From an uncultured Solirubrobacterales bacterium (GTDB taxonomy: Bacteria; Actinomycetota; Thermoleophilia; Solirubrobacterales; Solirubrobacteraceae): a stretch of DNA of 64,000 nucleotides. A program made the position numbers and the translations under genes. The DNA is taken from assembly GCA_963718625.1 (NCBI GenBank), contig OY970362.1:975845-1039844 (forward strand), read 5' to 3'. This document shows, in pieces, positions 1 through 64,000 of this stretch. The stretch's first letter is position 1, and the number at the start of each line of letters is the position of its first letter. A model generated the notes under the pieces. That model searched no databases. It saw nothing but the letters and a program-made list of their open reading frames with translations, and was not told the origin of the DNA.

Positions 1-103
1 ATACAAGGCCGAGCGCGACCAGCGTCGTCGCGGCAAGGCCTCGAAGTGTCTTGAGAGGGGGTGACGCAGTTCGGGACCCCCACTCGTTGGTCTTACGAGT
101 CAT
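1..103 (-). CDS. partial CDS, N-terminus only (continues left of the window); begins MTRKTNEWGSRTASPPLKTLRGLAATTLVALGLV, which looks like a signal peptide or TM segment
   Basis: ATG at 101-103 on the minus strand, with AGGAGG 7 nt upstream. A hydrophobic stretch follows. Too short to appear in the ORF track. Confidence 0.35.
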   Translation of the reverse strand, partial: MTRKTNEWGSRTASPPLKTLRGLAATTLVALGLV

Positions 104-244
104 CCGATTTCCTCCTCAGTGCCCGTCGATCGTGTCGAGCCGGGCGAGACTACGGTTGCGTTGGAGCCGCACAGGCTATACAGCCGTACGGGCCTTTCAC
201 GGCCTCACAACACACGAAGATCGCGCTCGGAGCGGCGGCCGACG

Positions 245-2032
245 CTAGCCGAACGTAAAGGCGTAGCCCGTGACGCCGGGCGCGAACCGAAGGCTCAGGC
301 GGTGCTGTTCGTCGGTGGGCAGCGAGACGAGCGTGTAAAGGCGCTGTCGGCGGACCGTCACCACCCCGCCATGGACATCTGCCCCCGCGTCTGCCGCCGA
401 GATCGGGTGGCCATCAAGCAGTACCTGCACGGGCAGCGGACGTTCGCCGGGTGAGCTGAGCACGAGGTAGACGTGCTTTGCGTCGAACTGCAGGTCGATG
501 CCCGCGCCGGCGCCGGCCTGGGCGGGCTGTTCGCCGATCGTCCAGATGCCGCTGTAGGCGAACTGGTTGAGCTGCAGGCCTTGGGTTGGGGCCGGTCCGT
601 AGTCGTGCCGGCCGCCGACCGGCCCGTTGATCCAACCCTGGGCGCGCGCTGTTCCCAGGTAGGTCTCCGGAGTGGCCAGTTCGCTTGGCACGATCACGCC
701 GGTCGGGTGGCTCTTTGCGGCGACCTCATGGCCGGCTTCTGCCAGCAGCGCGCGGATCGCGGTTTCGGTCTGGCCGTAGTCGCCCTCGCCCGCGGCCCTG
801 TAGCGCACCTGGCCGCGGGCGTCGATCAGGTAGTCGGCCGGCCAGTCTTCGTTTCCGTAGGCATTCCAGGTGCCCATTTCGTTGTCCTGCACCACCGGGT
901 AGCGGATGCCGAACTGGCTGATCGCGTTTGCGACGTTCGAGGCGTCGTGCTCGAAGGCGAACTCGGGCGTCTCGACGCCGACGATCGTCAGCCCGTCGCG
1001 GCGATAGGTCGCGTCCCACGCCTTCAGATATGGCAGCGTGCGGATGCAGTTGATGCAGGTGTAGGTCCAGAAGTCCACGAGCACGACGCCGCCGCGCAGC
1101 GAGCTCAGCGTCAGCGGCCGGTCGCCGGGAGTGTTGAACCAATCCTCGGTGTTGGTGAATGGGGGCGCTTCGCCGAGCGCCGGGAGCTGGCCGGCGACGG
1201 CCAGCAGGGTCGCCTGGCTGGCGGTCCTGCTCGCGGTGTGGACCTTGGTCGCCGACGTGCCGCACGCCGAGGACCCGTTCGCCGGCGCGAACTTGGGCTG
1301 GTGGCCGCTGATCTGATGCAGCCGGCTCGTCACAGTGCTCGAGCACTCCAGCGAGGCCGTCAGGTTGACGTTCGGGATGTGCTGGGCGATGAACTGGTCG
1401 AAGTTGACATCGGCCATCGTCAGGATCGCGACCGCGGTGAGGATCATCACGCCGCCGAGCGCTCGCTGCAGCTGCGGGCCCCGGCCCGCCCTGCGAACGC
1501 GCTCGAACAGCCTCCTGCCGCCGAGCGTGAGCGCGAGCAGCACGACCGCCGAGCCAAACGCGTAGGCGACGGCGATCGCGATCGTTTTCCCAGACGCGGC
1601 GCTGACGGAGATCACGGCCGCGAGGATCGGGCTGGCGCAGGGCGTGTAGACGAAGCCGAGCGCCGCGCCGACCAGCAGCCCCGAGCGAAAGCCGTCGCCG
1701 CCCGAGCGCGGTCCGAAGCGGGCGAGGCGCGACAGCGGCGCCTCGACCCGCGCGGCGAGGCTGGGCATCAGCAGCGCGACACCGAACACGAGCAGCACGA
1801 CGATCGCCACATCGCGCAGCGGATCGCTCCCCAGGCCGACCCCGTCGACGACCTTCGCGATGCCGACGATCGTGACCGTGAAGGTGATCGACAGGCCGGT
1901 CACGATCCCCAGCGGCCGGCGGCGCCCACCCACCCCGCCCGCCGACAGCAGCGCCGGCAGCACGGGCAGCACGCAGGGCGAAAGCGCGGTGCCCGCACCC
2001 GCGAGGATCGCAAACGTGAGGAGGACGAGCAT
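245..2032 (-). CDS. dipZ: DipZ-like cytochrome c biogenesis / thiol-disulfide membrane protein: CcdA/DsbD-type TM domain fused to a TlpA/ResA-like thioredoxin domain plus a C-terminal beta-rich domain
   Basis: 595-aa ORF. N-terminus has LSPCVLPVLP and multiple TM segments. Middle has VVLVDFWTYTCINCIRTLP (a CxxC thioredoxin fold). The architecture matches mycobacterial DipZ. Confidence 0.85.
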   Translation of the reverse strand: MLVLLTFAILAGAGTALSPCVLPVLPALLSAGGVGGRRRPLGIVTGLSITFTVTIVGIAKVVDGVGLGSDPLRDVAIVVLLVFGVALLMPSLAARVEAPLSRLARFGPRSGGDGFRSGLLVGAALGFVYTPCASPILAAVISVSAASGKTIAIAVAYAFGSAVVLLALTLGGRRLFERVRRAGRGPQLQRALGGVMILTAVAILTMADVNFDQFIAQHIPNVNLTASLECSSTVTSRLHQISGHQPKFAPANGSSACGTSATKVHTASRTASQATLLAVAGQLPALGEAPPFTNTEDWFNTPGDRPLTLSSLRGGVVLVDFWTYTCINCIRTLPYLKAWDATYRRDGLTIVGVETPEFAFEHDASNVANAISQFGIRYPVVQDNEMGTWNAYGNEDWPADYLIDARGQVRYRAAGEGDYGQTETAIRALLAEAGHEVAAKSHPTGVIVPSELATPETYLGTARAQGWINGPVGGRHDYGPAPTQGLQLNQFAYSGIWTIGEQPAQAGAGAGIDLQFDAKHVYLVLSSPGERPLPVQVLLDGHPISAADAGADVHGGVVTVRRQRLYTLVSLPTDEQHRLSLRFAPGVTGYAFTFG

Positions 2033-2100
2033 CGGACTTCTCCTACTACAGTCTGACCTGTGCGCCGCCCGTTACGCGCCAGGTGCGCATCGGGCCCGCG

Positions 2101-3051
2101 TTACCCGAGCGCTCGCACGAGCAGCCCGAGCAGCGCCGGCTCATCGAGCTGAGGATCCTGTTCGGCCAGCAGCTTCCACGCGCCCTTGCGGCCGCCGAGC
2201 GCACGCACGCCCCGCTCGCCGTACTCGCTTGCGAAAGTGGCGAGCGCCCCCGCCCGCCGGGCGGCGACACGTCGTGTCGCCAGGTCGAGCCCCGCGCGGT
2301 GCGCGTCCAGCGCGGCCGCGAGCTCCTGCACGCCGCTCGGGGGAGGCAGCGAGGACACCGTGAGCACGGGCGTCTGTGAGTCCAGCGAGCGAAGCGCCGC
2401 GTTCAGGTCGCGCGCGGCGCCCTGCGCCAGCGGGCCCAGGTCGGCCTTGGTGACGACCAGCAGGTCTGGGATCTCCATGATGCCGGCCTTCAGGAACTGG
2501 AGCACGTCGCCGCTGCCCGGCTGCACCACGACCGCGATCGTGTCCGCCACGTCGGCGACCTCCGTCTCGGCCTGGCCGGTGCCCACCGTCTCGATCACCA
2601 CCACGTCGAATGCCGCCGCGAGCGCGTGGGCCGCGGTGCGGGTGCCGGCGGCCAGGCCGCCGAGGCGTTCTCCTGCGGCGGTCGAGCGGATCAGCAGGCC
2701 GCTGTCTACGGGGTCGAACTCGATCCGCGCGCGGTCGCCCAGCAACGAGCCGCCCGAGCGCCGCGAGCTCGGATCGACCGCCAGCAGCGCGGCGGTGCGC
2801 TGCTCGCCGCGCCACACTCCCAGCAGCGCCGAGAGCAGCGTCGACTTGCCCGCGCCCGGCGGGCCCGTCACGCCGATCACGTGGCCGCCGGCCTCCTCGC
2901 CCAGTGCAGCCGGTGAGACCTCGGCCAACAGTGCGGCCGACTGCTCGCGATCGGCCGGCCTGGTGCTCTCCAGGAGGTTCAGCGCCGCGGGCGCGGCGGT
3001 CAGGTCTCGTTTGCGCAGCCGTGCGCCGAGCGCAGCGCCGTCCGCGCTCAC
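2101..3051 (-). CDS. meaB: methylmalonyl-CoA-mutase-associated G-protein chaperone (MeaB/ArgK family)
   Basis: P-loop GVTGPPGAGKSTLLSAL; VVIETVGTGQAE; VVTKADL. The GTG start overlaps the stop of the upstream mutase as GTGA. Confidence 0.9.
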   Translation of the reverse strand: MSADGAALGARLRKRDLTAAPAALNLLESTRPADREQSAALLAEVSPAALGEEAGGHVIGVTGPPGAGKSTLLSALLGVWRGEQRTAALLAVDPSSRRSGGSLLGDRARIEFDPVDSGLLIRSTAAGERLGGLAAGTRTAAHALAAAFDVVVIETVGTGQAETEVADVADTIAVVVQPGSGDVLQFLKAGIMEIPDLLVVTKADLGPLAQGAARDLNAALRSLDSQTPVLTVSSLPPPSGVQELAAALDAHRAGLDLATRRVAARRAGALATFASEYGERGVRALGGRKGAWKLLAEQDPQLDEPALLGLLVRALG

Positions 3052-5147
3052 GCCGCGGCGACCGAGGTGCCGGCCGGACCCGAGTCGCTCTGCCCCGGCG
3101 AGCCGGCGCCCGAGCCGTTGCCGGCGCCGTTGGGCGCGGGCGTCGCGGTGTCGCCGACGAGCGCGACGATCTCGCGCATGATGCGCGAGATGTTGAAATC
3201 CTTGGGCGTGTAGACGGCGGCAACGCCGGCCTTTCGCAGCGCTGCGACGTCCTGCTCGGGGATGATGCCGCCCACTACCACCGGCGCTGTCACGCCCGCC
3301 TTGCGCAGCGCCTCGATGACCGCGGGTATCAGCTCGCCGTGGGATCCGGAGAGGATCGACAGGCCGATCACGTGCACCCCCTCCTGCAGCGCCGATGCCG
3401 CAATCTGGCTTGGCGTGAGGCGGATGCCTTCATATACGACGTCCATGCCCGAGTCGCGGGCACGCACGGCGATCTGCTCGGCGCCGTTTGAGTGCCCGTC
3501 GAGCCCTGGCTTGCCGACGAGGATCTTCGGTCGCCGTCCCAGCTGCTGCTGCAGGCGCGAGACCTCCTCGCGCAGCTCGCCGAGCTCCTCCGTGCCAGTT
3601 GTCGCGGCGGCGGCGCCGACGCCTGTCGGCGCGCGGTAGCTGCCGAACACCTCGCGCAGCGTCCGCGCCCACTCGCCCGTCGTCGCTCCCGCGCGGGCGG
3701 CCGCGATCGTCGCCGTCATCAGGTTCTCCTCGGCGTTCTCGTCGCGTGCGATCTGCGCGAGCGTCGCCAGCGCGGCGTCGACCGCGTTCTGGTCGCGCTC
3801 GCCGCGCCAGCGGCGAACCTCCTCGATCTGCTGCGCCTCCACGGCCGGGTCGACGACGAGGATGCCGCCCTGGGCGTCGGCCGTCAGCGGCGAGTCCTCT
3901 GTCTCTGTGAACCGGTTCTGTCCGACCACCACCTGCTCGCCGGACTCGATGCGCGCGATGCGCTCGCGATTGGACTCCACGAGCGCGGCCTTCATGTAGG
4001 GAACCGCCTGCACCGCGCCGCCGTGCTCGGCGACGACCGCCATCTCGGCGCGAGCGCCCGCCAGCAGGTCGCCGACCAGCGCTTCCATGACCTTCGAGCC
4101 GGCGAAGATGTCGGGGTACTCCAGCAGGTCGGTCTCATATGCGAGCACCTGCTGGATGCGCAGCGACCACTGCTGGTCCCACGGGCGCGGGAGGCCAAGC
4201 GCCTCGTTCCAGGCCGGCAGCTGGATGGCTCGCGCCCGTGCGTCGCGCCCGAGCGTGACGGCGAGCGCCTCGAGCACGATGCGCTGCACGTTGTTCTCCG
4301 GCTGGGCCTCTGTCAGCCCGAGCGAGTTGACCTGCACGCCGTAGCGGAAGCGCAGGTGGCGCGGATCGCTCACGCCGTAGCGCTCGCGCCCGATCTCCTC
4401 CCAGAGGATCGACATCGCGCGCAGCTTCGCGTGCTCCTCGACGAAGCGCACGCCCGCGTTGACGAAGAACGAGATCCGCCCGAAGACCTCCTCCATGCGG
4501 CGCTCGAGATCCTCCCCGGACGTCCGCTGCAGCCGCGCGCGCACGGCGTCCAGCACGGCGATCGCGTCGCTCATCGCGTAGGCGATCTCCTGGACCGGCG
4601 TCGCGCCTGCCTCCTGCAGGTGGTAGGAGCAGATGTTGATCGGGTTCCACTTCGGCACGTGCTCGACCGTGTAGGCGATCATGTCGGCGACCAAGCGCAT
4701 CGAGGGGGCCGGCGGGAAGGCATAGGTCCCGCGCGCGAGGAACTCCTTGATGATGTCGTTCTGCGTGGTGCCCTGGAGCTCGCGCTCGGCGACACCTTGT
4801 TCCCCGGCGACGACGATGTACAGCGCCAGCAGCCACGCGGCGGTGGCGTTGATCGTCATCGACGTGTTCATCTCGCCGAGCGGGATGCCGTCCATCAGCG
4901 CGGCCATGTCGCCGCGGTGCGATACGGGCACGCCCACCTTTCCCACCTCGCCCCGGGCGAGCTCGTCATCGGGGTCATAGCCGGTCTGGGTGGGCAGGTC
5001 GAACGCGACCGACAGCCCGGTCTGTCCCTTCTGCAGGTTGCGCCGGTAGAGCTCGTTCGAGGCCTTCGCCGTCGAGTGACCGGCGTAGGTGCGCATCATC
5101 CACGGCCGGTCGCGCTCAGGCAATCGCGGAGACTGATCACCGCTCAT
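3048..5147 (-). CDS. meaA: B12-dependent acyl-CoA mutase, fused catalytic plus B12-binding domains; ethylmalonyl-CoA mutase (MeaA/Ecm) type
   Basis: DRPWMMRTYAGHSTAKASNELYRRNLQKGQTGLSVAFDLPTQTGYDPD. The MRTYAGHS form is typical of MeaA/Ecm rather than the IRQYAGFS form of MCM. C-terminal KILVGKPGLDGHSNGAEQIAV is the B12-binding domain. ccr lies nearby. Confidence 0.8.
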   Translation of the reverse strand: MSGDQSPRLPERDRPWMMRTYAGHSTAKASNELYRRNLQKGQTGLSVAFDLPTQTGYDPDDELARGEVGKVGVPVSHRGDMAALMDGIPLGEMNTSMTINATAAWLLALYIVVAGEQGVAERELQGTTQNDIIKEFLARGTYAFPPAPSMRLVADMIAYTVEHVPKWNPINICSYHLQEAGATPVQEIAYAMSDAIAVLDAVRARLQRTSGEDLERRMEEVFGRISFFVNAGVRFVEEHAKLRAMSILWEEIGRERYGVSDPRHLRFRYGVQVNSLGLTEAQPENNVQRIVLEALAVTLGRDARARAIQLPAWNEALGLPRPWDQQWSLRIQQVLAYETDLLEYPDIFAGSKVMEALVGDLLAGARAEMAVVAEHGGAVQAVPYMKAALVESNRERIARIESGEQVVVGQNRFTETEDSPLTADAQGGILVVDPAVEAQQIEEVRRWRGERDQNAVDAALATLAQIARDENAEENLMTATIAAARAGATTGEWARTLREVFGSYRAPTGVGAAAATTGTEELGELREEVSRLQQQLGRRPKILVGKPGLDGHSNGAEQIAVRARDSGMDVVYEGIRLTPSQIAASALQEGVHVIGLSILSGSHGELIPAVIEALRKAGVTAPVVVGGIIPEQDVAALRKAGVAAVYTPKDFNISRIMREIVALVGDTATPAPNGAGNGSGAGSPGQSDSGPAGTSVAAA

Positions 5148-5191
5148 AGCGTTGATTGTACGGGCGCGTGCCTGCCCTTATCCTTCGACGC

Positions 5192-5479
5192 GTGAGCCAG
5201 ACCGTTGAGCTGCCGCGCACCGGCCCGCCGGGCAGCGGGCTCGGAGGCTCCTGGAAGGTGATCGTCCGCAACGACGACCACAACACCTTCGATCACGTGG
5301 CGCGCACGCTGGCGCGCTACATCCCGGGCGTGACGCTGTCGCGCGGCTTTGAGCTCGCCAACACGATCCACAGCTCGGGCAAGGCGATCGTCTACAGCGG
5401 CCACCAGGAGGCGGCCGAGCACTACTGGGAGCAGCTCAGCGGCGCCGGGCTGACGATGGCGCCCCTGGAACAAGGCTGA
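5192..5479 (+). CDS. clpS: ATP-dependent Clp protease adaptor ClpS
   Basis: WKVIVRNDDHNTFDHVARTL...GKAIVYSG core. The ORF opens at 5156, but the GTG at 5192 leaves a realistic divergent intergenic gap to the mutase start at 5147. Confidence 0.85.
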   Translation: MSQTVELPRTGPPGSGLGGSWKVIVRNDDHNTFDHVARTLARYIPGVTLSRGFELANTIHSSGKAIVYSGHQEAAEHYWEQLSGAGLTMAPLEQG

Positions 5480-5884
5480 TCAGGCGCTGGCCCCTGGCGC
5501 GCGGACGCCGTCGCCGTGGCCGTTGCCGTGGTCGTTGCCCTGCCCGTTGCCGGCGGTCGGATCGCCGAGGACCAGCGAGCCGCTGGCCGTCAGGTCCCAC
5601 CAGCCGTAGAGCACGGGCACCTGATACCAGCCGGAGTGGCGGGCCCTGAAGTCGGTCATCTCGCGCCCTTCCCAGTAGCGCTCCCAGTCGAGCTCGCGCT
5701 CGAACGTCGCAAACTGCTGGAACTTGTAGCGGTCGTCGCGATAGCGGTAGACGGCGTAGGCGCTGGCGCCGTAGCGCAGCGCGAGCGGCGCGATCTCGTT
5801 GAGCGCGGCCTCGAAGCCGTCGGCGCGGAATCCGGTCGCGTACCAGGGCACTATGACCGTGCCTCGGCCGCCGAAGCCGGCCAT
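5480..5884 (-). CDS. hypothetical protein (about 134 aa) with a C-terminal GNGQGNDHGNGHGDG low-complexity tail; translationally coupled to ccr
   Basis: Its ATG overlaps the ccr stop (ATGA at 5882-5886). The composition is protein-like (WY-rich). I do not recognise a family. Confidence 0.6.
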   Translation of the reverse strand: MAGFGGRGTVIVPWYATGFRADGFEAALNEIAPLALRYGASAYAVYRYRDDRYKFQQFATFERELDWERYWEGREMTDFRARHSGWYQVPVLYGWWDLTASGSLVLGDPTAGNGQGNDHGNGHGDGVRAPGASA

Positions 5885-7140
5885 CAGGCTCCCACCTCGG
5901 CGCGGATCGCGCCGGGCCCGTCCGCGGTCTTGCCCTGACCCTCGGAGTCGGCGCCCACGAGGATCGAGATCTTCCCGAGATGCTTGTTTTCGAGCATCAG
6001 CTGATGCGCTTCGGCGACGCCGTCAAAGCCGAGCGTGCGCCACAGCACGGGGCGGATCTGGCCGCTCTCGATCAGCTCGTTGGCCTTCATGCACTCATAC
6101 GCGTTGGCGAAGTGCGAGCCGAGGATCTCCTTCTGGCGCATCCACAGGTAGGCGACGTTGAAGTCGAGGTCGATGCCCGTGGTGCCCGCGCAGATCACGA
6201 TTTTCCCAAACGTCTTGGCGGTGAACACCGACGTGGGGAACGTCGCTTTGCCGACGTGCTCGAAGACGACGTCGGGTGCGTCGCCAAGCACCTCTTTGAC
6301 CCGCTTGGCGAACGCGAGCGAGACCTTGAAGCGCGCCTTCTCCTCGTCGGGAGTCTCGCCGCCGCGGCGCATCATGCCCGCGAACTCGTTGCGGTCGATG
6401 TAGTCCGCGGCGCCCAATCGCTTGACGAGCTCGCCCTTCTCGGCCGAGGACACGACGCCGACGCAGTGCGCGCCCGCGGCGGCGCACAGCTGCGTGGCGA
6501 ACACGCCGAGCCCGCCGGCCGCGCCCCAGATCAGCACGTTGGCGCCCGCCTGCAGCTTGCAGCGCGTGATCAGCATGCGGTAAGCGGTGAAGTACACCAG
6601 GCCGTAGGAGGCCGCCTCCTCCCACGTCAACGCAGCGGGCTTTGGCAGCAGCTGCTGGGCCTGGACCTTGGCGAACTGGGCGAAGGATCCCCACGTCGTC
6701 TCATAGCCCCAGATCTTCTGCGAGGGCGCCGCCAGCGGGTCCAGCCCGTGCACCTCGGGGTCCTCGTAGGAGGCCTGGTTGCAGTGCACGACCACCTCGT
6801 CGCCGGGCTTCCAGCGGGTGACACCGGCGCCGACCTTCCACACCACGCCCGAGGCGTCCGAGCCGCCGATGTGGTGGCCGAACTCCGGGTGGTCGCCGTA
6901 CTTCATCACCGACACCGGCTTTCCCAGCGCCGCCCACACGTTGTTGTAGTTGACCCCCGCCGCCATCACGCGCACGATCACCTCGAAGGCCCCCGGCTCG
7001 GGGACTTCGACCTCCTCCAGCTGAAAGGCGTCCTTCGGTTCGCCCTGGCGCTCCTCGCGGATCACCCACGCGGCCATCGTCGCGGGCAGCTCGCCCGGCT
7101 GCACATCCAGCTCGGAGACTTGTCGCATGTCGATTGCCAT
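5884..7140 (-). CDS. ccr: crotonyl-CoA carboxylase/reductase
   Basis: 418 aa. MAAWVIREERQGEP...VMAAGVNYNNVWAALGKPVSV...GGSDASGVVWKVG...VVVHCNQ pattern. This is an MDR-family Ccr-type N-terminus and length. Confidence 0.85.
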   Translation of the reverse strand: MAIDMRQVSELDVQPGELPATMAAWVIREERQGEPKDAFQLEEVEVPEPGAFEVIVRVMAAGVNYNNVWAALGKPVSVMKYGDHPEFGHHIGGSDASGVVWKVGAGVTRWKPGDEVVVHCNQASYEDPEVHGLDPLAAPSQKIWGYETTWGSFAQFAKVQAQQLLPKPAALTWEEAASYGLVYFTAYRMLITRCKLQAGANVLIWGAAGGLGVFATQLCAAAGAHCVGVVSSAEKGELVKRLGAADYIDRNEFAGMMRRGGETPDEEKARFKVSLAFAKRVKEVLGDAPDVVFEHVGKATFPTSVFTAKTFGKIVICAGTTGIDLDFNVAYLWMRQKEILGSHFANAYECMKANELIESGQIRPVLWRTLGFDGVAEAHQLMLENKHLGKISILVGADSEGQGKTADGPGAIRAEVGA

Positions 7141-7258
7141 TGGCGCTTTTCCCGGGTCGCAGAGCGAGGCGGTCGGTGTAGCAATCCTACCTGGGAGCGC
7201 GCGCAGCGCGCCCTGGCGGACGGCGCGGCGCGGGCGCTCCCTCCGTCGCTCGGTGTCC

Positions 7259-8284
7259 TCAGGCGGTGAAAGGAAGCTCCACCACGAGCGCGCTGTCGCC
7301 GCGCTCGCCCGCCTGCACGGTCGTGCCCGGCCCGGCCTCGCGGCGCAGGACGGCGAGACCGATCGGACCGTGCACTGGTGACAGCACGGAGCTCGTCATC
7401 AGCCCGAGGGTCCGCTCGCCTAGTGTCAGCTCGCTGGGCGGCGCGACGGCGTCTGACAGGCGCAGGCCGCGGAGTTGGCGGTTGGGTTTTCCCCTGTAGT
7501 GCAGCCGCGCAACGGTCTCCTGGCCGACGTAGCAGCCCTTCGTGAAGCTCACAGCGCGCTCGTTCAGGCCGGCCTCCTGGGGGATCACGCTCTCGTCGAG
7601 GTCGATCCCATAGCGCGGGCGCCCGCACTCGACGCGCACGATCTCGGCCGCGTCCTCGGACACCGGCTCGGCTCCCGCCTGGATGAGCGCCGCCTGCACA
7701 GCGTCGCGTGCGCCGGAGTCCATCAACACGTCCACGCCGGCAGGCAGGGCCGTGGCGATCAGGCGCACCGGCGCCCCGGCGATGCGCGCCGGCAGATGCT
7801 CGTGCTCGCGTCCGGGCACGGCCTCGACCCCTTCGACGCGCTCGAGCAGCTCGCGCGCCCCGGGGCCGACGAGCGACAGCAGCGCGCTCTGCAGCGTGCG
7901 CTTGTGCAGCTGCACGTCGTAGCCAACCTTGAAGAGCCTGATCATGTCGAACAGCGGCTGCAGGCCGCTTCGCTCGGTGTCGAGCAGCAGCTCGGAGGTG
8001 CCTTGGGCGCGCTGGCCGGCCGCGAGCACGCGCAGATCGCCGAGCATCTTGCCCTTGTGCGTCAGAAAGGCCGCGTAGCAGCCCTCCCCGCTGGCGAGCG
8101 CCTGCACGTCGTTCGTCACCTGTCCGTTGAGAAACTCCGCCGCGTCTGCGCCCGTGAGCGCGAGCTTGCCGCGCTCGCAGCGATCCAGCAGCGCACAGCC
8201 CTCGGTCAGCTCACGGTACTGGCGCCGGGCTGGCGCCGCGCGCTCTGAAGAGTCGGCGCTGGCGGTCGTGTGCGTGGCAGGCAC
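7259..8284 (-). CDS. ygfZ: YgfZ-type folate-binding protein (GcvT-like fold)
   Basis: Carries the FTKGCYVGQETVARL signature (KGCYxGQE). Also LTGADAAEFLNGQVTNDV. Confidence 0.8.
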   Translation of the reverse strand: MPATHTTASADSSERAAPARRQYRELTEGCALLDRCERGKLALTGADAAEFLNGQVTNDVQALASGEGCYAAFLTHKGKMLGDLRVLAAGQRAQGTSELLLDTERSGLQPLFDMIRLFKVGYDVQLHKRTLQSALLSLVGPGARELLERVEGVEAVPGREHEHLPARIAGAPVRLIATALPAGVDVLMDSGARDAVQAALIQAGAEPVSEDAAEIVRVECGRPRYGIDLDESVIPQEAGLNERAVSFTKGCYVGQETVARLHYRGKPNRQLRGLRLSDAVAPPSELTLGERTLGLMTSSVLSPVHGPIGLAVLRREAGPGTTVQAGERGDSALVVELPFTA

Positions 8285-8333
8285 GGTTTCGAGGATAGCT
8301 TCGCGGCATGCGCCGCCCGCTAGGCTCTGCGCG

Positions 8334-8696
8334 GTGGACCTCGCAGACGACTTTCAGCAGACTCTGGACTCGCTGCCCGACGACTGGACCGACCTCGAGC
8401 TCGACCTGCGCATCGCCGACGAGAGCCGCTATGTGGAAGCCGCCGTCTACCTGGTGACCTGCAACGCGCGGCCGTACTCGCACCACGATTGGCACTGGCG
8501 GCTGCTGGTCGCGCACCGCTTCGGTCACGCCGCGGCGGCTCCGGCGGTGCACGCCGCCCTCGGCCTGCTCGACGACGCCGGCATCGAGGGCGAGCTCGCG
8601 GTCCGCGAGACGCGCGCCGGTCGCGCCGAGGTGACCGAGGGGTGGGGTCGCCCGGAATCCGCACGCGAGGAGTTTCGCCGCCTGCGCGCGCAGTAG
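8334..8696 (+). CDS. hypothetical protein
   Basis: In-frame GTG at 8334, just after the divergent ygfZ start. The downstream part of ORF 8127-8696 has normal composition (DDFQQTLDSLPDDWTDLELDLRIADESRYVEAAVYLV...). No family recognised. Confidence 0.5.
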   Translation: MDLADDFQQTLDSLPDDWTDLELDLRIADESRYVEAAVYLVTCNARPYSHHDWHWRLLVAHRFGHAAAAPAVHAALGLLDDAGIEGELAVRETRAGRAEVTEGWGRPESAREEFRRLRAQ

Positions 8697-8720
8697 CGTC
8701 GCGCCGACAGCTTCCCGAAG

Positions 8721-9116
8721 ATGGCCACGGTGATCGTGCTCACCGCCGACCTCCTGTTCGGCTCGCGCGTGCAGGCCTCGTTGAGCTCGGCGGGCCACGA
8801 CGTGCTGATGGTCGGCGACGAGTCCGCCCTGCGCGCTGGGCTGGCCGACTCTGGGACGCCGTCGGCCGCGGTCCTCGTGGCCGATCTCACAGACGAGCGC
8901 CTGGACGCGGCCGGGATCGTGGAATCGCTCTCGCGTGCAGCGCTGCTCGGGGAAACGCGCACGCTCGGCTTCTACTCGCACGTGGACACGTCGGCGCGCG
9001 AGCGGGCGCAGCGGGCGGCGTTCGATCTCGTCATCCCCCGCTCGCGGATGGCGCGCGAAGGCGCAGCGCTGCTCGACGGCCTGGTCGACGGCGGACCGAC
9101 GCGCGACGCGCGCTAG
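8721..9116 (+). CDS. hypothetical protein, possibly a CheY/receiver-like fold
   Basis: 131-aa ORF starting MATVIVLTADLLFGSRV...VLVADLTDE. Alternating beta/alpha-like pattern. No canonical receiver residues checked. Confidence 0.5.
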   Translation: MATVIVLTADLLFGSRVQASLSSAGHDVLMVGDESALRAGLADSGTPSAAVLVADLTDERLDAAGIVESLSRAALLGETRTLGFYSHVDTSARERAQRAAFDLVIPRSRMAREGAALLDGLVDGGPTRDAR

Positions 9117-9121
9117 GACGA

Positions 9122-9652
9122 TCAGACGCCGGCGCGCGCCGGCGCGACGGGTCCCGCGTCGCTGGCGCGCGCGCGGCGAGCAGGGTGCAGCGGGTGGTCG
9201 GGCGAGGCGCCGGGGCCGGGCAGCGCGCGAACGTCGCGCACCGACAGCTTTGCCCCGCACGCGACGCACGTTCTGTGCTCGTCGACCGCGCCGCCGCAAT
9301 CGCGATGCTCGAGGATCACCGGCGGGCCCGCGGGCGGAGCCGCGTGACGGTCGCCCCACTTCATCAGCGAGACGATCGTCGGCCACAGGTCCAGGCCCTT
9401 CTCGGTCAGGCGATATTCGTGGCGCGGGGGGTGCTCCTGGTAGAGGCGCTTCTCCAGCAGTCCGTGCTCGATCAGGCGCGTCAGCCGCGTCTGCAGCACG
9501 TTGCGCGCGATCCCGAGATGGGTCTGCATCTCATCGAAGCGACGCAGTCCGAGCATCACGTCGCGCACGATCAGCAGCGACCATCGCTCGCCGACCAGCT
9601 CTAGCGCCGCGGCGATGCTGCAGACCTGGTTGTCGTAGTCGTTCCTGAGCAT
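9122..9652 (-). CDS. HxlR-family winged-helix transcriptional regulator
   Basis: CSIAAALELVGERWSLLIVRDVMLGLRRFDEMQ...YRLTEKG. Divergent from an MFS gene. Confidence 0.85.
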   Translation of the reverse strand: MLRNDYDNQVCSIAAALELVGERWSLLIVRDVMLGLRRFDEMQTHLGIARNVLQTRLTRLIEHGLLEKRLYQEHPPRHEYRLTEKGLDLWPTIVSLMKWGDRHAAPPAGPPVILEHRDCGGAVDEHRTCVACGAKLSVRDVRALPGPGASPDHPLHPARRARASDAGPVAPARAGV

Positions 9653-9719
9653 CTCCTGCCAACAAGCATACGACAGTCCATTGCATCATGCAACTGACCA
9701 TGCTAGGGTCAGTTTTGTC

Positions 9720-11105
9720 ATGCAACGCAAGTGGCAGGTGACGTTGATCGTGGGCGTCGGGGTCTTCATGGCGAGCCTCGACCTGTTCATCGTGAACATC
9801 GCCTTCCCGGCGATCGCAAAGCACTTCGGCCACACGTCGCTCGGCACCCTCTCCTGGATCATCAGCGGCTACGCGATCGTCTTCGCGGCGCTGCTGGTGC
9901 CCGCCGGGCGCTGGGCCGACGCGTTTGGGCGAAAGCGCGCATTTCTGCTCGGCCTGGGCACGTTCGTCGCGGCCAGCGCCGGCTGTGCGCTCGCGCCGTC
10001 GGTCGGGGTGCTGATCGGTGCCCGCATCGTGCAGGCGATCGGCGGGGCGCTGATGCTGCCCACGTCGCTGGGGCTGCTGCTGCCGGAGTTCGAGTCCCAC
10101 GAGCGTCACGTCGCGATCGGCATCTGGGCTGCGACCGGCGGCGTCGCGGCCGCGGCCGGGCCGCCGCTGGGCGGCCTGCTCGTGCAGGCCGACTGGCGCT
10201 GGGTGTTCCTCGTCAACGTCCCGGTGGGACTGATCGGCCTGCTGGTCGGGCTGCGCACCCTCACAGAGCGGCGTGAAGCGGGTGGTGCGCGGCCGGACAT
10301 CCTCGGCGCGCTCGGGCTGATCGTCGCGATCGGCTCGCTGGTCGTCGCGATCGTCAAGGGCCAGGAATGGGGCTGGGGTTCGCCGGCGATCATCGCGCTG
10401 CTGCTCGCGAGCGCGCTGCTGCTGCCCGCGATCTGGTGGCGCAGCGAACGCCAGCCGGCGCCGATATTCGAGCCGGCGATGCTGCGGGTGCGAAGCTTCG
10501 GCCTGGCCGTCGCCGGGTCGCTGCTGTTCTTCGCCGGTTTCGGGGCGATGCTGCTCGCCGGAGTGCTGTTCCTGACAAGCGTGTGGCATGAGAGCGTTCT
10601 CACTGCGGGGCTGATGCTGTTCCCGGGTCCGGCGATGGCGACGCTGTTCAGCGTTCCCTCGGCGCGGCTGGGGGCGCGGGTGGGCTTTCGCATCCCCGGG
10701 GTCATCGGATCGCTGCTGTTCGCGGCGGGGTCGGTCTGGTATCTGACCCAGACCGGCGGCACGCCGGCGTATGCCTCGGAGTACCTCCCGGGGCTGCTGA
10801 TCGGCGGCGCCGGCGTGGGCCTCGTGATCCCCACGCTCACCGGCGCCGGCGCGTCAACGCTCCCACCCGAGCGTTTTGCGACCGGCATCGCGGTGCTGAC
10901 GATGGGCCGCCAGATCGGCGCTGCCCTCGGCGTGGCGGTGCTCGTGGCCGTGCTCGGACAGACCACGACGAGCGTCGCCACCTTCCACGGCGCGTGGCTG
11001 ATCTCGATCTGCGGCGGCCTGGCCGCCGGACTCACGCTGGCGGCGCTCGGCCGCCCGGCGCGCGTCCCGGCGCGGGCGCCTGCGCTCGCGGACGGGGCGG
11101 CGTGA
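9720..11105 (+). CDS. MFS transporter, DHA2/EmrB-like (14-TM type)
   Basis: MQRKWQVTLIVGVGVFMASLDLFIVNIAFPAI, followed by many TM segments. ATG at 9720 within ORF 9681-11105. Confidence 0.85.
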   Translation: MQRKWQVTLIVGVGVFMASLDLFIVNIAFPAIAKHFGHTSLGTLSWIISGYAIVFAALLVPAGRWADAFGRKRAFLLGLGTFVAASAGCALAPSVGVLIGARIVQAIGGALMLPTSLGLLLPEFESHERHVAIGIWAATGGVAAAAGPPLGGLLVQADWRWVFLVNVPVGLIGLLVGLRTLTERREAGGARPDILGALGLIVAIGSLVVAIVKGQEWGWGSPAIIALLLASALLLPAIWWRSERQPAPIFEPAMLRVRSFGLAVAGSLLFFAGFGAMLLAGVLFLTSVWHESVLTAGLMLFPGPAMATLFSVPSARLGARVGFRIPGVIGSLLFAAGSVWYLTQTGGTPAYASEYLPGLLIGGAGVGLVIPTLTGAGASTLPPERFATGIAVLTMGRQIGAALGVAVLVAVLGQTTTSVATFHGAWLISICGGLAAGLTLAALGRPARVPARAPALADGAA

Positions 11106-11644
11106 GCACGCTGCAGCGCACGCGCAGCTTCAGCTGGGACGACCCGGCGACGCTCGCGGCCACGGCGCGGCCGCTGTCGGGCGTGGAGTTCATCGCCGGG
11201 ATCGCCGATCGAACGTTGCCCAGCCCGCCGTTCGCGCGGATGCTCGACTTCGAGATCACAGAGGTGCAGCCTGGACGCGTGGTGTTCGCGATGAAGCCGG
11301 CGGAGTGGATGTACAACCCGATGGGCGTCGTCCACGGCGGCCTCGCCGCCGCGATCCTCGACTCGTGCATGGGCTGCGCCGTGCACACCACGCTCGACGT
11401 CGGCTTCGCCTTTACGACGGCCGATCTGCAGGTCCGCTACATACGTCCGATGACCGCGGCGACCGGCCGGGTGCTCGCCGAGGGTCGCGTCGTGCACCGC
11501 GGACGGCGCATGGCCACGGCGGAAGGGCGCCTGCTCGTCGAGTCCGGCGAGACGCTGCTCGCGCATGCGACGACAGGGTGCGTGATCCTTGCCCCGACGC
11601 CCGACGCGCGCGGGGACGTCAACGGCGTGGCGAAGATCGACTAG
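11102..11644 (+). CDS. PaaI-family hotdog-fold thioesterase
   Basis: The GTG at 11102 overlaps the MFS stop (GTGA). PMGVVHGGLAAAILDSCMGCAV motif. Confidence 0.75.
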   Translation: MSTLQRTRSFSWDDPATLAATARPLSGVEFIAGIADRTLPSPPFARMLDFEITEVQPGRVVFAMKPAEWMYNPMGVVHGGLAAAILDSCMGCAVHTTLDVGFAFTTADLQVRYIRPMTAATGRVLAEGRVVHRGRRMATAEGRLLVESGETLLAHATTGCVILAPTPDARGDVNGVAKID

Positions 11645-11657
11645 CTAACGGGCCTGG

Positions 11658-12257
11658 TCAGCTGGCGACGGTCGCCTCGCCGCCGCCGACCGGCGGACGC
11701 ACGGTGCCGGCGGGGTCAAGTGCGACGAGCGCCCCGTTGGGCACGCGCTCGGCGTGCGGCTCCCAGTGCCCCGCACGGCTGGACAGGGCGGCGCGGATGA
11801 CCATCCCGTGGCAGACGACGAGCGCGGGCAGCGGGCCCGCTTCCACGTCGCCCAGCGCGGCCGCCACGCGCGTCTCCTGTTCGGCGAATGACTCTCCTCC
11901 CGGGAACGCGAAGCTCGCGTCCCCGGCGAGAAACTTGGCAAGCAGCTCGGGCGATTTGGCTTGCACTTCGCTGAACAGCAGGTTGGTCCAGTCGCCCGCG
12001 TCTGTCTCCATGAAGCGCGCGTCCTCGCGGGGCTCCAGGCCGATGCGCGCTGCGACCACGTCGGCCGTTTCGCGGGCGCGTCGCAGGGGACTGCACCACA
12101 GCGCCGCGAAGCCGTAATCGGCTGCCCGCTCGGCCAGTTCGCGTGCCTGCCCGCGGCCGGTGTCGTCGAGCGGCACTGGCTGCTGGCCCTGGAAGCGCCG
12201 CTCGCGGTTGTAGGCGGTCTGACCGTGGCGGGCCAGGTAGACGTTGACGTCGATCAT
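11658..12257 (-). CDS. histidine phosphatase family protein (phosphoglycerate mutase-like)
   Basis: VYLARHGQTAYN (RHG motif) and CSPLRRARETA. Start taken at the internal ATG (MIDVNVYLARHG). Confidence 0.8.
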   Translation of the reverse strand: MIDVNVYLARHGQTAYNRERRFQGQQPVPLDDTGRGQARELAERAADYGFAALWCSPLRRARETADVVAARIGLEPREDARFMETDAGDWTNLLFSEVQAKSPELLAKFLAGDASFAFPGGESFAEQETRVAAALGDVEAGPLPALVVCHGMVIRAALSSRAGHWEPHAERVPNGALVALDPAGTVRPPVGGGEATVAS

Positions 12258-12312
12258 CGGGCCACCGCGAGGATAGTCCAGGCGCTTCGCGGTGGGGCGT
12301 GCCCGAGCAGCC

Positions 12313-13053
12313 CTACCCGGGCTCGCTGGCGCGCGGCTCGCGCACCCCACTGTCGGGCGACGTGAGGGCCTGCATTTTCGGACGCAGGTAGAGGAACTCG
12401 TAGAGCAGGGCCGCGACGATCGCGCCGAGCGCCGGACCCGCGTACCAGACCCAGCCGTTTGACCAGTAGTCGCCGACGAGCTGCGGTCCGAAGGCGCGCG
12501 CGGGGTTCATCGCCGCGCCGGTGAACGGACCGCCGAACAGCACGTCGATCGAGATCGTCAGACCGATGGCCAGGCCGGCGATCGATTTGAAGGTGCCTTC
12601 CTCGTCCACGGCGCTTGCGAACACGACCCACGCCAGGAAGAAGGTCATGATCGCCTCCAGCGCGAACGCCGAGCTCGCGTCCACGCCGTTGCCGATCGCC
12701 GGGACGCCTAGGTGGACCGCTTCGGTCGCCGCGCGCGGAATCAGGTCGTGCACGAGCAACGCAGCCACCGCCGCGCCGCCGAACTGGGCGATCCAGTAGA
12801 TCACCGCGAGGCGCGGCTTGATCCGTCGCGTGACGAGGAAGCCGAACGTGATCGCGGGGTTGAAGTGGCCTCCGGAGATGTGGCCCATTGCCGAGACCAT
12901 CACGCCGATCGCCAGCCCGTTGGCGATCGCCACGCCGATCAGCGACGGGTCGTGGACCGAGTTGGCCGCGACCGCGGCGCCGGCCCCGATGAAGATCAAT
13001 GTGAAGGCGCCGATGAACTCGGCAACCGCGCGCCGCAGGGCATCCTCGGACAC
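12313..13053 (-). CDS. aquaporin / MIP-family channel
   Basis: Two NPA boxes (HFNPAITFG and AMNPARAFG) and six hydrophobic segments. Confidence 0.9.
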   Translation of the reverse strand: MSEDALRRAVAEFIGAFTLIFIGAGAAVAANSVHDPSLIGVAIANGLAIGVMVSAMGHISGGHFNPAITFGFLVTRRIKPRLAVIYWIAQFGGAAVAALLVHDLIPRAATEAVHLGVPAIGNGVDASSAFALEAIMTFFLAWVVFASAVDEEGTFKSIAGLAIGLTISIDVLFGGPFTGAAMNPARAFGPQLVGDYWSNGWVWYAGPALGAIVAALLYEFLYLRPKMQALTSPDSGVREPRASEPG

Positions 13054-13106
13054 GCCGACAACGTACGTCTGAGCGCGGACGGACCGGCCGCGGGCTTGGG
13101 ACTGCG

Positions 13107-15341
13107 GTGCCTACACTCCGGGAGATGCGTCGCCGGGTCACCTTCTCTCGCAACCTGACGCTGTCGCTGTCGCGGACCTGTCGCTGCTACTGCAAGTACT
13201 GCGCGTTCGCCACGCACAGGGCCCACCTCCACGCGCCCGACGAGGTGCTCGCGATGCTCGACGGGGCCGCCAGGCGCCAGGTCAAGGAGCTGCTGGTGCT
13301 CACCGGCGAGCGCCCCGAGGTCAATCCGCGGGTAGCGGCGCTGCTCGGCGAGTACGGGCACGCGGACTTCACCGGCTATGTCGCCTGGACGTGCGAGCGA
13401 GCGCTCGAGCGCGGCCTGCTGCCGCACACCAACCTGGGCGTGCTCTCGCGCGCGGACCTGGCGCGCCTGCGCGAGGTGAGCGCCTCGCAGGGGCTGATGC
13501 TCGAGTCCTCCTCGGAGCGTCTGATGGAGACGGTGCACGCCGGGTCGCCGACCAAGCATCCAGCGCGGCGGGCCGAGACGATCCGCGCGGCGGGAGAGCT
13601 GAAGATCCCCTTCACGAGCGGCATCCTCGTCGGCATCGGCGAGAGCGAGCAGGAGCGCGTCGAATCGCTGCAGGCGCTCGCGGCGCTGCACGCCGAGCAC
13701 GGCCATATCCAGGAGGTCATCCTGCAGAACTTCGTTCCTCACCAGAGCTACTACGGTCAGGAGCCCGCCGAGATAGCCGACGCAGCCGCGCAGGCATACT
13801 GGCGCACCGGCGTGGTCGATCGACCGCAGCGGGCGCTGCCCGAGTGGGCTTCCCCGGTGAGCATCGAGGACATGAAGCGGCTGATCGCAGAGGCCAGGCG
13901 GCTGATGCCCGATGTGGGCATACAGGTCCCGCCGAACCTCGCCGACTGGTGGGGCGAGCTCGTCGCGGCGGGTGCCACCGACCTCGGCGGCCTGAGCGCT
14001 AACGGCGACCACATCTCGCCCGAGCACCCGTTCCCGTCGCCGCATCAGGTGAGACGGGGGCTCCAGCGCGAAGGCTTCGCGCTGACCGAGCGGCTGTGCG
14101 TGTATCCGCGCTACATCGCTGCCGAGTGGCTGGCGCCCGCCGTGATGGACACGATCAAGACGAGGTACTGGAGCTTCATTCCGCGCCGCGGCTCCGGGCG
14201 CACCGACCCGCCTGCCCCGATCCGCCCGACGCTCGTCCCGCGCGCGCTCGAGCGCGCGTTGGAGGGGCGCGCGCTGAGCGCCGATGAGCTGACGGCGCTG
14301 TTCGCCGAGACGCGACCGGCGGCGATCGACGAGCTCAGGGCGGCCGCCGACGAGCTGCGCGCGCAGCTGGCCGGCGAGACTGTCACGTTCGTCGTCAACC
14401 GCAACGTCAACGTCTCAAACGTGTGCGTCGTGGGCTGCGCGTTCTGCGGCTTTGGACAGGGCAAGCGCTCGCCGGACGCCTATGAACACGACCGCGACGA
14501 GTTTCTGCGTCGCGTGCATGAGGCCGCTCAATTCGGCGCCAGCGAGCTGTGCATCCAGTCCGGCATCCATCCCGACTGGACGCTCGAGGACTACCTCGGC
14601 TGGCTCGCGCTGGCCAAGCAGGCCGCCCCGCAGCTGCACCTCCATGCCTACAGCCCGATGGAGATCGCCCACATCTGCGACATCTCCGGCCTGCCGCCGG
14701 GCGAGGTCTTCGCCCGCCTGCGCGACGCCGGCCTCGGCTCGACGCCCGGCACCGCCGCCGAGGTGCTGCACGACGGAGTGCGTGAGCGCATCTCGCCCAA
14801 CAAGCTCCCCGTGGCACGCTGGGTGGAGATCATCGAGGCGTCGCACCGCGCGGGGCTGCGCTCCACCGCGACGGTGATGTTTGGACACATCGAGGAGCCC
14901 TGGGAGCTCGCGGAGCACATGCGCGTGGTCCGCGAGCTGCAGGAACGGACGGGCGGTATCACCGAGTTCGTGCCGCTGTCGTTCATCCCGTTTCAGACGC
15001 TGCTGGGGCGCACGCACGGGGTGGCCGAGATCAGCCGCGAGGAGAACCTCAAGCACACCGCCGTGTTTCGCCTCGCGCTCGGCAGGACCGTCGCCAGCCT
15101 GCAGGCCTCCTGGGTGAAGATGGGGATCGATGCCGCCGGCGAGGCGCTGCGCTGGGGGGTCAACGATCTCGGCGGAACGCTGATGGAGGAGTCGATCAGC
15201 CGTCTCGCGGGCTCCTACCACGGGACCAGGCTCGAGCCCGAGCAGCTGGTCGCCGCCGCCCACGCCGCCGGGCGCCCGGCCGCGGAGCGCACGACGCTGT
15301 ACGAGATCAGGCGCCGCTACGAGCTGCCCGCGGCGGCCTGA
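13107..15341 (+). CDS. fbiC: FO synthase (7,8-didemethyl-8-hydroxy-5-deazariboflavin synthase), fused CofG/CofH
   Basis: 744 aa with two radical-SAM cysteine clusters (SRTCRCYCKYCAF and NVCVVGCAFCGF). Lies next to other F420 genes. Confidence 0.9.
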   Translation: MPTLREMRRRVTFSRNLTLSLSRTCRCYCKYCAFATHRAHLHAPDEVLAMLDGAARRQVKELLVLTGERPEVNPRVAALLGEYGHADFTGYVAWTCERALERGLLPHTNLGVLSRADLARLREVSASQGLMLESSSERLMETVHAGSPTKHPARRAETIRAAGELKIPFTSGILVGIGESEQERVESLQALAALHAEHGHIQEVILQNFVPHQSYYGQEPAEIADAAAQAYWRTGVVDRPQRALPEWASPVSIEDMKRLIAEARRLMPDVGIQVPPNLADWWGELVAAGATDLGGLSANGDHISPEHPFPSPHQVRRGLQREGFALTERLCVYPRYIAAEWLAPAVMDTIKTRYWSFIPRRGSGRTDPPAPIRPTLVPRALERALEGRALSADELTALFAETRPAAIDELRAAADELRAQLAGETVTFVVNRNVNVSNVCVVGCAFCGFGQGKRSPDAYEHDRDEFLRRVHEAAQFGASELCIQSGIHPDWTLEDYLGWLALAKQAAPQLHLHAYSPMEIAHICDISGLPPGEVFARLRDAGLGSTPGTAAEVLHDGVRERISPNKLPVARWVEIIEASHRAGLRSTATVMFGHIEEPWELAEHMRVVRELQERTGGITEFVPLSFIPFQTLLGRTHGVAEISREENLKHTAVFRLALGRTVASLQASWVKMGIDAAGEALRWGVNDLGGTLMEESISRLAGSYHGTRLEPEQLVAAAHAAGRPAAERTTLYEIRRRYELPAAA

Positions 15342-15437
15342 CGCCGGCGACGCCGCGCGGACCCGCGCGTGCCATGCGCGCCTGCGCGGGCGGATGTATG
15401 GTGTCTGGAGCAAACGCAGTCCCAGAAGGGGGGACCG

Positions 15438-16739
15438 ATGAGTGACTACGACGTTGTGGTGGTCGGCGCGAGCATCGCGGGATGCACCACCGCGACCTTT
15501 CTCGGTCGGGCGGGCGCCCGCGTTGCGCTGGTCGAGAGCCACAGCGACCCGCGCACGTTCAAGCGCATGTGCACGCACTTCATCCAGCCGAGCGCCTCGC
15601 CGACGATCGAGCGCCTGGGCCTGAACGCGTCATTCGATAAGGCTGGCGCGACCCACAACGACCTCAACATCTGGACACGCTACGGATGGATCTGCTCGGC
15701 CACCGCGGACGCGCCGGCGCCTATGCGCGACTACCCCGCGTGGAACATCCGCCGCCAGACGTTCGACCCGATGCTGCGCGAGCTGGCCGCCGAAACCGAC
15801 GGTGTCGAGCTGCTGCTCGGCCACACCGTGACCGAGCTGCTGCGCGACGGGGCGGGCGCCGATCGGGGCCGGCGGGTTAGCGGCGTGGTCGCGCGCGAGC
15901 GCGACGGCGCTGAGCGCGAGCTGCACGGCAAGCTCGTGGTCGCCGCCGACGGGCGCGAGTCGACGGTCGCCAAGCTGGCTGACGAGCCCGCCAAGCAGAA
16001 GCCGCACAACCGCTTCGGCTACTTCGCCCACTACCGCGACACCCCGCTGCTGACGGGAGACAGCTCGCAGATGTGGCTGCTGGATCCGGACGTCGCCTAC
16101 GCGTTTCCCACCGACGGAGGTCTCACGCTGCTGGCGTGCATGCCTCACAAGGATCGGCTGCCCGAGTTCCGCGGCGATCCCGAGCAGGCGATGGTCCAGC
16201 TCTTCGAGAGCCTGCCCGATGGTCCGCGGCTGGACCCCGAAAAGCGCGAGTCGAAGGTCATGGGCAAGCTCGAGATGCCGAACCTGACCCGCGGCAAGAC
16301 ACGCCCGGGCCTTGCGTTCATCGGGGATGCCGCGCTCGCGGCCGATCCCCTGTGGGGCGTGGGCTGTGGCTGGGCGCTTCAGTCGGGCGAGTGGCTGGCC
16401 GAGGCGCTCGCGGGCGCGCTCGGTAGCGAGGGCGACGTCGATCGGGGGCTGGAGGTCTATTCGCGCAAGCACCACAAAGCGCTTGCGGCGCACGAGAAGC
16501 TCTGCTCGGCCTATTCGACCGGGCGCAGGTTCAACCCGTTCGAGAGGCTGCTCTATCGCGCTGCCGCGCGCGATCGCGAGCTCGCGGGCCGGATGGCGCT
16601 GATGGGCGGGCGCTGGATCACCCCCCAGGAAATGCTCACCCCCGCGACGCTGGGGCGCATGCTGCGGGTCAACATGAGCCGCTCCAAACGCCCGCTCGGC
16701 TTGCGCGGCGTACAGACAGCGGCGCCGGCGGCGACCTGA
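15438..16739 (+). CDS. FAD-dependent oxidoreductase (geranylgeranyl reductase / aromatic-ring hydroxylase-like)
   Basis: YDVVVVGASIAGCTTATFLGRAGARVALVE dinucleotide-binding motif. The ATG at 15438 is preceded by a GGGGGG RBS. Confidence 0.8.
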   Translation: MSDYDVVVVGASIAGCTTATFLGRAGARVALVESHSDPRTFKRMCTHFIQPSASPTIERLGLNASFDKAGATHNDLNIWTRYGWICSATADAPAPMRDYPAWNIRRQTFDPMLRELAAETDGVELLLGHTVTELLRDGAGADRGRRVSGVVARERDGAERELHGKLVVAADGRESTVAKLADEPAKQKPHNRFGYFAHYRDTPLLTGDSSQMWLLDPDVAYAFPTDGGLTLLACMPHKDRLPEFRGDPEQAMVQLFESLPDGPRLDPEKRESKVMGKLEMPNLTRGKTRPGLAFIGDAALAADPLWGVGCGWALQSGEWLAEALAGALGSEGDVDRGLEVYSRKHHKALAAHEKLCSAYSTGRRFNPFERLLYRAAARDRELAGRMALMGGRWITPQEMLTPATLGRMLRVNMSRSKRPLGLRGVQTAAPAAT

Positions 16740-16740
16740 G

Positions 16741-17592
16741 ATGGCGCGCGCGGGCAGGGTCAGCGTCGGCGGGATCCGCTCGCCGGTCATCGAAACCGGC
16801 CCGCAGGAGGCGCGGGAGGCGGTGGTCTTCGTGCATGGCAACCCCGGCTCGCGCCGCGATTGGGACGGTCTGCTGGAGGCCGCCGGCGCGCTCGGCCGGG
16901 CAGTCGCGTTTGACATGCCGGGCTTCGGACAGGCAGACAAGCCACGCGACTTCGACTACCAGGTGTCCGCCTACGCGGACTTCATCCAGGGAGCGCTCGT
17001 TGAGCTGGGGATCGAGCGCGTGCACCTCGTGGTGCACGACTTCGGCGGCCCTTTCGGTCTGCTCTGGGGCATCCAGCACCCTGACGCCTGGGCGAGTGTC
17101 GTGCTGATCGACGTCGGCATGCTGCCCGGCTACACCTGGCACAAGATGGCCAAACGCTGGCGCACGCCCGTGCTCGGAGAGCTCACGCAGGCCTGGATCC
17201 CCCGCTCCGCATGGCGACGCGCGATGCAGAGCTCAAACCCCAAAGGGCTGCCCGAGGATTTCGTCGATCAGATGTACGACAACTACGACCGCGCGACGCG
17301 CCGCACCGTGCTCAAGCTCTATCGCGCGACGCCCGAGCCGGGGGAGACCGGCGTGCAGTTGGGTGCATTGCTGGCGCCGCTGAAAAAGCCGGCCCTGGTG
17401 GTCTGGGGGGCCAAGGATCCATACGTCGGCGTGCAGTACGCCGAGCGCCAGCGCGAGTTCTTTGACGTGCAGGACGTTGTGCTGCTGGCCGACAGCGGGC
17501 ACTGGCCCTTCGCGGACGACCCCGAGGGGGTCGAGCGGGCCGTCGTGCCGTTTCTCTCCAGGCAGCTGAGCGGCGCCGCGCAGCTGGGCTAG
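16741..17592 (+). CDS. alpha/beta hydrolase (haloalkane dehalogenase / epoxide hydrolase-like)
   Basis: VVFVHGNPGSRRDW and VHLVVHDFGGPFGL (nucleophile elbow region), plus a C-terminal GHWPF. Confidence 0.8.
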   Translation: MARAGRVSVGGIRSPVIETGPQEAREAVVFVHGNPGSRRDWDGLLEAAGALGRAVAFDMPGFGQADKPRDFDYQVSAYADFIQGALVELGIERVHLVVHDFGGPFGLLWGIQHPDAWASVVLIDVGMLPGYTWHKMAKRWRTPVLGELTQAWIPRSAWRRAMQSSNPKGLPEDFVDQMYDNYDRATRRTVLKLYRATPEPGETGVQLGALLAPLKKPALVVWGAKDPYVGVQYAERQREFFDVQDVVLLADSGHWPFADDPEGVERAVVPFLSRQLSGAAQLG

Positions 17593-17595
17593 CAG

Positions 17596-18396
17596 CTAGC
17601 GAAACAGGTCCTCCGCGGGCGCACGGACCAGCGCCGCGGCGCCCGGACCGTCGTGCGTGCTCACCAGGCGCTCGAGGCCCGCGATCACCACGACCGGCTC
17701 ACGCGAGTCCTTGGCGCGCGTCAGCTCCGCGCTGGCAGCCGCGGCGTCGGCCATCGCAAGCCAGGTCGCACGCAGCTCGCGCCCGGCCGCGTCGACACGC
17801 CCGCGCCAGTCCTCCAGCGGCGCCATGCCCGCGCAGCCGATCGCCACGTCGCACTGGCCGTGGCGCCACGCGCGGCCAAAGCTGTCGGCGATCAGCACCG
17901 CAACCGTGCGACCGGTGAGCTCGTGCAGGCGCGCGCGGATCCGCCTCGCCGAGGCGTCGGGATCGCGCGGCAGCAGGACCAACGTGTCGGGGCCGGGCGC
18001 GTTTGACGCGTCGACCCCCGCATTGGCGCAGACGAATCCGTGGCGCGTGCGGCAGATCAGCACGCCGCGCTCGGCACGCAGCAGCTCCAGCGACTCGTCG
18101 AGGACGACCTGGACGACGCGTGGGTCGTGCCCTCGCGCGTCGCCGTGCTGCGCACCGAGCGCGGCGAGCTCGCGTGCGCGCGGCCCCGCTTCGATGTCGG
18201 CCAGCGCCACGATCGCGCCCTCGGCCTTGGACACGACCTTGTGCGCGATCACGACGACCTGTCCATCGGCCAGCAGGCTCGGCAGGGCGTCAGGCGAGCG
18301 CTCGCGTTCGATCGCCGCGACGATCAGTGCGCCGAGGTCGTCGCCGCGCCCGATCTCGGGCAGGCCGGCGAGGGCGTGCGCGTACAAGTTCGTCAA
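17596..18396 (-). CDS. cofE: coenzyme F420-0:L-glutamate ligase
   Basis: LPEIGRGDDLGALI...VVVIAHKVVSKAEG. The long N-terminal extension in the ORF track (to 18627) overlaps cofC and looks like junk. A TTG at 18396 lies 13 nt after the cofC stop. Confidence 0.75.
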   Translation of the reverse strand: MTNLYAHALAGLPEIGRGDDLGALIVAAIERERSPDALPSLLADGQVVVIAHKVVSKAEGAIVALADIEAGPRARELAALGAQHGDARGHDPRVVQVVLDESLELLRAERGVLICRTRHGFVCANAGVDASNAPGPDTLVLLPRDPDASARRIRARLHELTGRTVAVLIADSFGRAWRHGQCDVAIGCAGMAPLEDWRGRVDAAGRELRATWLAMADAAAASAELTRAKDSREPVVVIAGLERLVSTHDGPGAAALVRAPAEDLFR

Positions 18397-18409
18397 CGAG
18401 CTTGGCGGG

Positions 18410-19114
18410 TCAGACCGCCACGACGGACGTCGCACGCGGGCGCGGGGCGCCGAGCGCCGCACGCGTGTGCGCCGCGCGTGGAGCCGAGCTCGCCAGCCGC
18501 GCGCGAAGCACGCGCAGGTCCTCCCCGGTGTCGATGTCCAGCAGCAGCGATGGCGGGTGTCGCAGCAGGCAGCCAACGCCCGCCGCCGCGGCGAGCGCGC
18601 GATGGCGAGCGCAGCTGTCCGGGCCAAAGCTTGGCGAGATCGCGTCCGGAGGAGTGAGCATCAGCCCGTTCGTCCCGGTCCCGTGGCGGTCTGGCACGAT
18701 CACCGCGAGCGGGGCGGACGCTGACGGCGCATCGACGCCCGGCGCGCCGCCGGCGCCGAGCAGCTCGTGCAGCTCGCGCGGGTCAAGCGTCGGGCAGTCG
18801 CCGGGCACGCAGAGCACCCGCTCATACCCCTGCGCCAGCGCGTGTGCGATGCCCAGGCGGACCGCGGCGCTCTGACCATCCTCGACGGTGTCGGGCACGA
18901 CGAGCACCCGCTCTCTGCCGGCGCCGCCGACCACCGATCGCTCGTTGGTCACGACGATCGTGCGCTCGATCGCGTCGCACTCGTCCAGCGCGCTCAGCAC
19001 GTCGCCCACCATCGCTCGCACGACCTGCGCGCGCAGCTCGCCGGCGATGCTCGGACGCAGACGCTGCTTTGCCAGGCCGAGGCGCTTGATCGGCAGGATC
19101 GCGGCGGTGCGCAT
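18410..19114 (-). CDS. cofC: 2-phospho-L-lactate (or PEP) guanylyltransferase
   Basis: MRTAAILPIKRLGLAKQRL... with N-terminal nucleotidyltransferase motif. Positioned between cofD and cofE. Confidence 0.8.
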   Translation of the reverse strand: MRTAAILPIKRLGLAKQRLRPSIAGELRAQVVRAMVGDVLSALDECDAIERTIVVTNERSVVGGAGRERVLVVPDTVEDGQSAAVRLGIAHALAQGYERVLCVPGDCPTLDPRELHELLGAGGAPGVDAPSASAPLAVIVPDRHGTGTNGLMLTPPDAISPSFGPDSCARHRALAAAAGVGCLLRHPPSLLLDIDTGEDLRVLRARLASSAPRAAHTRAALGAPRPRATSVVAV

Positions 19115-19157
19115 GAACGCAGACGATAGTGCCCCTCGGCGGCGGTAGCTGCGCGTT

Positions 19158-20102
19158 TCAGCTCGCGAGGCCCGCCGCGAACTCGAGCGTATGGCCGGCC
19201 ACGCGCGCGCGCCCCGCCGGGTCCTCCATACGCGTGTCGATCTGCAGGGTCGGTAGGCGGGCGACGTTCTGATCGGCGACGATGCCGTCGAGCAGCTCGC
19301 CGTAGAAGTCGGCCACGCCGTCGGCGTCGACCGGCAGCGCGGCGAACGCCATGAACGACGCGGTCGGGCCCTTGAGCACCTGGCCGCCGACGATCGGGCT
19401 GACCGCCACGACCGGCGCGCTCGCGCCGGCGAGCGCGTCGCGCAGGCCGGGCACAGCGAGGATCGGCGCGATCGAGGCGATTGGGTTCGATGGCCCGATG
19501 ACGATCGTGCTTGCGCCCGCGATCGCCTCGAGGACCGCTGCGCTCGGGCGCGCCTGCTCGGCGCCGCGGAACTCCAGTCCCTCGATGACGCCCGCTGCGC
19601 GCCGGCGGACCATGAACTCCTGAAACGAATCCCAGCCGGCGGTGGTGCGCACCCACGTGCGAACCGGGTCGTCGCTCATCGGCAGCACGCTCACGTCGAG
19701 GCCGATCGACTCGGTCAGGCGCGCGAGCGCCGATGTCGGCGAGTGACCCTCGGCGAGCATCTGCGCACGTCGCATGCACCAGGCGAGGTCGCGGTCGCCC
19801 AGCTGAAACCAGACCTCGACGCCGAGCTCGCCCAGCGCATCCATCACGGTGAACGTGTCCTCGCGAATGCCCCAGCCGCGCTCGTCGATCCGATCCGACA
19901 GCCAGAACGAGACGAGGTCGGGGTCGGGCGACACGTGCGCGCCGTAGATCTCGATGTCGTCGCCGGTGTTGGCGATCACGGCTAGGCGCGCGGGGTCGAC
20001 CACATCGGCCATGCCCCGGGCAAGCTTTGCCCCGCCGGTGCCTCCGGCGAGCACGACCACCGCGCCGTCGTCTGCGCCCACCGCTGGCCCCGTCACCCCC
20101 AC
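19158..20102 (-). CDS. cofD: 2-phospho-L-lactate transferase
   Basis: VVVLAGGTGGAKLARGM...IANTGDDIEIYGAHVSPDPDLV. Confidence 0.9.
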   Translation of the reverse strand: MGVTGPAVGADDGAVVVLAGGTGGAKLARGMADVVDPARLAVIANTGDDIEIYGAHVSPDPDLVSFWLSDRIDERGWGIREDTFTVMDALGELGVEVWFQLGDRDLAWCMRRAQMLAEGHSPTSALARLTESIGLDVSVLPMSDDPVRTWVRTTAGWDSFQEFMVRRRAAGVIEGLEFRGAEQARPSAAVLEAIAGASTIVIGPSNPIASIAPILAVPGLRDALAGASAPVVAVSPIVGGQVLKGPTASFMAFAALPVDADGVADFYGELLDGIVADQNVARLPTLQIDTRMEDPAGRARVAGHTLEFAAGLAS

Positions 20103-20836
20103 AGGGTGGCCGGCAGGTCGGTGAGCCCGATGCCGGCATGGGCCTTGTAGCGGGCGTTCACCGAGATCAGCAGCGCCGTAAGCGACTCGGTGATGCGCGC
20201 CATCTCAAGCGTCCCACAGTCGACACAGCGCAGTCCGTCGATCCGCTGAATCAGCGCGGCAGCCTGACGCTTGCTGTCGCGCGAGTCGCCGCAGATCAGG
20301 ACGTCCTGGCGTAGCGGATGAGCGAGGTCGCGCAGCGATGCGGCGCTGACCGTGTGCAGCGCCGACACCACGGCGACCCCGTCCGGGACCAGCTCGGCAG
20401 CCTGCTGGGCAGCCGAGCCCTGCCACACGCCGAGCATCCGCGTGGCCTTGCCGGCCACAGCGGCCGCGAGCGGGACCGTCGCGTCGATCATTAGCTGCCC
20501 CGCCCTGAGCACGTGCTTGATTTCGGCGAGCGTGTCTGACTGGCTGCGGAACGGCACGCTGAGGATCACCGTCGGCGCCGCCGCGGCGGCGCCGACGTTG
20601 TCGTACGCGGCGAACGCGCCCTGTGCCACCTCCTCGCGCGCGTGCTCGGCCGTTTCGGCGGCGCGCGTCTGCGAGCGCGAGCCGATCGCGATCTCAACCC
20701 CGGCGCGCGCGAGCCGCAATGTCAGGCCGAAGCCGAGCGCGCCCGACGCGCCGATGATCGCGACCGGGCCGGCGGGGAAGGGCGCGAACGGGGCGTCTGA
20801 GGACGCCGTGGCCGGGTCGGCGGGGGAGGGTGCCAC
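20093..20836 (-). CDS. npdG: NADPH-dependent F420 reductase
   Basis: VAIIGASGALGFGLTLRLARAGVEIAIGSRS Rossmann motif. Length and context fit NpdG/Fno. Its end overlaps the cofD start by 10 nt. Confidence 0.8.
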   Translation of the reverse strand: MAPSPADPATASSDAPFAPFPAGPVAIIGASGALGFGLTLRLARAGVEIAIGSRSQTRAAETAEHAREEVAQGAFAAYDNVGAAAAAPTVILSVPFRSQSDTLAEIKHVLRAGQLMIDATVPLAAAVAGKATRMLGVWQGSAAQQAAELVPDGVAVVSALHTVSAASLRDLAHPLRQDVLICGDSRDSKRQAAALIQRIDGLRCVDCGTLEMARITESLTALLISVNARYKAHAGIGLTDLPATLWG

Positions 20837-20888
20837 GGCGGCCGAGTATAGGCTTCACGCCGACCGTGGACGACAGAGGGAGCGACCG

Positions 20889-21638
20889 ATGAGGCTTGAG
20901 GGAAAGACCGCGCTCGTGACCGGTGGAGCGTCTGGGATCGGAGCAGCCACGGCGCGCCGGCTGGCCGCCGAGGGGGCACGTGTGGCGATCGGCGACGTCA
21001 ACGAGCAGGGCGCGCTGGCGCTGGCGGGCGAGCTCGACGGATTCGGCTGCGCGCTCGACGTCGCCGACGCCGCCTCGGTCCGCGCCGGCGTGGCGGCCGC
21101 TGTCGAGGCGCTCGGGGAGATCGATGTGCTCGTCAACAACGCCGGGACGGACCGGTTCGCTTTCTTCGTCAACACCGACGAGGCGCTGTGGGACTTCGTG
21201 CTCGGCGTCAACCTGCGCGGCGTGATCGCGGTCACCCACGCCGTGCTGCCCTCGATGCAGCAGCGGCGCACGGGCTCGATCGTCAACGTCGCCAGCGAGG
21301 CGGGGCGAGTCGGCTCGCAGGGCTCCGCGATCTACTCGGCCGCGAAGGCGGGCGTGATCGGCTTCACCAAGGCGATCGCTCGCGAGTCGGCGCGCTACCG
21401 GGTGCGCAGCAACGCGGTCGCGCCAGGCCCGATCGAGACCCCGCTGCTGAACGCCGCTCCACAGATGCTCGGCGAGATCGGCGAGCGCCTGAAGCAGGGA
21501 ATGATCAACGCCACGGCGCTGGGGCGCGCGGGCGAGCCTGACGAGGTGGCCGCGGCGATCACGTTCCTCGCCAGCGACGACGCCTCCTACGTCACCGGCC
21601 AGACGCTCAACGTGAGCGGCGGCCTGTCGATGTGGTGA
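20889..21638 (+). CDS. SDR-family oxidoreductase (FabG-like)
   Basis: KTALVTGGASGIGAATA, NNAG and YSAAKAG motifs. ATG at 20889 within ORF 20352-21638. Confidence 0.85.
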   Translation: MRLEGKTALVTGGASGIGAATARRLAAEGARVAIGDVNEQGALALAGELDGFGCALDVADAASVRAGVAAAVEALGEIDVLVNNAGTDRFAFFVNTDEALWDFVLGVNLRGVIAVTHAVLPSMQQRRTGSIVNVASEAGRVGSQGSAIYSAAKAGVIGFTKAIARESARYRVRSNAVAPGPIETPLLNAAPQMLGEIGERLKQGMINATALGRAGEPDEVAAAITFLASDDASYVTGQTLNVSGGLSMW

Positions 21639-22591
21639 GCCTGCCGCGGGCCGTCAGCATCAGGGAGGTCGGACCGCGCGACGGCTTTCAGAACGAGCCC
21701 GAGGTCATCCCCACCGAGCAGAAGGTCGAGCTGATCGACGCGCTCGCGCGCACCGGTCTGCGTCGCCTGGAGGTCACGAGCTTCGTGCGGGCCGACGTGA
21801 TCCCCCAGCTGGCCGATGCGCCTGAGGTGCTCGCGCGCATCGACGTCCCGCAGCAGGTCAGCGTCTCGGTGCTCGTGCCCAACGAGCGCGGTCTCGACGG
21901 CGCGCTCGCGCTGCGCGAGTCCCATCGGGGCGATCGCCCGGCATTCGACGAGGTCAGCGTGTTCCTGTCTGCCTCTGAGACCCACAACCAGCGAAACGTC
22001 AACCGCTCGATCGCCGAGTCGCTGGTCGGGCTTCAGGCCGTGCTGTCGCGCGCACGCGCGGCCGGGCTTCGCTGCGAGGGTGTCATCTCGACGTCGTTTG
22101 GCTGCCCCTACGAGGGCCGCGTCGCCCCCGAGCGCGTGCTGGAGATCGCGGCGCGGCTGTGCGCCGCGGGCGCGCAGGAGATCGCCTTTGGAGACACCAC
22201 CGGGATGGCCAACCCGACCCAGGTCCGGGAGCTCTTCCAGGCCGCGCAGGCCGAGCTGCCGGGCGCCGGTCTGAGCGAGGCCGACGGGGTGCAATTGACG
22301 GCTCATTTTCACAACACGCGCGGGCAGGGCCTGGCCAACGTGCTCGCCGCCCTCACCGTCGGCGTGACCAGCTTCGAGTCGAGCTTCGGCGAGCTCGGAG
22401 GATGCCCGGTCCCGCCCGGGGCCACGGGCAACATCGCGACCGAGGATCTCGTCTCGATGCTGCATGAGATGGGGATCTCGACGGGCATCGCGCTGGACGA
22501 CCTTCTCGCCTGCGCGCAGCGCGTGCAGGCGATTCTCGGTCGCCCGCTCGGCAGCCACACGCTCGTGGCGGGTCCGATCGACTGGCGCTGA
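21632..22591 (+). CDS. hydroxymethylglutaryl-CoA lyase
   Basis: IREVGPRDGFQNEPEVIPTEQKVELIDAL; DTTGMANP; HFHNTRGQGLANV. Confidence 0.9.
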   Translation: MVSLPRAVSIREVGPRDGFQNEPEVIPTEQKVELIDALARTGLRRLEVTSFVRADVIPQLADAPEVLARIDVPQQVSVSVLVPNERGLDGALALRESHRGDRPAFDEVSVFLSASETHNQRNVNRSIAESLVGLQAVLSRARAAGLRCEGVISTSFGCPYEGRVAPERVLEIAARLCAAGAQEIAFGDTTGMANPTQVRELFQAAQAELPGAGLSEADGVQLTAHFHNTRGQGLANVLAALTVGVTSFESSFGELGGCPVPPGATGNIATEDLVSMLHEMGISTGIALDDLLACAQRVQAILGRPLGSHTLVAGPIDWR

Positions 22592-22623
22592 GCCGGGGAG
22601 GCGGCTCGGGCGCCGCGAGTACA

Positions 22624-22656
22624 GCGGGCGGGGCCGGCTGCGCCAACCGACCCCGC
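22624..22656. repeat. 33-nt direct repeat, copy 1 (GCGGGCGGGGCCGGCTGCGCCAACCGACCCCGC)
   Basis: 32 of 33 nt identical to 22791-22823. Lies in the convergent intergenic region after the HMG-CoA lyase gene. Confidence 0.9.
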
Positions 22657-22790
22657 TCGCGTGGCTTTGGGCACAATGCGGCAGGCCCAAAGGTGGAGGC
22701 TCCCTCCCGCAGAGGGCCCTTCGCTGGTGGCAGACTCCGTGCGGCGGCAAACCTTCCCGCCGCACGACCGTTCTGTTGCCCGCGAATGCG

Positions 22791-22823
22791 GCGGGCGGGG
22801 CCGGCTGCGCCGACCGACCCCGC
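22791..22823. repeat. 33-nt direct repeat, copy 2 (GCGGGCGGGGCCGGCTGCGCCGACCGACCCCGC)
   Basis: Matches 22624-22656 with one A/G difference. Confidence 0.9.
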
Positions 22824-22839
22824 CGCCTCGTCCTGCGCG

Positions 22840-24006
22840 TTAGTGGAGCAGGTTCAGCGCGTTTTCGGTGTCGTTTACGAAGTAGACGCCCTGAAGGTCT
22901 GGCGTGAGCGTCAGCCCGAACAGGCCACCCGCCCCGGCGCCGGTGTTGACCGCGGCAAGCTCAGCGCCCGATGGTGCGGTTTCCACGATGTTGCCATCGC
23001 CGGCGTTGGCGGTGAGGATGTTGCCGGTGGGCGTCAGGGTGAGCCCGAGCGGGTTGTTCAGTTTGCCGCCCGAGGCGACCGTGATCCCGCCGCCTTCAAA
23101 CGGCGTCTGGCGAAACAGCGGGTTGGGTACCGCCGCGATGCGATTGCCCTGCGTGTCGGCGACGTACAGGACGGAGCCGAGCGCGCCTGGGAGGACACCG
23201 ACCCCGGTTGGCCCGACGACGAGCGCAGACGGGTCTGTCCGCTCGGGAAATCCCGTCGCGATCACCTGCTCGGAGGCGAGCGCCGGTATCCCGCCCCCGG
23301 TCCAGAACACGAGACGCACGACGGTGCCGCCGTCGGTGGGTTTTTCGCCCGATTCCACCGTCCCGTTCAGCACATTCGTGACGAACAATATGCTCAGAGG
23401 ACCGAACGACACCGAGGTCATGTCCCAGGGGCCGTTGATCGGCCGGCCGGAGATCGTCCTGACCACCTGGCCGTTGGGATTGAGCACGATCAGACAGCCC
23501 GATTGCGCCGTCGCGGCCTGTCCGTTTTCGGTCGGCAGGCTGCCGACCACGACGAAGCCATCCGGCAGGATCGTCAGCGCGGTGGTCAGGCCGACTCCGC
23601 CCGGGCACGGCCCCGGCAGCGTGGCCGGGTTGATCTGCGCAAACAGCGAGAGTTTGCCCTGAGGCGAGACCTGCACGAGCGTCGTGCCGGTTCCCTGCAG
23701 GTTTCCGGAGTCGTTGAAGTTGCTGATCAGGACGTCGCCGCGCACCAGCGAGCCGATGCTCTGCGGCACGTGGGCGATCCCGTACGGGTTGACGTCGCCG
23801 TTGGTCGGGACCGTCGAACCGACGGTGGTGACAGATATATGCGCTGCGAGACTGAACGCGAGTGCGCTCGCGGGGACGAGCATCAGGCCGCAGAGCAGCG
23901 CGATGATCCCCACCAGGCCGCGGCGTGCGACCGACGATGCGCTCGATGGACGTGGCCGCTTCGCGGCCGACCGGCCGCTCGCACGGCTCCAGGCGTGCAT
24001 AGACAT
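22840..24006 (-). CDS. secreted beta-propeller protein (NHL/SGL-like repeats), paralog 1
   Basis: AGGAGG RBS. Signal peptide ...LMLVPASALA/FS. Repeats such as NNPLGLTLTPTGNILTANAGDGNIVE. By eye about two-thirds identical to the 25094-26191 product. Confidence 0.85.
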   Translation of the reverse strand: MSMHAWSRASGRSAAKRPRPSSASSVARRGLVGIIALLCGLMLVPASALAFSLAAHISVTTVGSTVPTNGDVNPYGIAHVPQSIGSLVRGDVLISNFNDSGNLQGTGTTLVQVSPQGKLSLFAQINPATLPGPCPGGVGLTTALTILPDGFVVVGSLPTENGQAATAQSGCLIVLNPNGQVVRTISGRPINGPWDMTSVSFGPLSILFVTNVLNGTVESGEKPTDGGTVVRLVFWTGGGIPALASEQVIATGFPERTDPSALVVGPTGVGVLPGALGSVLYVADTQGNRIAAVPNPLFRQTPFEGGGITVASGGKLNNPLGLTLTPTGNILTANAGDGNIVETAPSGAELAAVNTGAGAGGLFGLTLTPDLQGVYFVNDTENALNLLH

Positions 24007-24029
24007 GGCTCCTCCTAGGTTCGGGGAAA

Positions 24030-24048
24030 TTTGCCTGCTAGACGCCGC
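24030..24048 (-). promoter_or_regulatory. conserved upstream motif, 23-nt gap before the start codon of propeller paralog 1 (coding strand GCGGCGTCTAGCAGGCAAA)
   Basis: Near-identical motif at the same spacing upstream of paralog 2 (26215-26234). The surrounding upstream sequence is not conserved. Confidence 0.45.
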
Positions 24049-24152
24049 TCGCGGCCGAACCTTCCCGCGGTAACAGTTCTCCTACAAGTGGCGCGCGGTG
24101 CTAAGGGGGAGCGCTGGGGCTCGCCCGAGGATCGGACCAGGGCGGCCTCGCG

Positions 24153-24932
24153 CTAATGACCGGCGAAGCTCGGCTCGCGCTTCTCGGCCACCGCGCGGGT
24201 CCCCTCGGCGAAGTCGCCGCTGAGCGCGCACAGCTGCTGGACGGTGACCTCCTGCTCGAGGCTGGCCGCCAGCGCGGGCTTTGCGGCCGTGTCGAGCACG
24301 CGCTTGGCCAGACCGACCGCGACGGGCGCGCAGGCGAGCAGCTCCTCAACGAGCGTGTCGGTGGCCGCGTCGAGCTGCTCCTCGGGCGCGACGCGGTTGA
24401 CCAACCCGATCCGCTCCGCCTCGTGTCCGTCGATCAGCTTGGAAGTCATGATCATCTCCTTCGCGCGGCCGAGCCCGACGACGCTCGGCAGGCGCGAGCA
24501 GCCGCCGACGTCGGGGATCAGCCCGACCCGCGTCTCGACGAGCCCGATCGCCGCGTTTGACGCCATCGTGCGCAGGTCACAGGCGAGCGCGAGCTCCATC
24601 GCGCCGCCGATGCATCCGCCGTGAATCTGGGCGATCGTCGGCTTGGTCATCTCCTCGCAGAGGTTCCAGGTGGACAGGATCGCGCCGCGCGTCTCGCGCA
24701 GCCGCTGGGGGTGGTCGGCGAGCGAGCCCAGCGAGCCGATGTCCATCCCCGCAGAGAACATCGCTCCGGCGCCGCGCACGACGACGCACTTGACCGACGA
24801 ATCGTCCGCCGCGGCGCGCAACGCCGCGGCGAGCCCGGCGATCAGCTCGTCGTTCATCGCATTGCGCTTCTCCGGCCGGTTCATCACGAGATGGCGGACC
24901 GGGCCGCGGTCCTCGGTGATCACGATGCTCAT
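24153..24932 (-). CDS. enoyl-CoA hydratase/isomerase (crotonase) family
   Basis: RPEKRNAM...VVVRGAGAMFSAGMDI...IAQIHGGCIGGAMELALACD crotonase motifs. Confidence 0.9.
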   Translation of the reverse strand: MSIVITEDRGPVRHLVMNRPEKRNAMNDELIAGLAAALRAAADDSSVKCVVVRGAGAMFSAGMDIGSLGSLADHPQRLRETRGAILSTWNLCEEMTKPTIAQIHGGCIGGAMELALACDLRTMASNAAIGLVETRVGLIPDVGGCSRLPSVVGLGRAKEMIMTSKLIDGHEAERIGLVNRVAPEEQLDAATDTLVEELLACAPVAVGLAKRVLDTAAKPALAASLEQEVTVQQLCALSGDFAEGTRAVAEKREPSFAGH

Positions 24933-25093
24933 GGCAGCTCCTGGCGAGGGTCGATGACGATCGCCCGGTCAGGCGATCGCTTGGCGTTCAGGCTACCCCG
25001 CTGCGTCGGCGGCGGACCGCCGCTCCCGGCAGGCGGCAGGGAGGGGCGGGGGCGGGGCCGAGCTGCTCGGCCCCGCCGTGGCGCCCCTGTGCG

Positions 25094-26191
25094 TCAGTGC
25101 AGCAGCTGCAGCGAGTTTGCGGCGTCGTTTACGAAGTACACGCCCGCGGGGTGCCCGACCGCCACGGTCAGGCCGAACAGCCCGCCGGCGCCGGCGCCGG
25201 TTTCGGCCGGCTGGAACTCCGCGCCGAAGGGCGTCGTCTCGACGATGTTCCCGTCGCCCGCGTTGGCGGTCAGGATGTCGTCGTTGGGCGCGATCGTCAG
25301 GCCCAGCGGGCCGTTGAGAAAGCCGCCTTTGGCGACCGTGATCCCGGGGCTGGCGATCGGCGTCGTACGGAACAGCGCGTTGGGGACGGCCTCGATCCTG
25401 TTGCCCGCGGTATCGGCGACATAGAGCGTGCCTTCTTCACCTAGCCCGACCCCCGTCGGGCCGACGACGAGCGCTTCGGGATCGGTGCGCTCGGGCAAGC
25501 CGGTCGCGATTTCCTTCTCTGCGAGCACCTTCGGCGGGTGGTGCGCCGAGGTGCTGAGGCGGATACGCACTACGGTCCCTTCGTTGACGACCTTGCCAGC
25601 CGCCGCGACCGTGCCGTTGAGCACGTTCGTGACGAACAGCGTCGCGTCGTCGCCATAGCTGACCGACGTCAGATCCCACGGGCCGTTGATCGGCGGCCCG
25701 GAGATCGTCTCGACGACTTCGCCTTTGCTGTTGAGCACGATCAGGCAGCCTTCCTTGGCGGTTTCCGCTTTGCCGTTTTCGGTCGGCAGGCTGCCGACCA
25801 CGACGTAGCCGTGCGGCAGGACCGCGAGCGCCGTCGTCAGGCCGACTCCGCCCGGGCATTTTCCCGACAGCGTTTTCGGGTTGATCTGGGCGAACAGCGA
25901 GAGCCCTCCGCCGGGTGCGATCTGCACGAGCGTGGTGCCGGTGCCCTGCAGGTTTTCTTCGTTGTTGAAGTTGCTGATCAGCAGGTCTCCGCGCACGAGC
26001 GATCCGGTGCTCGCCGGCACGGTCACGATCCCATACGGGTTCTTGTACCCGTTGGATGGAACCGTGCCCGAGATCGTGCTGAGCGTGTTGAATCTCCCCA
26101 GGAACGGGTGATCGAACGCCAGGGCGCTCGCGGGTAGGCAAGCCAGGCAGCCGAGCAGCGCAGTGAGCCCTCCAAGCAGTCTTCTCGACAT
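25094..26191 (-). CDS. secreted beta-propeller protein (NHL/SGL-like repeats), paralog 2
   Basis: Internal ATG at 26191 (MSRRLLGGLTALLGCLACLPASALA/FD) with a GGAGGG RBS. The upstream part of ORF 25094-26380 is Arg-rich junk. Confidence 0.85.
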   Translation of the reverse strand: MSRRLLGGLTALLGCLACLPASALAFDHPFLGRFNTLSTISGTVPSNGYKNPYGIVTVPASTGSLVRGDLLISNFNNEENLQGTGTTLVQIAPGGGLSLFAQINPKTLSGKCPGGVGLTTALAVLPHGYVVVGSLPTENGKAETAKEGCLIVLNSKGEVVETISGPPINGPWDLTSVSYGDDATLFVTNVLNGTVAAAGKVVNEGTVVRIRLSTSAHHPPKVLAEKEIATGLPERTDPEALVVGPTGVGLGEEGTLYVADTAGNRIEAVPNALFRTTPIASPGITVAKGGFLNGPLGLTIAPNDDILTANAGDGNIVETTPFGAEFQPAETGAGAGGLFGLTVAVGHPAGVYFVNDAANSLQLLH

Positions 26192-26214
26192 AGCTATCCC
26201 TCCATGTAGATGGC

Positions 26215-26234
26215 TTTGCCTGGCTAGACTCCGC
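26215..26234 (-). promoter_or_regulatory. conserved upstream motif, 23-nt gap before the start codon of propeller paralog 2 (coding strand GCGGAGTCTAGCCAGGCAAA)
   Basis: Same motif and same spacing as 24030-24048. Confidence 0.45.
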
Positions 26235-26323
26235 AAGCCGCGAAAAGCTTGCGTGCGCCGGCGCGGCCTGCGGCTCGCAGGCCGACCCGGCTGCGGGCGC
26301 CTTGCAGGAACTAGATTGCAGGG

Positions 26324-27880
26324 ATGAGCGACCTGGGCGAGGCGGCCGGGCGCGCGCTGCAGGGCGGTCCCGAGCACCACCGCGAGAAGGCGCGCGAGCA
26401 GGGCAAGCTGGCGGTGCGCGAGCGCGTGTCGCTGCTGCTCGACACGGGCTCGTTCGCCGAGGAGGCGCTGCTGGCCAACTGGTCGCAGGACGGTCTCGGC
26501 GCCGACGGCGTTGTGACCGGGGTCGGCGCGATCGACGGGCGTCCGGTCGCGCTGATGGCCAACGATCCCACGGTGAAGGCGGGCTCGTGGGGCGCGAAGA
26601 CCGTCGAGAAGATCCTACGCGTCCAGGAGCGCGCGCTGACGCTCGCCGTGCCGATCGTCTACCTCGTCGATTCTGCGGGCGCGCGGATCACCGAACAGGT
26701 CCAGATGTTCCCCGGCAGGCGCGGTGCGGGGCGCATCTTCTACAACCAGGTCAGGCTGTCGGGCGTGGTGCCGCAGGTGTGCGTGCTCTTCGGCCCGAGC
26801 GCCGCCGGCGGCGCCTACATCCCGGCCTTCTGCGACGTGGTCGTCATGCGCGAGGGCAATGCCTCGATGTACCTCGGCTCGCCGCGCATGGCCGAGATGG
26901 TGATCGGCGAGAAGGTGAGCCTGGAGGAGATGGGCGGCGCGCGCATGCATACCGGCGTGTCGGGCTGCGGGCACCAGCTCGTCGCAAGCGACGAGGAGGG
27001 CATCGCCGTCGCGCGGCGCTATCTGTCCTACCTGCCCAGCAGCTGGCGCTCGGAGCCGCCGCGGACAGAGGCCCGGGCGCCGGACGATCCACAGCCGTCG
27101 CGGCCTTCCGACGGCGCGGCGCCGGCGACGCCGATCGCCGACCTGATCCCGTCAGATGAGAACAGGCCGTTTGACATGGGCGCGCTGATCGACATGCTCG
27201 TCGACGGCGGCTCGTTCATGGAGATCCACCCTCGCTGGGCAAGGGAGGTGATCGTCGGGTTTGCGCGACTGGACGGTCGCGCGCTTGGGATCGTCGCCAG
27301 CCAGCCCAAGCACAAGGGAGGGGTGCTGTTCAGCGACTCCGCCGACAAGGCGGCGCGCTTCATCCAAACGTGCAACGCGTTCAACGTCCCGCTGCTCTTC
27401 CTGGCCGACGTTCCAGGGTTCATGATCGGCACCCAGGTCGAGCGCCAGGGAATCATCCGCCACGGCGCGAAGATGATCGGCGCGGTCAGCGAAGCGACCG
27501 TCGCGAAGATCTCGGTGATCGTGCGCAAGGCCTACGGCGCCGGCCTGTATGCGATGGCCGGTCCGGCGTTCGAGCCCGATTGCTGCATCGCGCTGCCAGG
27601 CGCGCAGGTCGCCGTGATGGGACCCCAGGCGGCGATCAACGCCGTCTTCCACAACCAGCTGAGCGCGATCTCCGACGACGCGCAGCGCGCGCGACGCACC
27701 GAGGAGCTGCGCGAGGAGTACGCACGGGACATCGACATCCTGCACCTCGCCTCAGAGATGGTCGTCGATGCCGTCGTGCAACCCGACGACCTGCGCGCAG
27801 AGCTAGTGCGGCGCTTCGCGCAGGCGACGCTGCGACAGCGCAGCTGGCCCGCCAAGCGAAATCCGGTCACGCCCGTCTAA
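26324..27880 (+). CDS. acyl-CoA carboxylase carboxyltransferase (beta) subunit, methylcrotonyl-/propionyl-CoA carboxylase type
   Basis: 518 aa. KLAVRERVSLLLD...VVTGVGAIDGRPVALMANDPTVKAGSWG...DVPGFMIG. Context includes HMG-CoA lyase and a crotonase. Confidence 0.9.
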   Translation: MSDLGEAAGRALQGGPEHHREKAREQGKLAVRERVSLLLDTGSFAEEALLANWSQDGLGADGVVTGVGAIDGRPVALMANDPTVKAGSWGAKTVEKILRVQERALTLAVPIVYLVDSAGARITEQVQMFPGRRGAGRIFYNQVRLSGVVPQVCVLFGPSAAGGAYIPAFCDVVVMREGNASMYLGSPRMAEMVIGEKVSLEEMGGARMHTGVSGCGHQLVASDEEGIAVARRYLSYLPSSWRSEPPRTEARAPDDPQPSRPSDGAAPATPIADLIPSDENRPFDMGALIDMLVDGGSFMEIHPRWAREVIVGFARLDGRALGIVASQPKHKGGVLFSDSADKAARFIQTCNAFNVPLLFLADVPGFMIGTQVERQGIIRHGAKMIGAVSEATVAKISVIVRKAYGAGLYAMAGPAFEPDCCIALPGAQVAVMGPQAAINAVFHNQLSAISDDAQRARRTEELREEYARDIDILHLASEMVVDAVVQPDDLRAELVRRFAQATLRQRSWPAKRNPVTPV

Positions 27881-27972
27881 CGCCGCGCTGCCCCGGCGAG
27901 GCGGCCGTGCCCCTGCGGCGGGCGCGCGATCGCCGCGCGGCGCGCTGTCGCTGAGCCCTCTGCCAACGAGGC

Positions 27973-28587
27973 CTAGGTCCCCGCCACCGGGCTGTCTTCG
28001 ATTCCCGCGGCGCGCGTGTGCTCGTCCTGGAACGGCGGGTAGGTCTCGGTGAGCAGGAGCATGTAGGCGTCCGAGCGTGCGGTGTAGGAGTTGGCCAGCA
28101 CCATCAGGTCGAACAGCCCGCGCGGCATTTTCCCCGTCACGACGGTCACCGCCCAGGCCGCGACGCCGCCCACCTCGAGCAGCAGGCCGAACACGTAGCG
28201 CAGCACGTAGATCGGAATCGCGAGGATGATTCGAAAGAGCGTCTTCAGGCGGCTGTAGTGGTCCAGCGGCCCGTCGAACTGCATCCGCACCGGATAGGCC
28301 GGGTCGTCGGACCCGAAGAAGGACGGATAGGGGTCGGTCAGCAGCACCGCATATGACAGCGTGCGCGTGTAGAAGCGCGTGAAGTCCGCGACGAAGTCAT
28401 ACAGCCCCTTCGGGTAGCGGCCGGTGATCACGATCGCAAACCATGCGAGGATCACCGCCAGCAACGCCACCAGCCCGTAGAGCATCGCCCAGATGAACAG
28501 CGGGATCGCGAGGATCAGCCTGAAGAAGGACGTGAGCCGGTTGCGGTGCTCGGCGTAGTCGGCTTCAAACGTGACGGGATAGGACAC
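27973..28587 (-). CDS. DUF4389-type membrane protein
   Basis: Two repeats of ...FFRLILAIPLFIW...VITGRYPKGLYDF.... The GTG at 28587 has a GGGGGAG RBS. The ORF track extends to 28647. Confidence 0.75.
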   Translation of the reverse strand: MSYPVTFEADYAEHRNRLTSFFRLILAIPLFIWAMLYGLVALLAVILAWFAIVITGRYPKGLYDFVADFTRFYTRTLSYAVLLTDPYPSFFGSDDPAYPVRMQFDGPLDHYSRLKTLFRIILAIPIYVLRYVFGLLLEVGGVAAWAVTVVTGKMPRGLFDLMVLANSYTARSDAYMLLLTETYPPFQDEHTRAAGIEDSPVAGT

Positions 28588-28778
28588 GGTGCTCCCCCTT
28601 TGCCGGTGCAGCGTTCTGTTGCCTTGAGCCCATCGTAGGTCTGACATCGACCGTCCCGGCGTGTCGCGGACACGTGAACGGTTTCTTGCGTGGCGCCTTG
28701 ACGTGACGGCCCGGCCGGCTCCCCCCGGCCGGCTGGCCCTGTGGGCGCGACGCCGGCGATCGACTAGATTGCCGGGGC

Positions 28779-30191
28779 ATGCACGCCGCCGACCTCGCGT
28801 TCGCCGGGATCGCCAGGCAGGCCGAGCTGATCGCCGCCGGAGAGGTTTCGTCGCGCGAGCTGGTCGAGCTGTATCTGGAGCGCATCGGACGCTACGACAC
28901 CGAGCTGAACGCGTTCAGGGTCGTGCTCGCCGAGCGCGCGCGCCTGGAGGCCGACCAGGCGGATGCGCGACGGCGCGCGGGCGAGCAGCGGCCGCTGCTC
29001 GGCGTTCCGTTCGCGGTCAAGGACGACAGCGACGTCGCGGGCGAGCTAACGGCGCTCGGCACGAACGCCTACGGACCGCCTGCGAGCCAGGACAGCGAGG
29101 TCGTGCGCCGCCTGCGCGCGGCCGGCGCGGTCGTGCTCGGCAAGACCAACGTGCCCGAGCTGTGCGCGTTCCCCTGGACCGAGTCGCCGACGTGGGGCGC
29201 GACGCGCAACCCGTGGAACCTCCAGCGCAGCCCGGGAGGCTCGAGCGGCGGCAGCGCGGCGGCCGTGGCGGCGGGGCTCGTCGGGGCGGCGCTGGCCGCC
29301 GACGGCGGCGGATCGATCCGCTTTCCCGCGGCCTACTGCGGCCTGTTCGGCCTGAAGTCGCAGCGCGGCCGGGTGCCGCTGGCGCCGCGCGAGAACTCCT
29401 GGCATGGACTGTCGGTCAACGGCGTGCTGACGCGCTCGGTGAGCGACAGCGCGCTGTTCCACGACGCGATCGCCGACGGCCCGGCCGATCCCGGCGAGCC
29501 GGCGCTCGCCCCGCGCAGCCTCCTCGACGCGCTCGGCGCGGACTCGACGCGCTTGCGCATCGCTGTGTCCAGCAGGCTCCCGCCATCGCCGCTGACCCGC
29601 CTGGCACCCGACAACCGTGCCGCCCTGGAGGAGACCGCGAGGCTATTGGAGGGCCTCGGCCACGAGGTCAGCGAGCGCGAGATCGATCACGGCCCGCTCG
29701 CGCCGGCGCCCGAGTTCACGGCCCTGTATGTGGGCGGGCTGCACGACGACGCGATGGGGATGGCCCATCCAGAGCGCCTTGAACGGCGGATCCGGGCGCT
29801 GGCGCGGCTCGGCGGGCTCGCGTCTGGCGCGGTGCGCTGGGCCGAGCGGCGCAGGGCTGGCTACGCGGCGCGGCTGAACGAGGCGTTCGCCGATCACGAC
29901 GTGCTGCTGATGCCGGTCACGCCCGCGCCACCGCCGCGAATCGGCGCCTGTGAGGGGCGTGGCTGGCTGTGGACCACGACGATCGCGGCATCCACGGTGC
30001 CCTACGCCGCCTGCTGGAACGCCACCGGCCAGCCGGCGTGCTCGGTGCCGGCCGGGCTCGGCGCCGACGGGCTGCCGCGCGCCGTGCAGCTCGTGGGCAG
30101 ACCCGAGGACGAGGCGACGCTGATCTCGCTCGCCGCGCAGCTGGAAGCTGCGCGCCCGTGGGCCGACGCTCGTCCGCCGGGCTTTTCGTGA
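28779..30191 (+). CDS. amidase (amidase-signature family)
   Basis: GGSSGGSAAAVAAGLVGAALAADGGGSIRFPA signature. 470 aa. Confidence 0.9.
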   Translation: MHAADLAFAGIARQAELIAAGEVSSRELVELYLERIGRYDTELNAFRVVLAERARLEADQADARRRAGEQRPLLGVPFAVKDDSDVAGELTALGTNAYGPPASQDSEVVRRLRAAGAVVLGKTNVPELCAFPWTESPTWGATRNPWNLQRSPGGSSGGSAAAVAAGLVGAALAADGGGSIRFPAAYCGLFGLKSQRGRVPLAPRENSWHGLSVNGVLTRSVSDSALFHDAIADGPADPGEPALAPRSLLDALGADSTRLRIAVSSRLPPSPLTRLAPDNRAALEETARLLEGLGHEVSEREIDHGPLAPAPEFTALYVGGLHDDAMGMAHPERLERRIRALARLGGLASGAVRWAERRRAGYAARLNEAFADHDVLLMPVTPAPPPRIGACEGRGWLWTTTIAASTVPYAACWNATGQPACSVPAGLGADGLPRAVQLVGRPEDEATLISLAAQLEAARPWADARPPGFS

Positions 30192-30979
30192 GCGACGAGG
30201 GCGAGCTTGTCGCGGTCGCGATCGAGGCCGCGCGCACGGCCGGCGGGCTGCTGCTGGAGCGCGCCGCCCAAGGACGCGAGCTCGAGGTGTCGGCCAAGAG
30301 CACGCCAACCGACCCCGTCAGCGAGGCCGACCATGCCTCTGAACGGGCGATCCGCGAGCTGCTGGCCAGCCGGCGCCCGCTCGACGGGTTCGTGGGGGAG
30401 GAGGGCGGGGCCGAGCAGCCCGGCACGAGCGGACTGACCTGGGTCGTCGATCCGCTGGACGGGACGGCGAACTTCCTCTTCGGGATCCCGCAGTGGTCAG
30501 TGAGCGTCGCGGTGCGCGATCGCGACGGGACCCTGGCGGGCGCGGTCTATGACCCCAACCGCGACGAGCTCTTCAGCGCCACCAGGGATGGCCGCGCGAC
30601 GCTCACGGCGGCCGCGCAGGCGCTGGAGCTGAGCGGCTCCTCGCGCGAGGACCTCGCCACCGCGATGGTCGCCACGGGCCTGGCCTACGACGCGCAAGTG
30701 CGCGAGGCCCAGGCGCAGGTGCTCTCCGGCGTGGTGGGACGCGTGCGCGACATCCGCCGCTTCGGCAGCGCCGCACTGGACCTCGCGTGGACAGCGGCCG
30801 GGCGATATGACGCCTACTTCGAGCGCACGGTCAAGCAGTGGGACATCGCCGCCGGAGCGCTCGTCTGTGAACGCGCCGGGGTGTCGGTGGTCGGGCTGCA
30901 GGCGCGCGAGCGATTGCCGTGGGGGATACTCGCTGCGGCGCCGGCGCTCGTCGAACCGCTAAGAGAGCTCGTGGGCTAG
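30188..30979 (+). CDS. inositol monophosphatase family protein (SuhB/ImpA/HisN-like)
   Basis: The GTG at 30188 overlaps the amidase stop. WVVDPLDGTANF and WDIAAGAL motifs. Confidence 0.85.
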   Translation: MSDEGELVAVAIEAARTAGGLLLERAAQGRELEVSAKSTPTDPVSEADHASERAIRELLASRRPLDGFVGEEGGAEQPGTSGLTWVVDPLDGTANFLFGIPQWSVSVAVRDRDGTLAGAVYDPNRDELFSATRDGRATLTAAAQALELSGSSREDLATAMVATGLAYDAQVREAQAQVLSGVVGRVRDIRRFGSAALDLAWTAAGRYDAYFERTVKQWDIAAGALVCERAGVSVVGLQARERLPWGILAAAPALVEPLRELVG

Positions 30980-31031
30980 CAGCGCCGCGGCTGGCCGCGC
31001 CGCTCCTGGTGAGCTCGCCGCTCTCTGTGGA

Positions 31032-31114
31032 TGCGGCGGGTGGGAGTCGAACCCACACGCCCTGTTGGACAAGGCCTTTTGAGGGCCTCGCGTCTACCGT
31101 TCCGCCACCGCCGC
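31032..31114 (-). tRNA. tRNA-Leu (anticodon CAA)
   Basis: GCGGCGG acceptor pairs with CCGCCGC plus discriminator A. Anticodon loop CTCAAAA. Long variable arm. GGTTCGACTCC T-arm. Confidence 0.9.
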
Positions 31115-31186
31115 ACGCCGCAACTCAGTGTATGCCAGCCCCTGGCGGCCACGGGCGCGCGAGGCTGCGGGCGGGGTCCCCCGAGC

Positions 31187-31720
31187 TCAGGCGGGATGGG
31201 GCGGCGCGTCGGCGTAGAAGTCGCCGCCGAGCGACGGCGAGCGGCGCTCGAGCTCCACGTTCCAGCCCTGTTTGAAGCCGCGCATCGCAAATGCGATCAG
31301 CAGCATCTGCACCGGCACGATCAGCAGCGTGATCACCCCGAGCAGACCGGAGTTCAGCAGCGGCTGGGCGAACCCGGTCTTGTTGCGGTTAAACCAGCTG
31401 GGCCCGGCGACCAGCGCGAAGATCAGCAGCAGCACCGCTAGCGCCGAGGCGACGGGCAGCACGCCGCGATTCCAGCGCGCGGCGAAGAATGCGAGCGTCA
31501 GGTAGATCAGGATGTAGGCGATCTGCACCACCCAGGCCGACTCGAGCACCGCCCATCCGCCGACCGTGACGATCAGGACGAGCCCCGCGGAGACCAGCAG
31601 CAGCAGCACGACGGTCGCGCGAGTCGCCTGCACGACAGGCTTGTCGCGGTTGGGATGGGTGATCGTGACGCCGGGCTGCGCCTGGCCGCCTGGGATCGAG
31701 GACATCGCACACCTGACCAT
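31187..31720 (-). CDS. hypothetical polytopic membrane protein
   Basis: Four or five hydrophobic segments. Start taken at an internal ATG (31720, GGAGA RBS; 31705 is an alternative), because the longest ORF (to 31843) would run into tRNA-Leu(TAG). Confidence 0.65.
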   Translation of the reverse strand: MVRCAMSSIPGGQAQPGVTITHPNRDKPVVQATRATVVLLLLVSAGLVLIVTVGGWAVLESAWVVQIAYILIYLTLAFFAARWNRGVLPVASALAVLLLIFALVAGPSWFNRNKTGFAQPLLNSGLLGVITLLIVPVQMLLIAFAMRGFKQGWNVELERRSPSLGGDFYADAPPHPA

Positions 31721-31817
31721 ACAATCTCCGACGGCCCCCTGTGGGCGATGGAGCGTGGCGCGCCTGCGGCGAGCCGGCCGCGGCGGCGGGTTCGGCGGGT
31801 AGCCTCTCGGCTGCGCT

Positions 31818-31901
31818 GCGGGCGTGGTGGAACTGGTAGACACGCCGGCCTTAGGAGCCGGTGAGCACTAGCTCTTGGGGGTTCGAGTCCCTCCGCCCGC
31901 A
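31818..31901 (+). tRNA. tRNA-Leu (anticodon TAG)
   Basis: GCGGGCG/CGCCCGC acceptor plus A. D-loop GGAACTGGTAGA. Anticodon stem CCGGC/GCCGG with loop CTTAGGA. Variable arm GAGC-ACTA-GCTC. T-arm GGGGG-TTCGAGT-CCCTC. Confidence 0.9.
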
Positions 31902-31907
31902 TCGACA

Positions 31908-31933
31908 GAAAGGCCTGGACTTCCAGGCCTTTC
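31908..31933 (+). terminator. hairpin immediately after tRNA-Leu(TAG) (GAAAGGCCTGG-ACTT-CCAGGCCTTTC)
   Basis: 11-bp perfect stem with a 4-nt loop. A degenerate copy follows the tRNA remnant at about 33990-34009. Confidence 0.5.
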
Positions 31934-32163
31934 GTCGTTCTAGGGCCGTTTGGCACCGGGGCGTGCGGTGGCGCTGGGCTATACCGCCAGGCGTTCAGGT
32001 TCGGCCGGCGCTCCCAGGGCGCGGGAGTGGTTTCAGACGACTGGCTCCGGGTTGCTCATGCCGGCAGGACGGCGGCAAGCGATCGGCGTGGCTGCGCCCG
32101 AGCGTCCGTCGAGAACCGCAACGTGCTCCCCGCTGGACGAGGAGCACGTTGCAGACGGTCAGC

Positions 32164-33438
32164 TCAGGGACCGAAAACGTCGGTCGTGACTTCGAAGAAG
32201 TGGTTGTGCTTGATCTGTTCGGTGTTCGTTGGCCCGGTCAGGAAGATGCCGTAGTGGTTCGAGTAGATCACGTTGTGCTTGATCGTGATCGTCAGGGGGC
32301 TCCCGGCCGTACCGACGAACACGCCGGTCGTTTCTTTGTCCGGCACCGGGAAGTCCTTGTCGCCGTCCAGGTTGTTGGGCCCGATCCGGTTGTGGACGAT
32401 CCGGTTACCGTTGAGGTCCTGGTTCGGGAAGTGGTTGTGGAGCGTCACACCGGCAAGGCCGTTCCCCTGCACGAGATTGCCGCTGACGGTGTTGTTGTAC
32501 ACCGCGCCGCCCCCGATCGGGATGCCTGCCGCCAGCAAGACTCCGGCGCCTTCCCCTGCGACACCGTTGCCTTCCGCCACGTTGTCCTCGATCAGGTTGC
32601 CGTAGACGCCGGCCACTTTGGGATTTGGCGTTCCGCCCGGCGCTGCGGCGGGGTTGTGTCCGGCGAGCGTGATCCCGCAGTCCCCAGTGTTGTCCAAGAC
32701 CCAGTTGTGCGCGACGACGTTGCCGTCGGTCGGGCCGGTCTCGTCGGTCATCAGCACGCCGCCGGAGTTGTCGCGGATCGTGTTATCGACGATCTTCGAG
32801 TTCGACGTACCCATCAGGTGCACGCCCTCGCCGCAGTCGGGAAACGGGTTTTCCGCGGTCGGTTCGCACTCTGGGTAGGTTTTGGCTTTCCCGACGCCTT
32901 TGTCGTTGTACTGGATCGTGTTGTCCAGGATGGTCACGTTGCTCGTGCTGAGCGCTAGGACACCCTCGCCCACGGCATTTTCGATCGTGAAGCCCTTGAT
33001 GGTCGTTCCCGCAGCAAGCGGCTTCAACGTGAAGCCGTTGGGGTTGCCCGTCGCGTCGACGGTCGCCTGGCTGCCCTCGATGGTGACCGGCGTTTCGACG
33101 GTCACATCTTCGCGATAGATGCCTGGGCACACGACTATGTTGGTGCCCGGCGTGGTCGCAGCCGCGACCGCCGCGCCGATCGTGGCGTAAGCGGCCGATG
33201 AGCACGCGCCCAGGCCGTGTCCAGGGCCGTGGTGTCTGCGGTCGGCCGGCCTGGCGGCGGCCGGCAGCGAGGCGGGCGTGCCGTAACCGGAGGTCGAGCT
33301 GTTGACGTACAGCGTTGGCGGGGTCGGTGGCCCCGGCCCCCCGGCGGACGCGACCGCCGCAGTCATGCCGCCAACAGCGGCGGCAGAGAGAGCGACAGCG
33401 GCAATCGTACGCAGCCGCGAACCAGATGGCACGTGCAT
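32164..33438 (-). CDS. secreted right-handed parallel beta-helix repeat protein (NosD/pectate-lyase-like fold)
   Basis: AGGAGGAGG RBS. Signal-like N-terminus. Repeated ...N.I.DN.I..N... units (ILDNTIQYND, IVDNTIRDNSGG, IEDNVAEGNG, VSGNLVQGNG). Confidence 0.8.
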   Translation of the reverse strand: MHVPSGSRLRTIAAVALSAAAVGGMTAAVASAGGPGPPTPPTLYVNSSTSGYGTPASLPAAARPADRRHHGPGHGLGACSSAAYATIGAAVAAATTPGTNIVVCPGIYREDVTVETPVTIEGSQATVDATGNPNGFTLKPLAAGTTIKGFTIENAVGEGVLALSTSNVTILDNTIQYNDKGVGKAKTYPECEPTAENPFPDCGEGVHLMGTSNSKIVDNTIRDNSGGVLMTDETGPTDGNVVAHNWVLDNTGDCGITLAGHNPAAAPGGTPNPKVAGVYGNLIEDNVAEGNGVAGEGAGVLLAAGIPIGGGAVYNNTVSGNLVQGNGLAGVTLHNHFPNQDLNGNRIVHNRIGPNNLDGDKDFPVPDKETTGVFVGTAGSPLTITIKHNVIYSNHYGIFLTGPTNTEQIKHNHFFEVTTDVFGP

Positions 33439-33927
33439 GAACGGTCCTCCTCCTTGAGTTGGTGCTAGTCGAGCGACGGGCTTGAACCCCGCGATGCGAC
33501 CGCAGCGGTAGGCGTCGTCGCGACCCGCGAAACTACCAGACAGACGTGCACAGCGGCCGGCGTTTCGAGGCCAGCTGCCTCAGCGCTCGATCACCAGCTT
33601 GGTCCAGCCGCGCGCGGATCGTCGATCGCCGCCGGCGGGTCTTTGGTCGCACCGCTCAATCCACGAAACAGACGCATCGGCAGGAGGGTACCTGCCGTGT
33701 CCCAGCATCCCCCCTCAAGCGCCTGGTGCCCCAGACGACAAGACCGTGAGCAGATCAAGCCGCCGCCGCCATCGGTCCATGTAGACGGGACGCCTCTCGA
33801 GCTGCGGTTCGACGATGGCTGCCGTGTTCCCTGTGTGTTCCCAAATCGGCTAAACGAACTAGACGGCCGGCACCAAACCCGCATGGGAATGCGCCATGTC
33901 GCACCACTTTGAGGTCGGCAGCCAGAA

Positions 33928-34025
33928 CTTAGGAGCCGGTGGGCGAAAGCCCTTGGAGGTTCGAGTCCTCTCGCCCGCATCGACAGAACAGGCCTGGTAC
34001 TTCGGGCCTTTTCGCATTTCTAGGT
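33928..34025 (+). repeat. copy of the 3' half of tRNA-Leu(TAG) (anticodon loop to acceptor end, 33928-33979) plus about 45 nt of its downstream flank; att-like island boundary
   Basis: CTTAGGAGCCGGTGGGCGAAAGCCCTTGGAGGTTCGAGTCCTCTCGCCCGCATCGACAGAA.... There is no matching 5' half upstream. Variable-arm and T-stem differences are compensatory. Confidence 0.8.
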
Positions 34026-34481
34026 GCGCGCCGCCAGATCGGACCAGTCTCAGGTTGTGTAACACGATTGGTAACAATCTGGTACGCCGTAAAGCAAGTT
34101 CGAGCCCCCACCTGCGGCGGGGTAGGGAAGTCACTGGTGGACTTGCTTGACGCCTCACCTACGTAGCGCGAATCCGTAGTTTGCCCTGACCCGGAGCGCG
34201 GATCAGCGCGTAGCATTCGCTCGAACTTAGGGTTCCCTAACTTGTGGAGGAGCAGGAGGAGGGTGCGGTGGTCCCTCGCCGCCTCGGTCGTCTTTAACGA
34301 CGACGGTCGACCCAGGCGGCGGGGGACGCCTGCATCTAGCGGGAGGCCTGCAGCGTCTGGTCGTGCAGCGTCTGGTCGGGGAGGGAGGGGGGGGTCTGTG
34401 AGGGCACGTGCAGCCGGGTCCTGCAGCGGACGAACGTGCCCGCCTGAGGACTGGTCGACGATCGCTACCTTCGGCACTCCG

Positions 34482-35715
34482 TCAACCCGGCGTCAGCGAG
34501 TCGCCCTTGGGCACCATCTGCACGAAGTCCCCGAAGCGCTCGGGCTCCTCCAATCTGCACGACCAGACGAGGCGGTCGTTCCACACCGTCATATCGGGGC
34601 AGCCGTCGCACATGTTCTGCCGTCCGTCGTCGTAGATGTCGGCCGGCTGGATGATCATCACCGACTGGAAGCGGAGCCTCTGAAGCAGCCGTGAGGGCCT
34701 GCGGGCACCCGCTCTCAGCCAGTGGCGGGCGATCTTCCGCAGGCGCGGGTCGAGCGCGGACAAAAGCAGCATCGCCCTGCCATGTGCTCAGCGCCTGCGG
34801 CCCGGTGTAGGCGAGATACCTCCCTGTCGCGAGGTGGTGGAACGTCTGGGCGAGCTCCATCGAGCGCGGCCCGACGTAGCCGTAGACCCGCTCCTTGGTG
34901 GCAAGACGACCCGTGAGCAGCCACTTGAAGGTGTCGGGTCGCTCGGTCCCGTTGAGGTATGCGGCGGGAGCGAAGTCGGGGAAGCGCTTGCGGATCTCGG
35001 CCACGATGTCGGTCGATTGGAGCTCGTGCGGTGTCTGGTCGGTGGTGGCGTATGGCATCGTCGAGAAATCGACCGGCACGCCCCGTACGTACTGCTCAAA
35101 GCTGCCGCCCACGACGCCAGCGCGGAAGGCGATGAACACGATCGTGTGGACGATCTCGACGTTGCGCTGCGCCCACTGAACGATGTCGGGCACGTAGCGC
35201 AGCGTGTCCTCATAGACGGTCGCGTTGAACGAACAGCCCATCCCTCCCGTCGCGGCCACCATCTCGGCGTAGTGCTGGCGCAGCTCGCACAGCTCGATCT
35301 CATCCGCCTTCTTCCATCCCGGGCGGCCCTGCTTGGAGTCGATGTGGAACGTGAAGCCGGCTACGCCGGCGCCCTTTAGCTCCCTCAGCAGCTCCTCGGT
35401 GAGCGCCAAGCCGTTGGTATTGACGATCGGCTTGAGGCCCTCCCGCGCGACCAACCGGACGATCTCGACGATCTCGGGATGAACGAGCGGGTCGCCGCCC
35501 GCAATCGACACGCCGTCCACGGTGCGAAAGCGCTTGAAGACCTCGAGATCGTGACGAACCTCATCGAGGGTCTTGTGTCCCCGCGGGTCGTTCTCCCGGT
35601 AGCAGCCCAGGCACGCTAGGTTGCACTTCTTGGTTGGCTCCAGCCAGGCGATGGCGTTGTCGGGCAGCGACCACGGCAGGCGATAGAGCTGGCGATGATC
35701 GATGGTGGCGGTCAC
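34482..35715 (-). pseudogene. radical SAM enzyme (subfamily not recognised), apparently frameshifted near 34773-34787
   Basis: LEPTKKCNLACLGCYR (CX3CX2C) and SIAGGDPLVHPEIVEIV. After about residue 310 the 35715 frame becomes Arg/Pro junk. The protein-like C-terminus (VMIIQPADIYDDGRQNMCDGCPDMTVWNDRLVWSCRLEE) continues in the frame of ORF 34482-34772. Confidence 0.7.
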
Positions 35716-36281
35716 TTCAACCCCGCCTTCACGGCCGAGATCTCGAGCGCGATCTTCACCTTGTTGCCGAGGAGCGCTCCGCCTGTCTCAAGCGCCTGGT
35801 TCCAAATAAGACCGAAATCTCTACGGTTGAGCTCTCCGCGCAGCTTGAGCTCGATCCGCTCGTCGCCGGCTTCCTCGTGTCCCGTACCGTTGAGCTGTCC
35901 GTCGAGCTCGATCTCGCGGGTGACGCCACGCATTGTGAGCTCGCCGAGAATACGCAGGCGCCCGCCGTCGACGTAGTCGATCCGGTTTGAGTTGAACCTG
36001 ATCTCCGGATAGCGCTCGACGTCAAAGAAGTCGGGCGAGCTCCGCAGGTGCTCGTCGCGCACCGGCTCCCTCGTGTCGATCGAGGCGGCCTCGACCATTC
36101 CAGTCGCCCGCGCGCCACCTGCTCCTACCTCCAGCATCCCATCGAACTTCCGGAAGCGACCATTCACCGTCGCGAGCACCATGTGCTTCACGGCGAACGC
36201 GACACTCGAGCCCGGAGCGTCGACTGACCACTTGCCTGCGGGTACAAAGCTCACGCTGCTGGTCTCATCCACCACGGACAT
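35712..36281 (-). CDS. YceI-family (polyisoprenoid/lipid-binding) protein
   Basis: VAFAVKHMVLATVNGRFRKFDG...ASIDTREPVRDEHLRS.DFFDVERYPEIRF...LTMRGVTREI. Its stop overlaps the radical SAM GTG start (GTGA at 35712-35715). Confidence 0.85.
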   Translation of the reverse strand: MSVVDETSSVSFVPAGKWSVDAPGSSVAFAVKHMVLATVNGRFRKFDGMLEVGAGGARATGMVEAASIDTREPVRDEHLRSSPDFFDVERYPEIRFNSNRIDYVDGGRLRILGELTMRGVTREIELDGQLNGTGHEEAGDERIELKLRGELNRRDFGLIWNQALETGGALLGNKVKIALEISAVKAGLK

Positions 36282-36508
36282 CTGGAGACTCCCTGCTCGG
36301 GTGACGCTGCTCGACGGGCAGACTCGACGCTACCCCGCACCAGCGCATCCGTAGAAGACCCCGTCGTTGCTCGGTGACTCTCCGCACGCGCCTGTACGGC
36401 GTTTCACGGCGTTTACAACCCGCCGATGGCTTGCGCGGGCCGGCGGCTACCAACCAGCAGCTTCAAGAGCGATACGAAGACAGGTGGCCCCCCGTTGTCG
36501 GCTCGACG

Positions 36509-36568
36509 GTCAAGCGAAGAGATCGACTCGGCGGGCTCGTCCATGAGTACTACCGGGCCGCGACGTGA
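36509..36568 (+). mobile_element. remnant of a transposase C-terminal tail (VKRRDRLGGLVHEYYRAAT-stop)
   Basis: An R-x-x-LGGL-x-x-EY-x-RAA ending is typical of rve/DDE-type actinobacterial IS transposases. No upstream catalytic domain is present in any frame, and the IS family is not resolved. Confidence 0.35.
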
Positions 36569-36657
36569 TGGATCAGGCTTTTGGCACCCCTGCACGCTGC
36601 CGCACGGGGCGCCTGCGTCTCTTCCCGGCGCGGTGGATCGTCACATCTCAGGCTGGG

Positions 36658-36882
36658 TCAGCGTTTCCGTGGTGACGCTTGCTGCGGCCGCTTGCTGCCT
36701 CGCCCAGCTCGAAGGGCGCCGCTCGCGGGCGTGTAGATGGTCTCGTGGCCGTCGTCCCAGCGGATCCGATAGCGAGGCGAGGGATCGCCTCGGAGTACCT
36801 CCTCGACGACACCCGAGCGGGGTCGGCGATCCGTTGACTCGGACTCCGCTACGACACGCTTGCCGACCTCAAAGGCCATCAT
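36658..36882 (-). CDS. DUF1918-like small protein
   Basis: ...GVVEEVLRGDPSPRYRIRWDDGHETIYTPASG.... Start taken at MMAFEVGK within ORF 36658-36939. Confidence 0.65.
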   Translation of the reverse strand: MMAFEVGKRVVAESESTDRRPRSGVVEEVLRGDPSPRYRIRWDDGHETIYTPASGALRAGRGSKRPQQASPRKR

Positions 36883-37026
36883 CACCCCTCGTCGCTCAAT
36901 CTCACCGGGGAGCGACCCCGGCGGAACGCAAGCTACCACCGCCCGCCGCCCCCTGCACGGTCGTGTGGACTGGGCGGCGCGCGTTTGCCTGACCCGCCGT
37001 GGCGCGAGCGACCGCTCCGGCGATGA

Positions 37027-37413
37027 TCAGCTCGCTTTGCCTCTCTTCGTCGACCGTTTGGGCGAGCTCGTGGGGCGGGCGGCCTTGCTCGACCGGCCGG
37101 CGTTCACGCGCCGTGCGCTCGTTGCGCGTTTTGGGGCTGAGGTCGCGCGTTTTGGGGCTGGGCGAGCGGTCGCCTTGCCTTTTACCAGAGCCTGCTGGAT
37201 CTGCTGGAGGTCCTTGGCAATCCGCCGACGGCTGCGGTTTAGGTTCCGACGACTCGCTTTGAGCGTCGTGCCGATGTCCTTGAGCAGGGCGCGATTGTTG
37301 CGACTCACCTCGCCCTGTAGATCCTTGAGCGCGGTTTCGGCGGCCTCGATCGAGGCCTGCAAACGGTCAAGCGCTGCGCTGCCGGCCTGCTTCGCACGGC
37401 GGGTCTGGGGCAT
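37027..37413 (-). CDS. hypothetical basic protein: N-terminal coiled-coil-like segment plus Lys/Arg/Ala/Ser/Pro-rich tail with an APKRATS tandem repeat (histone-H1-like composition)
   Basis: The ATG at 37413 is preceded by GGGAGGGAG. The tail reads ...KGKATARPAPKRATSAPKRATSARRVNAGRSSKAARPTSSPKRSTKRGKAS. Confidence 0.6.
   Translation of the reverse strand: MPQTRRAKQAGSAALDRLQASIEAAETALKDLQGEVSRNNRALLKDIGTTLKASRRNLNRSRRRIAKDLQQIQQALVKGKATARPAPKRATSAPKRATSARRVNAGRSSKAARPTSSPKRSTKRGKAS
37124..37160. repeat. 21-bp-period tandem duplication (GCGCGTTTTGGGGCTG, two copies) inside the basic-protein gene
   Basis: The 16-nt core is identical at 37124-37139 and 37145-37160. It encodes the PKRATSA PKRATSA repeat. 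Confidence 0.85.
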
Positions 37414-37729
37414 GTCTTCTCCCTCCCAATCGTTCCTGGCGATGATCAGCCCACGCGTACGCGAATACACGAGCGGCGGTCGTTCTCACCCATCTCACGG
37501 CGTAGGCCTCCTCCAATCGTCTTTGACTCGGACATGAGGGAACCTACGCCGTCGCCCCCCGTAGGTCGCAAGCCGGTCGTATGCGGTGTCGGGCTCGGGG
37601 TAATGGTCGAACTAGTTTACCGGCACGCCGAGCGGGTGCGACGGCCCGGCAGGCCTGCGGATTACTACGGGGACAGCTCGCGCATTGCTACCGATGGCAG
37701 CAAGGGGCCGGCAGGCTAACCTGCCGGCG

Positions 37730-39226
37730 ATGGCCGACCCGCTTACCGCACTGGACGCGACGTTCCTCGAGCTCGAGCAGATGGACGAGGGCGCGACGAT
37801 GCACATCGGGGGTGTGATGGTCTTCGATCCACCGCCAGACGGAACCGTCCCCGCGCTCGAGGCGGTGTGCGCGAACATCGCGTCGCGCCTGACCCTGCTG
37901 CAGCGCTACTCCCAGCGGCTCTCCTCGGAGCGGACAGGAGGGCTGACGTGGCCACGCTGGCATGAGGATCCCCAGTTCGACATCAGCAACCACGTGCGCC
38001 ATGCCGCACTGCCAGCACCAGGCAGCGAGGTCGAGCTGTGCGAATGGGCGGCGGACTTCTTCTCACACCGACTCGATCGCACGCGCCCGCTGTGGGAGAT
38101 GGTGCTGGTCGAGGGGCTCGAGCACGGTCGCTGGGCGCTGGTCATCAAGATGCACCACTGTCTCGTGGACGGGATCGGGTTGGTCGGCGTGGTGCACCTG
38201 CTGCTCGACGCCGAGCCGCCTGCCTGCCCCACCGCTGCCCAGCCGACGGCGGACGGGCCGGGCTCGCCGTGGCGAACGCTCGTCCCGCACCCGCCGGACG
38301 CGGTCGCGGACCTGGCGAGAACGGGTGCGCGCGCGGCGGCCGCCGGCGTACATGCGGCGCTGCATCCTCGCGAGGCACTCGAGAAGTCCCGCTCCTTGGC
38401 CGAGCTGATCGTGCGCGACGAGCTGATCGCCGCCCCCTGCACCAGCCTCAATGCGCCGATCGGGGCGACGCGCCGGTTTGAGATCGTGCGCGCCTCGCTG
38501 CTCGACCTGAAGGCAATCCGGCGCGAGTTCGGAGGCTCAGTCAACGATGTCGTGTTGGCGGCCTGCACCGCCGGTCTGCGCCGCCTGCTGCTTTCGCGTC
38601 GTGAGCCGCCCCCGACGGAGGGTCTGCGCGCGATGGTCCCGATGAACGTCCGCAACGACTCGGAGCAGCTTGCGCTCGGCAACCGTGTCAGCTCGCTGTT
38701 CGTGGAGCTCCCGGTCGCCGAGTCCGACGCATTCGCGCGCTTTCGCAAGGTCGTCGAGCACACGAGCAGGCTGAAGTCATCGGGGGCGGCGCTCGGTGCC
38801 GCAACGATGATCGATCTTGCCGCGCTCGCCCCGCCGCTACTGCACGCGCCGATCGCGCGCTCCCTGTACGCGACGCGCCTGTTCAATGTGACGATCACCA
38901 ACGTACCGGGGCCTCCGTTGCCGCTGTACGCGTTAGGTGCGCCGCTGCGCGAGGTTTACCCGATCGTCCCGCTCGCGGCAAAGCACACCGTTGGCATCGC
39001 GATCGTCTCCTACAACGGGGGCATCGTGCTCGGCCTCAGCGCCGACTGCGACTCCACGCCCGACCTCCACGTCCTCGCCGAGGGAGTAGAGGAAGGCTTC
39101 ACCGAGCTCCGCACGCTGCTCCCGCCCGAAGCGCCGAGGCCGTCTGCGAGGCCCAAGTCCCTAAAGCCCAAGGGCCCGCTCACGGTGGTCGCGACCCCCA
39201 AGCTGATCGCCGGCGCTAGGTCCTGA
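37730..39226 (+). CDS. wax ester synthase / diacylglycerol acyltransferase (WS/DGAT) family
   Basis: MADPLTALDATFLELE N-terminus. Catalytic HHCLVDGIG (HHxxxDG) motif. About 498 aa. Confidence 0.9.
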   Translation: MADPLTALDATFLELEQMDEGATMHIGGVMVFDPPPDGTVPALEAVCANIASRLTLLQRYSQRLSSERTGGLTWPRWHEDPQFDISNHVRHAALPAPGSEVELCEWAADFFSHRLDRTRPLWEMVLVEGLEHGRWALVIKMHHCLVDGIGLVGVVHLLLDAEPPACPTAAQPTADGPGSPWRTLVPHPPDAVADLARTGARAAAAGVHAALHPREALEKSRSLAELIVRDELIAAPCTSLNAPIGATRRFEIVRASLLDLKAIRREFGGSVNDVVLAACTAGLRRLLLSRREPPPTEGLRAMVPMNVRNDSEQLALGNRVSSLFVELPVAESDAFARFRKVVEHTSRLKSSGAALGAATMIDLAALAPPLLHAPIARSLYATRLFNVTITNVPGPPLPLYALGAPLREVYPIVPLAAKHTVGIAIVSYNGGIVLGLSADCDSTPDLHVLAEGVEEGFTELRTLLPPEAPRPSARPKSLKPKGPLTVVATPKLIAGARS

Positions 39227-39658
39227 CCCTGCGGGTGCTCGTTATGCGCCGTTCACCGATAATGGCCACGCGGGGATGCCATGCGGCGCTCGGCGCAGGT
39301 GCCCCGGCGCGAGCACGAGCGGTCAACATCAGACCGCGGCCGAGCACGTGGCGGACGTCGTGTGGCATGAGGATGTCGAGGCGAGGCGTGACAAGCCCGA
39401 GATCAGCGAGGGCAAGTGGTTCCTATCCCGTGTTGGCGCCGAGACTGACGAGGAGCTGACCCCGAGGCCATACGGCAAGGAGGAATGCCGACGCAGCGAT
39501 CGAGCAGGCCGAACGTCTGCTCAGTGCCTCGTGACCAAACGCGCCTTCTACTGGATGGTGGGTAACGCTTCGGGTAACGATGGACTCGACGCAGCCGCTC
39601 AAACCCGATTTAGCTGCACGGGGCAGCCCGCAGTTACCGGCGCTGCACACATCGGGCA

Positions 39659-39713
39659 GGCCTTAGGAGCCGGTGGGCCCTGGGCCCTTGGGGTTCGAGT
39701 CCCTCCGCCCGCA
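39659..39713 (+). repeat. second partial copy of the tRNA-Leu(TAG) 3' half (att-like distal boundary)
   Basis: GGCCTTAGGAGCCGGTGGGCCCTGGGCCCTTGGGGTTCGAGTCCCTCCGCCCGCA. There is no 5' half upstream. The acceptor and T-loop are identical to the intact gene. Confidence 0.8.
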
Positions 39714-39967
39714 TTACAGTCGTGGCAACAAATATTCGTTTGGAAATCGACTCCCAGGCTTAGCGGTCCGGCTAGGATGTTCGCGCGAATATGGTGGATC
39801 GACACGGTCGCTCCTCCGCGGAAATCAGGCGTGTCGGCTGTCGTGATGCTTAGCTAGCGAGCGTCTGATTTAGGGCCCAACACAGCTGGGCCGTCCGTCC
39901 TGAGCGGCGACGGGTGCCCGACTCCGCCAGCCCTGGACTCCTCGCATGCCGCGAGTGCGAGCTGTCG

Positions 39968-40309
39968 CTAGCCGCCCGCCTCGGCTTCCGCGATCCGGCC
40001 CGCCTCGCCGCGCTTTTCGACCACGACATAACCGGGGTAGACCTCGACAGTCGACTCGACGGCCGCTTCCTCATGCCCTGGGAGTAGGACGAACCGGCGC
40101 GGATGGGATCGCACGCGGGCGTACTCCCCAATCGAGAGGTCCAGCACCCCACCGCAATCCACGCGGACGCACTCGCATATGAAGGTGTCGGCCGACTGTC
40201 CGTTGCGCGGACGCTGATACTCGATTCTGTCGTTTATGCGCCGCGCCAGGGCCTCGTTCTGCGCCATACGGCGCTTGCGTCGATCATCCACTCCCGGGAA
40301 CCATTCCAC
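39968..40309 (-). CDS. hypothetical protein (start may be the ATG at 40267)
   Basis: The ORF has normal composition (MAQNEALARRINDRIEYQ...FICECVRVDCGG...). The longest form overlaps the TetR gene end by 26 nt. Confidence 0.5.
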   Translation of the reverse strand: MEWFPGVDDRRKRRMAQNEALARRINDRIEYQRPRNGQSADTFICECVRVDCGGVLDLSIGEYARVRSHPRRFVLLPGHEEAAVESTVEVYPGYVVVEKRGEAGRIAEAEAGG

Positions 40310-40913
40310 TCAGGCGGGGAAAGCGCTCTCGGTACTGATCGATGAGCTGGCGTGCCATCGACTTGCCTCGCCGCGCTGCTTGCGCATCGCCCTCGGCTGC
40401 TACGACGATCGAGCCCTGAATGAGGATGTGCCACGAGCGCGCGAACGACTCGGTGTCGCGCAGGCCGGCTTCCTCGGCTAAGCGGCGTACGATCGCGCGG
40501 AGCTGCTCGAGATGCCAAACGCTGGCGCCGCCCGCAGGATGCCCAGGGCCGAGTTCGAGCAGTACCTTGATAAACGAGCCCGCCTCGAAGTCCTCGCGAT
40601 GAAACCACTCGTCGAGTACATCGAAGATGGCGAGTAGTCGCTCCTCGGGGTTCGAGCCGCGACGCATGGCCCCGGCTTCAATGAGGTCTTTGGTCCAGCG
40701 CTGTTCGCGGAGGTCGAGGAACGCGAGTACGAGCTCGTCCTTTGAGCGGAAGTGCCGGTAGAGCGTCGCGGTCGCGACGCCCGCGCGCTCAGTGACCTCG
40801 TTGACCCCCACTGCTTGGATGCCGCGTCGCGAGAACAGCTCGTACGCGGCATCCAGAATCCGCTCGCGGGCGCTGACCCCCGTCTCGGCCGGCTGGTGGT
40901 GGGTTTCAAGCAT
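40284..40913 (-). CDS. TetR/AcrR-family transcriptional regulator
   Basis: N-terminal HTH ILDAAYELFSRRGIQAVGVNEVTERAGVATATLYRHFRSKDEL. Confidence 0.9.
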   Translation of the reverse strand: MLETHHQPAETGVSARERILDAAYELFSRRGIQAVGVNEVTERAGVATATLYRHFRSKDELVLAFLDLREQRWTKDLIEAGAMRRGSNPEERLLAIFDVLDEWFHREDFEAGSFIKVLLELGPGHPAGGASVWHLEQLRAIVRRLAEEAGLRDTESFARSWHILIQGSIVVAAEGDAQAARRGKSMARQLIDQYRERFPRLSGMVPGSG

Positions 40914-40931
40914 GCCTTAGCAGGGTATCAC

Positions 40932-40974
40932 TAGAAAGAACGTTCTCTCTATGATAGAAAGAGCGTTCTCTCTA
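40932..40974. promoter_or_regulatory. two tandem 20-bp imperfect palindromes (TAGAAAGAACGTTCTCTCTA at 40932-40951; TAGAAAGAGCGTTCTCTCTA at 40955-40974); likely TetR operators
   Basis: AT-rich, centred on GAACGTTC. They sit 19-61 nt upstream of the tetR start and 50-92 nt upstream of the divergent small ORF at 41024. Confidence 0.6.
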
Positions 40975-41023
40975 GTCGCTTGAAGGGCTTTTTGAGGAGC
41001 ATTCGACGGAAAGGAGGGGTCCC

Positions 41024-41179
41024 ATGGGGCTCTTGGAGTTGCTTTTGATTGTCCTAGTAATCGCAGCTGTCGCGGGCGGGATCGGTCTAAGCCCGTTGCT
41101 TTGGCTGTTGCTGGTGGTAGCCCTCGTGGTCTTCCTCACGGGCGGCGGATTCGGTTATCGCAGAGGCGGGAGGATCTAG
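41024..41179 (+). CDS. small (51-aa) two-TM membrane protein
   Basis: AAGGAGGGG RBS 5 nt before the ATG. MGLLELLLIVLVIAAVAGGIGLSPLLWLLLVVALVVFLTGGGFGYRRGGRI. Below the ORF-track size cutoff. Confidence 0.55.
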   Translation: MGLLELLLIVLVIAAVAGGIGLSPLLWLLLVVALVVFLTGGGFGYRRGGRI

Positions 41180-41181
41180 GT

Positions 41182-41388
41182 ATGCCTATCGGCACATCGA
41201 TCTTCCTCATCGCCGTCGGCGCGATCATCCGCTACGGCCTGACGTTTCACGTGTCGGGTGTATCGCGCCCAACGATCGGCCTGATCCTCATCATCGCCGG
41301 CATCGTCGGTGTGGTGCTGTCGCTGTTCTATATGGCCACTGCTCGACGGCGAGTAGTCGGCGGACCTTACGAAGAACGGCGCCTCTAG
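41182..41388 (+). CDS. small (68-aa) two-TM membrane protein (DUF6458-like)
   Basis: The ATG lies 2 nt after the previous stop. MPIGTSIFLIAVGAIIRYGLTFHVSG...IGLILIIAGIVGVVLSLFYM. Confidence 0.6.
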   Translation: MPIGTSIFLIAVGAIIRYGLTFHVSGVSRPTIGLILIIAGIVGVVLSLFYMATARRRVVGGPYEERRL

Positions 41389-41613
41389 TGTCCGAGTGAC
41401 CCTGCGAGCAAGCGCCGCAAGGGATCGAGCCCGTCAGCCGCCTACGCCGCCCGCCCTGCTGGACGGGCGGCGGGCTCGGCTTGAGACGCCGGGACGCGGC
41501 GGCTTTTAGCTCCAGCGGCACGAGGACCCACCGCGCGCCTTCTCGGCTAGACGTCTTCCGTCGGCCACACGGGCGCCCGAAACCCAAACAAAGCTAGCTA
41601 CAGGAGGAAAACC

Positions 41614-42024
41614 GTGAGCACCGGAACGATCATCGGAATTGCTGTCGGCGCCGTGGTGGTGCTACTGCTCATTGCCCTCGTCGCTCGCGCCGCGAGTCGC
41701 AGGCGTGACGAACGTCGTCGTGAGCAGGCGGGCGAGCTTCGCCAGGAGGCCAGAAGCCGTTCGATCCAAGCCGAAACTGCGCGTGCCTCGGCTGATGAGC
41801 AGGCCGCCCAAGCCAAGCGTGCGCAGGCTGAAGCTGAGGAACGCGCCGCCCAGGCGCGGCAGGGACATGCCGCCGCGGAGCGACAGGCGCTCGAGGCTGA
41901 GCATTTGACCCAGTCTGCCCGCGATCAGCACGCGCAGGCACGAGCGATCGACCCAGATGCGAGCGACACCGGACAAGACGAGGCACTGGCGATCAATGAG
42001 CGGTCCGGCCGCGAGGGTCGCTGA
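41614..42024 (+). CDS. membrane-anchored coiled-coil protein (hypothetical)
   Basis: AGGAGGAAAACC then GTG. An N-terminal TM (IIGIAVGAVVVLLLIALVA) is followed by an R/E/A/Q-rich helix. Confidence 0.6.
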   Translation: MSTGTIIGIAVGAVVVLLLIALVARAASRRRDERRREQAGELRQEARSRSIQAETARASADEQAAQAKRAQAEAEERAAQARQGHAAAERQALEAEHLTQSARDQHAQARAIDPDASDTGQDEALAINERSGREGR

Positions 42025-42211
42025 GCTCATGAGCCGCGCCAGAGCCGGCGACCTACCACAGCCTGAGCGTGCGCCCAGCGCACCCCGTCGCACACTGTCC
42101 AAAGAAGGCTGGAGACCGGCCCTCGCGTCTGACCTCCCCGACCTCCAGGTAGTTCGACTTCCGGTCGTCGCGATGGCCGGCGCATGCGGTCGCGTCTCAA
42201 GGGACGTACCG

Positions 42212-42730
42212 ATGCTCGGTATGCCGGACTCGCAGCGGGCGCAGGGCGACACGCGCCGCGAGACGCCGCTCGAGCGCCTCGACCGCAACCTCGAGGAGCT
42301 CACCGGCGAGCTGCGCGTCGTTGTGACCGGGGTGCAGGTTCTCTTTGCGTTCCTACTGATCGTGCCATTCAACACCGGCTTCGCCCACGTCGGGGACTTC
42401 GAGCGCACGGTGTACTTCGTCACGCTCATGCTGACCGCACTGGCGGCCGTCTGCACGATCGCGCCCTCGGCCGAGCACCGCGTCCTATTCCGCCACGACG
42501 ACAAGCACCACATCGTGCTCAGGTCGAACCGCGTCGTGATCGCGGGCCTCGCGTTTCTCGCGATGGCGATGTGCGGCTGTCTACTGCTCGTCACGACAAC
42601 GCTGTTCGGCGTGACGGCAGGTGTGATCACTGCGAGCGTCGGCGCGATCCTGTTCGCGGGGCTGTGGTTCATCATGCCGATCGCTCGCCTGCGCAAGCTC
42701 GAAACCGAACAACGCGACCCTCACCGCTGA
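42212..42730 (+). CDS. DUF6328-like membrane protein
   Basis: ETPLERLDRNLEELTGELRVVVTGVQVLFAFLLIVPFNTGF...SAEHRVLFRHDDK.... Start taken at an internal ATG of ORF 41957-42730. Confidence 0.6.
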   Translation: MLGMPDSQRAQGDTRRETPLERLDRNLEELTGELRVVVTGVQVLFAFLLIVPFNTGFAHVGDFERTVYFVTLMLTALAAVCTIAPSAEHRVLFRHDDKHHIVLRSNRVVIAGLAFLAMAMCGCLLLVTTTLFGVTAGVITASVGAILFAGLWFIMPIARLRKLETEQRDPHR

Positions 42731-43086
42731 GCGCGGCTAAACCGGCGGCGCAGCGGCCCGCAGCTGCTCGCCTAGCGTGACGGGAGGAATCGCCGTCTCG
42801 GTGATCCGCTCGATCACCTCAGGGTCCTCGATCCGCGCCCGTTCGGGTCTCGAACCCCCGGCAGCGTCCGCGCTGCGAGATTCCCGCCGCGCCGCCGTTA
42901 CTTCGCCACCGCCGCGCTATCGCTGGCCCCGCAGGCGCCTCGCCGTCGATCTCCAATCATCCTGCCGATATCCGTGTCGCCGGGCCTCGAAGCAGATTTC
43001 CAGTTGTCGCAGGCGGGTATCGGTCGGGCATACCTGAGACGGCAGGAGCCAGTGATGGCCAAAATCACGGCCGAGCTCGGCTCGCG

Positions 43087-44892
43087 TCAAGCTCCGCTCA
43101 CAGCCGCTGCGGGGCGACTCGATGAAGCAGGTTCTGATGCCGAGGCCATGCTCGCGGGAGGGGCCGGGCCGAGGCTGCCGAGCAGCGCCAGCAGCGCGAG
43201 CCCGGCGAACCACGGGATGTACAGGTAGAACCAGTGTTCGAGCCCGAGCTGCGCGGCGATGATCACCGCCGCACACGCTGCCGCGAGCGCGACGAGGTCC
43301 CGCTGGCAGGGGATCAGCGCGAGAACGAGCGCCAGCACGACGGCTGCGATCCTGACCACCAGCAGCAGCCCGCCGAGGCCGCCGTACAGGCCCCACACCG
43401 AGAAGGGCGAGCCGCGGCCCGACTGAAAGGCGACCGTGCGCTCATAGATCGTGTGCAGCGAGTCGTGGGTCAAGGCAGGGATGCAGGCCACCGCACCGGC
43501 GAGCGCGAACCCGGCGAGGAACAGGGCCAGCTGGCGGATGCGCAAACGCCGCCACGGCGCGATGGCATGCTCGCGCCCGGTGCCGCGGGAGCCTTCGCCG
43601 TCGGCGTCGCGCCATGCCCCGTGGGTGGCCAGCAGCGGGACGAGCGCCAGCGGCACGAACTTCGTCAGGCCCGCGAGCGCGGCGAAGGCGCCGCGCGCCG
43701 GCGCCGAGCGCGACGCCGCTACCGCCGCGAGCACGAGCACCGCGACGAGCGTGTCGTCGGTGTTGTTATCGAGCGCGTATAGCGTGAACGGGTAGGCGAC
43801 CCACGCGTACGCGAGGGCGACCCCCAGCGTGGGCCCGCGCACGCGGCGACCGAGCAGGAACAGCAGCGCGACCGCAAGCAGGTCGAATACGACCGCGGCG
43901 GCATGGGCGGCGGGCAGGCTGTCCCAGGTGCCGCTCCAGCCGAACACTTGCACGAAGGGCACGTACGCCTCGTACTTGACCGGACCGTAGGTGTCGTAGT
44001 GGTCGTTGTCCGGCTGATAGGAGCCGTACAGCGGCTGTCCCTGCACGATCCGCTGCGCGCCGATCACACCGGCGTAGCCGACGTCGAGCACTTGGGGGTC
44101 GACGACGTTCAAGAAGATGCGAAAGCCGAGCAGGAGCACGACCCCGACCGCCAGCCACGATGACGGCACGTTCAGCCGCAGGGGCCGCGTCGAGCGCCGA
44201 GCTCCCGCGCGGCTCAGCGCGAGCATCCGCGCGAGCAGGTAGAGCAGCGGCGGATACGCGAGCGGGACCGAGGCGTATATGTGCGCGTTGTTGAAGAACG
44301 CGAGCGAGATCGAGAACGACAGCAGCACCAGCAGGTCGAGGTTGAGCAGCGAGAGGGGCCGGCGGAAATCGATGAACGGGAATATGAACAGCACGCACAG
44401 GGGCAGCCATATATACAGCGCGTTCACATGCCGCCCGGTCGCCCAGTAGTGGTCGCCGCGCGCCATCACCCACGTCACCTGAAAGCCCGTCCACTGTTCC
44501 AGCACGCGCCACGTTTCATCATCGACGATGACCTGGGCGATTTCCTTTCCCGCGGGCGAGAAGTAGCTCACCTTCCACTGGGATGTCGGCTGGAAAATCG
44601 CGACTCCGTAGGAGCCCTCGTATTTCGCCCGTACAGCCCTCACCTTGGGCAGCGCGCCAGCGATCGCCAGCATCTGGCTTTCCGACGACTTCGCGCCCGC
44701 CGGCGGGGCGTTGGACGCCGGCGACGACGGCGGGGCGCTGGACGCCGGGACCGTGACTGAGCCGCCGCCGGTGGTGGGCTGGCCCGAGGAGGCGGGCACC
44801 GCGGCGCTGGCCGGCCTCCTCGGCTCGGCACTCGCGGCTGCCGGCAGCGCGCACACCGCGACACAGACGATTACGACACGACAGCAGTGCAT
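43087..44892 (-). CDS. polytopic membrane protein with secreted N-terminal Pro/Ser-rich linker and PepSY-like segment; GT-C/DUF2029-like glycosyltransferase candidate
   Basis: 601 aa. Signal-like start, at least 10 hydrophobic segments and loop motifs (...DVGYAGVIGAQR..., ...YGPVKYEAY...). The family call is by resemblance only. Confidence 0.45.
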   Translation of the reverse strand: MHCCRVVIVCVAVCALPAAASAEPRRPASAAVPASSGQPTTGGGSVTVPASSAPPSSPASNAPPAGAKSSESQMLAIAGALPKVRAVRAKYEGSYGVAIFQPTSQWKVSYFSPAGKEIAQVIVDDETWRVLEQWTGFQVTWVMARGDHYWATGRHVNALYIWLPLCVLFIFPFIDFRRPLSLLNLDLLVLLSFSISLAFFNNAHIYASVPLAYPPLLYLLARMLALSRAGARRSTRPLRLNVPSSWLAVGVVLLLGFRIFLNVVDPQVLDVGYAGVIGAQRIVQGQPLYGSYQPDNDHYDTYGPVKYEAYVPFVQVFGWSGTWDSLPAAHAAAVVFDLLAVALLFLLGRRVRGPTLGVALAYAWVAYPFTLYALDNNTDDTLVAVLVLAAVAASRSAPARGAFAALAGLTKFVPLALVPLLATHGAWRDADGEGSRGTGREHAIAPWRRLRIRQLALFLAGFALAGAVACIPALTHDSLHTIYERTVAFQSGRGSPFSVWGLYGGLGGLLLVVRIAAVVLALVLALIPCQRDLVALAAACAAVIIAAQLGLEHWFYLYIPWFAGLALLALLGSLGPAPPASMASASEPASSSRPAAAVSGA

Positions 44893-44933
44893 CGGGCCCA
44901 GGCTACATCAGGCCCAGAGTGAAGCGACCGCCC

Positions 44934-46619
44934 CTAGCTGGGCGCCGTCTCGCGCTCCAGTTCCCAGCCGCCGCTGGAGTTGGGCGAGAGGAAGTTCGGC
45001 GGCTGCTTGGTCACGAGCCGTTCGTCGTAGTTGTAGTTCTTTTCGGGGTAGCCGGCCTTGCCTTCGCCTTGGGTGACGCGGCCGCGCCAAAACTGCGCGA
45101 TCGCCCCCCAGACAGTCAATTTGTGCAAGTCCGCGCCACAAAAGAAGTTATCGACGATGAACGAATTCTTGGTGCTCAAGATCGCCGCGTCGATGATCAG
45201 GTTTTCATTCGCGCCTCCCAATTCTTTCGGGATGCCTTCTTCGCTTGATACCTGGTTAGTCCCGTTACATTCGCCTTCGATTCCTTTGGTTCGTTCGTTC
45301 TTTGGATTGAAGGCCGCAGGCTTGACAGGGTGATAAACGCGCACGAAGTCCTGCGCGACGAGTCCAAGCGTGGCTGAACCGGTCGGTTCTCCTCCCGCTG
45401 CCCCACCGGTGGTGTAGGTGTTGCCGTTAACGATCACATCTTGCTGGGAAGCAATCGTCAGCGATTCCGTGTACGATCCCTTGACGTAGACGTCGCCGCA
45501 GTTGGTGTCTTTTTCGTAGTCTTCGTCGTAGCTGAACGGAGAGTAGGTCACGCCGCAAGCGGGCGAGGATTTGTTCGAGACGTAGACCACGCCGTTGCTC
45601 GGAAACGGGATCGTCTCTTTGCCACCAGCCACTTCGGCATTCCACACCGTCATTTCGTTGCCTTTGAGTTCGATGCGGGTGCGCCCGATGAACTTGTCTT
45701 GCGCCGTTTCGAGAAGTTCTGTGTCAGTCGGCGGTGGGCTGAGGGTCGGCCCGCCTTCCTTTTTTTTGCCATAGAATTTAGCGGAGCCGCCACAACCGAA
45801 TATTTCACCGTCCGCGGCTGCTCCTTCGTTCATTTCGAGGACGTCTTCCGGAGAATGGCCTTTGCGTCCGAATGCGGATTCGCTGCCGAAGACCGAGCAG
45901 AGCGAGACCCTGTCGTTGCTGTGAAATGGCCCGTTCAGTTCGTCCCCTCCGATGAACGGAATCGGCGGGCATTCACCGAGGTAGCCTTTTTCGTTGCGCG
46001 CTTTATAATAGTGTTCACAGTGTTCAGTGAGTTCAGCCGTCGGTTTCGCGGCTGTCTGCGGATCTTCCACTTCGTAATCGCTGAGGAACACGTAGTTGAG
46101 GAAGCCAGGGTGTTTGAACGTCGCGATGATGGACTTTTGGACGCCGTTCGCGTAGCCGGTGGCCTTGATGCGAAATGTGTCGTTTGCCGACCCGGTGGTC
46201 TCGACGATCGAGGCCTGCTTGTTTTCTTCGCATGTGGCGTGACCCGTCGTCGGAAGCGTTTCGAATTTGTAGGACTCGCCGTTGTAGGTCTGCGATGATT
46301 CTTCGAGCAGCTTGACCGGGGTAGATGGGCTTTTTTCTTTTTTTTCGTTTTCGCCTTCGGAGTGCGGGCACGTTTTCCAGTATTCGAGTGAGGAGTTGAG
46401 GTTGTACTCGTACACCTGAAGGCCGGCCTGCGCCGCGTAGTAGGCATCGTCCGCGCCGGTGTTCGATCTCGTGAGGTGGACATCGCCGCTCGCGTTGGCG
46501 AGGGCGCCAGCGACCAGCAGCGAGCTGACGAACAGGATGGCGAGCGTCATCAGGAGCGTGAAGCCGCCCTCGTCGCGGACCGTCGAACTGAAGTGATGGG
46601 TGGGCGTTTTTATGTGCAT
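44934..46619 (-). CDS. large PilX/GspK-like pseudopilin (561 aa), no Glu5; Cys-rich, Lys-rich, beta-rich body
   Basis: N-terminus ...RDEGGFTLLMTLAILFVSSLLVAGALA. 10 Cys. The start overlaps the stop of the upstream prepilin gene by 10 nt. Low GC. Confidence 0.75.
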   Translation of the reverse strand: MHIKTPTHHFSSTVRDEGGFTLLMTLAILFVSSLLVAGALANASGDVHLTRSNTGADDAYYAAQAGLQVYEYNLNSSLEYWKTCPHSEGENEKKEKSPSTPVKLLEESSQTYNGESYKFETLPTTGHATCEENKQASIVETTGSANDTFRIKATGYANGVQKSIIATFKHPGFLNYVFLSDYEVEDPQTAAKPTAELTEHCEHYYKARNEKGYLGECPPIPFIGGDELNGPFHSNDRVSLCSVFGSESAFGRKGHSPEDVLEMNEGAAADGEIFGCGGSAKFYGKKKEGGPTLSPPPTDTELLETAQDKFIGRTRIELKGNEMTVWNAEVAGGKETIPFPSNGVVYVSNKSSPACGVTYSPFSYDEDYEKDTNCGDVYVKGSYTESLTIASQQDVIVNGNTYTTGGAAGGEPTGSATLGLVAQDFVRVYHPVKPAAFNPKNERTKGIEGECNGTNQVSSEEGIPKELGGANENLIIDAAILSTKNSFIVDNFFCGADLHKLTVWGAIAQFWRGRVTQGEGKAGYPEKNYNYDERLVTKQPPNFLSPNSSGGWELERETAPS

Positions 46620-47449
46620 GGCTCGTTGATGTCTTCCGATCCGGATTCGGTGGCGTTGAAGCGCAAGACGACGTCGGCCTGGAGCGGAACGGTGTGGCCC
46701 TTGGAGACGACGGCCGTCGGGCGGCCATTGTTGGCATCCGTTGGCGGCGCCTGAGTGAACTGGATCGCGACCTTGGCGATACCGTTGTCCTTTTCGCCGG
46801 CGGCGGTCTGGATTTCAGATTCGCTTGACAGGGGTGTGAATTTCTTGCTGCCTTCGCTGGCGAGCCGGGAGTAGGTGAAGAGCGCGCCGGTTTCCGGATA
46901 CAAGACGTTTTCGGCAAGCAGCGTCTTGGTCGCGTTTTTGGTTTCAAGTGCGGGGAACGGCCAGACACCCTGGAGGGGTTCGCCCGTGCTGGTGAAGCGG
47001 TAGTCGACGAGCGTGCCGAGTTTCTGCCCGGATACTTCGCTGGTTTTTTCCCAGGTGATGTCGTGCTCGTACAGTTTTTTGTAGAACGCCCCTTCGGCGC
47101 CGGTTCCGTTGCCATACGCGCTCAGGAACCAAAGGTTGGTGGCGTTCAGTTTCGACAGGGGAGAGGAGACGGTCCCGGAGGGAACCTGGATCGCGGTTGC
47201 TTCGAAGCCGGTGCAGCTGGAATGCAGCTCTTCGACGATCTGGTTCATGGCAGTTCGGCCGATCTGATCCGCAGTTGTGACGTCGCTGAGCCGCGTCGAC
47301 TGGTCGAGTGCCACCTGCATGATCGTCGCCAGGGCTGCGACGACGATCGCGGCGCACGCCATACCGATCAGGAGTTCGATCATCGTGAAGCCGTGCTCGC
47401 CGAGGCGCAGCCGGCTCGCTGATCCGTGCGCGAGCATCAGCAGCGTCAC
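46610..47449 (-). CDS. prepilin-type N-terminal cleavage/methylation domain protein (PilW-like minor pilin)
   Basis: ...LGEHG/FTMIELLIGMACAAIVVAALATI (G/F-x-x-I-E signature). GTG at 47449, or ATG at 47437. Confidence 0.8.
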   Translation of the reverse strand: MTLLMLAHGSASRLRLGEHGFTMIELLIGMACAAIVVAALATIMQVALDQSTRLSDVTTADQIGRTAMNQIVEELHSSCTGFEATAIQVPSGTVSSPLSKLNATNLWFLSAYGNGTGAEGAFYKKLYEHDITWEKTSEVSGQKLGTLVDYRFTSTGEPLQGVWPFPALETKNATKTLLAENVLYPETGALFTYSRLASEGSKKFTPLSSESEIQTAAGEKDNGIAKVAIQFTQAPPTDANNGRPTAVVSKGHTVPLQADVVLRFNATESGSEDINEPCT

Positions 47450-48926
47450 CAGCGCTTCGGTTTTTGTTCTGTTCTTCCATATAGATCTTCGTGACGGCGG
47501 ACCCGGCGCTGGACGTGTTCGGGATCACGATCGGTTTGGTGGTTTTCCAGAATTTTTTGGCGCCGACTTTGACCGCCACGCAGAGTTCGAGTTCTTTCGC
47601 GTATGGCTGACCCTTGTGGAGCAGTTCGCCTTTAGCGTTCAGCCCCCCGGGCGTCGTGAGCGAGTGTTCGTATTTGACGCCGCTCGTGTAGTTCTGGGCG
47701 GCGACCCCTTTGCATTCTTTGTTGATGAACTTGAGCGATTCGGCGGTAGTCATGACCGGAGGGACTTTTTTGGCGAGTTCTTCTTCTCCGACCTTTTTTT
47801 TCGTCTGCTGATAGACGATGATGTTTACCGCCGGCAGTTCGACGGTCGCTTCAGTCGTTTTTTCCGGCAGGACAGCCGCTTCGGCGGGTTTGACTTTGGC
47901 GACCGTTTCGGGGCTGTTGGCAGGACAGTCCCCCGCGTACACGGTGTACTTTTCCGGTTCCCAGACTTTTTCTTTCTGTGTAGTAAAGGGATAGAGTTTT
48001 TCGGTAAGTGAAACTGTAGTGAATAGCGGTGGTCCCGGGGTACCGCCGACGTAGAAAGGATCCGGTTTGATCTTGGACTGGTAGGCGACGAACGTATCGC
48101 CTTCGGTGACTTCGGCGCCCGTTTTGAATTTGACTTCGAGCGCTTTCCCGCTGGGCGCGATCACGAATTCGGCCAGCGCGACGGTCCCCGACGTCACGGA
48201 GATTTCTTTGGACGGCGTTGTTTCGCCGGCTTCGTTGATCCAGCCGGTCTTTTTGACCAGGACGGTGTATTTCTTCCCGGCGGTGAGCGCGGCGAACACG
48301 GCGCAGCCGCTCGCGGGCGTGAGCTGCGTGGTGCCGGGGCCTTTGCCTTCTTCTTGCACTTCGGCGGTCGCGCCTTCGACGGGGTTGTTGTCCTCGTCTT
48401 TGATCTTGACCTCGATCGATGCCGTCGGCGGGACCGTGACGATGCTCGTTTGACGGACCGGGTGGTTGTCGTGCGTTTTCTCGCCGGTCCAGGTGGCTTC
48501 GCTCGTGGTCTGGATGTAGTTCGCGCCGGCGCCCGACGTTTCGCACGTGAACTGTTTGCTGGCGGCCGAGACGTACGTGGCGGTGTTCTTGACCGTGATT
48601 TCGATGCAGTTTTTGCTGGTGCCCGCGGCGCAAACTTTCTTGGTGGGTTCGGTTTTTGTCCCGTACTGCTCGAGTTCGGTCGTCGGCAGGGCGCGCAGCT
48701 TTTCCTGTTCTTCACCGACCAGCTGGGTGGCCAGCGCGCGCGTGCGGTCGGTGGCCGTGGATTTCGTCGCGGCCTGAAAGCCGGTGAACGTCCCGATGGC
48801 GATCAGCGCGACGAGCACCGCGCTGATCAAGACTTCGATCAGCAGGAAGCCGGCCTGCGAGGTGTGCGGCGACGACGGCGCTGGGCCGCGATAGGAGGGT
48901 CTGCCATAGAAAGTGTGCATCGTCAC
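47446..48926 (-). CDS. large prepilin-type protein (PilV-like N-terminus, about 490 aa). In the sequence as given the stop is missing at the A5 tract, so the ORF runs on to 46944
   Basis: ...HTSQAG/FLLIEVLISAVLVALIAIG. Body includes a CarboxypepD_reg-like segment (IEVKIKDEDNNPVEGATAEV...YTVLVKKTGW). The coherent protein ends ...TKIYMEEQNK. A TGA at 47446-47448 is reachable only by a 1-nt frame change. Confidence 0.7.
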
Positions 48927-49067
48927 AAGCGGCTCCGGAGCTACTGGTGTAATCGGCAGTTCGGACCCTGCGCTTTAGCGCGTGGGGTCGGCGAACTTGG
49001 CTTGCCGGGCGGGCCGTGGCGGCGAGCTGTGACGCGGCCATCCAGCGCCTAGAATCCCGGGCTGCTC

Positions 49068-49138
49068 GGGGGACTGGTGTATCGGTAACACGGCGGTCTC
49101 CAAAACCGCAACGCCAGGTTCGATTCCTGGGTCCCCCG
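49068..49138 (+). tRNA. tRNA-Trp (anticodon CCA)
   Basis: GGGGGAC/GTCCCCC acceptor. Anticodon stem GCGGT/ACCGC with loop CTCCAAA. T-arm CCAGG-TTCGATT-CCTGG. A TAGAAT -10-like box sits 13 nt upstream. Confidence 0.9.
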
Positions 49139-49256
49139 TTTGGCTCTACAAAGCCAAATCCCAGTCCCAGTGCGCGATTACAGCATCATCAGCCCCACGC
49201 TCTCATCCGCTCAAGACCGCTCAAAACCGCCCGAGAAGTCGAGAACGCTTCAGCGC

Positions 49257-49853
49257 TCAGCTCCCCTTGGGGCCGCCGCAGGCCTGCGCGGCGGTCTGGA
49301 AGGCGGGTGACTGCGTGTTGACGCCGGCCATATAAGCCTGTTGCCCGCCGCCGGGGCCGGCGATGACCTTGGGTTCGGGAAAGTTCGGCATGCCGTGGCT
49401 GCGCATGCACTTGACAAACTTCCGCTCGGTTTCTTCCTGTTCGACCTTCTGTTGCGGGGAGACGTTCACCCTCTGCGGGGGAGGCCGGTAGCGGGCGCAG
49501 GCCCTCTGTGCCGTTTCCGCAGCCGCAAAGCCCCCCTTGCCGGGCCTCATCTCGATGCCTTGGCCCCCGCCGGGGTGGCTCACAGCTTCGGCGTTGACGC
49601 CGTGTTCGCGCAGGCACCGCGCGAAGTCCGCGAACCTGGTTTCGGCCTTCTGTTCCCGGGCTTGTTCTTTCGCGGCGGCGTTCGCGTTCGACTCCGAGCC
49701 GGAGTCGCCGCAGGCCGCGAGCAGCGCGACCGTCGCGACGACGACGGGCACCGCCAACGGGCGCGGCAGACGCACTCTCGTCGACGCGGGGATCGGACGG
49801 AGCTGGGAAATGGGGCTCCCTTCGCGGGCTTGCGAGTGATGGGGGAGGCTCAA
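49257..49853 (-). CDS. hypothetical lipoprotein with two F-x-x-C-x-R-x-HG repeats
   Basis: Lipobox ...VALLAAC/GDSG. FARCLREHGVNA and FVKCMRSHGMPNFPEP repeats. The start codon is uncertain. Confidence 0.65.
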   Translation of the reverse strand: MSLPHHSQAREGSPISQLRPIPASTRVRLPRPLAVPVVVATVALLAACGDSGSESNANAAAKEQAREQKAETRFADFARCLREHGVNAEAVSHPGGGQGIEMRPGKGGFAAAETAQRACARYRPPPQRVNVSPQQKVEQEETERKFVKCMRSHGMPNFPEPKVIAGPGGGQQAYMAGVNTQSPAFQTAAQACGGPKGS

Positions 49854-49937
49854 TTCTGAGGCCGCCGGCTGAGAATCACCTGAACGGGCATAGCCGTCGA
49901 GCAGACCCGCCGCTGGGCCGCCCCCGGCTCGTCGGCC

Positions 49938-50642
49938 TTAGGCCTTGGCGCCGGCCCGCTGTTCCACGCCGCGCTCGGAGGCGATCAGGATCGTGCTCAC
50001 GATCTCCGGCGCAAACAGCCCGTGCTCGATCACCCCGGGGGTCGCGCTCAGCCTCGCACACAGCTCGCGGGGGACGTCGATCTCGTCGAGGTAGTCGGCG
50101 ATCAGGCCGCCGTCCGGGCTGGGCTCGACGTTGCGCAGGCGCGCGTTGCCGAGCGCCGCGAGCGTCTCGCGGACGCCGAAGGCGACCAGCTCCAGCGGCA
50201 CCGGCGGGGTCAGCCGCGCCACCGCCTTGTCGGCCGAGGCGATCACAACGAAGCGCCTCGCGGCCCAGGCGACGATCTTCTCTCGCGTGTGGGCGCCGCC
50301 GCCGCCCTTGATCAGCCATCCGTCGGGGTCGATCTGATCGGCGCCGTCGATCGCGAGATCGAGCTCGCCGACCTCGTCGGGATCATCCACCCGCAGACCG
50401 AGCGCCCGCGCGGCCTGGGCCGTGACGGGCGACGTCGCGACGCAGCGGAGGTCGCTCAGCCCGCGTTCGGCCAGCGCCGGCAGCAGCTCGGCCACGGTCG
50501 TGCCCGTGCCCAGCCCCAGACGCATCCCGTCCTGCACCATCTCGGCAGCTACCGTGGCGGCTGCCTGCTTTTGACGCCTGGCGACCGCGGGGTCGCTCAA
50601 TGGCGGGAGCCGTTGCCCACCAGCCGCACGACCGGACGCCAT
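49938..50642 (-). CDS. rpiA: ribose-5-phosphate isomerase A
   Basis: GLGTGTTV and IDGADQIDPDGWLIKGGGGAHTREK motifs. An alternative TTG start at 50600 overlaps the upstream stop (TTGA). Confidence 0.9.
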   Translation of the reverse strand: MASGRAAGGQRLPPLSDPAVARRQKQAAATVAAEMVQDGMRLGLGTGTTVAELLPALAERGLSDLRCVATSPVTAQAARALGLRVDDPDEVGELDLAIDGADQIDPDGWLIKGGGGAHTREKIVAWAARRFVVIASADKAVARLTPPVPLELVAFGVRETLAALGNARLRNVEPSPDGGLIADYLDEIDVPRELCARLSATPGVIEHGLFAPEIVSTILIASERGVEQRAGAKA

Positions 50643-52486
50643 GGCGCGGACGTTACCGCCACGGGCGCCTCGTTGAGCTGAAGGCGCTCGGGCGCCTCTG
50701 GCTTTTGCAGCAGAAAGCCCTGCCCCACCGAGCAGTCGAGCTCCAGCGCGAGCGCCAGCTGCTGGCGGTTTTCGATCCCGACGGCAACGGCCGTCAGGCC
50801 CGCCTCGTGGGCCAGCGCGATCATCCCCGCGACCATCGCCCGCCTGTCGCGGTCGCTCTCAAAGCCCTGAATCAGCGTGCGATCGAGCTTGAGCACGTCC
50901 AGCGGCAGGTTCTTGGGCAGGTTGAAGGGGGAGCGGCCGGCGCCGAAGTTGTCAAGCGCGATCACCACATCGAGGCGCTTGAGTTCCTTCAGCGCGACCT
51001 CGATGCGCTCAGGGTCGCGCAGGACCGACTGCTCGCTCACCTCAAGGCAGAGCGCGCGGCCCGGCAGCCGGAAGGCTGTGAGCTGCTCGCGCAGGCGGTC
51101 GGCGAAGCCGAGCTCTGTCAGCTCGCGCGAGGACACGTTGATCGAGATCGGGATCGCGATGCCCTGGCGCTGCCACTCGGCCGCCTGTTCGCAGACGGCG
51201 CGCAGCACCCAGTCGCCGATCTCCACGATCAGCTCGCTCTCCTCGGCGCGCGGGAGGAACACCGACGGCAGCAGCCGGCTGAGCTTCGCGCGGTCGGTGC
51301 CGTCGGGCTCCCAGCGCACGAGCGCCTCGCAGCCCACGGGGCGACCGCCCGCGAGCGGCAGGATCGGCTGGTAGGCGAGTCGCAGCTCATCCTGGGGCAG
51401 CGCGTCGCGCAGTCGGTTCTCGATCGCCGCGTGCGCCTTGAGCTCGCGGCGCAGGCCGTCGTCGAACAGCTCCTTGCGCCGCCCCCCGGCGGCCTTGGCC
51501 TGGTACATCGCGGTGTCCGCCTCGCGCAGCATGTTCTCGGGGTCGGCCTGCGGATCGTGCGAGACCGACACGCCGACGCTCGCGACGACCGTGACCTCGG
51601 TCTTGGCGACCGGGAAAGGCTGCTCGAGCGCAGCGATCACGCGCTCTGCCAGGGCGAGCGCTTCGGCCTCGTCCTCGACGTCCTCCGCCAGGATCACGAA
51701 CTCGTCGCCGCCCAGGCGCGCGACCGTGTCGCTGTCGCGCATCATCTCGTCCAGCCGCTCGGACACTCCGATCAGCAGGCAGTCGCCGACCTCGTGGCCG
51801 AGGTTGTCGTTGATCGCCTTGAAGCGGTCGAGATCGATGAACAGCAGCGCGACCACGCCCTGGCTGCGATGCATGCGCGCGAGCGCCTGGCGGGTGCGAT
51901 CCATCAGCAGCAGCCGGTTGGGCAGGCGCGTCAGCGGGTCGTGCAGCGCCTGGCGCTCCAGCCACATCCGGTCGGTGACGTCCTTGGCAGACGCGTACCA
52001 CAGCTCGCCGTCACAGCGCGCGCTCCACAGCAGCCAGCGCCAGGACCCGTCGCGGTGGCGGAAGCGGTTGGTGAAGCTCTCGAGCTGAGTCGGGTCGTCG
52101 TTGCCGGCGAGCATCGGCGCGAGCGTCCGCGACACGTCGTTGGGATGCATCAGCTCGGCAATCGGCTGTGAGAGCAGCTCCTCGTGCGTCCAGCCGAGCA
52201 CCTGCTCCCAGGCCGGGTTGAGCAGCGTGAAATGGCCGTCGGCAGAGATCGTCGCGAGCAGGTCGCTCGTCATCTCGAACAGCCGCGCGATCTGCGCGGC
52301 GCCGGCGGCGCTCGAGCCGGCGTCGGGCGTCGGGCGCTCGGCCGTCGCGAGACCCGTGTCGCTGGCGGAGTCGCCGGCCGCGCGCGTCGCGCTCGCGTCG
52401 GGTTGCATGCTTGTCGTATGGGAGGGCATCTGCCTGCCAACCACGTCGGCTGAACCCGTGCGCCGCTCGGGCGCCCGCGCTGCCAA
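50597..52486 (-). CDS. PAS-GGDEF-EAL signalling protein (diguanylate cyclase/phosphodiesterase)
   Basis: A PAS-like segment, RLGGDEFVIL (GGDEF) and CEALVRWEP (EAL). 629 aa. Confidence 0.9.
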   Translation of the reverse strand: MAARAPERRTGSADVVGRQMPSHTTSMQPDASATRAAGDSASDTGLATAERPTPDAGSSAAGAAQIARLFEMTSDLLATISADGHFTLLNPAWEQVLGWTHEELLSQPIAELMHPNDVSRTLAPMLAGNDDPTQLESFTNRFRHRDGSWRWLLWSARCDGELWYASAKDVTDRMWLERQALHDPLTRLPNRLLLMDRTRQALARMHRSQGVVALLFIDLDRFKAINDNLGHEVGDCLLIGVSERLDEMMRDSDTVARLGGDEFVILAEDVEDEAEALALAERVIAALEQPFPVAKTEVTVVASVGVSVSHDPQADPENMLREADTAMYQAKAAGGRRKELFDDGLRRELKAHAAIENRLRDALPQDELRLAYQPILPLAGGRPVGCEALVRWEPDGTDRAKLSRLLPSVFLPRAEESELIVEIGDWVLRAVCEQAAEWQRQGIAIPISINVSSRELTELGFADRLREQLTAFRLPGRALCLEVSEQSVLRDPERIEVALKELKRLDVVIALDNFGAGRSPFNLPKNLPLDVLKLDRTLIQGFESDRDRRAMVAGMIALAHEAGLTAVAVGIENRQQLALALELDCSVGQGFLLQKPEAPERLQLNEAPVAVTSAPWRPVVRLVGNGSRH

Positions 52487-52513
52487 TGGACGTATTGGCT
52501 AGGCCGCTCGGGG

Positions 52514-52999
52514 CTAGGGAGCCGGGCTCAACGAGGCCGTCTGCTCGGAGACGCCGGCCGGCGTGGCGGTCGCGGGCGCAGCGGAGGCCGCGTCCCCGCG
52601 CAGGAAACGCCAGATCGCCAGGCACATCAGGATGGTCATGATGATCGCGCTCGACACGCACCACTCACAGATCGCGTGGATCGAGAACAGCTCGCGGTAG
52701 GTCAGGTACGCGCTGAAGCCGAAGCCGCCGAGCGTGATCACGACGGTCGCGAAGCGCATCGTCTCGCCCTGCGGCAGGAGAAGCGTCGCGAGGATCAGGA
52801 CGTATCCGATCAGGCCCATCAGCGCGACCGGGATCCCGACAAGCTCGGAGTAGCTGGAGGTTTGCACCTTCGTGCAGCTTTCCCCAGCCGTGCAGGCGGG
52901 CTTGATGCCCGCGTAGTGGACGTAGGTCAGATAGGTGGCGACGCCAAGTCCGATCAGCGTCAGCACGAGCATGATGGTCCTCAGGACGCGACTGGACAT
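52514..52999 (-). CDS. vitamin K epoxide reductase (VKOR) family protein
   Basis: Four TM segments, a loop Cys pair (CTAGESC) and a CEWC redox motif. Confidence 0.85.
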   Translation of the reverse strand: MSSRVLRTIMLVLTLIGLGVATYLTYVHYAGIKPACTAGESCTKVQTSSYSELVGIPVALMGLIGYVLILATLLLPQGETMRFATVVITLGGFGFSAYLTYRELFSIHAICEWCVSSAIIMTILMCLAIWRFLRGDAASAAPATATPAGVSEQTASLSPAP

Positions 53000-53006
53000 T
53001 TGCCGC

Positions 53007-53837
53007 CTAGCTTTTCAGGGCTTTTTCGATCGCGGCGTCGAAGCCGGACGGGTCGGTCAGCGAGGAGTATTCGAGCTTTTCGGACGCGTGTCCGGATTTG
53101 CCGATCAAAAACGAGGGCGTGCCCGTGAAGCCCTCGTTGGTCGCCGTCTGTCCGTCGGTCGCGACCTGTTCGGCCAGCGCCGGTTCGTTGCGTTCGCTCG
53201 TCCACTGCGAGAGCTTCAGGCCCTGGATCTGTTCGGCCAGTCCCTGGAGGAATTTTTCGGTGACGTAGCCGCTGTTCTCTTCTCCCTGGTCGTGGTAGAA
53301 GAGCTCGATGTAGTTCCACATCTTGGCCTGCTTGCCCGCGGCCAGGGCTGCCACCTGCTGAGTCTTGAACAGTTCCGGTTCGTGCGTCGCGGTCTCCATC
53401 GAGTTGTATTCGATCTTCAGCTTGCCCTGACGCACGTAGCTTCCGATCAGCGATGGCAGCGCCCCGAGTGTGAACTCCCTGCAGATCGGGCACTCGAGGT
53501 CGCCGAAGTAGCGCAGTGTGACCGGCGCGTTCGGGTTGCCGAGCACGTTGCCCTGCTGCGGGATCCCGGCGAGCAGCGTGTTGACTTGGGTGACGGACGT
53601 GTTGGCTTGGGGGGTTCCGGCTTTGACCGCCGTTTTGGAGCTCGACCCGGTGGCGATCAGGATCACGACGATCGCCGCGATCACCCCAGCGACAACGATG
53701 CCGATCAGCGACAGGCGTTTGCGCCGCGCATCGCGCGCCGCCTCGGCCTGCTCCAGCTCCTTGCGTTCGGCGCGCGCCTGCTCGCGGCGCTGCTTGCGCG
53801 TGAGGTCCTGACCGCCGCCCTCGATCGAAGCATCCAT
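53007..53837 (-). CDS. membrane-anchored DsbA-like thioredoxin-fold oxidoreductase
   Basis: GDLECPICREFT (CPxC). One TM (LIGIVVAGVIAAIVVILIA). The ORF extends to 53933; the ATG at 53837 was chosen. Confidence 0.8.
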   Translation of the reverse strand: MDASIEGGGQDLTRKQRREQARAERKELEQAEAARDARRKRLSLIGIVVAGVIAAIVVILIATGSSSKTAVKAGTPQANTSVTQVNTLLAGIPQQGNVLGNPNAPVTLRYFGDLECPICREFTLGALPSLIGSYVRQGKLKIEYNSMETATHEPELFKTQQVAALAAGKQAKMWNYIELFYHDQGEENSGYVTEKFLQGLAEQIQGLKLSQWTSERNEPALAEQVATDGQTATNEGFTGTPSFLIGKSGHASEKLEYSSLTDPSGFDAAIEKALKS

Positions 53838-54054
53838 GCCAAGAACTTTTACAGGTTTCTGCTCAACGATGCCTAAGTTCGTCCGACGGCGCCCACAAGG
53901 GCCGACCCTTCGGCGCTGGTGGGCGATACGCACGACGCAAGCCGTTTCCAGCCGCTGTCTGGCGCTCGCGCCCGTGGCGCGCGTCGATCCCCGCCACGTG
54001 CCACGATGGGACCCAGGTCGAGGCGGGGCCGCCGAGGCCCCCGACCGCGGTCTT

Positions 54055-54128
54055 GCCCCCGTAGCTCAGCTGGATAGAGCATCGGACTTCTAATCCGAGG
54101 GTCGCAGGTTCGAGTCCTGCCGGGGGCG
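54055..54128 (+). tRNA. tRNA-Arg (anticodon TCT)
   Basis: GCCCCCG/CGGGGGC acceptor. GCTCAGCTGGATAGAGC D-arm. Anticodon loop CTTCTAA. T-arm GCAGG-TTCGAGT-CCTGC. Confidence 0.9.
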
Positions 54129-54207
54129 TCTGCACGTCGCCGAGGCCACTGCCGGGCGTCCCTCGCGGACAGGTGCCGTCCGGAACGGATGATGTGCTTG
54201 AAATCAG

Positions 54208-54897
54208 ATGTCGGCCGCCGTCTCGTCTGACGCCAGCGCGCGCGCCGCTCGCGTGCGCGAGCGCTACGGCCTGCTGCTGATCGCGATCCTCCTGTCTTTC
54301 TGGGTTCAGGGCGTGGCGCCTCCCGGGAGGTGGGAGCAGCTGTTCGTGAGCACGCTGCTGGGGGTCACGCTGCTGCTCGCTCTGCTGGCGGCGGAAACCA
54401 AGCCGCGCGTGATGCGCGCCGCCGCGGTCGTCGTGCTGATCGTGATCGTCGCCGCCCTGATCGAGGCGCTCGAAGGCACGGTCAACGGCGGCGCGATCCG
54501 CGTGTCGAATGCGCTGCTCGTGGCGCTGGCCCCGCCCGCGGTCATCGTCGGCGTCCTGCGCAGCCTGCGCACCAAGCAGGCGGTCACGATGGAGGCCGTT
54601 TTCGGCGTGCTCTGCGTTTACATCCTCGTGGGCATGTTCTTCGCCTTCATCTACGGCTCGATCGATCGCCTCGGAGGCAACCCGTTCTTCGCCGGCGGGC
54701 AGGCCGCGACCGTCGCGCAGTGCCTGTATTTCAGCTTCACCTGCCTGACGACGATCGGTTTCGGAGACTTTACGGCGCGCACCGACCTCGGTCACACACT
54801 GTCGGTCTTCGAGGGGCTCCTCGGGCAGATCTACCTCGTGACGGTCGTCTCGCTGATCGTCGCGAACCTCGGCCGCGGACGACCGGTCGCGCGCTGA
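54208..54897 (+). CDS. two-TM-type potassium channel family protein
   Basis: Selectivity filter LTTIGFGDFT preceded by a pore helix. Several TM segments. Confidence 0.85.
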   Translation: MSAAVSSDASARAARVRERYGLLLIAILLSFWVQGVAPPGRWEQLFVSTLLGVTLLLALLAAETKPRVMRAAAVVVLIVIVAALIEALEGTVNGGAIRVSNALLVALAPPAVIVGVLRSLRTKQAVTMEAVFGVLCVYILVGMFFAFIYGSIDRLGGNPFFAGGQAATVAQCLYFSFTCLTTIGFGDFTARTDLGHTLSVFEGLLGQIYLVTVVSLIVANLGRGRPVAR

Positions 54898-55254
54898 GGG
54901 CGCCGGCGGCGACGCGTCTGCGTCCGGCTCGCCGGTACGCCCGCGCGCTGGGCCGGCTCGTGCGCGCCGTTGCCAGACCGCGGCCCAGGGTCTATCGTGG
55001 GCGTCCCGGTCGGCTGATCGCGTGGCCCGGAGATCGTCCGCGCGTGGCAAGCCGGCCTCAAACTCAAAACGGAGCCTCTTCTGAGCCTCGTCAACTCCCT
55101 GTCCCGCGCCGGACTGCAGCTGGCGCTGACCCCGCTGAGAGGGGCGACCGCCGCCGTCGAGGGGGCCGTCGCGGCCGAGCGACACGCGCGCACGGCGCTG
55201 CGGAGCACGGGTGAGCGGCTCGCGCTGAACGGACTGGACGCGGCGATCGCGAGG

Positions 55255-55704
55255 GTGCTGGCGGGCGACGCGGTGGAGCGCGTGCTCGAACACGTCGAGA
55301 CCACGCGGCTGGCGCAGCGCGTGACCGAACGCATCCTGGAGGACGGGATCGCCGAGCAGGTCGCGCAGGGAGCGATCGCCGGCCCTGAGCTCGAACGGGT
55401 GGTCGCCACGGCGCTCGAGAGCCGGCTGCCCGAAGCCGTCGTCGCACACCTGCTCGAAAGCCAGGCGCTGTGGGTGCTCGTCGACGAGATCGCGCGCAGC
55501 CCCTCGGTGACGGAGGCGATCGCCCACCAGGGCAGCGGCTTCGTCGAGCAGGTCGCCGGCGTGGCGCGCGATCGCTCGCGCGATGCGGACGCATGGGTCG
55601 AGCAGGTTGCGCATCGTGTCGCCCACCGTCGCAGGTCGCCCGCGGCGCGCGAGGGCGTCGATGCCCGCCCGCCCGGCCCTCTCGCGGGTGGCGATAGGCG
55701 GTGA
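55255..55704 (+). CDS. hypothetical protein upstream of, and coupled to, the RDD gene. The true start may be a CTG at 55081
   Basis: Helical, Ala/Glu/Val-rich. Its stop overlaps the RDD GTG start (GTGA at 55701-55704). The frame is open from 55018 with protein-like sequence, and GGAG sits 6 nt before the CTG at 55081. Confidence 0.5.
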   Translation: MLAGDAVERVLEHVETTRLAQRVTERILEDGIAEQVAQGAIAGPELERVVATALESRLPEAVVAHLLESQALWVLVDEIARSPSVTEAIAHQGSGFVEQVAGVARDRSRDADAWVEQVAHRVAHRRRSPAAREGVDARPPGPLAGGDRR

Positions 55705-56309
55705 GCGCACCGTCGCGCGGGGCGCGCCCCGCCGGAGACCAGTTGACGCAAGCCCACGCCGCCGCTGCACAGGCGGCGGCCCTCCGACGCGCGCGCGGCG
55801 TGAGCGCAGTGCTGCCCGCGGACGGTGCGGCGCTCATCGCGCGGCCCCACGCAGGCCTCGTCACCCGGGCGGTCGCCTTCGCGATCGACGCGGCGATTGT
55901 CAACGGTGTGGCTGCGCTCGTCGGCGTCACGATCGGCCTCGCGCTTTCGATCCTGCACTTGCCCTCCCAGGTCGACGCCGCGGTGGCCGCGATCGCGGGC
56001 GCCTGCTGGGTGATCTGGTCGGTCTCCTACTTCACCTTCTTCTGGTCGACGACCGGCCAGACGCCCGGTGACCGCGTGATGGGAATCCGCGTCATAGACG
56101 GCCGCGGCCGCGGCCCGATCAAGCCCCTGCGAGCGGCGGTGCGCTTCGGCGCCCTGATCCTCGCGGCGATTCCCCTGCTGGCCGGGTTTCTGATCATGCT
56201 CTGGGATGACCGCAGGCGCTGTCTGCAGGACCGGGTCGCCCGCACAGTGGTGGTGTACGTGCCGACGACGGCGCCCCCCGTCTCGCCAGGAGGCCCGGCT
56301 TCCGCCTGA
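55701..56309 (+). CDS. RDD-family membrane protein
   Basis: GLVTRAVAFAIDAAIV...TPGDRVMGIRVID...LQDRVARTVVV pattern. Confidence 0.75.
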   Translation: MSAPSRGARPAGDQLTQAHAAAAQAAALRRARGVSAVLPADGAALIARPHAGLVTRAVAFAIDAAIVNGVAALVGVTIGLALSILHLPSQVDAAVAAIAGACWVIWSVSYFTFFWSTTGQTPGDRVMGIRVIDGRGRGPIKPLRAAVRFGALILAAIPLLAGFLIMLWDDRRRCLQDRVARTVVVYVPTTAPPVSPGGPASA

Positions 56310-56407
56310 CTGGCAACGCTGCAGTGATCCTCGGCCGGCCAGCCCGGCGGATGCCTTTAACTGTTGCCTCAGAGTCGCACAGACGCGCTTGTCGTCGACC
56401 GCACGCG

Positions 56408-57847
56408 ATGAGATGCTTGATGGCAATGTCGAGCTCTCCGGGAGTGGCCGTAGCGCGACCTCGCCATCGAATAGCCGTGCCGGTCGCGTTCACGCTGGCG
56501 GTGGTGATCGGGTTCTTCGCCTGCTTCGCCGTCTGGGTGAACCGGCAGGCCCTGAACACTGAAAACTGGACGAAGACGAGCGTGCAGCTGCTGGCAAACC
56601 AGCAGATCAACGAAGCGCTCAGCATCTATCTCGTCAACCAGCTGTTCAGCTCGGTTGACGTCGAACAGGAACTGAAGACGGCGCTGCCAAAAGAAGTCGC
56701 GGGCCTGGCAGGGCCCGCGGCCTCCGGGCTTCGTCTGGTGGCCAACCGGCTCGTGCCTCCGCTGCTCGGCACCTCGCAGGTGCAGGAAGCCTGGCGACGC
56801 GCCAACCAGACCGCGCACCGCCAGCTGCTCGCGATCCTCAACGGCGGCGGCAGCGTCGTCTCGACCAGGTCGGGCGAGGTCTCGCTGAACCTGCACGAAC
56901 TCGTCGACAAGCTAGCCAGCCAGCTGGGCGTTCAAAGTCAGGTCGCCAGCGTGCGCGAAAAGCTCCAGGGATCAACCGGAGAACAGGTTCGCTCCGCCGC
57001 CAAGCAGAGGCTCGGCGTCAACCTGCCGGCTGCAAGCGGCCAGCTCGTGATCATGCGGGCCAAGCAGCTTCGCACCGCGCAGGACATCGCCAAAGCGATC
57101 CGCGGGCTGGCGATCGTGCTGCCGCTGCTCAGCGTGCTGCTGTTCGCGCTCGCGGTGTGGCTGTCGGAGGGCAGGCGGCGCGTGGCGCTGCGGACCGCCG
57201 GCTGGTGCATCTTCGGCATCGGGATCCTGCTACTGTTCGCGCGCCGGATCGCCGGCGACGCGATCGTCAACAACCTCGTCACGGCGCCGTCGAACCGCCC
57301 GGCGGCCCACGCCGTGTGGTCGATCGGCACGTCGCTGCTCTACGACCTGGCCCTTGCGATGGTCGTCTACGGACTGGTGTTCGTCGCCGTCGCATGGCTT
57401 GCGGGACGAACCCGCCCGGCGACATTCGCGCGCCGCGCGCTCGCGCCGCCGCTGCGCGAGCACCTCGTCGGCGCTTACGCGACGGCGGGCGTGATCCTGT
57501 TGCTGATCGTGCTCTGGGGGCCGACGCCGGCCACCCGAGAGGTCCTCCCGGTGCTCGGCTTGGCGGCGCTCGGTGGGCTCGGCATCCGGCTGCTCGCCCG
57601 TCAGACGGCGCGGGAGTTCCCCGACGCGCGGTCGGGCGAAGCGATCGCCGAGATACGCGGCTGGTTTTCCGCCATGCGCGGCCGGCATACCACGGGCGCC
57701 GGCACTAGCGGTGGCGGGGGGAGCGCCGGCGGGGTCGACGGACAGCGGCTGGAGGCGCTCGAGCGGTTGACGTCGCTGCACGAGCGAGGCGCGCTGACCG
57801 ACGCCGAGTTCGCGGCCGAGAAGGGACTCGTGCTCGGACGGGGCTAG
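56408..57847 (+). CDS. polytopic membrane protein with C-terminal SHOCT domain
   Basis: C-terminus RLEALERLTSLHERGALTDAEFAAEKGLVLG. N-terminal TM plus a large loop. The start is uncertain (the ORF opens at 56324). Confidence 0.7.
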   Translation: MRCLMAMSSSPGVAVARPRHRIAVPVAFTLAVVIGFFACFAVWVNRQALNTENWTKTSVQLLANQQINEALSIYLVNQLFSSVDVEQELKTALPKEVAGLAGPAASGLRLVANRLVPPLLGTSQVQEAWRRANQTAHRQLLAILNGGGSVVSTRSGEVSLNLHELVDKLASQLGVQSQVASVREKLQGSTGEQVRSAAKQRLGVNLPAASGQLVIMRAKQLRTAQDIAKAIRGLAIVLPLLSVLLFALAVWLSEGRRRVALRTAGWCIFGIGILLLFARRIAGDAIVNNLVTAPSNRPAAHAVWSIGTSLLYDLALAMVVYGLVFVAVAWLAGRTRPATFARRALAPPLREHLVGAYATAGVILLLIVLWGPTPATREVLPVLGLAALGGLGIRLLARQTAREFPDARSGEAIAEIRGWFSAMRGRHTTGAGTSGGGGSAGGVDGQRLEALERLTSLHERGALTDAEFAAEKGLVLGRG

Positions 57848-57883
57848 CGAGGATCGCTGCGGCGCAGCGCGCCGACCTCTAGG

Positions 57884-58582
57884 GTGACCGCTGTCGATGG
57901 GAGCCCGTGGATGACATCGGTCACGGTCGAGCTCGTCCTGGTGACGCTCGGCGCGATGCTCTCGCCCACGACCCTGTCGTTCACCGTGCTCGCGCTCGTC
58001 CTCGGCGAGCGTCCGCTGCGCACGGGCTGCTGGTTCTACGTCGGTGCGCTGGGTGTGACGCTCGCGGTCGGCGTCCTGGCCGCGTTCGTGGTCGGAGACG
58101 TCGCCGCCTCGCCCAACTCCAGCACGCCCAAGACGTGGGTCGCGGTGGTCGACGTCGCGGCGGGAGCGGCCGTGCTCGCGTTGGTCGCGCGCGCCGCACG
58201 GCGCCCGCCCGACCCGGGCCGCGCCGAGCGGATGATCGAGCAGATGAGCGGGATAGCGTCCTCGCCGGCGATCGCGATCGCCGCCGCGGGTGCGACGCTC
58301 GCCAACCCGGGCGGGTTCATCCCGTTGGCGCTGAAGGAGATCTCCCAGCTGGATCCGAACACGCTTCAGTACATCGCGCTATGGGTCGCGTTTGCGGTCC
58401 TGTCGCTACTGCCGCTCGCGGTCGCGCTCGTGATGCTCGCCATTTCGCCAGAGCGCGCTCAGCGGATGCTCACACGCGCGCGGGGCTGGCTCGAACGCCA
58501 CGCGATGACGATCGCCGGTGTGCTCCTGGTGCTGCTCGCCGCCGTGCTGCTGCGCAATGGGATCGCCGGACTTACGAGCTAG
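57884..58582 (+). CDS. GAP/LysE-like small-molecule exporter-type membrane protein (hypothetical)
   Basis: Six hydrophobic segments. 232-aa ORF. Confidence 0.6.
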   Translation: MTAVDGSPWMTSVTVELVLVTLGAMLSPTTLSFTVLALVLGERPLRTGCWFYVGALGVTLAVGVLAAFVVGDVAASPNSSTPKTWVAVVDVAAGAAVLALVARAARRPPDPGRAERMIEQMSGIASSPAIAIAAAGATLANPGGFIPLALKEISQLDPNTLQYIALWVAFAVLSLLPLAVALVMLAISPERAQRMLTRARGWLERHAMTIAGVLLVLLAAVLLRNGIAGLTS

Positions 58583-58670
58583 TCGTCGTCGAGCCGATCA
58601 GGGGGATCGCAGCCAGCCCGGCGTCCCGCAGCTGCAATGACCGGTACGCTGCGATCGACTGTCGAAGACG

Positions 58671-60332
58671 ATGAGCGCCAGGACGTATGACCCGAGGCTG
58701 CTTCGCTACGCCCCCGCGACCCGGTCGCTCGTCGCCGTCACGGTCGTGCTCGGCACACTCGCGGCGATTGCGCTCGTCGCGCAGGCCTGGCTGCTTGCCG
58801 ATGTGATCTGGAGCGCCCTGGATGCGGGCAAGGGCCTGTCGCAGCTGCAGGCTCCCCTCGAGGCCCTCCTGTTCGTCGTCGCCGCCCGCGCCGCGATCAC
58901 CTGGTTGTCGCAGGTGGCGGCGAGCCGGACCGCGACGCGGGCCAAGTCGCAGTTGCGCGCCGCGCTGCTCGGACGGGCAGCCGTGACCGGACCCGACGGC
59001 CTCGTGCGCGAGCGCAGCGGTGAGCTCGCCACGCTCGCGACCCGCGGCATCGACGCGCTGGACGCCTACTACGCGCTGTACCTCCCGCAGCTGTGCCTGG
59101 TGGCGATCGTGCCGGTCGTCGTGCTTGGGGCGATCGCGTCTGCCGATTGGATCTCGGCCGCGATCATCGCGGTGACTCTGCCGCTGATCCCGCTGTTCAT
59201 GGCGCTCGTCGGCGCGAGCACCCGGCAGCGCATGGACGATCAGTTTCGCCTTCTGCAGCGGCTCGGCGGTCACTTTCTTGACGTCGTGACCGGCCTGGGG
59301 ACGCTCAAGGTGTTCGGCCGGGCGAAGGCCCAGATCGGATCCGTCGGGGCGATCACCGAGCGCTACCGGCACGCGACGATGGCGACGTTGCGGATCTCGT
59401 TCCTGTCCTCGCTCGTGCTCGAGCTGGTGGCGACGATCTCGGTGGCGATCGTGGCGGTCGCCGTCGGCCTGCGACTGATGGGGGGCCAGCTCGACCTGCG
59501 CACCGCCCTTTTCGTGCTCGTGCTCGCACCCGAGGCCTACCTGCCGCTGCGACTGCTCGGGGCCAACTACCACGCGAGCGTCGAGGGGATGAGCGCGGCG
59601 CAGCAGGTGTTCGAGCTGCTGGAGCGCCCGCTGCCGATCGGCGGCAGCCGCACCGACATCCCCGACCCCGCGCTGGTCGGGCTGTCGGTACGTGCGCTGA
59701 CCGTGGTCCGCGCCGGCCGCGCGCGTCCGGTGCTCGACAGGCTCTCGCTGACGGTCGAGCCGGGGGAGGTGATGGCCGTGACCGGTCCAAGCGGCTGTGG
59801 CAAGTCGACGCTCCTCGGCGTTCTGCTCGGACTCCTCGCGCCGCGCGGGGGATCTGTGTGCGTCGGGGATATCGCGCTCGCGGAGCTCGACGTCGCGGCA
59901 TGGCGTGCGAAGCTTGCCTGGGTGCCCCAGCGCCCGCACCTGTTCGCGGCCTCGATCGCCGACAACGTCCTTCTCGGGCGCGCGGACGCGTCCGCGCAGG
60001 AGCTCTCCGCGGCGATCGCGGCGGCCGGTCTCACAGGTGTCGTCGACCGCCTGCCCGCGGGTCTTCAGACGCCGCTCGGGAGCGGCGGCGTCGTGCTCTC
60101 CGCCGGCGAGCGCCAGCGGGTCTCGCTCGCGCGTGCGTTCGTGCGCGATGCACCGCTGCTGCTGCTGGATGAGCCGACCGCCGCCCTGGACGGCGAGACG
60201 GAGGAGGAAGTGCTCGACGCCGTGCGCCGGATCGCGCGCGGTCGGACGACGATCATCGCTGCTCACCGGCCGGCGCTGATTGCGCTGGCCGATAACGTCG
60301 TCGCGCTCGACCGCTCGGCGGTGGCGGTGTGA
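58671..60332 (+). CDS. cydD: thiol reductant ABC exporter subunit CydD
   Basis: TMD plus NBD. Walker A GPSGCGKST, signature LSAGERQR, Walker B LLLLDEPT. Followed by cydC with a 4-nt overlap. Confidence 0.85.
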   Translation: MSARTYDPRLLRYAPATRSLVAVTVVLGTLAAIALVAQAWLLADVIWSALDAGKGLSQLQAPLEALLFVVAARAAITWLSQVAASRTATRAKSQLRAALLGRAAVTGPDGLVRERSGELATLATRGIDALDAYYALYLPQLCLVAIVPVVVLGAIASADWISAAIIAVTLPLIPLFMALVGASTRQRMDDQFRLLQRLGGHFLDVVTGLGTLKVFGRAKAQIGSVGAITERYRHATMATLRISFLSSLVLELVATISVAIVAVAVGLRLMGGQLDLRTALFVLVLAPEAYLPLRLLGANYHASVEGMSAAQQVFELLERPLPIGGSRTDIPDPALVGLSVRALTVVRAGRARPVLDRLSLTVEPGEVMAVTGPSGCGKSTLLGVLLGLLAPRGGSVCVGDIALAELDVAAWRAKLAWVPQRPHLFAASIADNVLLGRADASAQELSAAIAAAGLTGVVDRLPAGLQTPLGSGGVVLSAGERQRVSLARAFVRDAPLLLLDEPTAALDGETEEEVLDAVRRIARGRTTIIAAHRPALIALADNVVALDRSAVAV

Positions 60333-62143
60333 GCGCTGTGTCCGCCCCGACTACCACAGACTCGCAGCGGCGCGGGGGCACGCGCGCGCCGCTCGTGCGC
60401 ACTCTGCGCCTCGCCCGCCCGGCGGCGGGGCGCCTCGTGCTCGCCACGCTGCTCGGCGCGGCTGCAATCGGCGCCGGGATCGGTCTGATCGCCACCTCGG
60501 CCTGGTTGATATCGCGGGCCTCGGAGCGCCCCCAGGAGTCGGCGCTCGCGCTGGCGATCGTCGGGGTGCAGTTCTTCGCGCTCTCCCGCGGCCTGTCTCG
60601 CTACGGCGAGCGGCTCGCGGGCCACGACGCCGCCTTTCGCCTGCTCGCCGATCTGCGCGTGAGCGTCTATCGCAGCCTGGAGCGCCTCGCGCCGGCGGGC
60701 CTGCCGGCGTTCGCGCGGGGCGACCTGCTTGCGCGCTTGGTGGACGACGTGGACTCACTCCAGGACCTGCTGTTGCGCGTCGTTCCGCCGTTCGCGATCG
60801 CGGCGATCGTCGGCTTTTCGACCGTCACCGTCGTCTGGCTGATGCTCCCCACGGCGGGACTGATCCTGCTCGCCGCGCTGATGCTCGCGGCCGTTCCGCT
60901 GCCGTGGCTGACGGGGCGTCTGGCACGCCGGCGCGAGTCGCGCCAGGCGAATGCGCGGGGAGCGCTCAGCGAGCGTGTGGTGGACCTGATGCTGGGTGCC
61001 CCCGAGCTCGCGGTCAATGGCGCGCTCGACGCTCAGCTGATGCGCGCCGCCGAGGCCGACGCGGCGCTCAAGCGGGTGGCACTGGCGACCGCCCGCACCG
61101 CCGGCGTGGGTCAGGGTCTGACGACCCTTCTCTGCGGTCTGGCGATGTGGGGAGCACTGCTCGTCGGCGTCTCGGCCGTGCGCTCAGGTGAGCTCGCGGG
61201 GGTGCTGCTCGCCGTGATCGCGCTGGTGCCGTTGGCGGCGTTTGAGCTGGTCAGCGGCCTGCCGACCGCCACCCAGACGCTCGCCCGGGTGCGCGAGTCC
61301 GCAGCGCGCGTGTTCGAGGTATGCGACGCGCAGCCGCCGGTGCTCGAGCCGGCCCAGCCGGTCGCTGTGCCCGCGCCTCCCTACAGCCTCAGCGTCCGCC
61401 GGGTAGCTGCGAGGTACTCCGCGCGGGGCCCGTGGGCGCTCGATGGGGTCGATCTCGAGCTCGCGCCCGGCCGACGGGTGGCGATCGTAGGCGCCAGCGG
61501 CGCGGGCAAGTCGACGCTCGCGGCGGTGCTGCTGGGGTTCCTCCCCTACCAGCAGGGCACGGTGACGCTGAACGGGGTCGCGATCTCAGAGCTGCGCGGC
61601 GACGACTACCGCCGGGTCGTCGGCACCGTCGCCCAGGACGCCCACATCTTCGACACCACGCTGCGCGAGAACCTGCTGCTCGCGCGGCGCACCGCGACCG
61701 ACGAGGAGCTGGATGCCGCGCTCGCCCGGGTCTCGCTGCTCGACTGGGCGACGACGCTAGCCGGCGGGCTCGACACAGAGGTCGGCGAGCTCGGCGCGCG
61801 ACTGTCCGGTGGGCAGCGCCAGCGGCTGGCGATCGCGCGCGCGCTGCTCGCGGACTTCCCCGTGCTCGTCCTCGACGAGCCCGGCGAGCACCTGGACACG
61901 GCTACCGCGGATGCGATCGTGGCGGACCTGCTCGAGGTCACCGAGGGGTATGCGACGGTGCTGATCACGCACCGCCTGACCGGTTTGGATGCCGTCGACG
62001 AGGTGCTCGTGCTCGACGCGGGGCGGGTGCTCGAACGTGGCACGCACGCAGAGCTGAGGCGAAGCGGCGGGCGCTATGGCGCGCTGTGCGAGCGCGAGGA
62101 CCGTGCACGGCGCCGGCCGGACGACGTCGAGGTGTCCAGCTAG
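60329..62143 (+). CDS. cydC: thiol reductant ABC exporter subunit CydC
   Basis: Walker A GASGAGKST, signature LSGGQRQR, Walker B VLVLDEPG. Confidence 0.85.
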   Translation: MSAVSAPTTTDSQRRGGTRAPLVRTLRLARPAAGRLVLATLLGAAAIGAGIGLIATSAWLISRASERPQESALALAIVGVQFFALSRGLSRYGERLAGHDAAFRLLADLRVSVYRSLERLAPAGLPAFARGDLLARLVDDVDSLQDLLLRVVPPFAIAAIVGFSTVTVVWLMLPTAGLILLAALMLAAVPLPWLTGRLARRRESRQANARGALSERVVDLMLGAPELAVNGALDAQLMRAAEADAALKRVALATARTAGVGQGLTTLLCGLAMWGALLVGVSAVRSGELAGVLLAVIALVPLAAFELVSGLPTATQTLARVRESAARVFEVCDAQPPVLEPAQPVAVPAPPYSLSVRRVAARYSARGPWALDGVDLELAPGRRVAIVGASGAGKSTLAAVLLGFLPYQQGTVTLNGVAISELRGDDYRRVVGTVAQDAHIFDTTLRENLLLARRTATDEELDAALARVSLLDWATTLAGGLDTEVGELGARLSGGQRQRLAIARALLADFPVLVLDEPGEHLDTATADAIVADLLEVTEGYATVLITHRLTGLDAVDEVLVLDAGRVLERGTHAELRRSGGRYGALCEREDRARRRPDDVEVSS

Positions 62144-63177
62144 GCCTGGGGCGCGGCCGCCCCTACTGCGGGCGGTCCATCCGCCGGCGCCGCCGGGGTC
62201 CTGACCCGAGCGCGGAAGACGTGGAACGACCAGCCCTGATAGAGCAGGACGAGCGGGAAGAAGATCACCGCCACGACCGTCATGACGGTCAGCGCGTAGT
62301 GCCCGGACGCCGAGTTGTTGACCGTCAGGTTGTATGCGGCGTTTGTGCTTGAGACCATCACGTTCGGATACAGGTCGATGAAGATCGAGCCGACCGTCGA
62401 GGCGATCGCGACCGCGGAGGCCGTGAATGCCCAGCCGTCGTGGTCGGTCGTCGCCAGCCTCGCGGCGAAGACCGCAGCGATCACGGCCAGGACCTCGACG
62501 GGCTGGGGCACGTCGGCACCGCCCGCGACTTTGCGCGTCCAGACCACCCAGCCGACGACCAGGGCGATCGCCGCCCAACCAAGCGGCCGCGCGGCTGCGC
62601 GTGCGCGCTCGCGCAGGACGTCGGTTGTTCGGAGCTTCAGGAAGGTAGCGCCGTGAAGCAGGCACAAGGCGAGCACGGTCACGCCGGTCCACAGCCCATA
62701 CCCCGTGAGCAGATCAAAGAAGTTGCCCGTGAACTCGTGACTCGAGTTGATCGGCAGGCCGTTGAGTAGATCGCCGAGCCCGATGCCCAGCAGCAGCGGG
62801 ATCAAGAGGCTGCCGAGCGTGGTGCACCAGGTCCACGTCGTGCGCCAGCGCTGATCCTCGCTTTTGCGTTTGTACTCCAAGGACACTCCACGTGCCATCA
62901 ACGCCGCCAACACGATCAGCACGGCGAGGTACAGCGCCGAGAACATCGTCGCGTACCAGGCCGGAAACGCGGCGAACATGCCGGCCCCAGCGACGACCAG
63001 CCAGACCTCGTTGCCGTCCCACCACGGGCCGATCGTGTTCAGCGCCACCCGCCGCTCGGTGTCGGTCTTGCCGACGATCGTGTGCAGCACGCCGACGCCG
63101 AAGTCAAACCCCTCGAGCACGAAGAAGCCGACCCAGAAGATCGCGACGATCACGAACCAGATGGTGTGCAGCTCCAT
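62140..63177 (-). CDS. cydB: cytochrome bd ubiquinol oxidase subunit II
   Basis: MELHTIWFVIVAIFWVGFFVLEGFDFGVG...GPWWDGNEVWLV signature N-terminus. Confidence 0.9.
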   Translation of the reverse strand: MELHTIWFVIVAIFWVGFFVLEGFDFGVGVLHTIVGKTDTERRVALNTIGPWWDGNEVWLVVAGAGMFAAFPAWYATMFSALYLAVLIVLAALMARGVSLEYKRKSEDQRWRTTWTWCTTLGSLLIPLLLGIGLGDLLNGLPINSSHEFTGNFFDLLTGYGLWTGVTVLALCLLHGATFLKLRTTDVLRERARAAARPLGWAAIALVVGWVVWTRKVAGGADVPQPVEVLAVIAAVFAARLATTDHDGWAFTASAVAIASTVGSIFIDLYPNVMVSSTNAAYNLTVNNSASGHYALTVMTVVAVIFFPLVLLYQGWSFHVFRARVRTPAAPADGPPAVGAAAPQA

Positions 63178-63184
63178 CGGTCCC

Positions 63185-64000
63185 CTAGTAGGTCAGCGCC
63201 GGAATCGTGGTTGCGCCCGAGCCGGCGGCGCCCGACCCGTCGCCGCCGTCGGCGTGGTCGAGTCCTTTGCGACCGTAGCGAAGCATCAGGATGAGATCGG
63301 CGGCACCGAGCGCGATGTAGATCGCCACGAACACGATCAGGCTGATCCAGATATCGGTGGAGCTGACCGAGGGCGAGTTGGCGTTGATCGTCTTCATCAG
63401 CCCCTGCACGATCCATGGCTGTCGGCCGTTCTCGGTCAATAGCCAGCCCGCGGTGTTCATCAAAAACGGCGTCACGACGGCCCACAGCGAGACGCGCAAG
63501 AACCACTTCGAGCGCTGCAGCGTGCCTCTGTGCACCAGCCAGGCGCCCCACAGGGCCAGCAGCGCGATCAGCGACCCCAGGTAGGCCATCACGCGCATCG
63601 ACCAGTACTGGATGAAGACGTCGGGGATGTAGTTGCCCGGCCCGTACTTCTTTTCGTCTTCCTTCTGCAGCTGGTTCAGGCCCACGACGGCGCCGTTCCA
63701 GGTCCCGTCCGCGAGGATTGAGAGCAGGTGTGGGATTTCGATGATCTGCGACGGGGTCTTGTCGTTTTTCCCGCCGCCGACCTGAAATGCAGAGAACGAG
63801 CACGGCTGGCAGTTTTCCCATTGGGCCTCGGCCGCGGCGATCTTGACCGGTTGATACTTGGTCTCGATCTCGCCGAGCTTGTTGCCAACGAACATCTGCA
63901 GGAGGATCGCCGGGAGCAGCACTATCACCGAGAGCTGCGCCGTCACGCGGAAGGCCTCGGCCTCGCGCTGCTTGCGTAGGTGCCACGCGGAGACCGCGAG
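63185..64000 (-). CDS. cydA: cytochrome bd ubiquinol oxidase subunit I, C-terminal part (the N-terminus lies beyond the window end)
   Basis: ...QPVKIAAAEAQWE...(Q-loop)...TENGRQPWIVQGLMKT.... The frame stays open to position 64000. Confidence 0.85.
   Translation of the reverse strand, partial: LAVSAWHLRKQREAEAFRVTAQLSVIVLLPAILLQMFVGNKLGEIETKYQPVKIAAAEAQWENCQPCSFSAFQVGGGKNDKTPSQIIEIPHLLSILADGTWNGAVVGLNQLQKEDEKKYGPGNYIPDVFIQYWSMRVMAYLGSLIALLALWGAWLVHRGTLQRSKWFLRVSLWAVVTPFLMNTAGWLLTENGRQPWIVQGLMKTINANSPSVSSTDIWISLIVFVAIYIALGAADLILMLRYGRKGLDHADGGDGSGAAGSGATTIPALTY

Follow-up and report, generated by a model that had tools for sequence, protein, structure and literature searches.

Displaced 3′ halves of tRNA-Leu(TAG) as probable scars of site-specific integration in an uncultured Solirubrobacteraceae genome

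The tRNA-Leu(TAG) locus and its gene content

We analyzed a 64-kb stretch of DNA (the window), in which an intact tRNA-Leu(TAG) gene is followed by a long variable interval and a conserved right flank that begins with gene X and continues with pilin-like genes and tRNA-Trp (Table 1). ARAGORN placed the tRNA at 31817–31903 and Rfam at 31818–31901 (56.8 bits), and the gene is orthologous to the tRNA of the related genome L161, from which its variable arm differs by one compensatory pair and one loop base. An nhmmer profile of 55 distinct tRNA-Leu(TAG) 3′ halves from relatives, searched against the window, returned three significant matches only (copies 1, 2, and 3), all in direct orientation. 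The motif GGTTCGAGTCCN4GCCCGCA likewise has three exact matches, versus 0.21 expected. As a preliminary description of the window had proposed, copies 2 and 3 are 3′ halves without a 5′ half. Neither ARAGORN nor Rfam calls a tRNA at either place, and tRNA homology in both begins at C32, in the anticodon loop.

Table 1. Features of the tRNA-Leu(TAG) locus in window coordinates; arm and att assignments are putative
Feature	Position	Strand	Basis
Intact tRNA-Leu(TAG)	31818–31901	+	ARAGORN, Rfam, nhmmer profile
Copy 1, tRNA 3′ half (attL core)	31848–31901	+	nhmmer 56 bits
Type A left (P′) arm stub: TCGACAGAA, hairpin (−26 kcal/mol), TTCTAGG	31902–31946	+	homology, fold
Beta-helix module	32017–33611	−	homologous stretch in L162
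NosD-like right-handed beta-helix gene, 424 aa	32164–33438	−	Pfam NosD 4e-19, Beta_helix 5e-17; NCBIfam
Non-coding stretch, type B right (P) arm at end	33612–33927	+	motifs, alignment to L066
Copy 2, displaced tRNA-Leu(TAG) 3′ half, anticodon loop to acceptor end	33928–33979	+	nhmmer 60.5 bits, E=2e-16
Type A left (P′) arm of island 2	33980–34117	+	homology to L073, repeats
Radical SAM gene, two frames	34482–35715	−	Pfam Radical_SAM 8e-17
YceI-family gene, 189 aa	35712–36281	−	Pfam YceI 2e-37
Small DUF1918 gene	36658–36939	−	six-frame Pfam 6e-10; ORF
Basic 147-aa protein, repeated APKRATS motif	37027–37470	−	ORF
WS/DGAT acyltransferase gene, 513 aa	37685–39226	+	Pfam WS_DGAT_cat 7e-61; NCBIfam TIGR02946, 418 bits
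Type A right (P) arm of island 2: TGGGTAACGCTTCGGGTAACGATG (39559–39582), then conserved spacer	39556–39659	+	alignment to L057, L060
Copy 3, displaced tRNA-Leu(TAG) 3′ half, T stem one G short	39660–39713	+	nhmmer 46.2 bits, E=5e-12
Segment S, truncated copy of family-wide conserved cluster	39714–43077	.	Pfam, homology to L163/L164
ORF113 (segment S)	39968–40309	−	
TetR (segment S)	40284–40913	−	Pfam
DUF6458 (segment S)	41101–41388	+	Pfam
DUF6328 (segment S)	41957–42730	+	Pfam
DUF7218 gene, first ~7 codons only (segment S)	43056–43077		
GT87-like glycosyltransferase gene, 601 aa (in 43078–44933, last part of variable interval)	43087–44892	−	Pfam GT87 4e-7
Gene X, 561 aa, no family	44934–46619	−	first gene of conserved right flank

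The copies are mutually 68–81% identical and represent different natural alleles. Each of the two T-stem alleles is frequent among relatives (GGGGG/CCCTC, n = 28; GGAGG/CCTCT, n = 25), and the variable arm of copy 2, TGGGCGAAAGCCCTT, is the commonest allele among them (23 times). Joined to the 5′ half in the window, copy 2 yields a perfectly folded tRNA-Leu(TAG) and is thus structurally intact. The corresponding chimera with copy 3 carries GGGG instead of GGGGG in its T stem (ARAGORN), so that the first T-stem pair becomes U.C; with the G restored, it is exactly the tRNA of L132, a genome whose site is empty. The earlier claim that the differences preserve structure thus fits copy 2 and the T-stem alleles but not copy 3 as it stands. 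These comparisons support the view that the displaced halves probably once belonged to a functional tRNA.

The gene content first described (NosD/beta-helix, YceI, radical SAM, DUF1918, basic protein, WS/DGAT) is confirmed by Pfam, NCBIfam, and open reading frames. The N-terminus of the beta-helix protein is signal-peptide-like, as judged by eye. The basic 147-aa gene has a 21-nt tandem repeat at 37121–37160, and its product has no family match above threshold. Six-frame Pfam searches were empty across 33612–33927, and at E ≤ 1 they returned nothing resembling the transposase-tail remnant that had been suggested. The reported lack of a recognizable integrase was borne out. The best tblastn match to an integrase in the window had an E of 0.4, and six-frame Pfam searches of 31904–32163, 33439–34481, 36282–37700, and 39227–40283 for integrase fragments found only DUF1918.

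The window sequence does contain the radical SAM frameshift, with one extra base near 34785–34787 and a change of frame in GC3 at about 34800, but it may not hold in the population. The extra base is absent in relatives from run X3 and in L167, where the gene is intact (434 aa), and also in an X1 contig that is ≥98% identical to the window; the frameshift may therefore reflect strain variation or an error of assembly.

Integrase-bearing elements at the same tRNA and their arms

Among 80 related Solirubrobacteraceae genomes, eight (L001, L011, L022, L033, L048, L057, L060, and L073) carry a tyrosine integrase gene 165–330 nt 3′ of the same tRNA, as do additional metagenome contigs, with Pfam Phage_integrase matches down to 1e-28. 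In L011, L057, and L060, the integrase-bearing island ends in a half copy 6–9 kb downstream, and truncation at C32 recurs in five relatives. The attL and attR halves of L057 differ in T-stem allele, as expected if the element supplies its own half. In 28 of 77 relatives the site is unoccupied, the gene X stop codon lying 27–213 nt 3′ of tRNA-Leu(TAG); in 12 further relatives of the 77 this distance is 0.8–5.9 kb. None of the window genes between 31.9 and 44.9 kb, the GT87 gene included, was found downstream of the tRNA in any of 160 family-level loci.

Comparison of these loci suggests two element families, which we call type A and type B. Type A elements run from the tRNA half through a hairpin and a pair of GGGTAACA direct repeats (presumably arm-type sites for the integrase) to the integrase gene, with GGGTAACA repeats recurring in the right arm; type B elements carry GTGTTCCC repeats in both arms. 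According to Pfam, intact type A relatives (6–9.4 kb) contain only an integrase gene, a gene for a Replic_Relax protein, and cargo. This family often shows decay, the integrase being N-terminally truncated in L011, frameshifted in L060, and missing from L056, whose type A island encodes a WS/DGAT homologue 53% identical to that of the window. For type B, no recombinase was found.

Downstream of copies 1 and 2 lies a common flank of about 45 nt that contains a hairpin (31902–31946 and 33980–34025; −26 and −15 kcal/mol, respectively). The flank common to both copies had been noted previously as containing a terminator, but a simple terminator scan calls neither hairpin. A similar flank lies 3′ of the tRNA in the integrase-bearing elements of L060, L073, and L033, and the 31902–31946 stub aligns to that of L073 with a score of 38, versus 16.4 ± 2.3 for shuffles. 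The GGGTAACA repeats and integrase gene that come next in intact elements are absent from this stub.

The flank of copy 2 extends further into a type A-like arm, in which the hairpin is followed by the direct repeats GTGTAACA (34057–34064) and TGGTAACA (34069–34076) and then by GAGCCCCCACCT, the point at which the integrase gene starts in intact elements. It matches the attL arm of L073 by blastn (77% over 96 nt, E=3e-11) and by local alignment (score 76 versus 16 ± 2.5). The layout GGGTAACA-N4-6-GGGTAACA occurs 60–80 nt 3′ of the tRNA in eight relatives, and the two GGGTAACA-type repeats of island 2 have one mismatch each. At the other end, the sequence before copy 3 aligns to the right arms of L057 and L060 (scores 37 and 42 versus about 16.5 ± 2.4), at an offset from the half copy that matches those elements. 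Four of the nine GGTAAC sites in the window fall inside the two arms. Judged by homology and motif layout, island 2 appears to retain both arms of the type A family, with the hairpin and GGGTAACA-type direct repeats.

The sequence preceding copy 2 resembles the other family. It carries GTGTTCCC at 33824 and 33835, the only two occurrences in the 64 kb, followed by TTCCCAAATCGGCTAAACGAACTAGACG, and it aligns to the right arm found in the L066 island (score 41 versus 15.3 ± 2.1), with an identical distance to the half copy. The same motif pair lies 3′ of the tRNA or half copy in L031, L066, and L060. Each of the four arm alignments beats all 500 shuffles, at matching offsets.

In site-specific integration at such a tRNA, the element carries in its attP a tRNA copy that begins at C32 and extends to the 3′ end. 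Upon crossover, the copy from the element completes the tRNA (attL), and the resident 3′ half ends up at the distal end of the element (attR). The tRNA thus regenerated can be used again, and successive integrations give a stack of elements, the newest lying beside the tRNA. We consider it probable, at roughly three chances in four, that the partial copies are attR-type scars left when elements integrated site-specifically at the anticodon loop of tRNA-Leu(TAG). The attL/attR arrangement proposed earlier is in keeping with the integrase elements at this tRNA, the matching arms, and the empty site in relatives. The integrating elements would have been small users of tyrosine integrases whose integrase genes were later lost. 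Island 2 (33980–39659) would be a type A element with both arms kept, its integrase lost through a deletion beginning at the first codons of the gene. Island 1 appears to be a composite of a type A left stub and a type B right arm. A type A island 2, a type B arm before copy 2, and a type A stub would together require no fewer than three integrations, along with several internal deletions. The islands that remain cannot move by themselves.

A tandem or segmental duplication of tRNA-Leu that lost its 5′ halves, with no mobile element involved, would also give three copies in direct orientation and a downstream flank common to copies 1 and 2. We regard this as scarcely credible, given that every truncation begins at C32, here and in five relatives, that the arms of integrase-bearing elements adjoin the copies, and that the copies differ by natural alleles. 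Moreover, in relatives the tRNA is present once, with gene X immediately after it.

The variable interval and closer relatives without the block

Relative to the family, the variable interval spans 13 kb (31904–44933) and includes a third segment without an att scar. Of the two islands first described, island 2 is recognizable as a probable type A element, but island 1 appears composite and the interval extends to 44933. The interior consists of modules of 0.7–3 kb that occupy other contexts in relatives. The 1.6-kb beta-helix stretch recurs in another context in L162 (90.6% identity), where its right border is the same, and the 0.7-kb YceI module (35691–36393) lies in other contexts in L165, L166, and L167; in L167, MerR and MMPL genes separate YceI from the radical SAM gene. 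Homology of L163 to segment S is limited to 39967–42931 (93.8%), and that of L164 reaches 43076, where the DUF7218 gene of L164 goes on. DUF6328 has >1,000 homologues at 75–82% identity. The nhmmer profile found no att scar at the right end of segment S. As the beta-helix, YceI, radical SAM, and S modules are sharp-bordered in unrelated contexts, the interior is not simple element cargo.

The closer relatives L161 and the run populations X2, X6, and X9 lack 33611–43077. Their gene order is tRNA, hairpin stub, beta-helix, GT87, gene X, so that the beta-helix module adjoins the GT87 gene. The X2, X6, and X9 populations diverge from the window by 1.4–5.5% in the beta-helix region; L161 is more distant (about 88–90% identical over aligned flanks). 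These unequal distances fit an insertion in the lineage of the window better than one shared deletion. The borders of the absent block do not lie at half copies and have no flanking repeats, and site-specific integration at the tRNA cannot yield an insertion of 33611–43077. None of the sister strains shows precise excision at att sites. The islands had been called fixed remnants; the absence of an integrase agrees with this, but "fixed" needs qualifying in view of these four block-less relatives.

The half copies could be genuine scars in an array that was not built here. The 9.46-kb block 33611–43077 (type B arm, copy 2, island 2, copy 3, and segment S) would then have entered between beta-helix and GT87 as one piece, either through illegitimate recombination or through homologous exchange with a strain already carrying it, and the beta-helix gene would belong with GT87 rather than to a separate island 1. 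Several observations point this way: the same beta-helix/GT87 junction (CC(C)TCGAGC...) in all four block-less relatives, borders that are not att sites, the stop of S inside a truncated DUF7218 gene, an S/GT87 junction that is real in reads, and a mosaic identity of 94–99% to the X2 population that suggests recombination among strains. Similarity of the L161 spacer to the DUF7218 remnant (p=0.11) is not significant either way. Against such an entry, correctly oriented tRNA-Leu(TAG) halves would have had to land 1.7 kb from that very tRNA, a placement unlikely to arise by chance within a 2.9-Mb contig. The left end of the block, with its P arm and half copy, is also exactly like an attR for the beta-helix island, and any donor strain would in turn have to possess an array assembled in place. 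We therefore consider one-piece entry unlikely, though worth keeping in view, and favor stepwise integration at this tRNA. Closer relatives lack the block, and neither of its borders lies at an att site, so any order of events is inferred.

Read support also bears on whether the array could be an artefact, either chance similarity or a chimeric joining at tRNA-like repeats, as might be feared of a metagenome-type assembly (2.93-Mb contig) in which the radical SAM frameshift may be an error. Junction 33610/33611 is not covered by independent reads, and one X10 contig links 33607 onward to other sequence; the junctions around copies 2 and 3 have no cover by independent same-strain reads. On the other side, contigs from runs X1 and X10 with 0–3 differences, most with none, span portions of both islands, S, GT87, and gene X at comparable depth (2–5×). 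X1 contigs cover the copy 2 flank (34002–34393) with 0–2 differences, and X25 and X26 contigs cover the S/GT87 junction 43077/43078 (43002–43183) with none. The profile E-values of both displaced copies rule out chance, and copies only 68–81% identical are too different to mislead an assembler. An artefact is accordingly very improbable.

Comparison with known tRNA-associated elements

AICEs such as pSAM2 and SLP1 are small actinobacterial elements whose tyrosine integrase targets the 3′ part of a tRNA gene. The elements described here share the actinobacterial host, small size, tyrosine integrase, and target, but intact type A relatives encode neither an FtsK-like transfer protein nor a known AICE replication protein by Pfam. 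A lambda-type attP combines a core site with arm-type integrase-binding repeats. Similarly, both arms here carry short direct repeats at fixed distances from the core (the GGGTAACA and GTGTTCCC pairs), which may serve as such sites, and in intact relatives the P′ arm and the integrase gene are immediate neighbors. Unlike lambda, type A elements encode the Replic_Relax protein rather than phage genes, and they have no match in viral contigs.

CIMEs, the cis-mobilizable elements of streptococci, are flanked by att sites and lack recombination and transfer genes. Island 2 is comparable in that it is bounded by attL- and attR-like sites with the core and arm repeats of an integrase-bearing family, and encodes no integrase or transfer protein. 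It differs in the mismatch within each left-arm repeat, and its cognate integrase was not seen within the 64-kb window.

The locus also resembles tRNA islands of the Islander/TIGER kind, with an intact tRNA at one end, displaced 3′ fragments in direct orientation at island ends, an identity block from the anticodon loop to the 3′ end, and islands stacked at one tRNA. Among 3,919 islands, Islander recorded 125 tandem arrays of at least two islands and 4 of at least three, and 2,083 islands with an anticodon-centred site (PMC4383910). Islander demands an integrase gene per island, so such tools would miss the islands in the window, which have none. The array further differs in its patchwork interior with illegitimate junctions and in its host, an uncultured Solirubrobacteraceae lineage. 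It thus represents a well-known kind of genome scar, here from an uncultured soil actinobacterium of a little-studied group.

Displaced tRNA halves and the family-wide target site

To locate the tRNA-derived repeats, we searched all 64 kb with a profile built from 55 distinct tRNA-Leu(TAG) 3′ halves from related genomes. The search yielded three significant matches in total, each on the plus strand: the 3′ half of the intact gene (copy 1) and two displaced halves (copies 2 and 3). The T-loop/acceptor pattern also gave three exact matches against 0.21 expected, and Rfam at E ≤ 1 returned only the two tRNAs. The preliminary description of this locus, an intact tRNA-Leu followed by two genuine 3′-half copies, is thus borne out by ARAGORN, Rfam and the profile. 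Both partial copies lack a 5′ half, and their similarity to the tRNA starts at C32 in the anticodon loop; copies 1 and 2 additionally have about 45 nt of flank and a hairpin in common. The hairpins after the copies were not called by a simple terminator scan. A fourth tRNA-like match, at 40629-40665, was set aside as chance, since it had no support in the profile search and lies within the TetR gene.

The copies had also been described as structurally preserved, which is true of copy 2 and only partly of copy 3. Joined to the window's 5′ half, copy 2 restores a perfect tRNA-Leu(TAG) fold, and its variable arm is the commonest allele among relatives. The T stem of copy 3 has four Gs where five are needed, so that its first pair is U.C; the missing G sits in a homopolymer and is known from the window sequence alone. 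Once this one G is put back, the window 5′ half joined to copy 3 matches the tRNA of L132 exactly, a related locus whose site is empty. T-stem alleles co-vary among relatives, with GGGGG/CCCTC in 28 and GGAGG/CCTCT in 25. Compared with the variable arm of the relative L161 (GGGC-GCTA-GCCC), that of the window tRNA (GAGC-ACTA-GCTC) has one compensatory pair exchanged and one loop base changed, which is in-place evolution of a working tRNA.

Features of the tRNA-Leu(TAG) locus, in window coordinates
Feature	Position	Strand	Evidence or remark
Intact tRNA-Leu(TAG)	31818-31901	+	ARAGORN; Rfam 56.8 bits
Copy 1	31848-31901	+	profile, 56 bits
Beta-helix module	32017-33611		sharp, recurring borders
Copy 2	33928-33979	+	profile, 60.5 bits, E = 2e-16
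Radical SAM module	34499-35722		sharp, recurring borders
YceI module	35691-36393		sharp, recurring borders
DUF1918	36658-36939	-	six-frame Pfam
Copy 3	39660-39713	+	profile, 46.2 bits, E = 5e-12
S module	39967-43076		sharp, recurring borders

Using the 218-aa membrane protein encoded upstream of the tRNA as query, we retrieved 80 species-level genome loci, all from Solirubrobacteraceae or Solirubrobacterales, and 80 metagenome loci. The closest membrane-protein relatives in the genome and metagenome scans share 78-84% identity; closer relatives were reached only through the beta-helix protein and public sequencing runs. The upstream order (carboxyltransferase, DUF4389, amidase, inositol monophosphatase, tRNA-Leu(CAA), membrane protein, tRNA-Leu(TAG)) is conserved: the individual genes are present in 59-80 of the 80 genome loci, except for DUF4389, which is retained in 32 only.

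None of the window genes between 31.9 and 44.9 kb lies downstream of the tRNA in any locus, except for a 53% identical WS/DGAT in L056. The distance from the tRNA to the end of the gene that follows them in the window, gene X (44934-46619, minus strand), is 27-213 nt in 28 of 77 loci and 0.8-5.9 kb in 12 more. Because gene X directly follows the tRNA in relatives, the interval inserted relative to the family is 31904-44933, or 13 kb. The 7.9 kb originally assigned to the islands (31818-39713) does contain the scars, but falls short of this family-relative insertion. At the right end of 39714-44933, neither the profile nor other searches revealed a tRNA scar, and none of the sister strains displays a precise att-to-att difference.

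The 12 relatives with 0.8-5.9 kb between tRNA and gene X (L012, L013, L044, L047, L058, L059, L064, L065, L068, L006, L028 and L015) have no detectable half copy, so scarless insertions are common at this junction. The conserved right flank, 44934-48926, is unusually low in G+C (0.56-0.60 against about 0.70 for the genome); besides gene X, it encodes a protein bearing an N-terminal methylation (pilin-like) motif and a large protein that has a CarboxypepD_reg-like domain, and tRNA-Trp follows at 49067.

Integrase-bearing elements at the same tRNA and their arms

In eight genome loci (L001, L011, L022, L033, L048, L057, L060 and L073), the tRNA is followed at a distance of 165-330 nt by a tyrosine integrase gene that reads away from it, and three further metagenome contigs have the same arrangement. 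The integrases match Pfam Phage_integrase at values down to 1e-28, and their NCBIfam matches are Xer-like and below cut-off. Half copies in direct orientation are found further downstream, at 6.0 kb in L011, 7.7 kb in L057 and 9.4 kb in L060, and L056 and L066 have remnants as well. According to Pfam and ORF analysis, the intact elements of L057 and L060 encode only an integrase, Replic_Relax, GNAT, GrpB, a nucleotidyltransferase and hydrolase(s). Phage genes are absent from these elements, and viral contigs scanned for type A attP/attL patterns gave 0 matches. The two tRNA halves of L057 carry different T-stem alleles, a difference consistent with a crossover located before the T stem and an element that supplies its own half. 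Decay is frequent in this element family: the L011 integrase lacks its N-terminus, that of L060 is frameshifted and L056 has lost the gene.

Shorter repeats were also observed at this site. Directly after tRNA-Leu(TAG) in L049, a 55-nt unit closing with the tRNA's final 12 nt, CCTCCGCGCGCA, stands twice (about 10638-10760, window orientation), and the same 12-mer, CCTCCGCGCGCA, recurs in L060 at 20145-20165, 4 nt past the half copy. Such repeats may have been left behind by a third class of element, one using the extreme 3′ end of the tRNA.

From L001, L022, L033, L048, L057, L060 and L073 we defined an element family, type A. Its left arm consists, in order, of the tRNA end, TCGACAGAAAAGGCC with a hairpin, a spacer of about 35 nt, GGGTAACA-N4-6-GGGTAACA and the integrase start, and its right arm carries TGGGTAACAGATTGGGTAACA about 90 nt before the half copy. 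Both arms recur in island 2, the stretch between copies 2 and 3 (33980-39659). After copy 2, 33980-34076 shares 77% identity with the left arm of L073 (blastn, E = 3e-11); GTGTAACA and TGGTAACA occupy the expected positions, each repeat one mismatch away from GGGTAACA, and homology to L073 and L060 ends at about 34117, where their integrase gene starts. Towards copy 3, GGGTAAC repeats at 39559-39582 stand at the same offset as in L057 and L060; the 100 nt before the copy contain TGGGTAACGCTTCGGGTAACGATG and can be aligned with the right arms of these two elements. When the other non-coding stretches were also compared with the 80 loci by blastn, the type A arm alone matched.

The second family, type B, is characterized by a paired GTGTTCCC, found after the tRNA in L066 and L031 and after the half copy in L060. 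The window has GTGTTCCC at just two places, 33824 and 33835, immediately before copy 2, and the 48 nt past the pair can be aligned to the L066 island's right arm. Every arm alignment outscored all 500 shuffles. Copy 1 is followed by the type A hairpin stub only (31902-31946); with this stub at its left and a type B arm at its right, island 1, between copies 1 and 2, is therefore composite. The first ORFs after the type B arms in L066 and L031, inspected for the type B recombinase, had no family match.

The type A integrase and Replic_Relax genes have no counterpart in the window. In a tblastn search with type A integrases and relaxase-like proteins, no match over 31.8-45.1 kb was better than E = 0.4 and the window as a whole gave none, Pfam analysis of the window ORFs revealed no integrase, and six-frame Pfam at E ≤ 1 over 31904-32163, 33439-34481, 36282-37700 and 39227-40283 returned DUF1918 alone. 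These searches agree with the earlier statement that no recognisable integrase is left, and they recovered no integrase fragments either; the transposase-tail remnant proposed at the same time is not upheld.

Mosaic interior and the 9.46-kb block

The beta-helix stretch also occurs in L162 (9826-11417), in an unrelated context and with the same right border. The gene and its flanks constitute a discrete 1.6-kb module, about 90% identical and with the same right border in three genomic contexts; in L162 it lies near an integrase fragment. Segment S (39714-43077) corresponds, in truncated form, to a cluster present across the family, ORF113-TetR-DUF6458-DUF6328, which runs on into a DUF7218 gene in L163 and L164. 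In the window, about 7 first codons of DUF7218 are kept and GT87 follows. At 43056-43077 the truncated DUF7218 5′ end (ATGGCCAAAATCACGGCCGAGC) is fused to the GT87 3′ flank; this fusion, confirmed in two independent runs, marks an illegitimate junction, and 43077/43078 is covered with 0 differences in runs X25 and X26. Within the divergent intergenic region of TetR (40284-40913, minus strand) and DUF6458 (41101-41388, plus strand), two adjacent 20-nt near-identical palindromic repeats (TAGAAAGAACGTTCTCTCTA, 40932-40974) look like a candidate TetR operator pair.

YceI and radical SAM are separate modules in relatives. The YceI stop abuts the radical SAM start in the window (35712-35727), whereas the homologues in L167 are about 5 kb apart with MerR and MMPL between them, so the window arrangement looks like a deletion product. 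The frameshift reported for the radical SAM gene corresponds to one extra base near 34785-34787; GC3 and relatives confirm it, but NCBIfam gave no confirmation and a contig from run X1, at least 98% identical, lacks the extra base. Elsewhere in island 2, a 21-nt tandem repeat (37121-37160) encodes APKRATS twice in the gene of a basic 147-aa protein, for which no family match was obtained. Exact-protein look-ups with three window proteins returned no record.

Among the closer relatives, L161, found through beta-helix protein homologues, is collinear with the window over 25824-33609 and 43075-46633. It has no half copy and reads tRNA, hairpin stub (as in the window), beta-helix, 33-nt spacer, GT87 and gene X. 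Contigs from soil and peat runs likewise break off at 33610/33611 and continue into the GT87 3′ end, in populations whose beta-helix region is 98.6% (X2), about 98% (X9) and 94.5% (X6) identical to the window. These relatives thus lack a 9.46-kb block, 33611-43077, in which the window carries the type B arm, copy 2, island 2, copy 3 and segment S. Neither att sites nor repeats mark the block borders, and the L161 spacer shows no significant similarity to the DUF7218 remnant.

The unequal distances of the block-less relatives favour an insertion of the block in the window's lineage. Its position and orientation favour construction in place and subsequent spread of a deletion allele: the block stands beside the very tRNA whose halves it holds, and it starts at the would-be attR of the beta-helix island. 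Contigs from X1 and X10 carry parts of all segments at similar low depth with 0-3 differences (most with none), the half copies and 33610/33611 lying outside their coverage, and no run was found to contain the window junction 33610/33611.

The block's left end was also seen elsewhere. In an X10 contig, the sequence from 33607 rightwards is at least 98% identical to the window, and what adjoins it on the left is GCGTCAAGGCGAGCAGCC, not the beta-helix upstream region, so this end has another neighbour in some genome of that sample. The 44 nt at 33612-33655, which include a GC-rich palindrome and have no match in Rfam, are also found at one other locus in X1, X10, X7, X9 and X5, where the left flank is GAAGGTGCTGACGGTCTCCCACCCCTCAAA and weaker similarity extends to ...GACGCATCG.

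Proposed history and comparison with known element classes

Integration by tyrosine integrases that target tRNA genes is an established scheme, as outlined in PMC4383910 (Williams 2002 as cited there). At this locus, attP would carry the tRNA from the anticodon loop through the 3′ end, and a crossover in the loop would leave a regenerated gene at attL and a displaced half at attR. The element-delivered hairpin probably terminates the tRNA transcript before the integrase gene, and the paired repeats of both arms are probably arm-type integrase sites. Successive integrations would stack elements, whereupon deletions would eliminate integrases and join adjacent elements. This history would take a minimum of three integrations (type A, then type B, then type A) plus internal deletions, and the third segment and the block polymorphism would require additional non-att events.

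Collectively, the scars, the arms and the integrase-bearing elements at the same tRNA support the original core reading of tRNA islands stripped of their integrase. The hotspot, in an uncultured family, offers a further example of tandem, degraded tRNA-gene islands and has yielded two newly described element families. We regard as improbable a broader reading in which the tRNA-Leu-gene X interval is an accretion site, with short gene modules shuffled among Solirubrobacteraceae genomes by a mechanism other than tRNA integrases. On the same reading, island 2, with its two retained arms, may in addition still be excisable in trans, in the manner of a CIME, by a type A integrase encoded elsewhere; public contigs contained no excision joints (2-5x depth, presence-only data).

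The islands stripped of their integrase add a documented integration hotspot, tRNA-Leu(TAG) by a conserved pilin-like cluster, in an abundant uncultured soil actinobacterial family. Two small integrative element families use it, and type A now has att cores and candidate arm sites specified well enough for testing. The arms allow recognition of integrase-less remnants, which integrase-dependent island finders miss. For annotation, about 13 kb of the genome is accessory, mosaic DNA; general concepts are unchanged.

Among known systems, Islander islands have an intact tRNA at one end, as found here by ARAGORN and Rfam, and a same-orientation tRNA fragment at the far end, as represented by copies 2 and 3 on the plus strand. 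The site is likewise unoccupied in relatives, given the distance of 27-213 nt between tRNA and gene X in 28 of 77 loci. Each Islander island contains an integrase, whereas the window islands have none and the relatives' islands at the same tRNA do. AICEs possess FtsK/SpoIIIE-like transfer and AICE-type replication proteins, none of which was detected by Pfam in the intact elements of L057 and L060. A CIME retains the att sites of a related element without recombination or transfer genes, and island 2 does likewise, with both arms and both cores.

Follow-up and report, generated by a model that had tools for sequence, protein, structure and literature searches.

The question raised by this locus, which belongs to an uncultured soil actinobacterium of the order Solirubrobacterales, is whether three prepilin-type genes in a low-GC block beside a tRNA gene are a recent foreign import, as had been proposed, or an inherited part of a pilus, and what their products would do there. 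The window, i.e., the whole stretch of DNA analysed, is 64 kb long and contains the following features.

31817-31903, plus strand: tRNA-Leu(tag), ancestrally next to g3 on its downstream side but displaced by 13 kb in this genome (ARAGORN).
31904-44933, no strand assigned: variable insertion from tRNA-Leu(tag) to g3, outside the pilin module (Pfam, tRNA fragment repeats, comparison with the related loci L003, L005 and L002).
43087-44892, minus strand: g4, GT87-like polytopic membrane protein, 601 aa (Pfam GT87).
44934-46619, minus strand: g3, predicted ComZ/PilX/GspK-like tip prepilin, 561 aa (AF2, Foldseek, PilX_N).
46610-47449, minus strand: g2, PilW/GspJ-position prepilin, 279 aa from the GTG or 275 aa from the ATG at 47437 (N_methyl PF07963).
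47435-47472, minus strand: frame defect at the g1/g2 junction (three-frame translation, relatives' junctions, DNA alignment, C-terminal Cys).
47450-48926, minus strand: g1, PilV/GspI-like prepilin, about 490 aa (ORF, TIGR02523, CarboxypepD_reg, AF2, Foldseek).
49067-49139, plus strand: tRNA-Trp(cca), conserved as the upstream limit of the chromosomal slot that the trio occupies (ARAGORN).

The three co-directional ORFs of the trio occupy 48926-44934, with the starts at 48926 (g1), 47449 (g2) and 46619 (g3), and bear the prepilin N-termini QAG/FLLIE, EHG/FTMIE and GG/FTLLM, respectively, with Glu5 in g1 and g2 and absent from g3, as the original prediction had it. The tight coupling described there is likewise confirmed in its coordinates, namely the 10-nt overlap of g2 and g3 (46610-46619), the GTGA at the g1/g2 junction (47449-47446) and the 41-nt gap between g3 and the 601-aa ORF (44892-43087), and ARAGORN places tRNA-Trp next to the trio.

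The leader of g1 comprises M1-G26 and the mature protein begins with F27, and the combination of Gly-1, a hydrophobic residue at +1 and Glu+5 is conserved in all 76 of 76 g1 orthologues. The protein has weak matches to the PilV model TIGR02523 (E 1.8e-5, below the cut-off), to CarboxypepD_reg (E 1e-5, residues 170-233) and to SdrD_B. In the AF2 model (pLDDT 84), an N-terminal helix and a small pilin sheet are followed by three Ig-like beta-sandwich domains, and Foldseek matches this model to the multi-Ig adhesins and pilins of Gram-positives (e.g., TIE, PitA, SpaC and BcpA). In g2, the cleavage site lies between G20 and F21, with Glu25 as +5, and N_methyl PF07963 is matched above the Pfam cut-off (26.8 bits against 21.2), as it is by 21 of 22 orthologues; the same three signature positions are present in about 73 of 74 orthologues, and G20, E25, C79 and the C-terminal C278 are invariant in the family. 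A PDB search with the g2 profile returned pilin N-termini only and gave no structural assignment past the N-terminus.

The third protein, g3, is cleaved between G19 and F20 according to its signature and, like GspK and PilX, has no Glu at +5, which is also the case in its orthologues (0/74). Its AF2 model (pLDDT 75, pTM 0.71) consists of a long N-terminal helix, a small pilin sheet and a large beta-rich body, and the likeness to ComZ suggested earlier is upheld by Foldseek, where ComZ (6QVI) is the sole significant match in the PDB (E 5.7e-8 to 5.7e-6, probability 1.0), with low TM-scores (0.24-0.32) and an identity of 10-11%. ComZ is also the one match of the g3 family profile among the PDB sequences, a weak one (E 0.24), and PilX_N was detected in 13 of 35 g3 homologues, the g3 of the window being below the cut-off (E 0.057). 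The assignment to a PilV/PilW/PilX-type set of minor pilins, made from the N-termini, thus gains from the N_methyl and PilX_N matches across the families and from the position of the trio inside full type IV pilus clusters of distant relatives.

Such linkage was found in 11 loci of distant relatives (cluster-type), among which L073 has the order PilB(T2SSE+MshEN)-PilT-PilC ... major pilin-g1-g2-g3-PilD-PilM-...-PilO. The absence of a major pilin and of PilB, PilT, PilC and PilD from the 64 kb, noted before, holds: a scan of the window found neither a pilin N-terminus beyond the trio nor a T2SSE Walker A motif, and tblastn of the window with a relative's PilB, PilT, PilC, major pilin, PilD, PilM and PilO gave nothing at E<=1e-4. 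Nor did the 10 kb to the left and right of the trio in the split-type relatives (about 70) contain a major pilin, ATPase, platform protein or peptidase.

Taken together, g1, g2 and g3 very probably form a tip or priming complex, made up of the core minor pilins, for a type IVa-like pilus in this monoderm Solirubrobacterales bacterium, for which we infer the order of assembly, the location at the tip, the ligand and a machine still encoded in the present genome. The three proteins would be made as prepilins, cut by a prepilin peptidase after the conserved Gly and held in the membrane by the hydrophobic N-terminal helix. Lacking Glu5 and carrying the bulky ComZ-like beta-rich body, g3 would enter first and cap the fibre, with g2 (in the PilW/GspJ position) and the PilV/GspI-like g1 docking below it via their Glu5-bearing helices and priming the polymerisation of a major pilin encoded elsewhere. 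In this way, the g3 body and the g1 stalk with its three Ig domains would be exposed at the tip as a binding module, serving in adhesion to surfaces or polymers or in the capture of DNA.

The last of these roles may be narrowed to a DNA receptor of a competence pilus like Thermus ComZ/PilA2, in which extracellular DNA destined for natural transformation would be bound by the Lys-rich surfaces of the trio; this is conceivable, if rather doubtful. ComZ, the sole structural relative of g3, uses lysines to bind DNA (PMC6561018), and the trio is strongly enriched in Lys, which is otherwise rare in the genome; the major pilin of L073 weakly matches ComP_DUS (E 4e-5, below the cut-off). However, the DNA-binding lysines of ComZ are not alignable at 10% identity, the cluster-type orthologues contain only about 1% Lys, so that a high Lys content is no inherent property of the family, and the Ig-like stalk of g1 resembles adhesins. 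Neither comEA, comEC nor dprA was seen beside the trio in any locus in an unsystematic look, and the cyanobacterial solenoid-bearing PilX serve motility or adhesion as well as competence (bioRxiv 10.64898/2026.02.12.705559).

Another matter is whether the module is decaying in the present genome, with g1 as a true frameshift pseudogene. As given, the reading frame of g1 meets its first stop only at 46944 (660 aa), with an out-of-frame tail, while the latent native end EALVTC is closed by a TGA (47439-47437) that overlaps the ATG of g2 (47437-47435). The frame problem pointed out earlier is real in the sequence, whereas the single-base repair assumed for it is not what the relatives indicate: in the DNA alignment with L005 and L003, the sequence is longer by two bases, one A of the run 47461-47465 and one C near 47443. 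Similarly, the even Cys counts reported for the two large proteins hold for g3 (10), but g1 has 7 and not 8 in the sequence as given, because the defect removes the C-terminal Cys that is conserved in at least 90% of its family. The missing in-frame stop, the loss of this Cys, the need for two separate 1-nt insertions to account for them and the lack of an identical g1 product in the protein collection would agree with decay. Nevertheless, decay is unlikely, as the dN/dS of g1 against the two closest relatives (0.24-0.26) is similar to that of the neighbours, g2 and g3 are intact, and an independent sample (L001) has an identical g2-g3-g4 stretch; furthermore, the contig_N and MFD names of the related records mark them as MAGs assembled from long reads, where indels of a single base occur frequently.

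An alternative, in which the trio would supply the pseudopilins for a type II secretion-like or a Com-type (ComG) system and not subunits for a retractile type IVa pilus, is improbable. The combination of two Glu5 subunits with one lacking it, reminiscent of I/J/K, JGI names such as 'pseudopilin PulG' and the weak NCBIfam matches of g2 to GspI, HpsC (the best), HpsB and ComGF may be read in this way; however, these matches are limited to the common N-terminal helix and lie far under the cut-offs, and the cluster-type relatives combine PilT, PilM and PilO with PilB, PilC and PilD, i.e., the type IVa set and not that of ComG or a T2SS. The host order is, moreover, one of monoderm Actinomycetota, which have no outer membrane for secretion to cross.

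The core minor-pilin trio was called an orphan, yet at least 255 species genomes of Solirubrobacterales carry it, and its homologues number at least 855 when clustered at 90% and span 3,364 (about 3,400) clusters at 50% identity. The order g1-g2-g3 is constant in all loci with flanks, and the slot usually extends from tRNA-Trp to tRNA-Leu(tag), which applies to the majority of 70 relatives at g3 identities as low as 35%: tRNA-Trp precedes g1 by under 1.2 kb in 54 of the 63 split-type loci with enough flank, and tRNA-Leu(tag) at most 204 nt past the g3 stop in 32 relatives. The dS of the trio against L005 (0.62-0.78) equals the dS of rpiA and GGDEF-EAL in the housekeeping flanks (0.54-0.71), with the dN/dS of 0.12-0.30. 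The trio is ancestral, vertically inherited and under purifying selection.

The block is indeed low in GC, as predicted (0.57-0.59 at 45-48 kb vs about 0.70 in the flanks), with GC1 of 0.55-0.58 and GC3 of 0.72-0.79 in the trio vs GC3 of 0.83-0.92 in the neighbours, and the three T runs cited from it, said to be without equals elsewhere, are among nine A/T runs of at least 6 nt in the 64 kb, all of which fall within 44934-48926. The Lys-rich, Arg-poor make-up described as unlike every other protein is correct for g1 and g3 (K/(K+R) of 0.89 and 0.71) but not for g2 (0.60), whose level is reached by three other ORFs of the window (0.55-0.61). Since the odd composition is common to the orthologues (GC of 0.62 in the trio vs 0.69 in the flanks across 76 loci) and the low GC is in part due to amino-acid composition, it probably reflects the lineage-wide Lys/Thr/Glu/Asn-rich and Arg-poor make-up of these exported proteins.

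Only the part beyond g3 appears mobile. The insertion, which abuts the 3' end of tRNA-Leu(tag) and varies between lineages, carries a NosD-like beta-helix, radical SAM, YceI, WS/DGAT, TetR, DUF6458, DUF6328 and GT87-like gene (Pfam) and partial copies of the tRNA-Leu 3' end at 33928-33980 and 39659-39714. The description of g4 as a GT-C-like membrane protein stands (GT87 at 30.4 bits, above the cut-off of 25; about 10-11 hydrophobic segments), but its role as a pilin partner does not, as the homologues are confined to L001, L003 and L004, among the closest relatives (g3 identity of 84% or more), and the gene sits in the variable insertion. Its GC3 (0.88) is typical of the genome and its dS is 0.11 vs 0.22-0.43 for the trio; judging from the sequence comparisons, g4 is probably mobile cargo at a tRNA-Leu(tag) integration hot spot, adjacent to and co-directional with the trio yet unrelated to it. 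The proposal of a recent genomic island, a pilin tip/adhesin module with a pilin glycosyltransferase inserted by tRNA-Trp, could invoke the GC 10-13 points under the flanks with a somewhat reduced GC3, the adjoining tRNA and the absence of a pilus machine nearby, but synteny and dS refute it where the trio is concerned. With the composition common to orthologues, neither integrase nor repeats bordering the trio and the mobile part confined to the 13 kb that include g4, it is scarcely credible. The putative pilus-tip trio has long been inherited throughout the order and is no recent foreign import.

Among the known systems, the trio resembles Thermus thermophilus ComZ with PilA2/PilA3 (PDB 6QVI; PMC6561018), where ComZ, a prepilin of about 550 aa without Glu5 and proposed as the pilus cap, where it would join the GspI-like PilA2 in a complex at the tip (PMC6561018), likewise combines a GspK-like pilin domain with a big beta-rich body, its gene coming immediately after those of smaller GspI/GspJ-like pilins that bear Glu5. 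It differs in the low identity and TM-scores given above, in its host (monoderm Actinomycetota vs Deinococcota), in the large PilV-like partner g1 and in the detachment of the genes of the present lineage from the major pilin and machine. By description, it may also be likened to the core minor-pilin complexes formed in cyanobacteria by PilV, PilW and solenoid-bearing PilX subunits, including HpsA, whose bulky beta-solenoid is inserted between the penultimate and last strands and is proposed to substitute for PilY1 as a tip plug or adhesin (bioRxiv 10.64898/2026.02.12.705559); the best NCBIfam match of g2 is the Hps pseudopilin HpsC, at the N-terminus only, while the phylum and cell envelope are different. 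With GspI-GspJ-GspK of the T2SS and PilV-PilW-PilX of the proteobacterial T4aP, the trio shares two Glu5 subunits followed by a larger terminal one without it, the tight translational coupling and the PilX_N and PilV model matches, which are under the cut-offs of the curated models; however, its subunits are 2-4 times larger, and neither PilY1 nor a fourth subunit of the FimU/GspH type was observed with it. Finally, g1 as modelled is, like the modular type IV pilins PilB and PilC of the monoderm Streptococcus sanguinis (PMC8179133, PMC9934059), a pilin module fused to extra displayed domains, although its modules are Ig/CnaB-like and theirs vWA or lectin, in unrelated sequences.

The locus comprises three prepilin-type genes (the trio g1, g2 and g3), the gene of a GT87-like membrane protein (g4) and their upstream neighbours.

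Features of the trio locus in the window

48926 to about 47450, minus strand, open reading frame g1
47449-46610, minus strand, open reading frame g2, 279 aa
46619-44934, minus strand, open reading frame g3, 561 aa
44892-43087, minus strand, open reading frame g4, 601 aa, after a 41-nt gap from g3
49067-49139, plus strand, tRNA-Trp
49938-50642, RpiA, upstream of tRNA-Trp
50597-52486, PAS-GGDEF-EAL protein, upstream of tRNA-Trp
52514-52999, VKOR, upstream of tRNA-Trp
53007-53933, DsbA-like thioredoxin, upstream of tRNA-Trp

The N-termini of g1, g2 and g3 are class-III signal peptides carrying the type IV prepilin signal (Gly, Phe at +1, Glu at +5 and about 20 hydrophobic residues): ...SQAG/FLLIEVLISAVLVAL in g1 (QAG/FLLIE, Glu at +5), ...GEHG/FTMIELLIGMA in g2 (Glu at +5) and ...DEGG/FTLLMTLAILFVSSLLVAG in g3, in which Gly/Phe is kept and Met replaces Glu at +5. 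The product of g2 is above the cut-off of Pfam N_methyl (PF07963; 26.8 bits against 21.2). The structural reading of the original prediction, namely a minor-pilin set of class-III prepilins, proved to be good. Glu5 is kept in 76/76 orthologues of g1 and about 73/74 of g2, and in 0/74 of g3; this pattern follows the GspI/GspJ/GspK logic, the absence in g3 being as expected for the GspK/PilX class. The gene g3, already described as PilX/GspK-like, has the traits of the terminal minor pilin of that type, as it is devoid of Glu5, is the largest gene and the last of the three at all loci, and encodes a PilX_N-type helix; PilX_N was matched in 13 of the 35 g3 homologues (E<=0.01, best 2.8e-6), and in the g3 of the window with E 0.057, below the cut-off.

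The product of g1 gave an N_methyl match below the cut-off (E 0.22), a sub-threshold match to CarboxypepD_reg, and 25.2 bits to the PilV family TIGR02523 (cut-off 52.2; E 1.8e-5, aa 24-144), and is therefore described as PilV-like by its position and N-terminal domain rather than filed as a member. The AF2 model of g1 (40 homologues, pLDDT 84) consists of a helix at 27-78, a small sheet and three beta-sandwich domains; the Foldseek matches are multi-Ig-domain adhesins and pilins of Gram-positive bacteria, such as TIE, PitA, SpaC and BcpA (E down to 7.5e-12), and the g1 profile matches the SdrD B-domain (E 7e-4). Because of these modelled domains and matches, g1 is predicted to be a modular pilin, with a PilV-like pilin module bearing an Ig-like stalk. 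For g2, structural and sequence searches past the N-terminus returned the N-terminal helices of pilins only, and the pair Cys79...Cys278 is invariant.

The AF2 model of g3 (35 homologues; pLDDT 75, pTM 0.71) contains, by DSSP, a helix at 17-76, pilin-sheet strands at 116-169, short strands at 227-530 and a last strand at 553-558, and this predicted strand order is consistent with the topology of Thermus ComZ, a GspK-like pilin whose last strand is preceded by a beta-solenoid insertion (PMC6561018). The likeness to ComZ proposed earlier was recovered by Foldseek against the PDB, where all three matches of g3 at E<=1e-3 were ComZ chains (6QVI; E 5.7e-8 to 5.7e-6, probability 1.0) and the next match had E 1.3; with TM-scores of 0.24-0.32 and an identity of 10-11%, the models point to a fold-class resemblance, not close homology. 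Similarly, the g3 family profile matched ComZ alone among the PDB sequences, in the N-terminal helix (E 0.24). The ten Cys of g3 are invariant or nearly so. In longer homologues of 650-950 aa (e.g., P0095, P0120 and P0075), the beta-rich body holds one to six tandem Lys-rich repeats of about 40-50 aa each, containing ...GTTISEIKASEKKLKLSKAAKP..., with the insertion point after residue ~433 of the window g3 in the family alignment A1; the window g3 is without the repeat.

The trio is far from being an orphan, as had been supposed. At least 855 homologues of g3 were found in a 90%-clustered collection, relatives of g3 occur in 255 species-level genomes, essentially all of them Solirubrobacterales MAGs, and 3,364 of the 50%-identity clusters matched g3 at E<=1e-3, 783 of them reaching 1e-30. 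The order g1-g2-g3 was present in every fetched locus with flanks, and the split type, in which, as in the window, no pilus-machine genes adjoin the trio, makes up about 70 of the 81 analysed loci. In 54 of the 63 split-type loci with enough flank, the distance from g1 to an upstream tRNA-Trp is below 1.2 kb; tRNA-Leu(tag) lies downstream in 52 loci, 32 of which have it no more than 204 nt past the stop of g3; RpiA and the PAS-GGDEF-EAL gene are kept upstream of the trio in about 40 loci. The window keeps this frame, but its tRNA-Leu(tag) (31817-31903) is 13 kb from g3. The DsbA-like/VKOR pair beyond RpiA and GGDEF-EAL was confirmed in the window and in one relative (L002) only; by synteny only, Cys-rich exported pilins have a c-di-GMP enzyme and a disulfide-forming pair as neighbours. 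Between tRNA-Trp and rpiA, a 198-aa ORF (49257-49853) encodes a lipoprotein-like signal (...LLAACGDSG...) and five Cys, with no Pfam matches. A typical Solirubrobacteraceae-type trio (g3 identity 46%) was also found on CAVRRP010000025.1, labelled 'Candidatus Eremiobacteraeota', which an error in binning or labelling would probably explain.

The link of the trio to a pilus machine comes from the 11 most divergent loci (g3 identity 34-37%), where pilus-machine genes adjoin the trio and, in most of them, a full type IVa-like cluster encloses it. In one such cluster-type locus, L073, the order is PilB (T2SSE+MshEN), PilT, PilC (T2SSF), intervening genes, a canonical major pilin (GFTLVELLVVMLILG...) and the trio, followed by PilD (A24), PilM, further genes and a PilO-like gene; PilD stands directly after g3 in L073, L047, L067 and others. 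In L073, pilC is separated from the gene of the major pilin (4401-7013) by the gene of a beta-lactamase-family protein, a small ORF and the gene of an HtrA-like trypsin-PDZ protease. In the window, tblastn at E<=1e-4 detected neither PilD nor the other machine genes nor a major pilin, as the original prediction had stated for the 64 kb, and the same threshold gave no pilus-machine genes within 10 kb on either side of the trio in the roughly 70 split-type loci. The 120 matches listed for the L073 PilB query were all clade-mates of L073, at least 71% identical, none of them on a split-type contig. No relevant literature on the type IV pili of Solirubrobacterales or Thermoleophilia was found. The best explanation of the trio is a core tip complex of minor pilins in a type IVa-like pilus.

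The cluster-type trios (L073, L074, L076, L079 and L081) have about 1% Lys and a GC content near that of the flanks, because of which the Lys-rich state is, by this comparison, derived and accompanies the relocation to the tRNA slot; L082 is an exception or intermediate, with a Lys-rich trio (4.4%) that is yet beside machine genes. A farther-reaching proposal, which seems rather improbable, is that the Solirubrobacteraceae trio, having left the pil cluster for its place between two tRNA genes, was recoded to a Lys-rich and Arg-poor state (from about 1% to 6-10% Lys) that marks a changed job, e.g., a DNA-capturing tip, or that it now serves a filament machine other than the type IVa one. If true, a DNA-capturing tip would make abundant uncultured soil Actinomycetota naturally transformable.

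The composition of the block had been read as a sign of horizontal acquisition. GC is indeed low in it, with 0.57-0.59 at 45-48 kb vs about 0.70 in the flanks, and 9/9 of the A/T homopolymers of at least 6 nt in the window lie inside the trio. Amino-acid usage accounts for most of the GC drop: the trio has a GC1 of 0.55-0.58, with 4-10% Lys and 1.2-2.9% Arg vs about 2% and 8-11% in the neighbours, and GC3 is moderately lowered (0.72-0.79 vs 0.83-0.92). The claim that the Lys-rich composition is unlike that of all other proteins stands for g1 and g3, with K/(K+R) of 0.89 and 0.71 against a median of 0.19 in the other window ORFs; three of those ORFs reach 0.55-0.61, and g2 (0.60) is therefore not unique. 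The same composition recurs in the orthologue trios (mean GC 0.62 vs 0.69 in the flanks, 76 loci), those of the split type having 5-7.5% Lys and a GC 6-10 points under their own flanks, which argues against a foreign mark. A genomic island is likewise contradicted by the same tRNA slot being occupied in most relatives and by divergence equal to that of the flanks: against L005, a relative with 70% g3 identity, dS is 0.62-0.78 for the trio, 0.71 for rpiA and 0.54 for GGDEF-EAL, and the dN/dS of the trio, 0.12-0.30, is like that of both. No integrase or repeats bounding the trio were found, the tRNA-Leu fragment repeats being located in the adjoining 13-kb insertion. This divergence agrees with vertical descent, and the trio is vertically inherited throughout Solirubrobacterales.

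Mobile DNA is found on the other side of g3. The window and L003 (g3 identity 85%) align at 88.7% from tRNA-Trp through g4, past which the alignment jumps to 33609-31890, with a NosD-like gene, at 97%; therefore, the window has 33610-43074 in addition. In L005, another 5.3 kb fills the stretch from g3 to the tRNA-Leu end; an integrase and a relaxase are found at this site in L002, and an IS110 belongs to the cargo of L003 at tRNA-Leu(tag). Partial 3' copies of this tRNA lie at 33928-33980 and 39659-39714 of the window, whose own 13 kb (31817-44933) has no recognisable integrase. The 3' end of tRNA-Leu(tag) is an integration hot spot, with cargo differing per lineage. The NosD-like beta-helix gene by tRNA-Leu (32164-33438; L003 10327-12037) is 97% identical vs about 89% in the adjoining core genes, which, with the low dS of g4, suggests a recent exchange of cargo between lineages. 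As a cautionary case, the low-GC, tRNA-flanked block is core despite its island look, and the mobile DNA adjoins it at normal GC.

The membrane protein g4 is GT-C-like, as predicted, scoring 30.4 bits against Pfam GT87 (cut-off 25; aa 327-429) and having about 11 hydrophobic segments; there were no matches in NCBIfam or the PDB sequences, and its composition is normal (GC3 0.88). Its proposed role as a TfpW/PilO-like pilin glycosyltransferase partner did not survive, as conserved linkage to the pilins is lacking: its homologues are limited to L001, L003 and L004 (g3 identity at least 84%), neither in L005 nor in the other loci, and no link to pilin glycosylation was found. Because of this distribution, its dS of 0.11 vs 0.22-0.43 for the trio and its location in the variable insertion, g4 is cargo of the hot spot and not a conserved pilin partner. 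Since the gap is only 41 nt, g4 may be co-transcribed with the trio in the window; a scan of 42800-49400 gave no promoter-like sites, and terminator candidates on the non-coding strand only, at chance frequency.

The frame problem noticed in g1 is real in the sequence, and its repair differs from the one first suggested. As given, g1 runs out of frame across g2 after ...IYMEEQNK, with the first stop only at 46944. In the closest relatives, g1 ends in ...EEQKKEKETAVTC (L003/L004) or ...EEQTKTTALVSC (L005) before the stop, and TGATG forms the g1 stop/g2 start overlap; relative to these, two bases are surplus in the window: one A within the run 47461-47465 and one C near 47443. Removal of both gives the end ...EALVTC and regains the C-terminal Cys that at least 90% of the family keeps, while removal of the A only would fuse g1 in frame to g2, and the earlier single-base repair yields a non-homologous end, ...PKRW. 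The related records are long-read MAGs, the sole independent contig, L001, ends before the g1/g2 junction, and exact-product look-ups of four g1/g2 variants in the protein collection gave no matches; the extra bases may be an assembly error or a mutation. Programmed frameshifting at the A-run was rejected because the relatives carry an ordinary stop with the TGATG overlap and a second indel would be needed.

Within the tip complex by which the trio is best explained, the ComZ-like cap would be g3, and g1 would be a modular pilin with an Ig-like stalk. The three genes define three large protein families that count thousands of members and have bodies above no Pfam or NCBIfam cut-off, and g3, alone or with g1, is a concrete target for adhesion vs DNA-binding tests. 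In Thermus, a tip location has been argued for ComZ, which binds the GspI-like PilA2 and, via lysines, double-stranded DNA (PMC6561018); DNA, by analogy with ComZ, and surfaces or polymers would both be plausible ligands of the tip. The architecture of ComZ is shared by the PilX proteins of cyanobacteria (bioRxiv 10.64898/2026.02.12.705559). A putative tip complex of the ComZ/solenoid-PilX type is hereby placed in Actinomycetota, in the uncultured, soil-abundant Solirubrobacterales, which adds a third terrabacterial phylum to Deinococcota and Cyanobacteria and suggests that the architecture is old.
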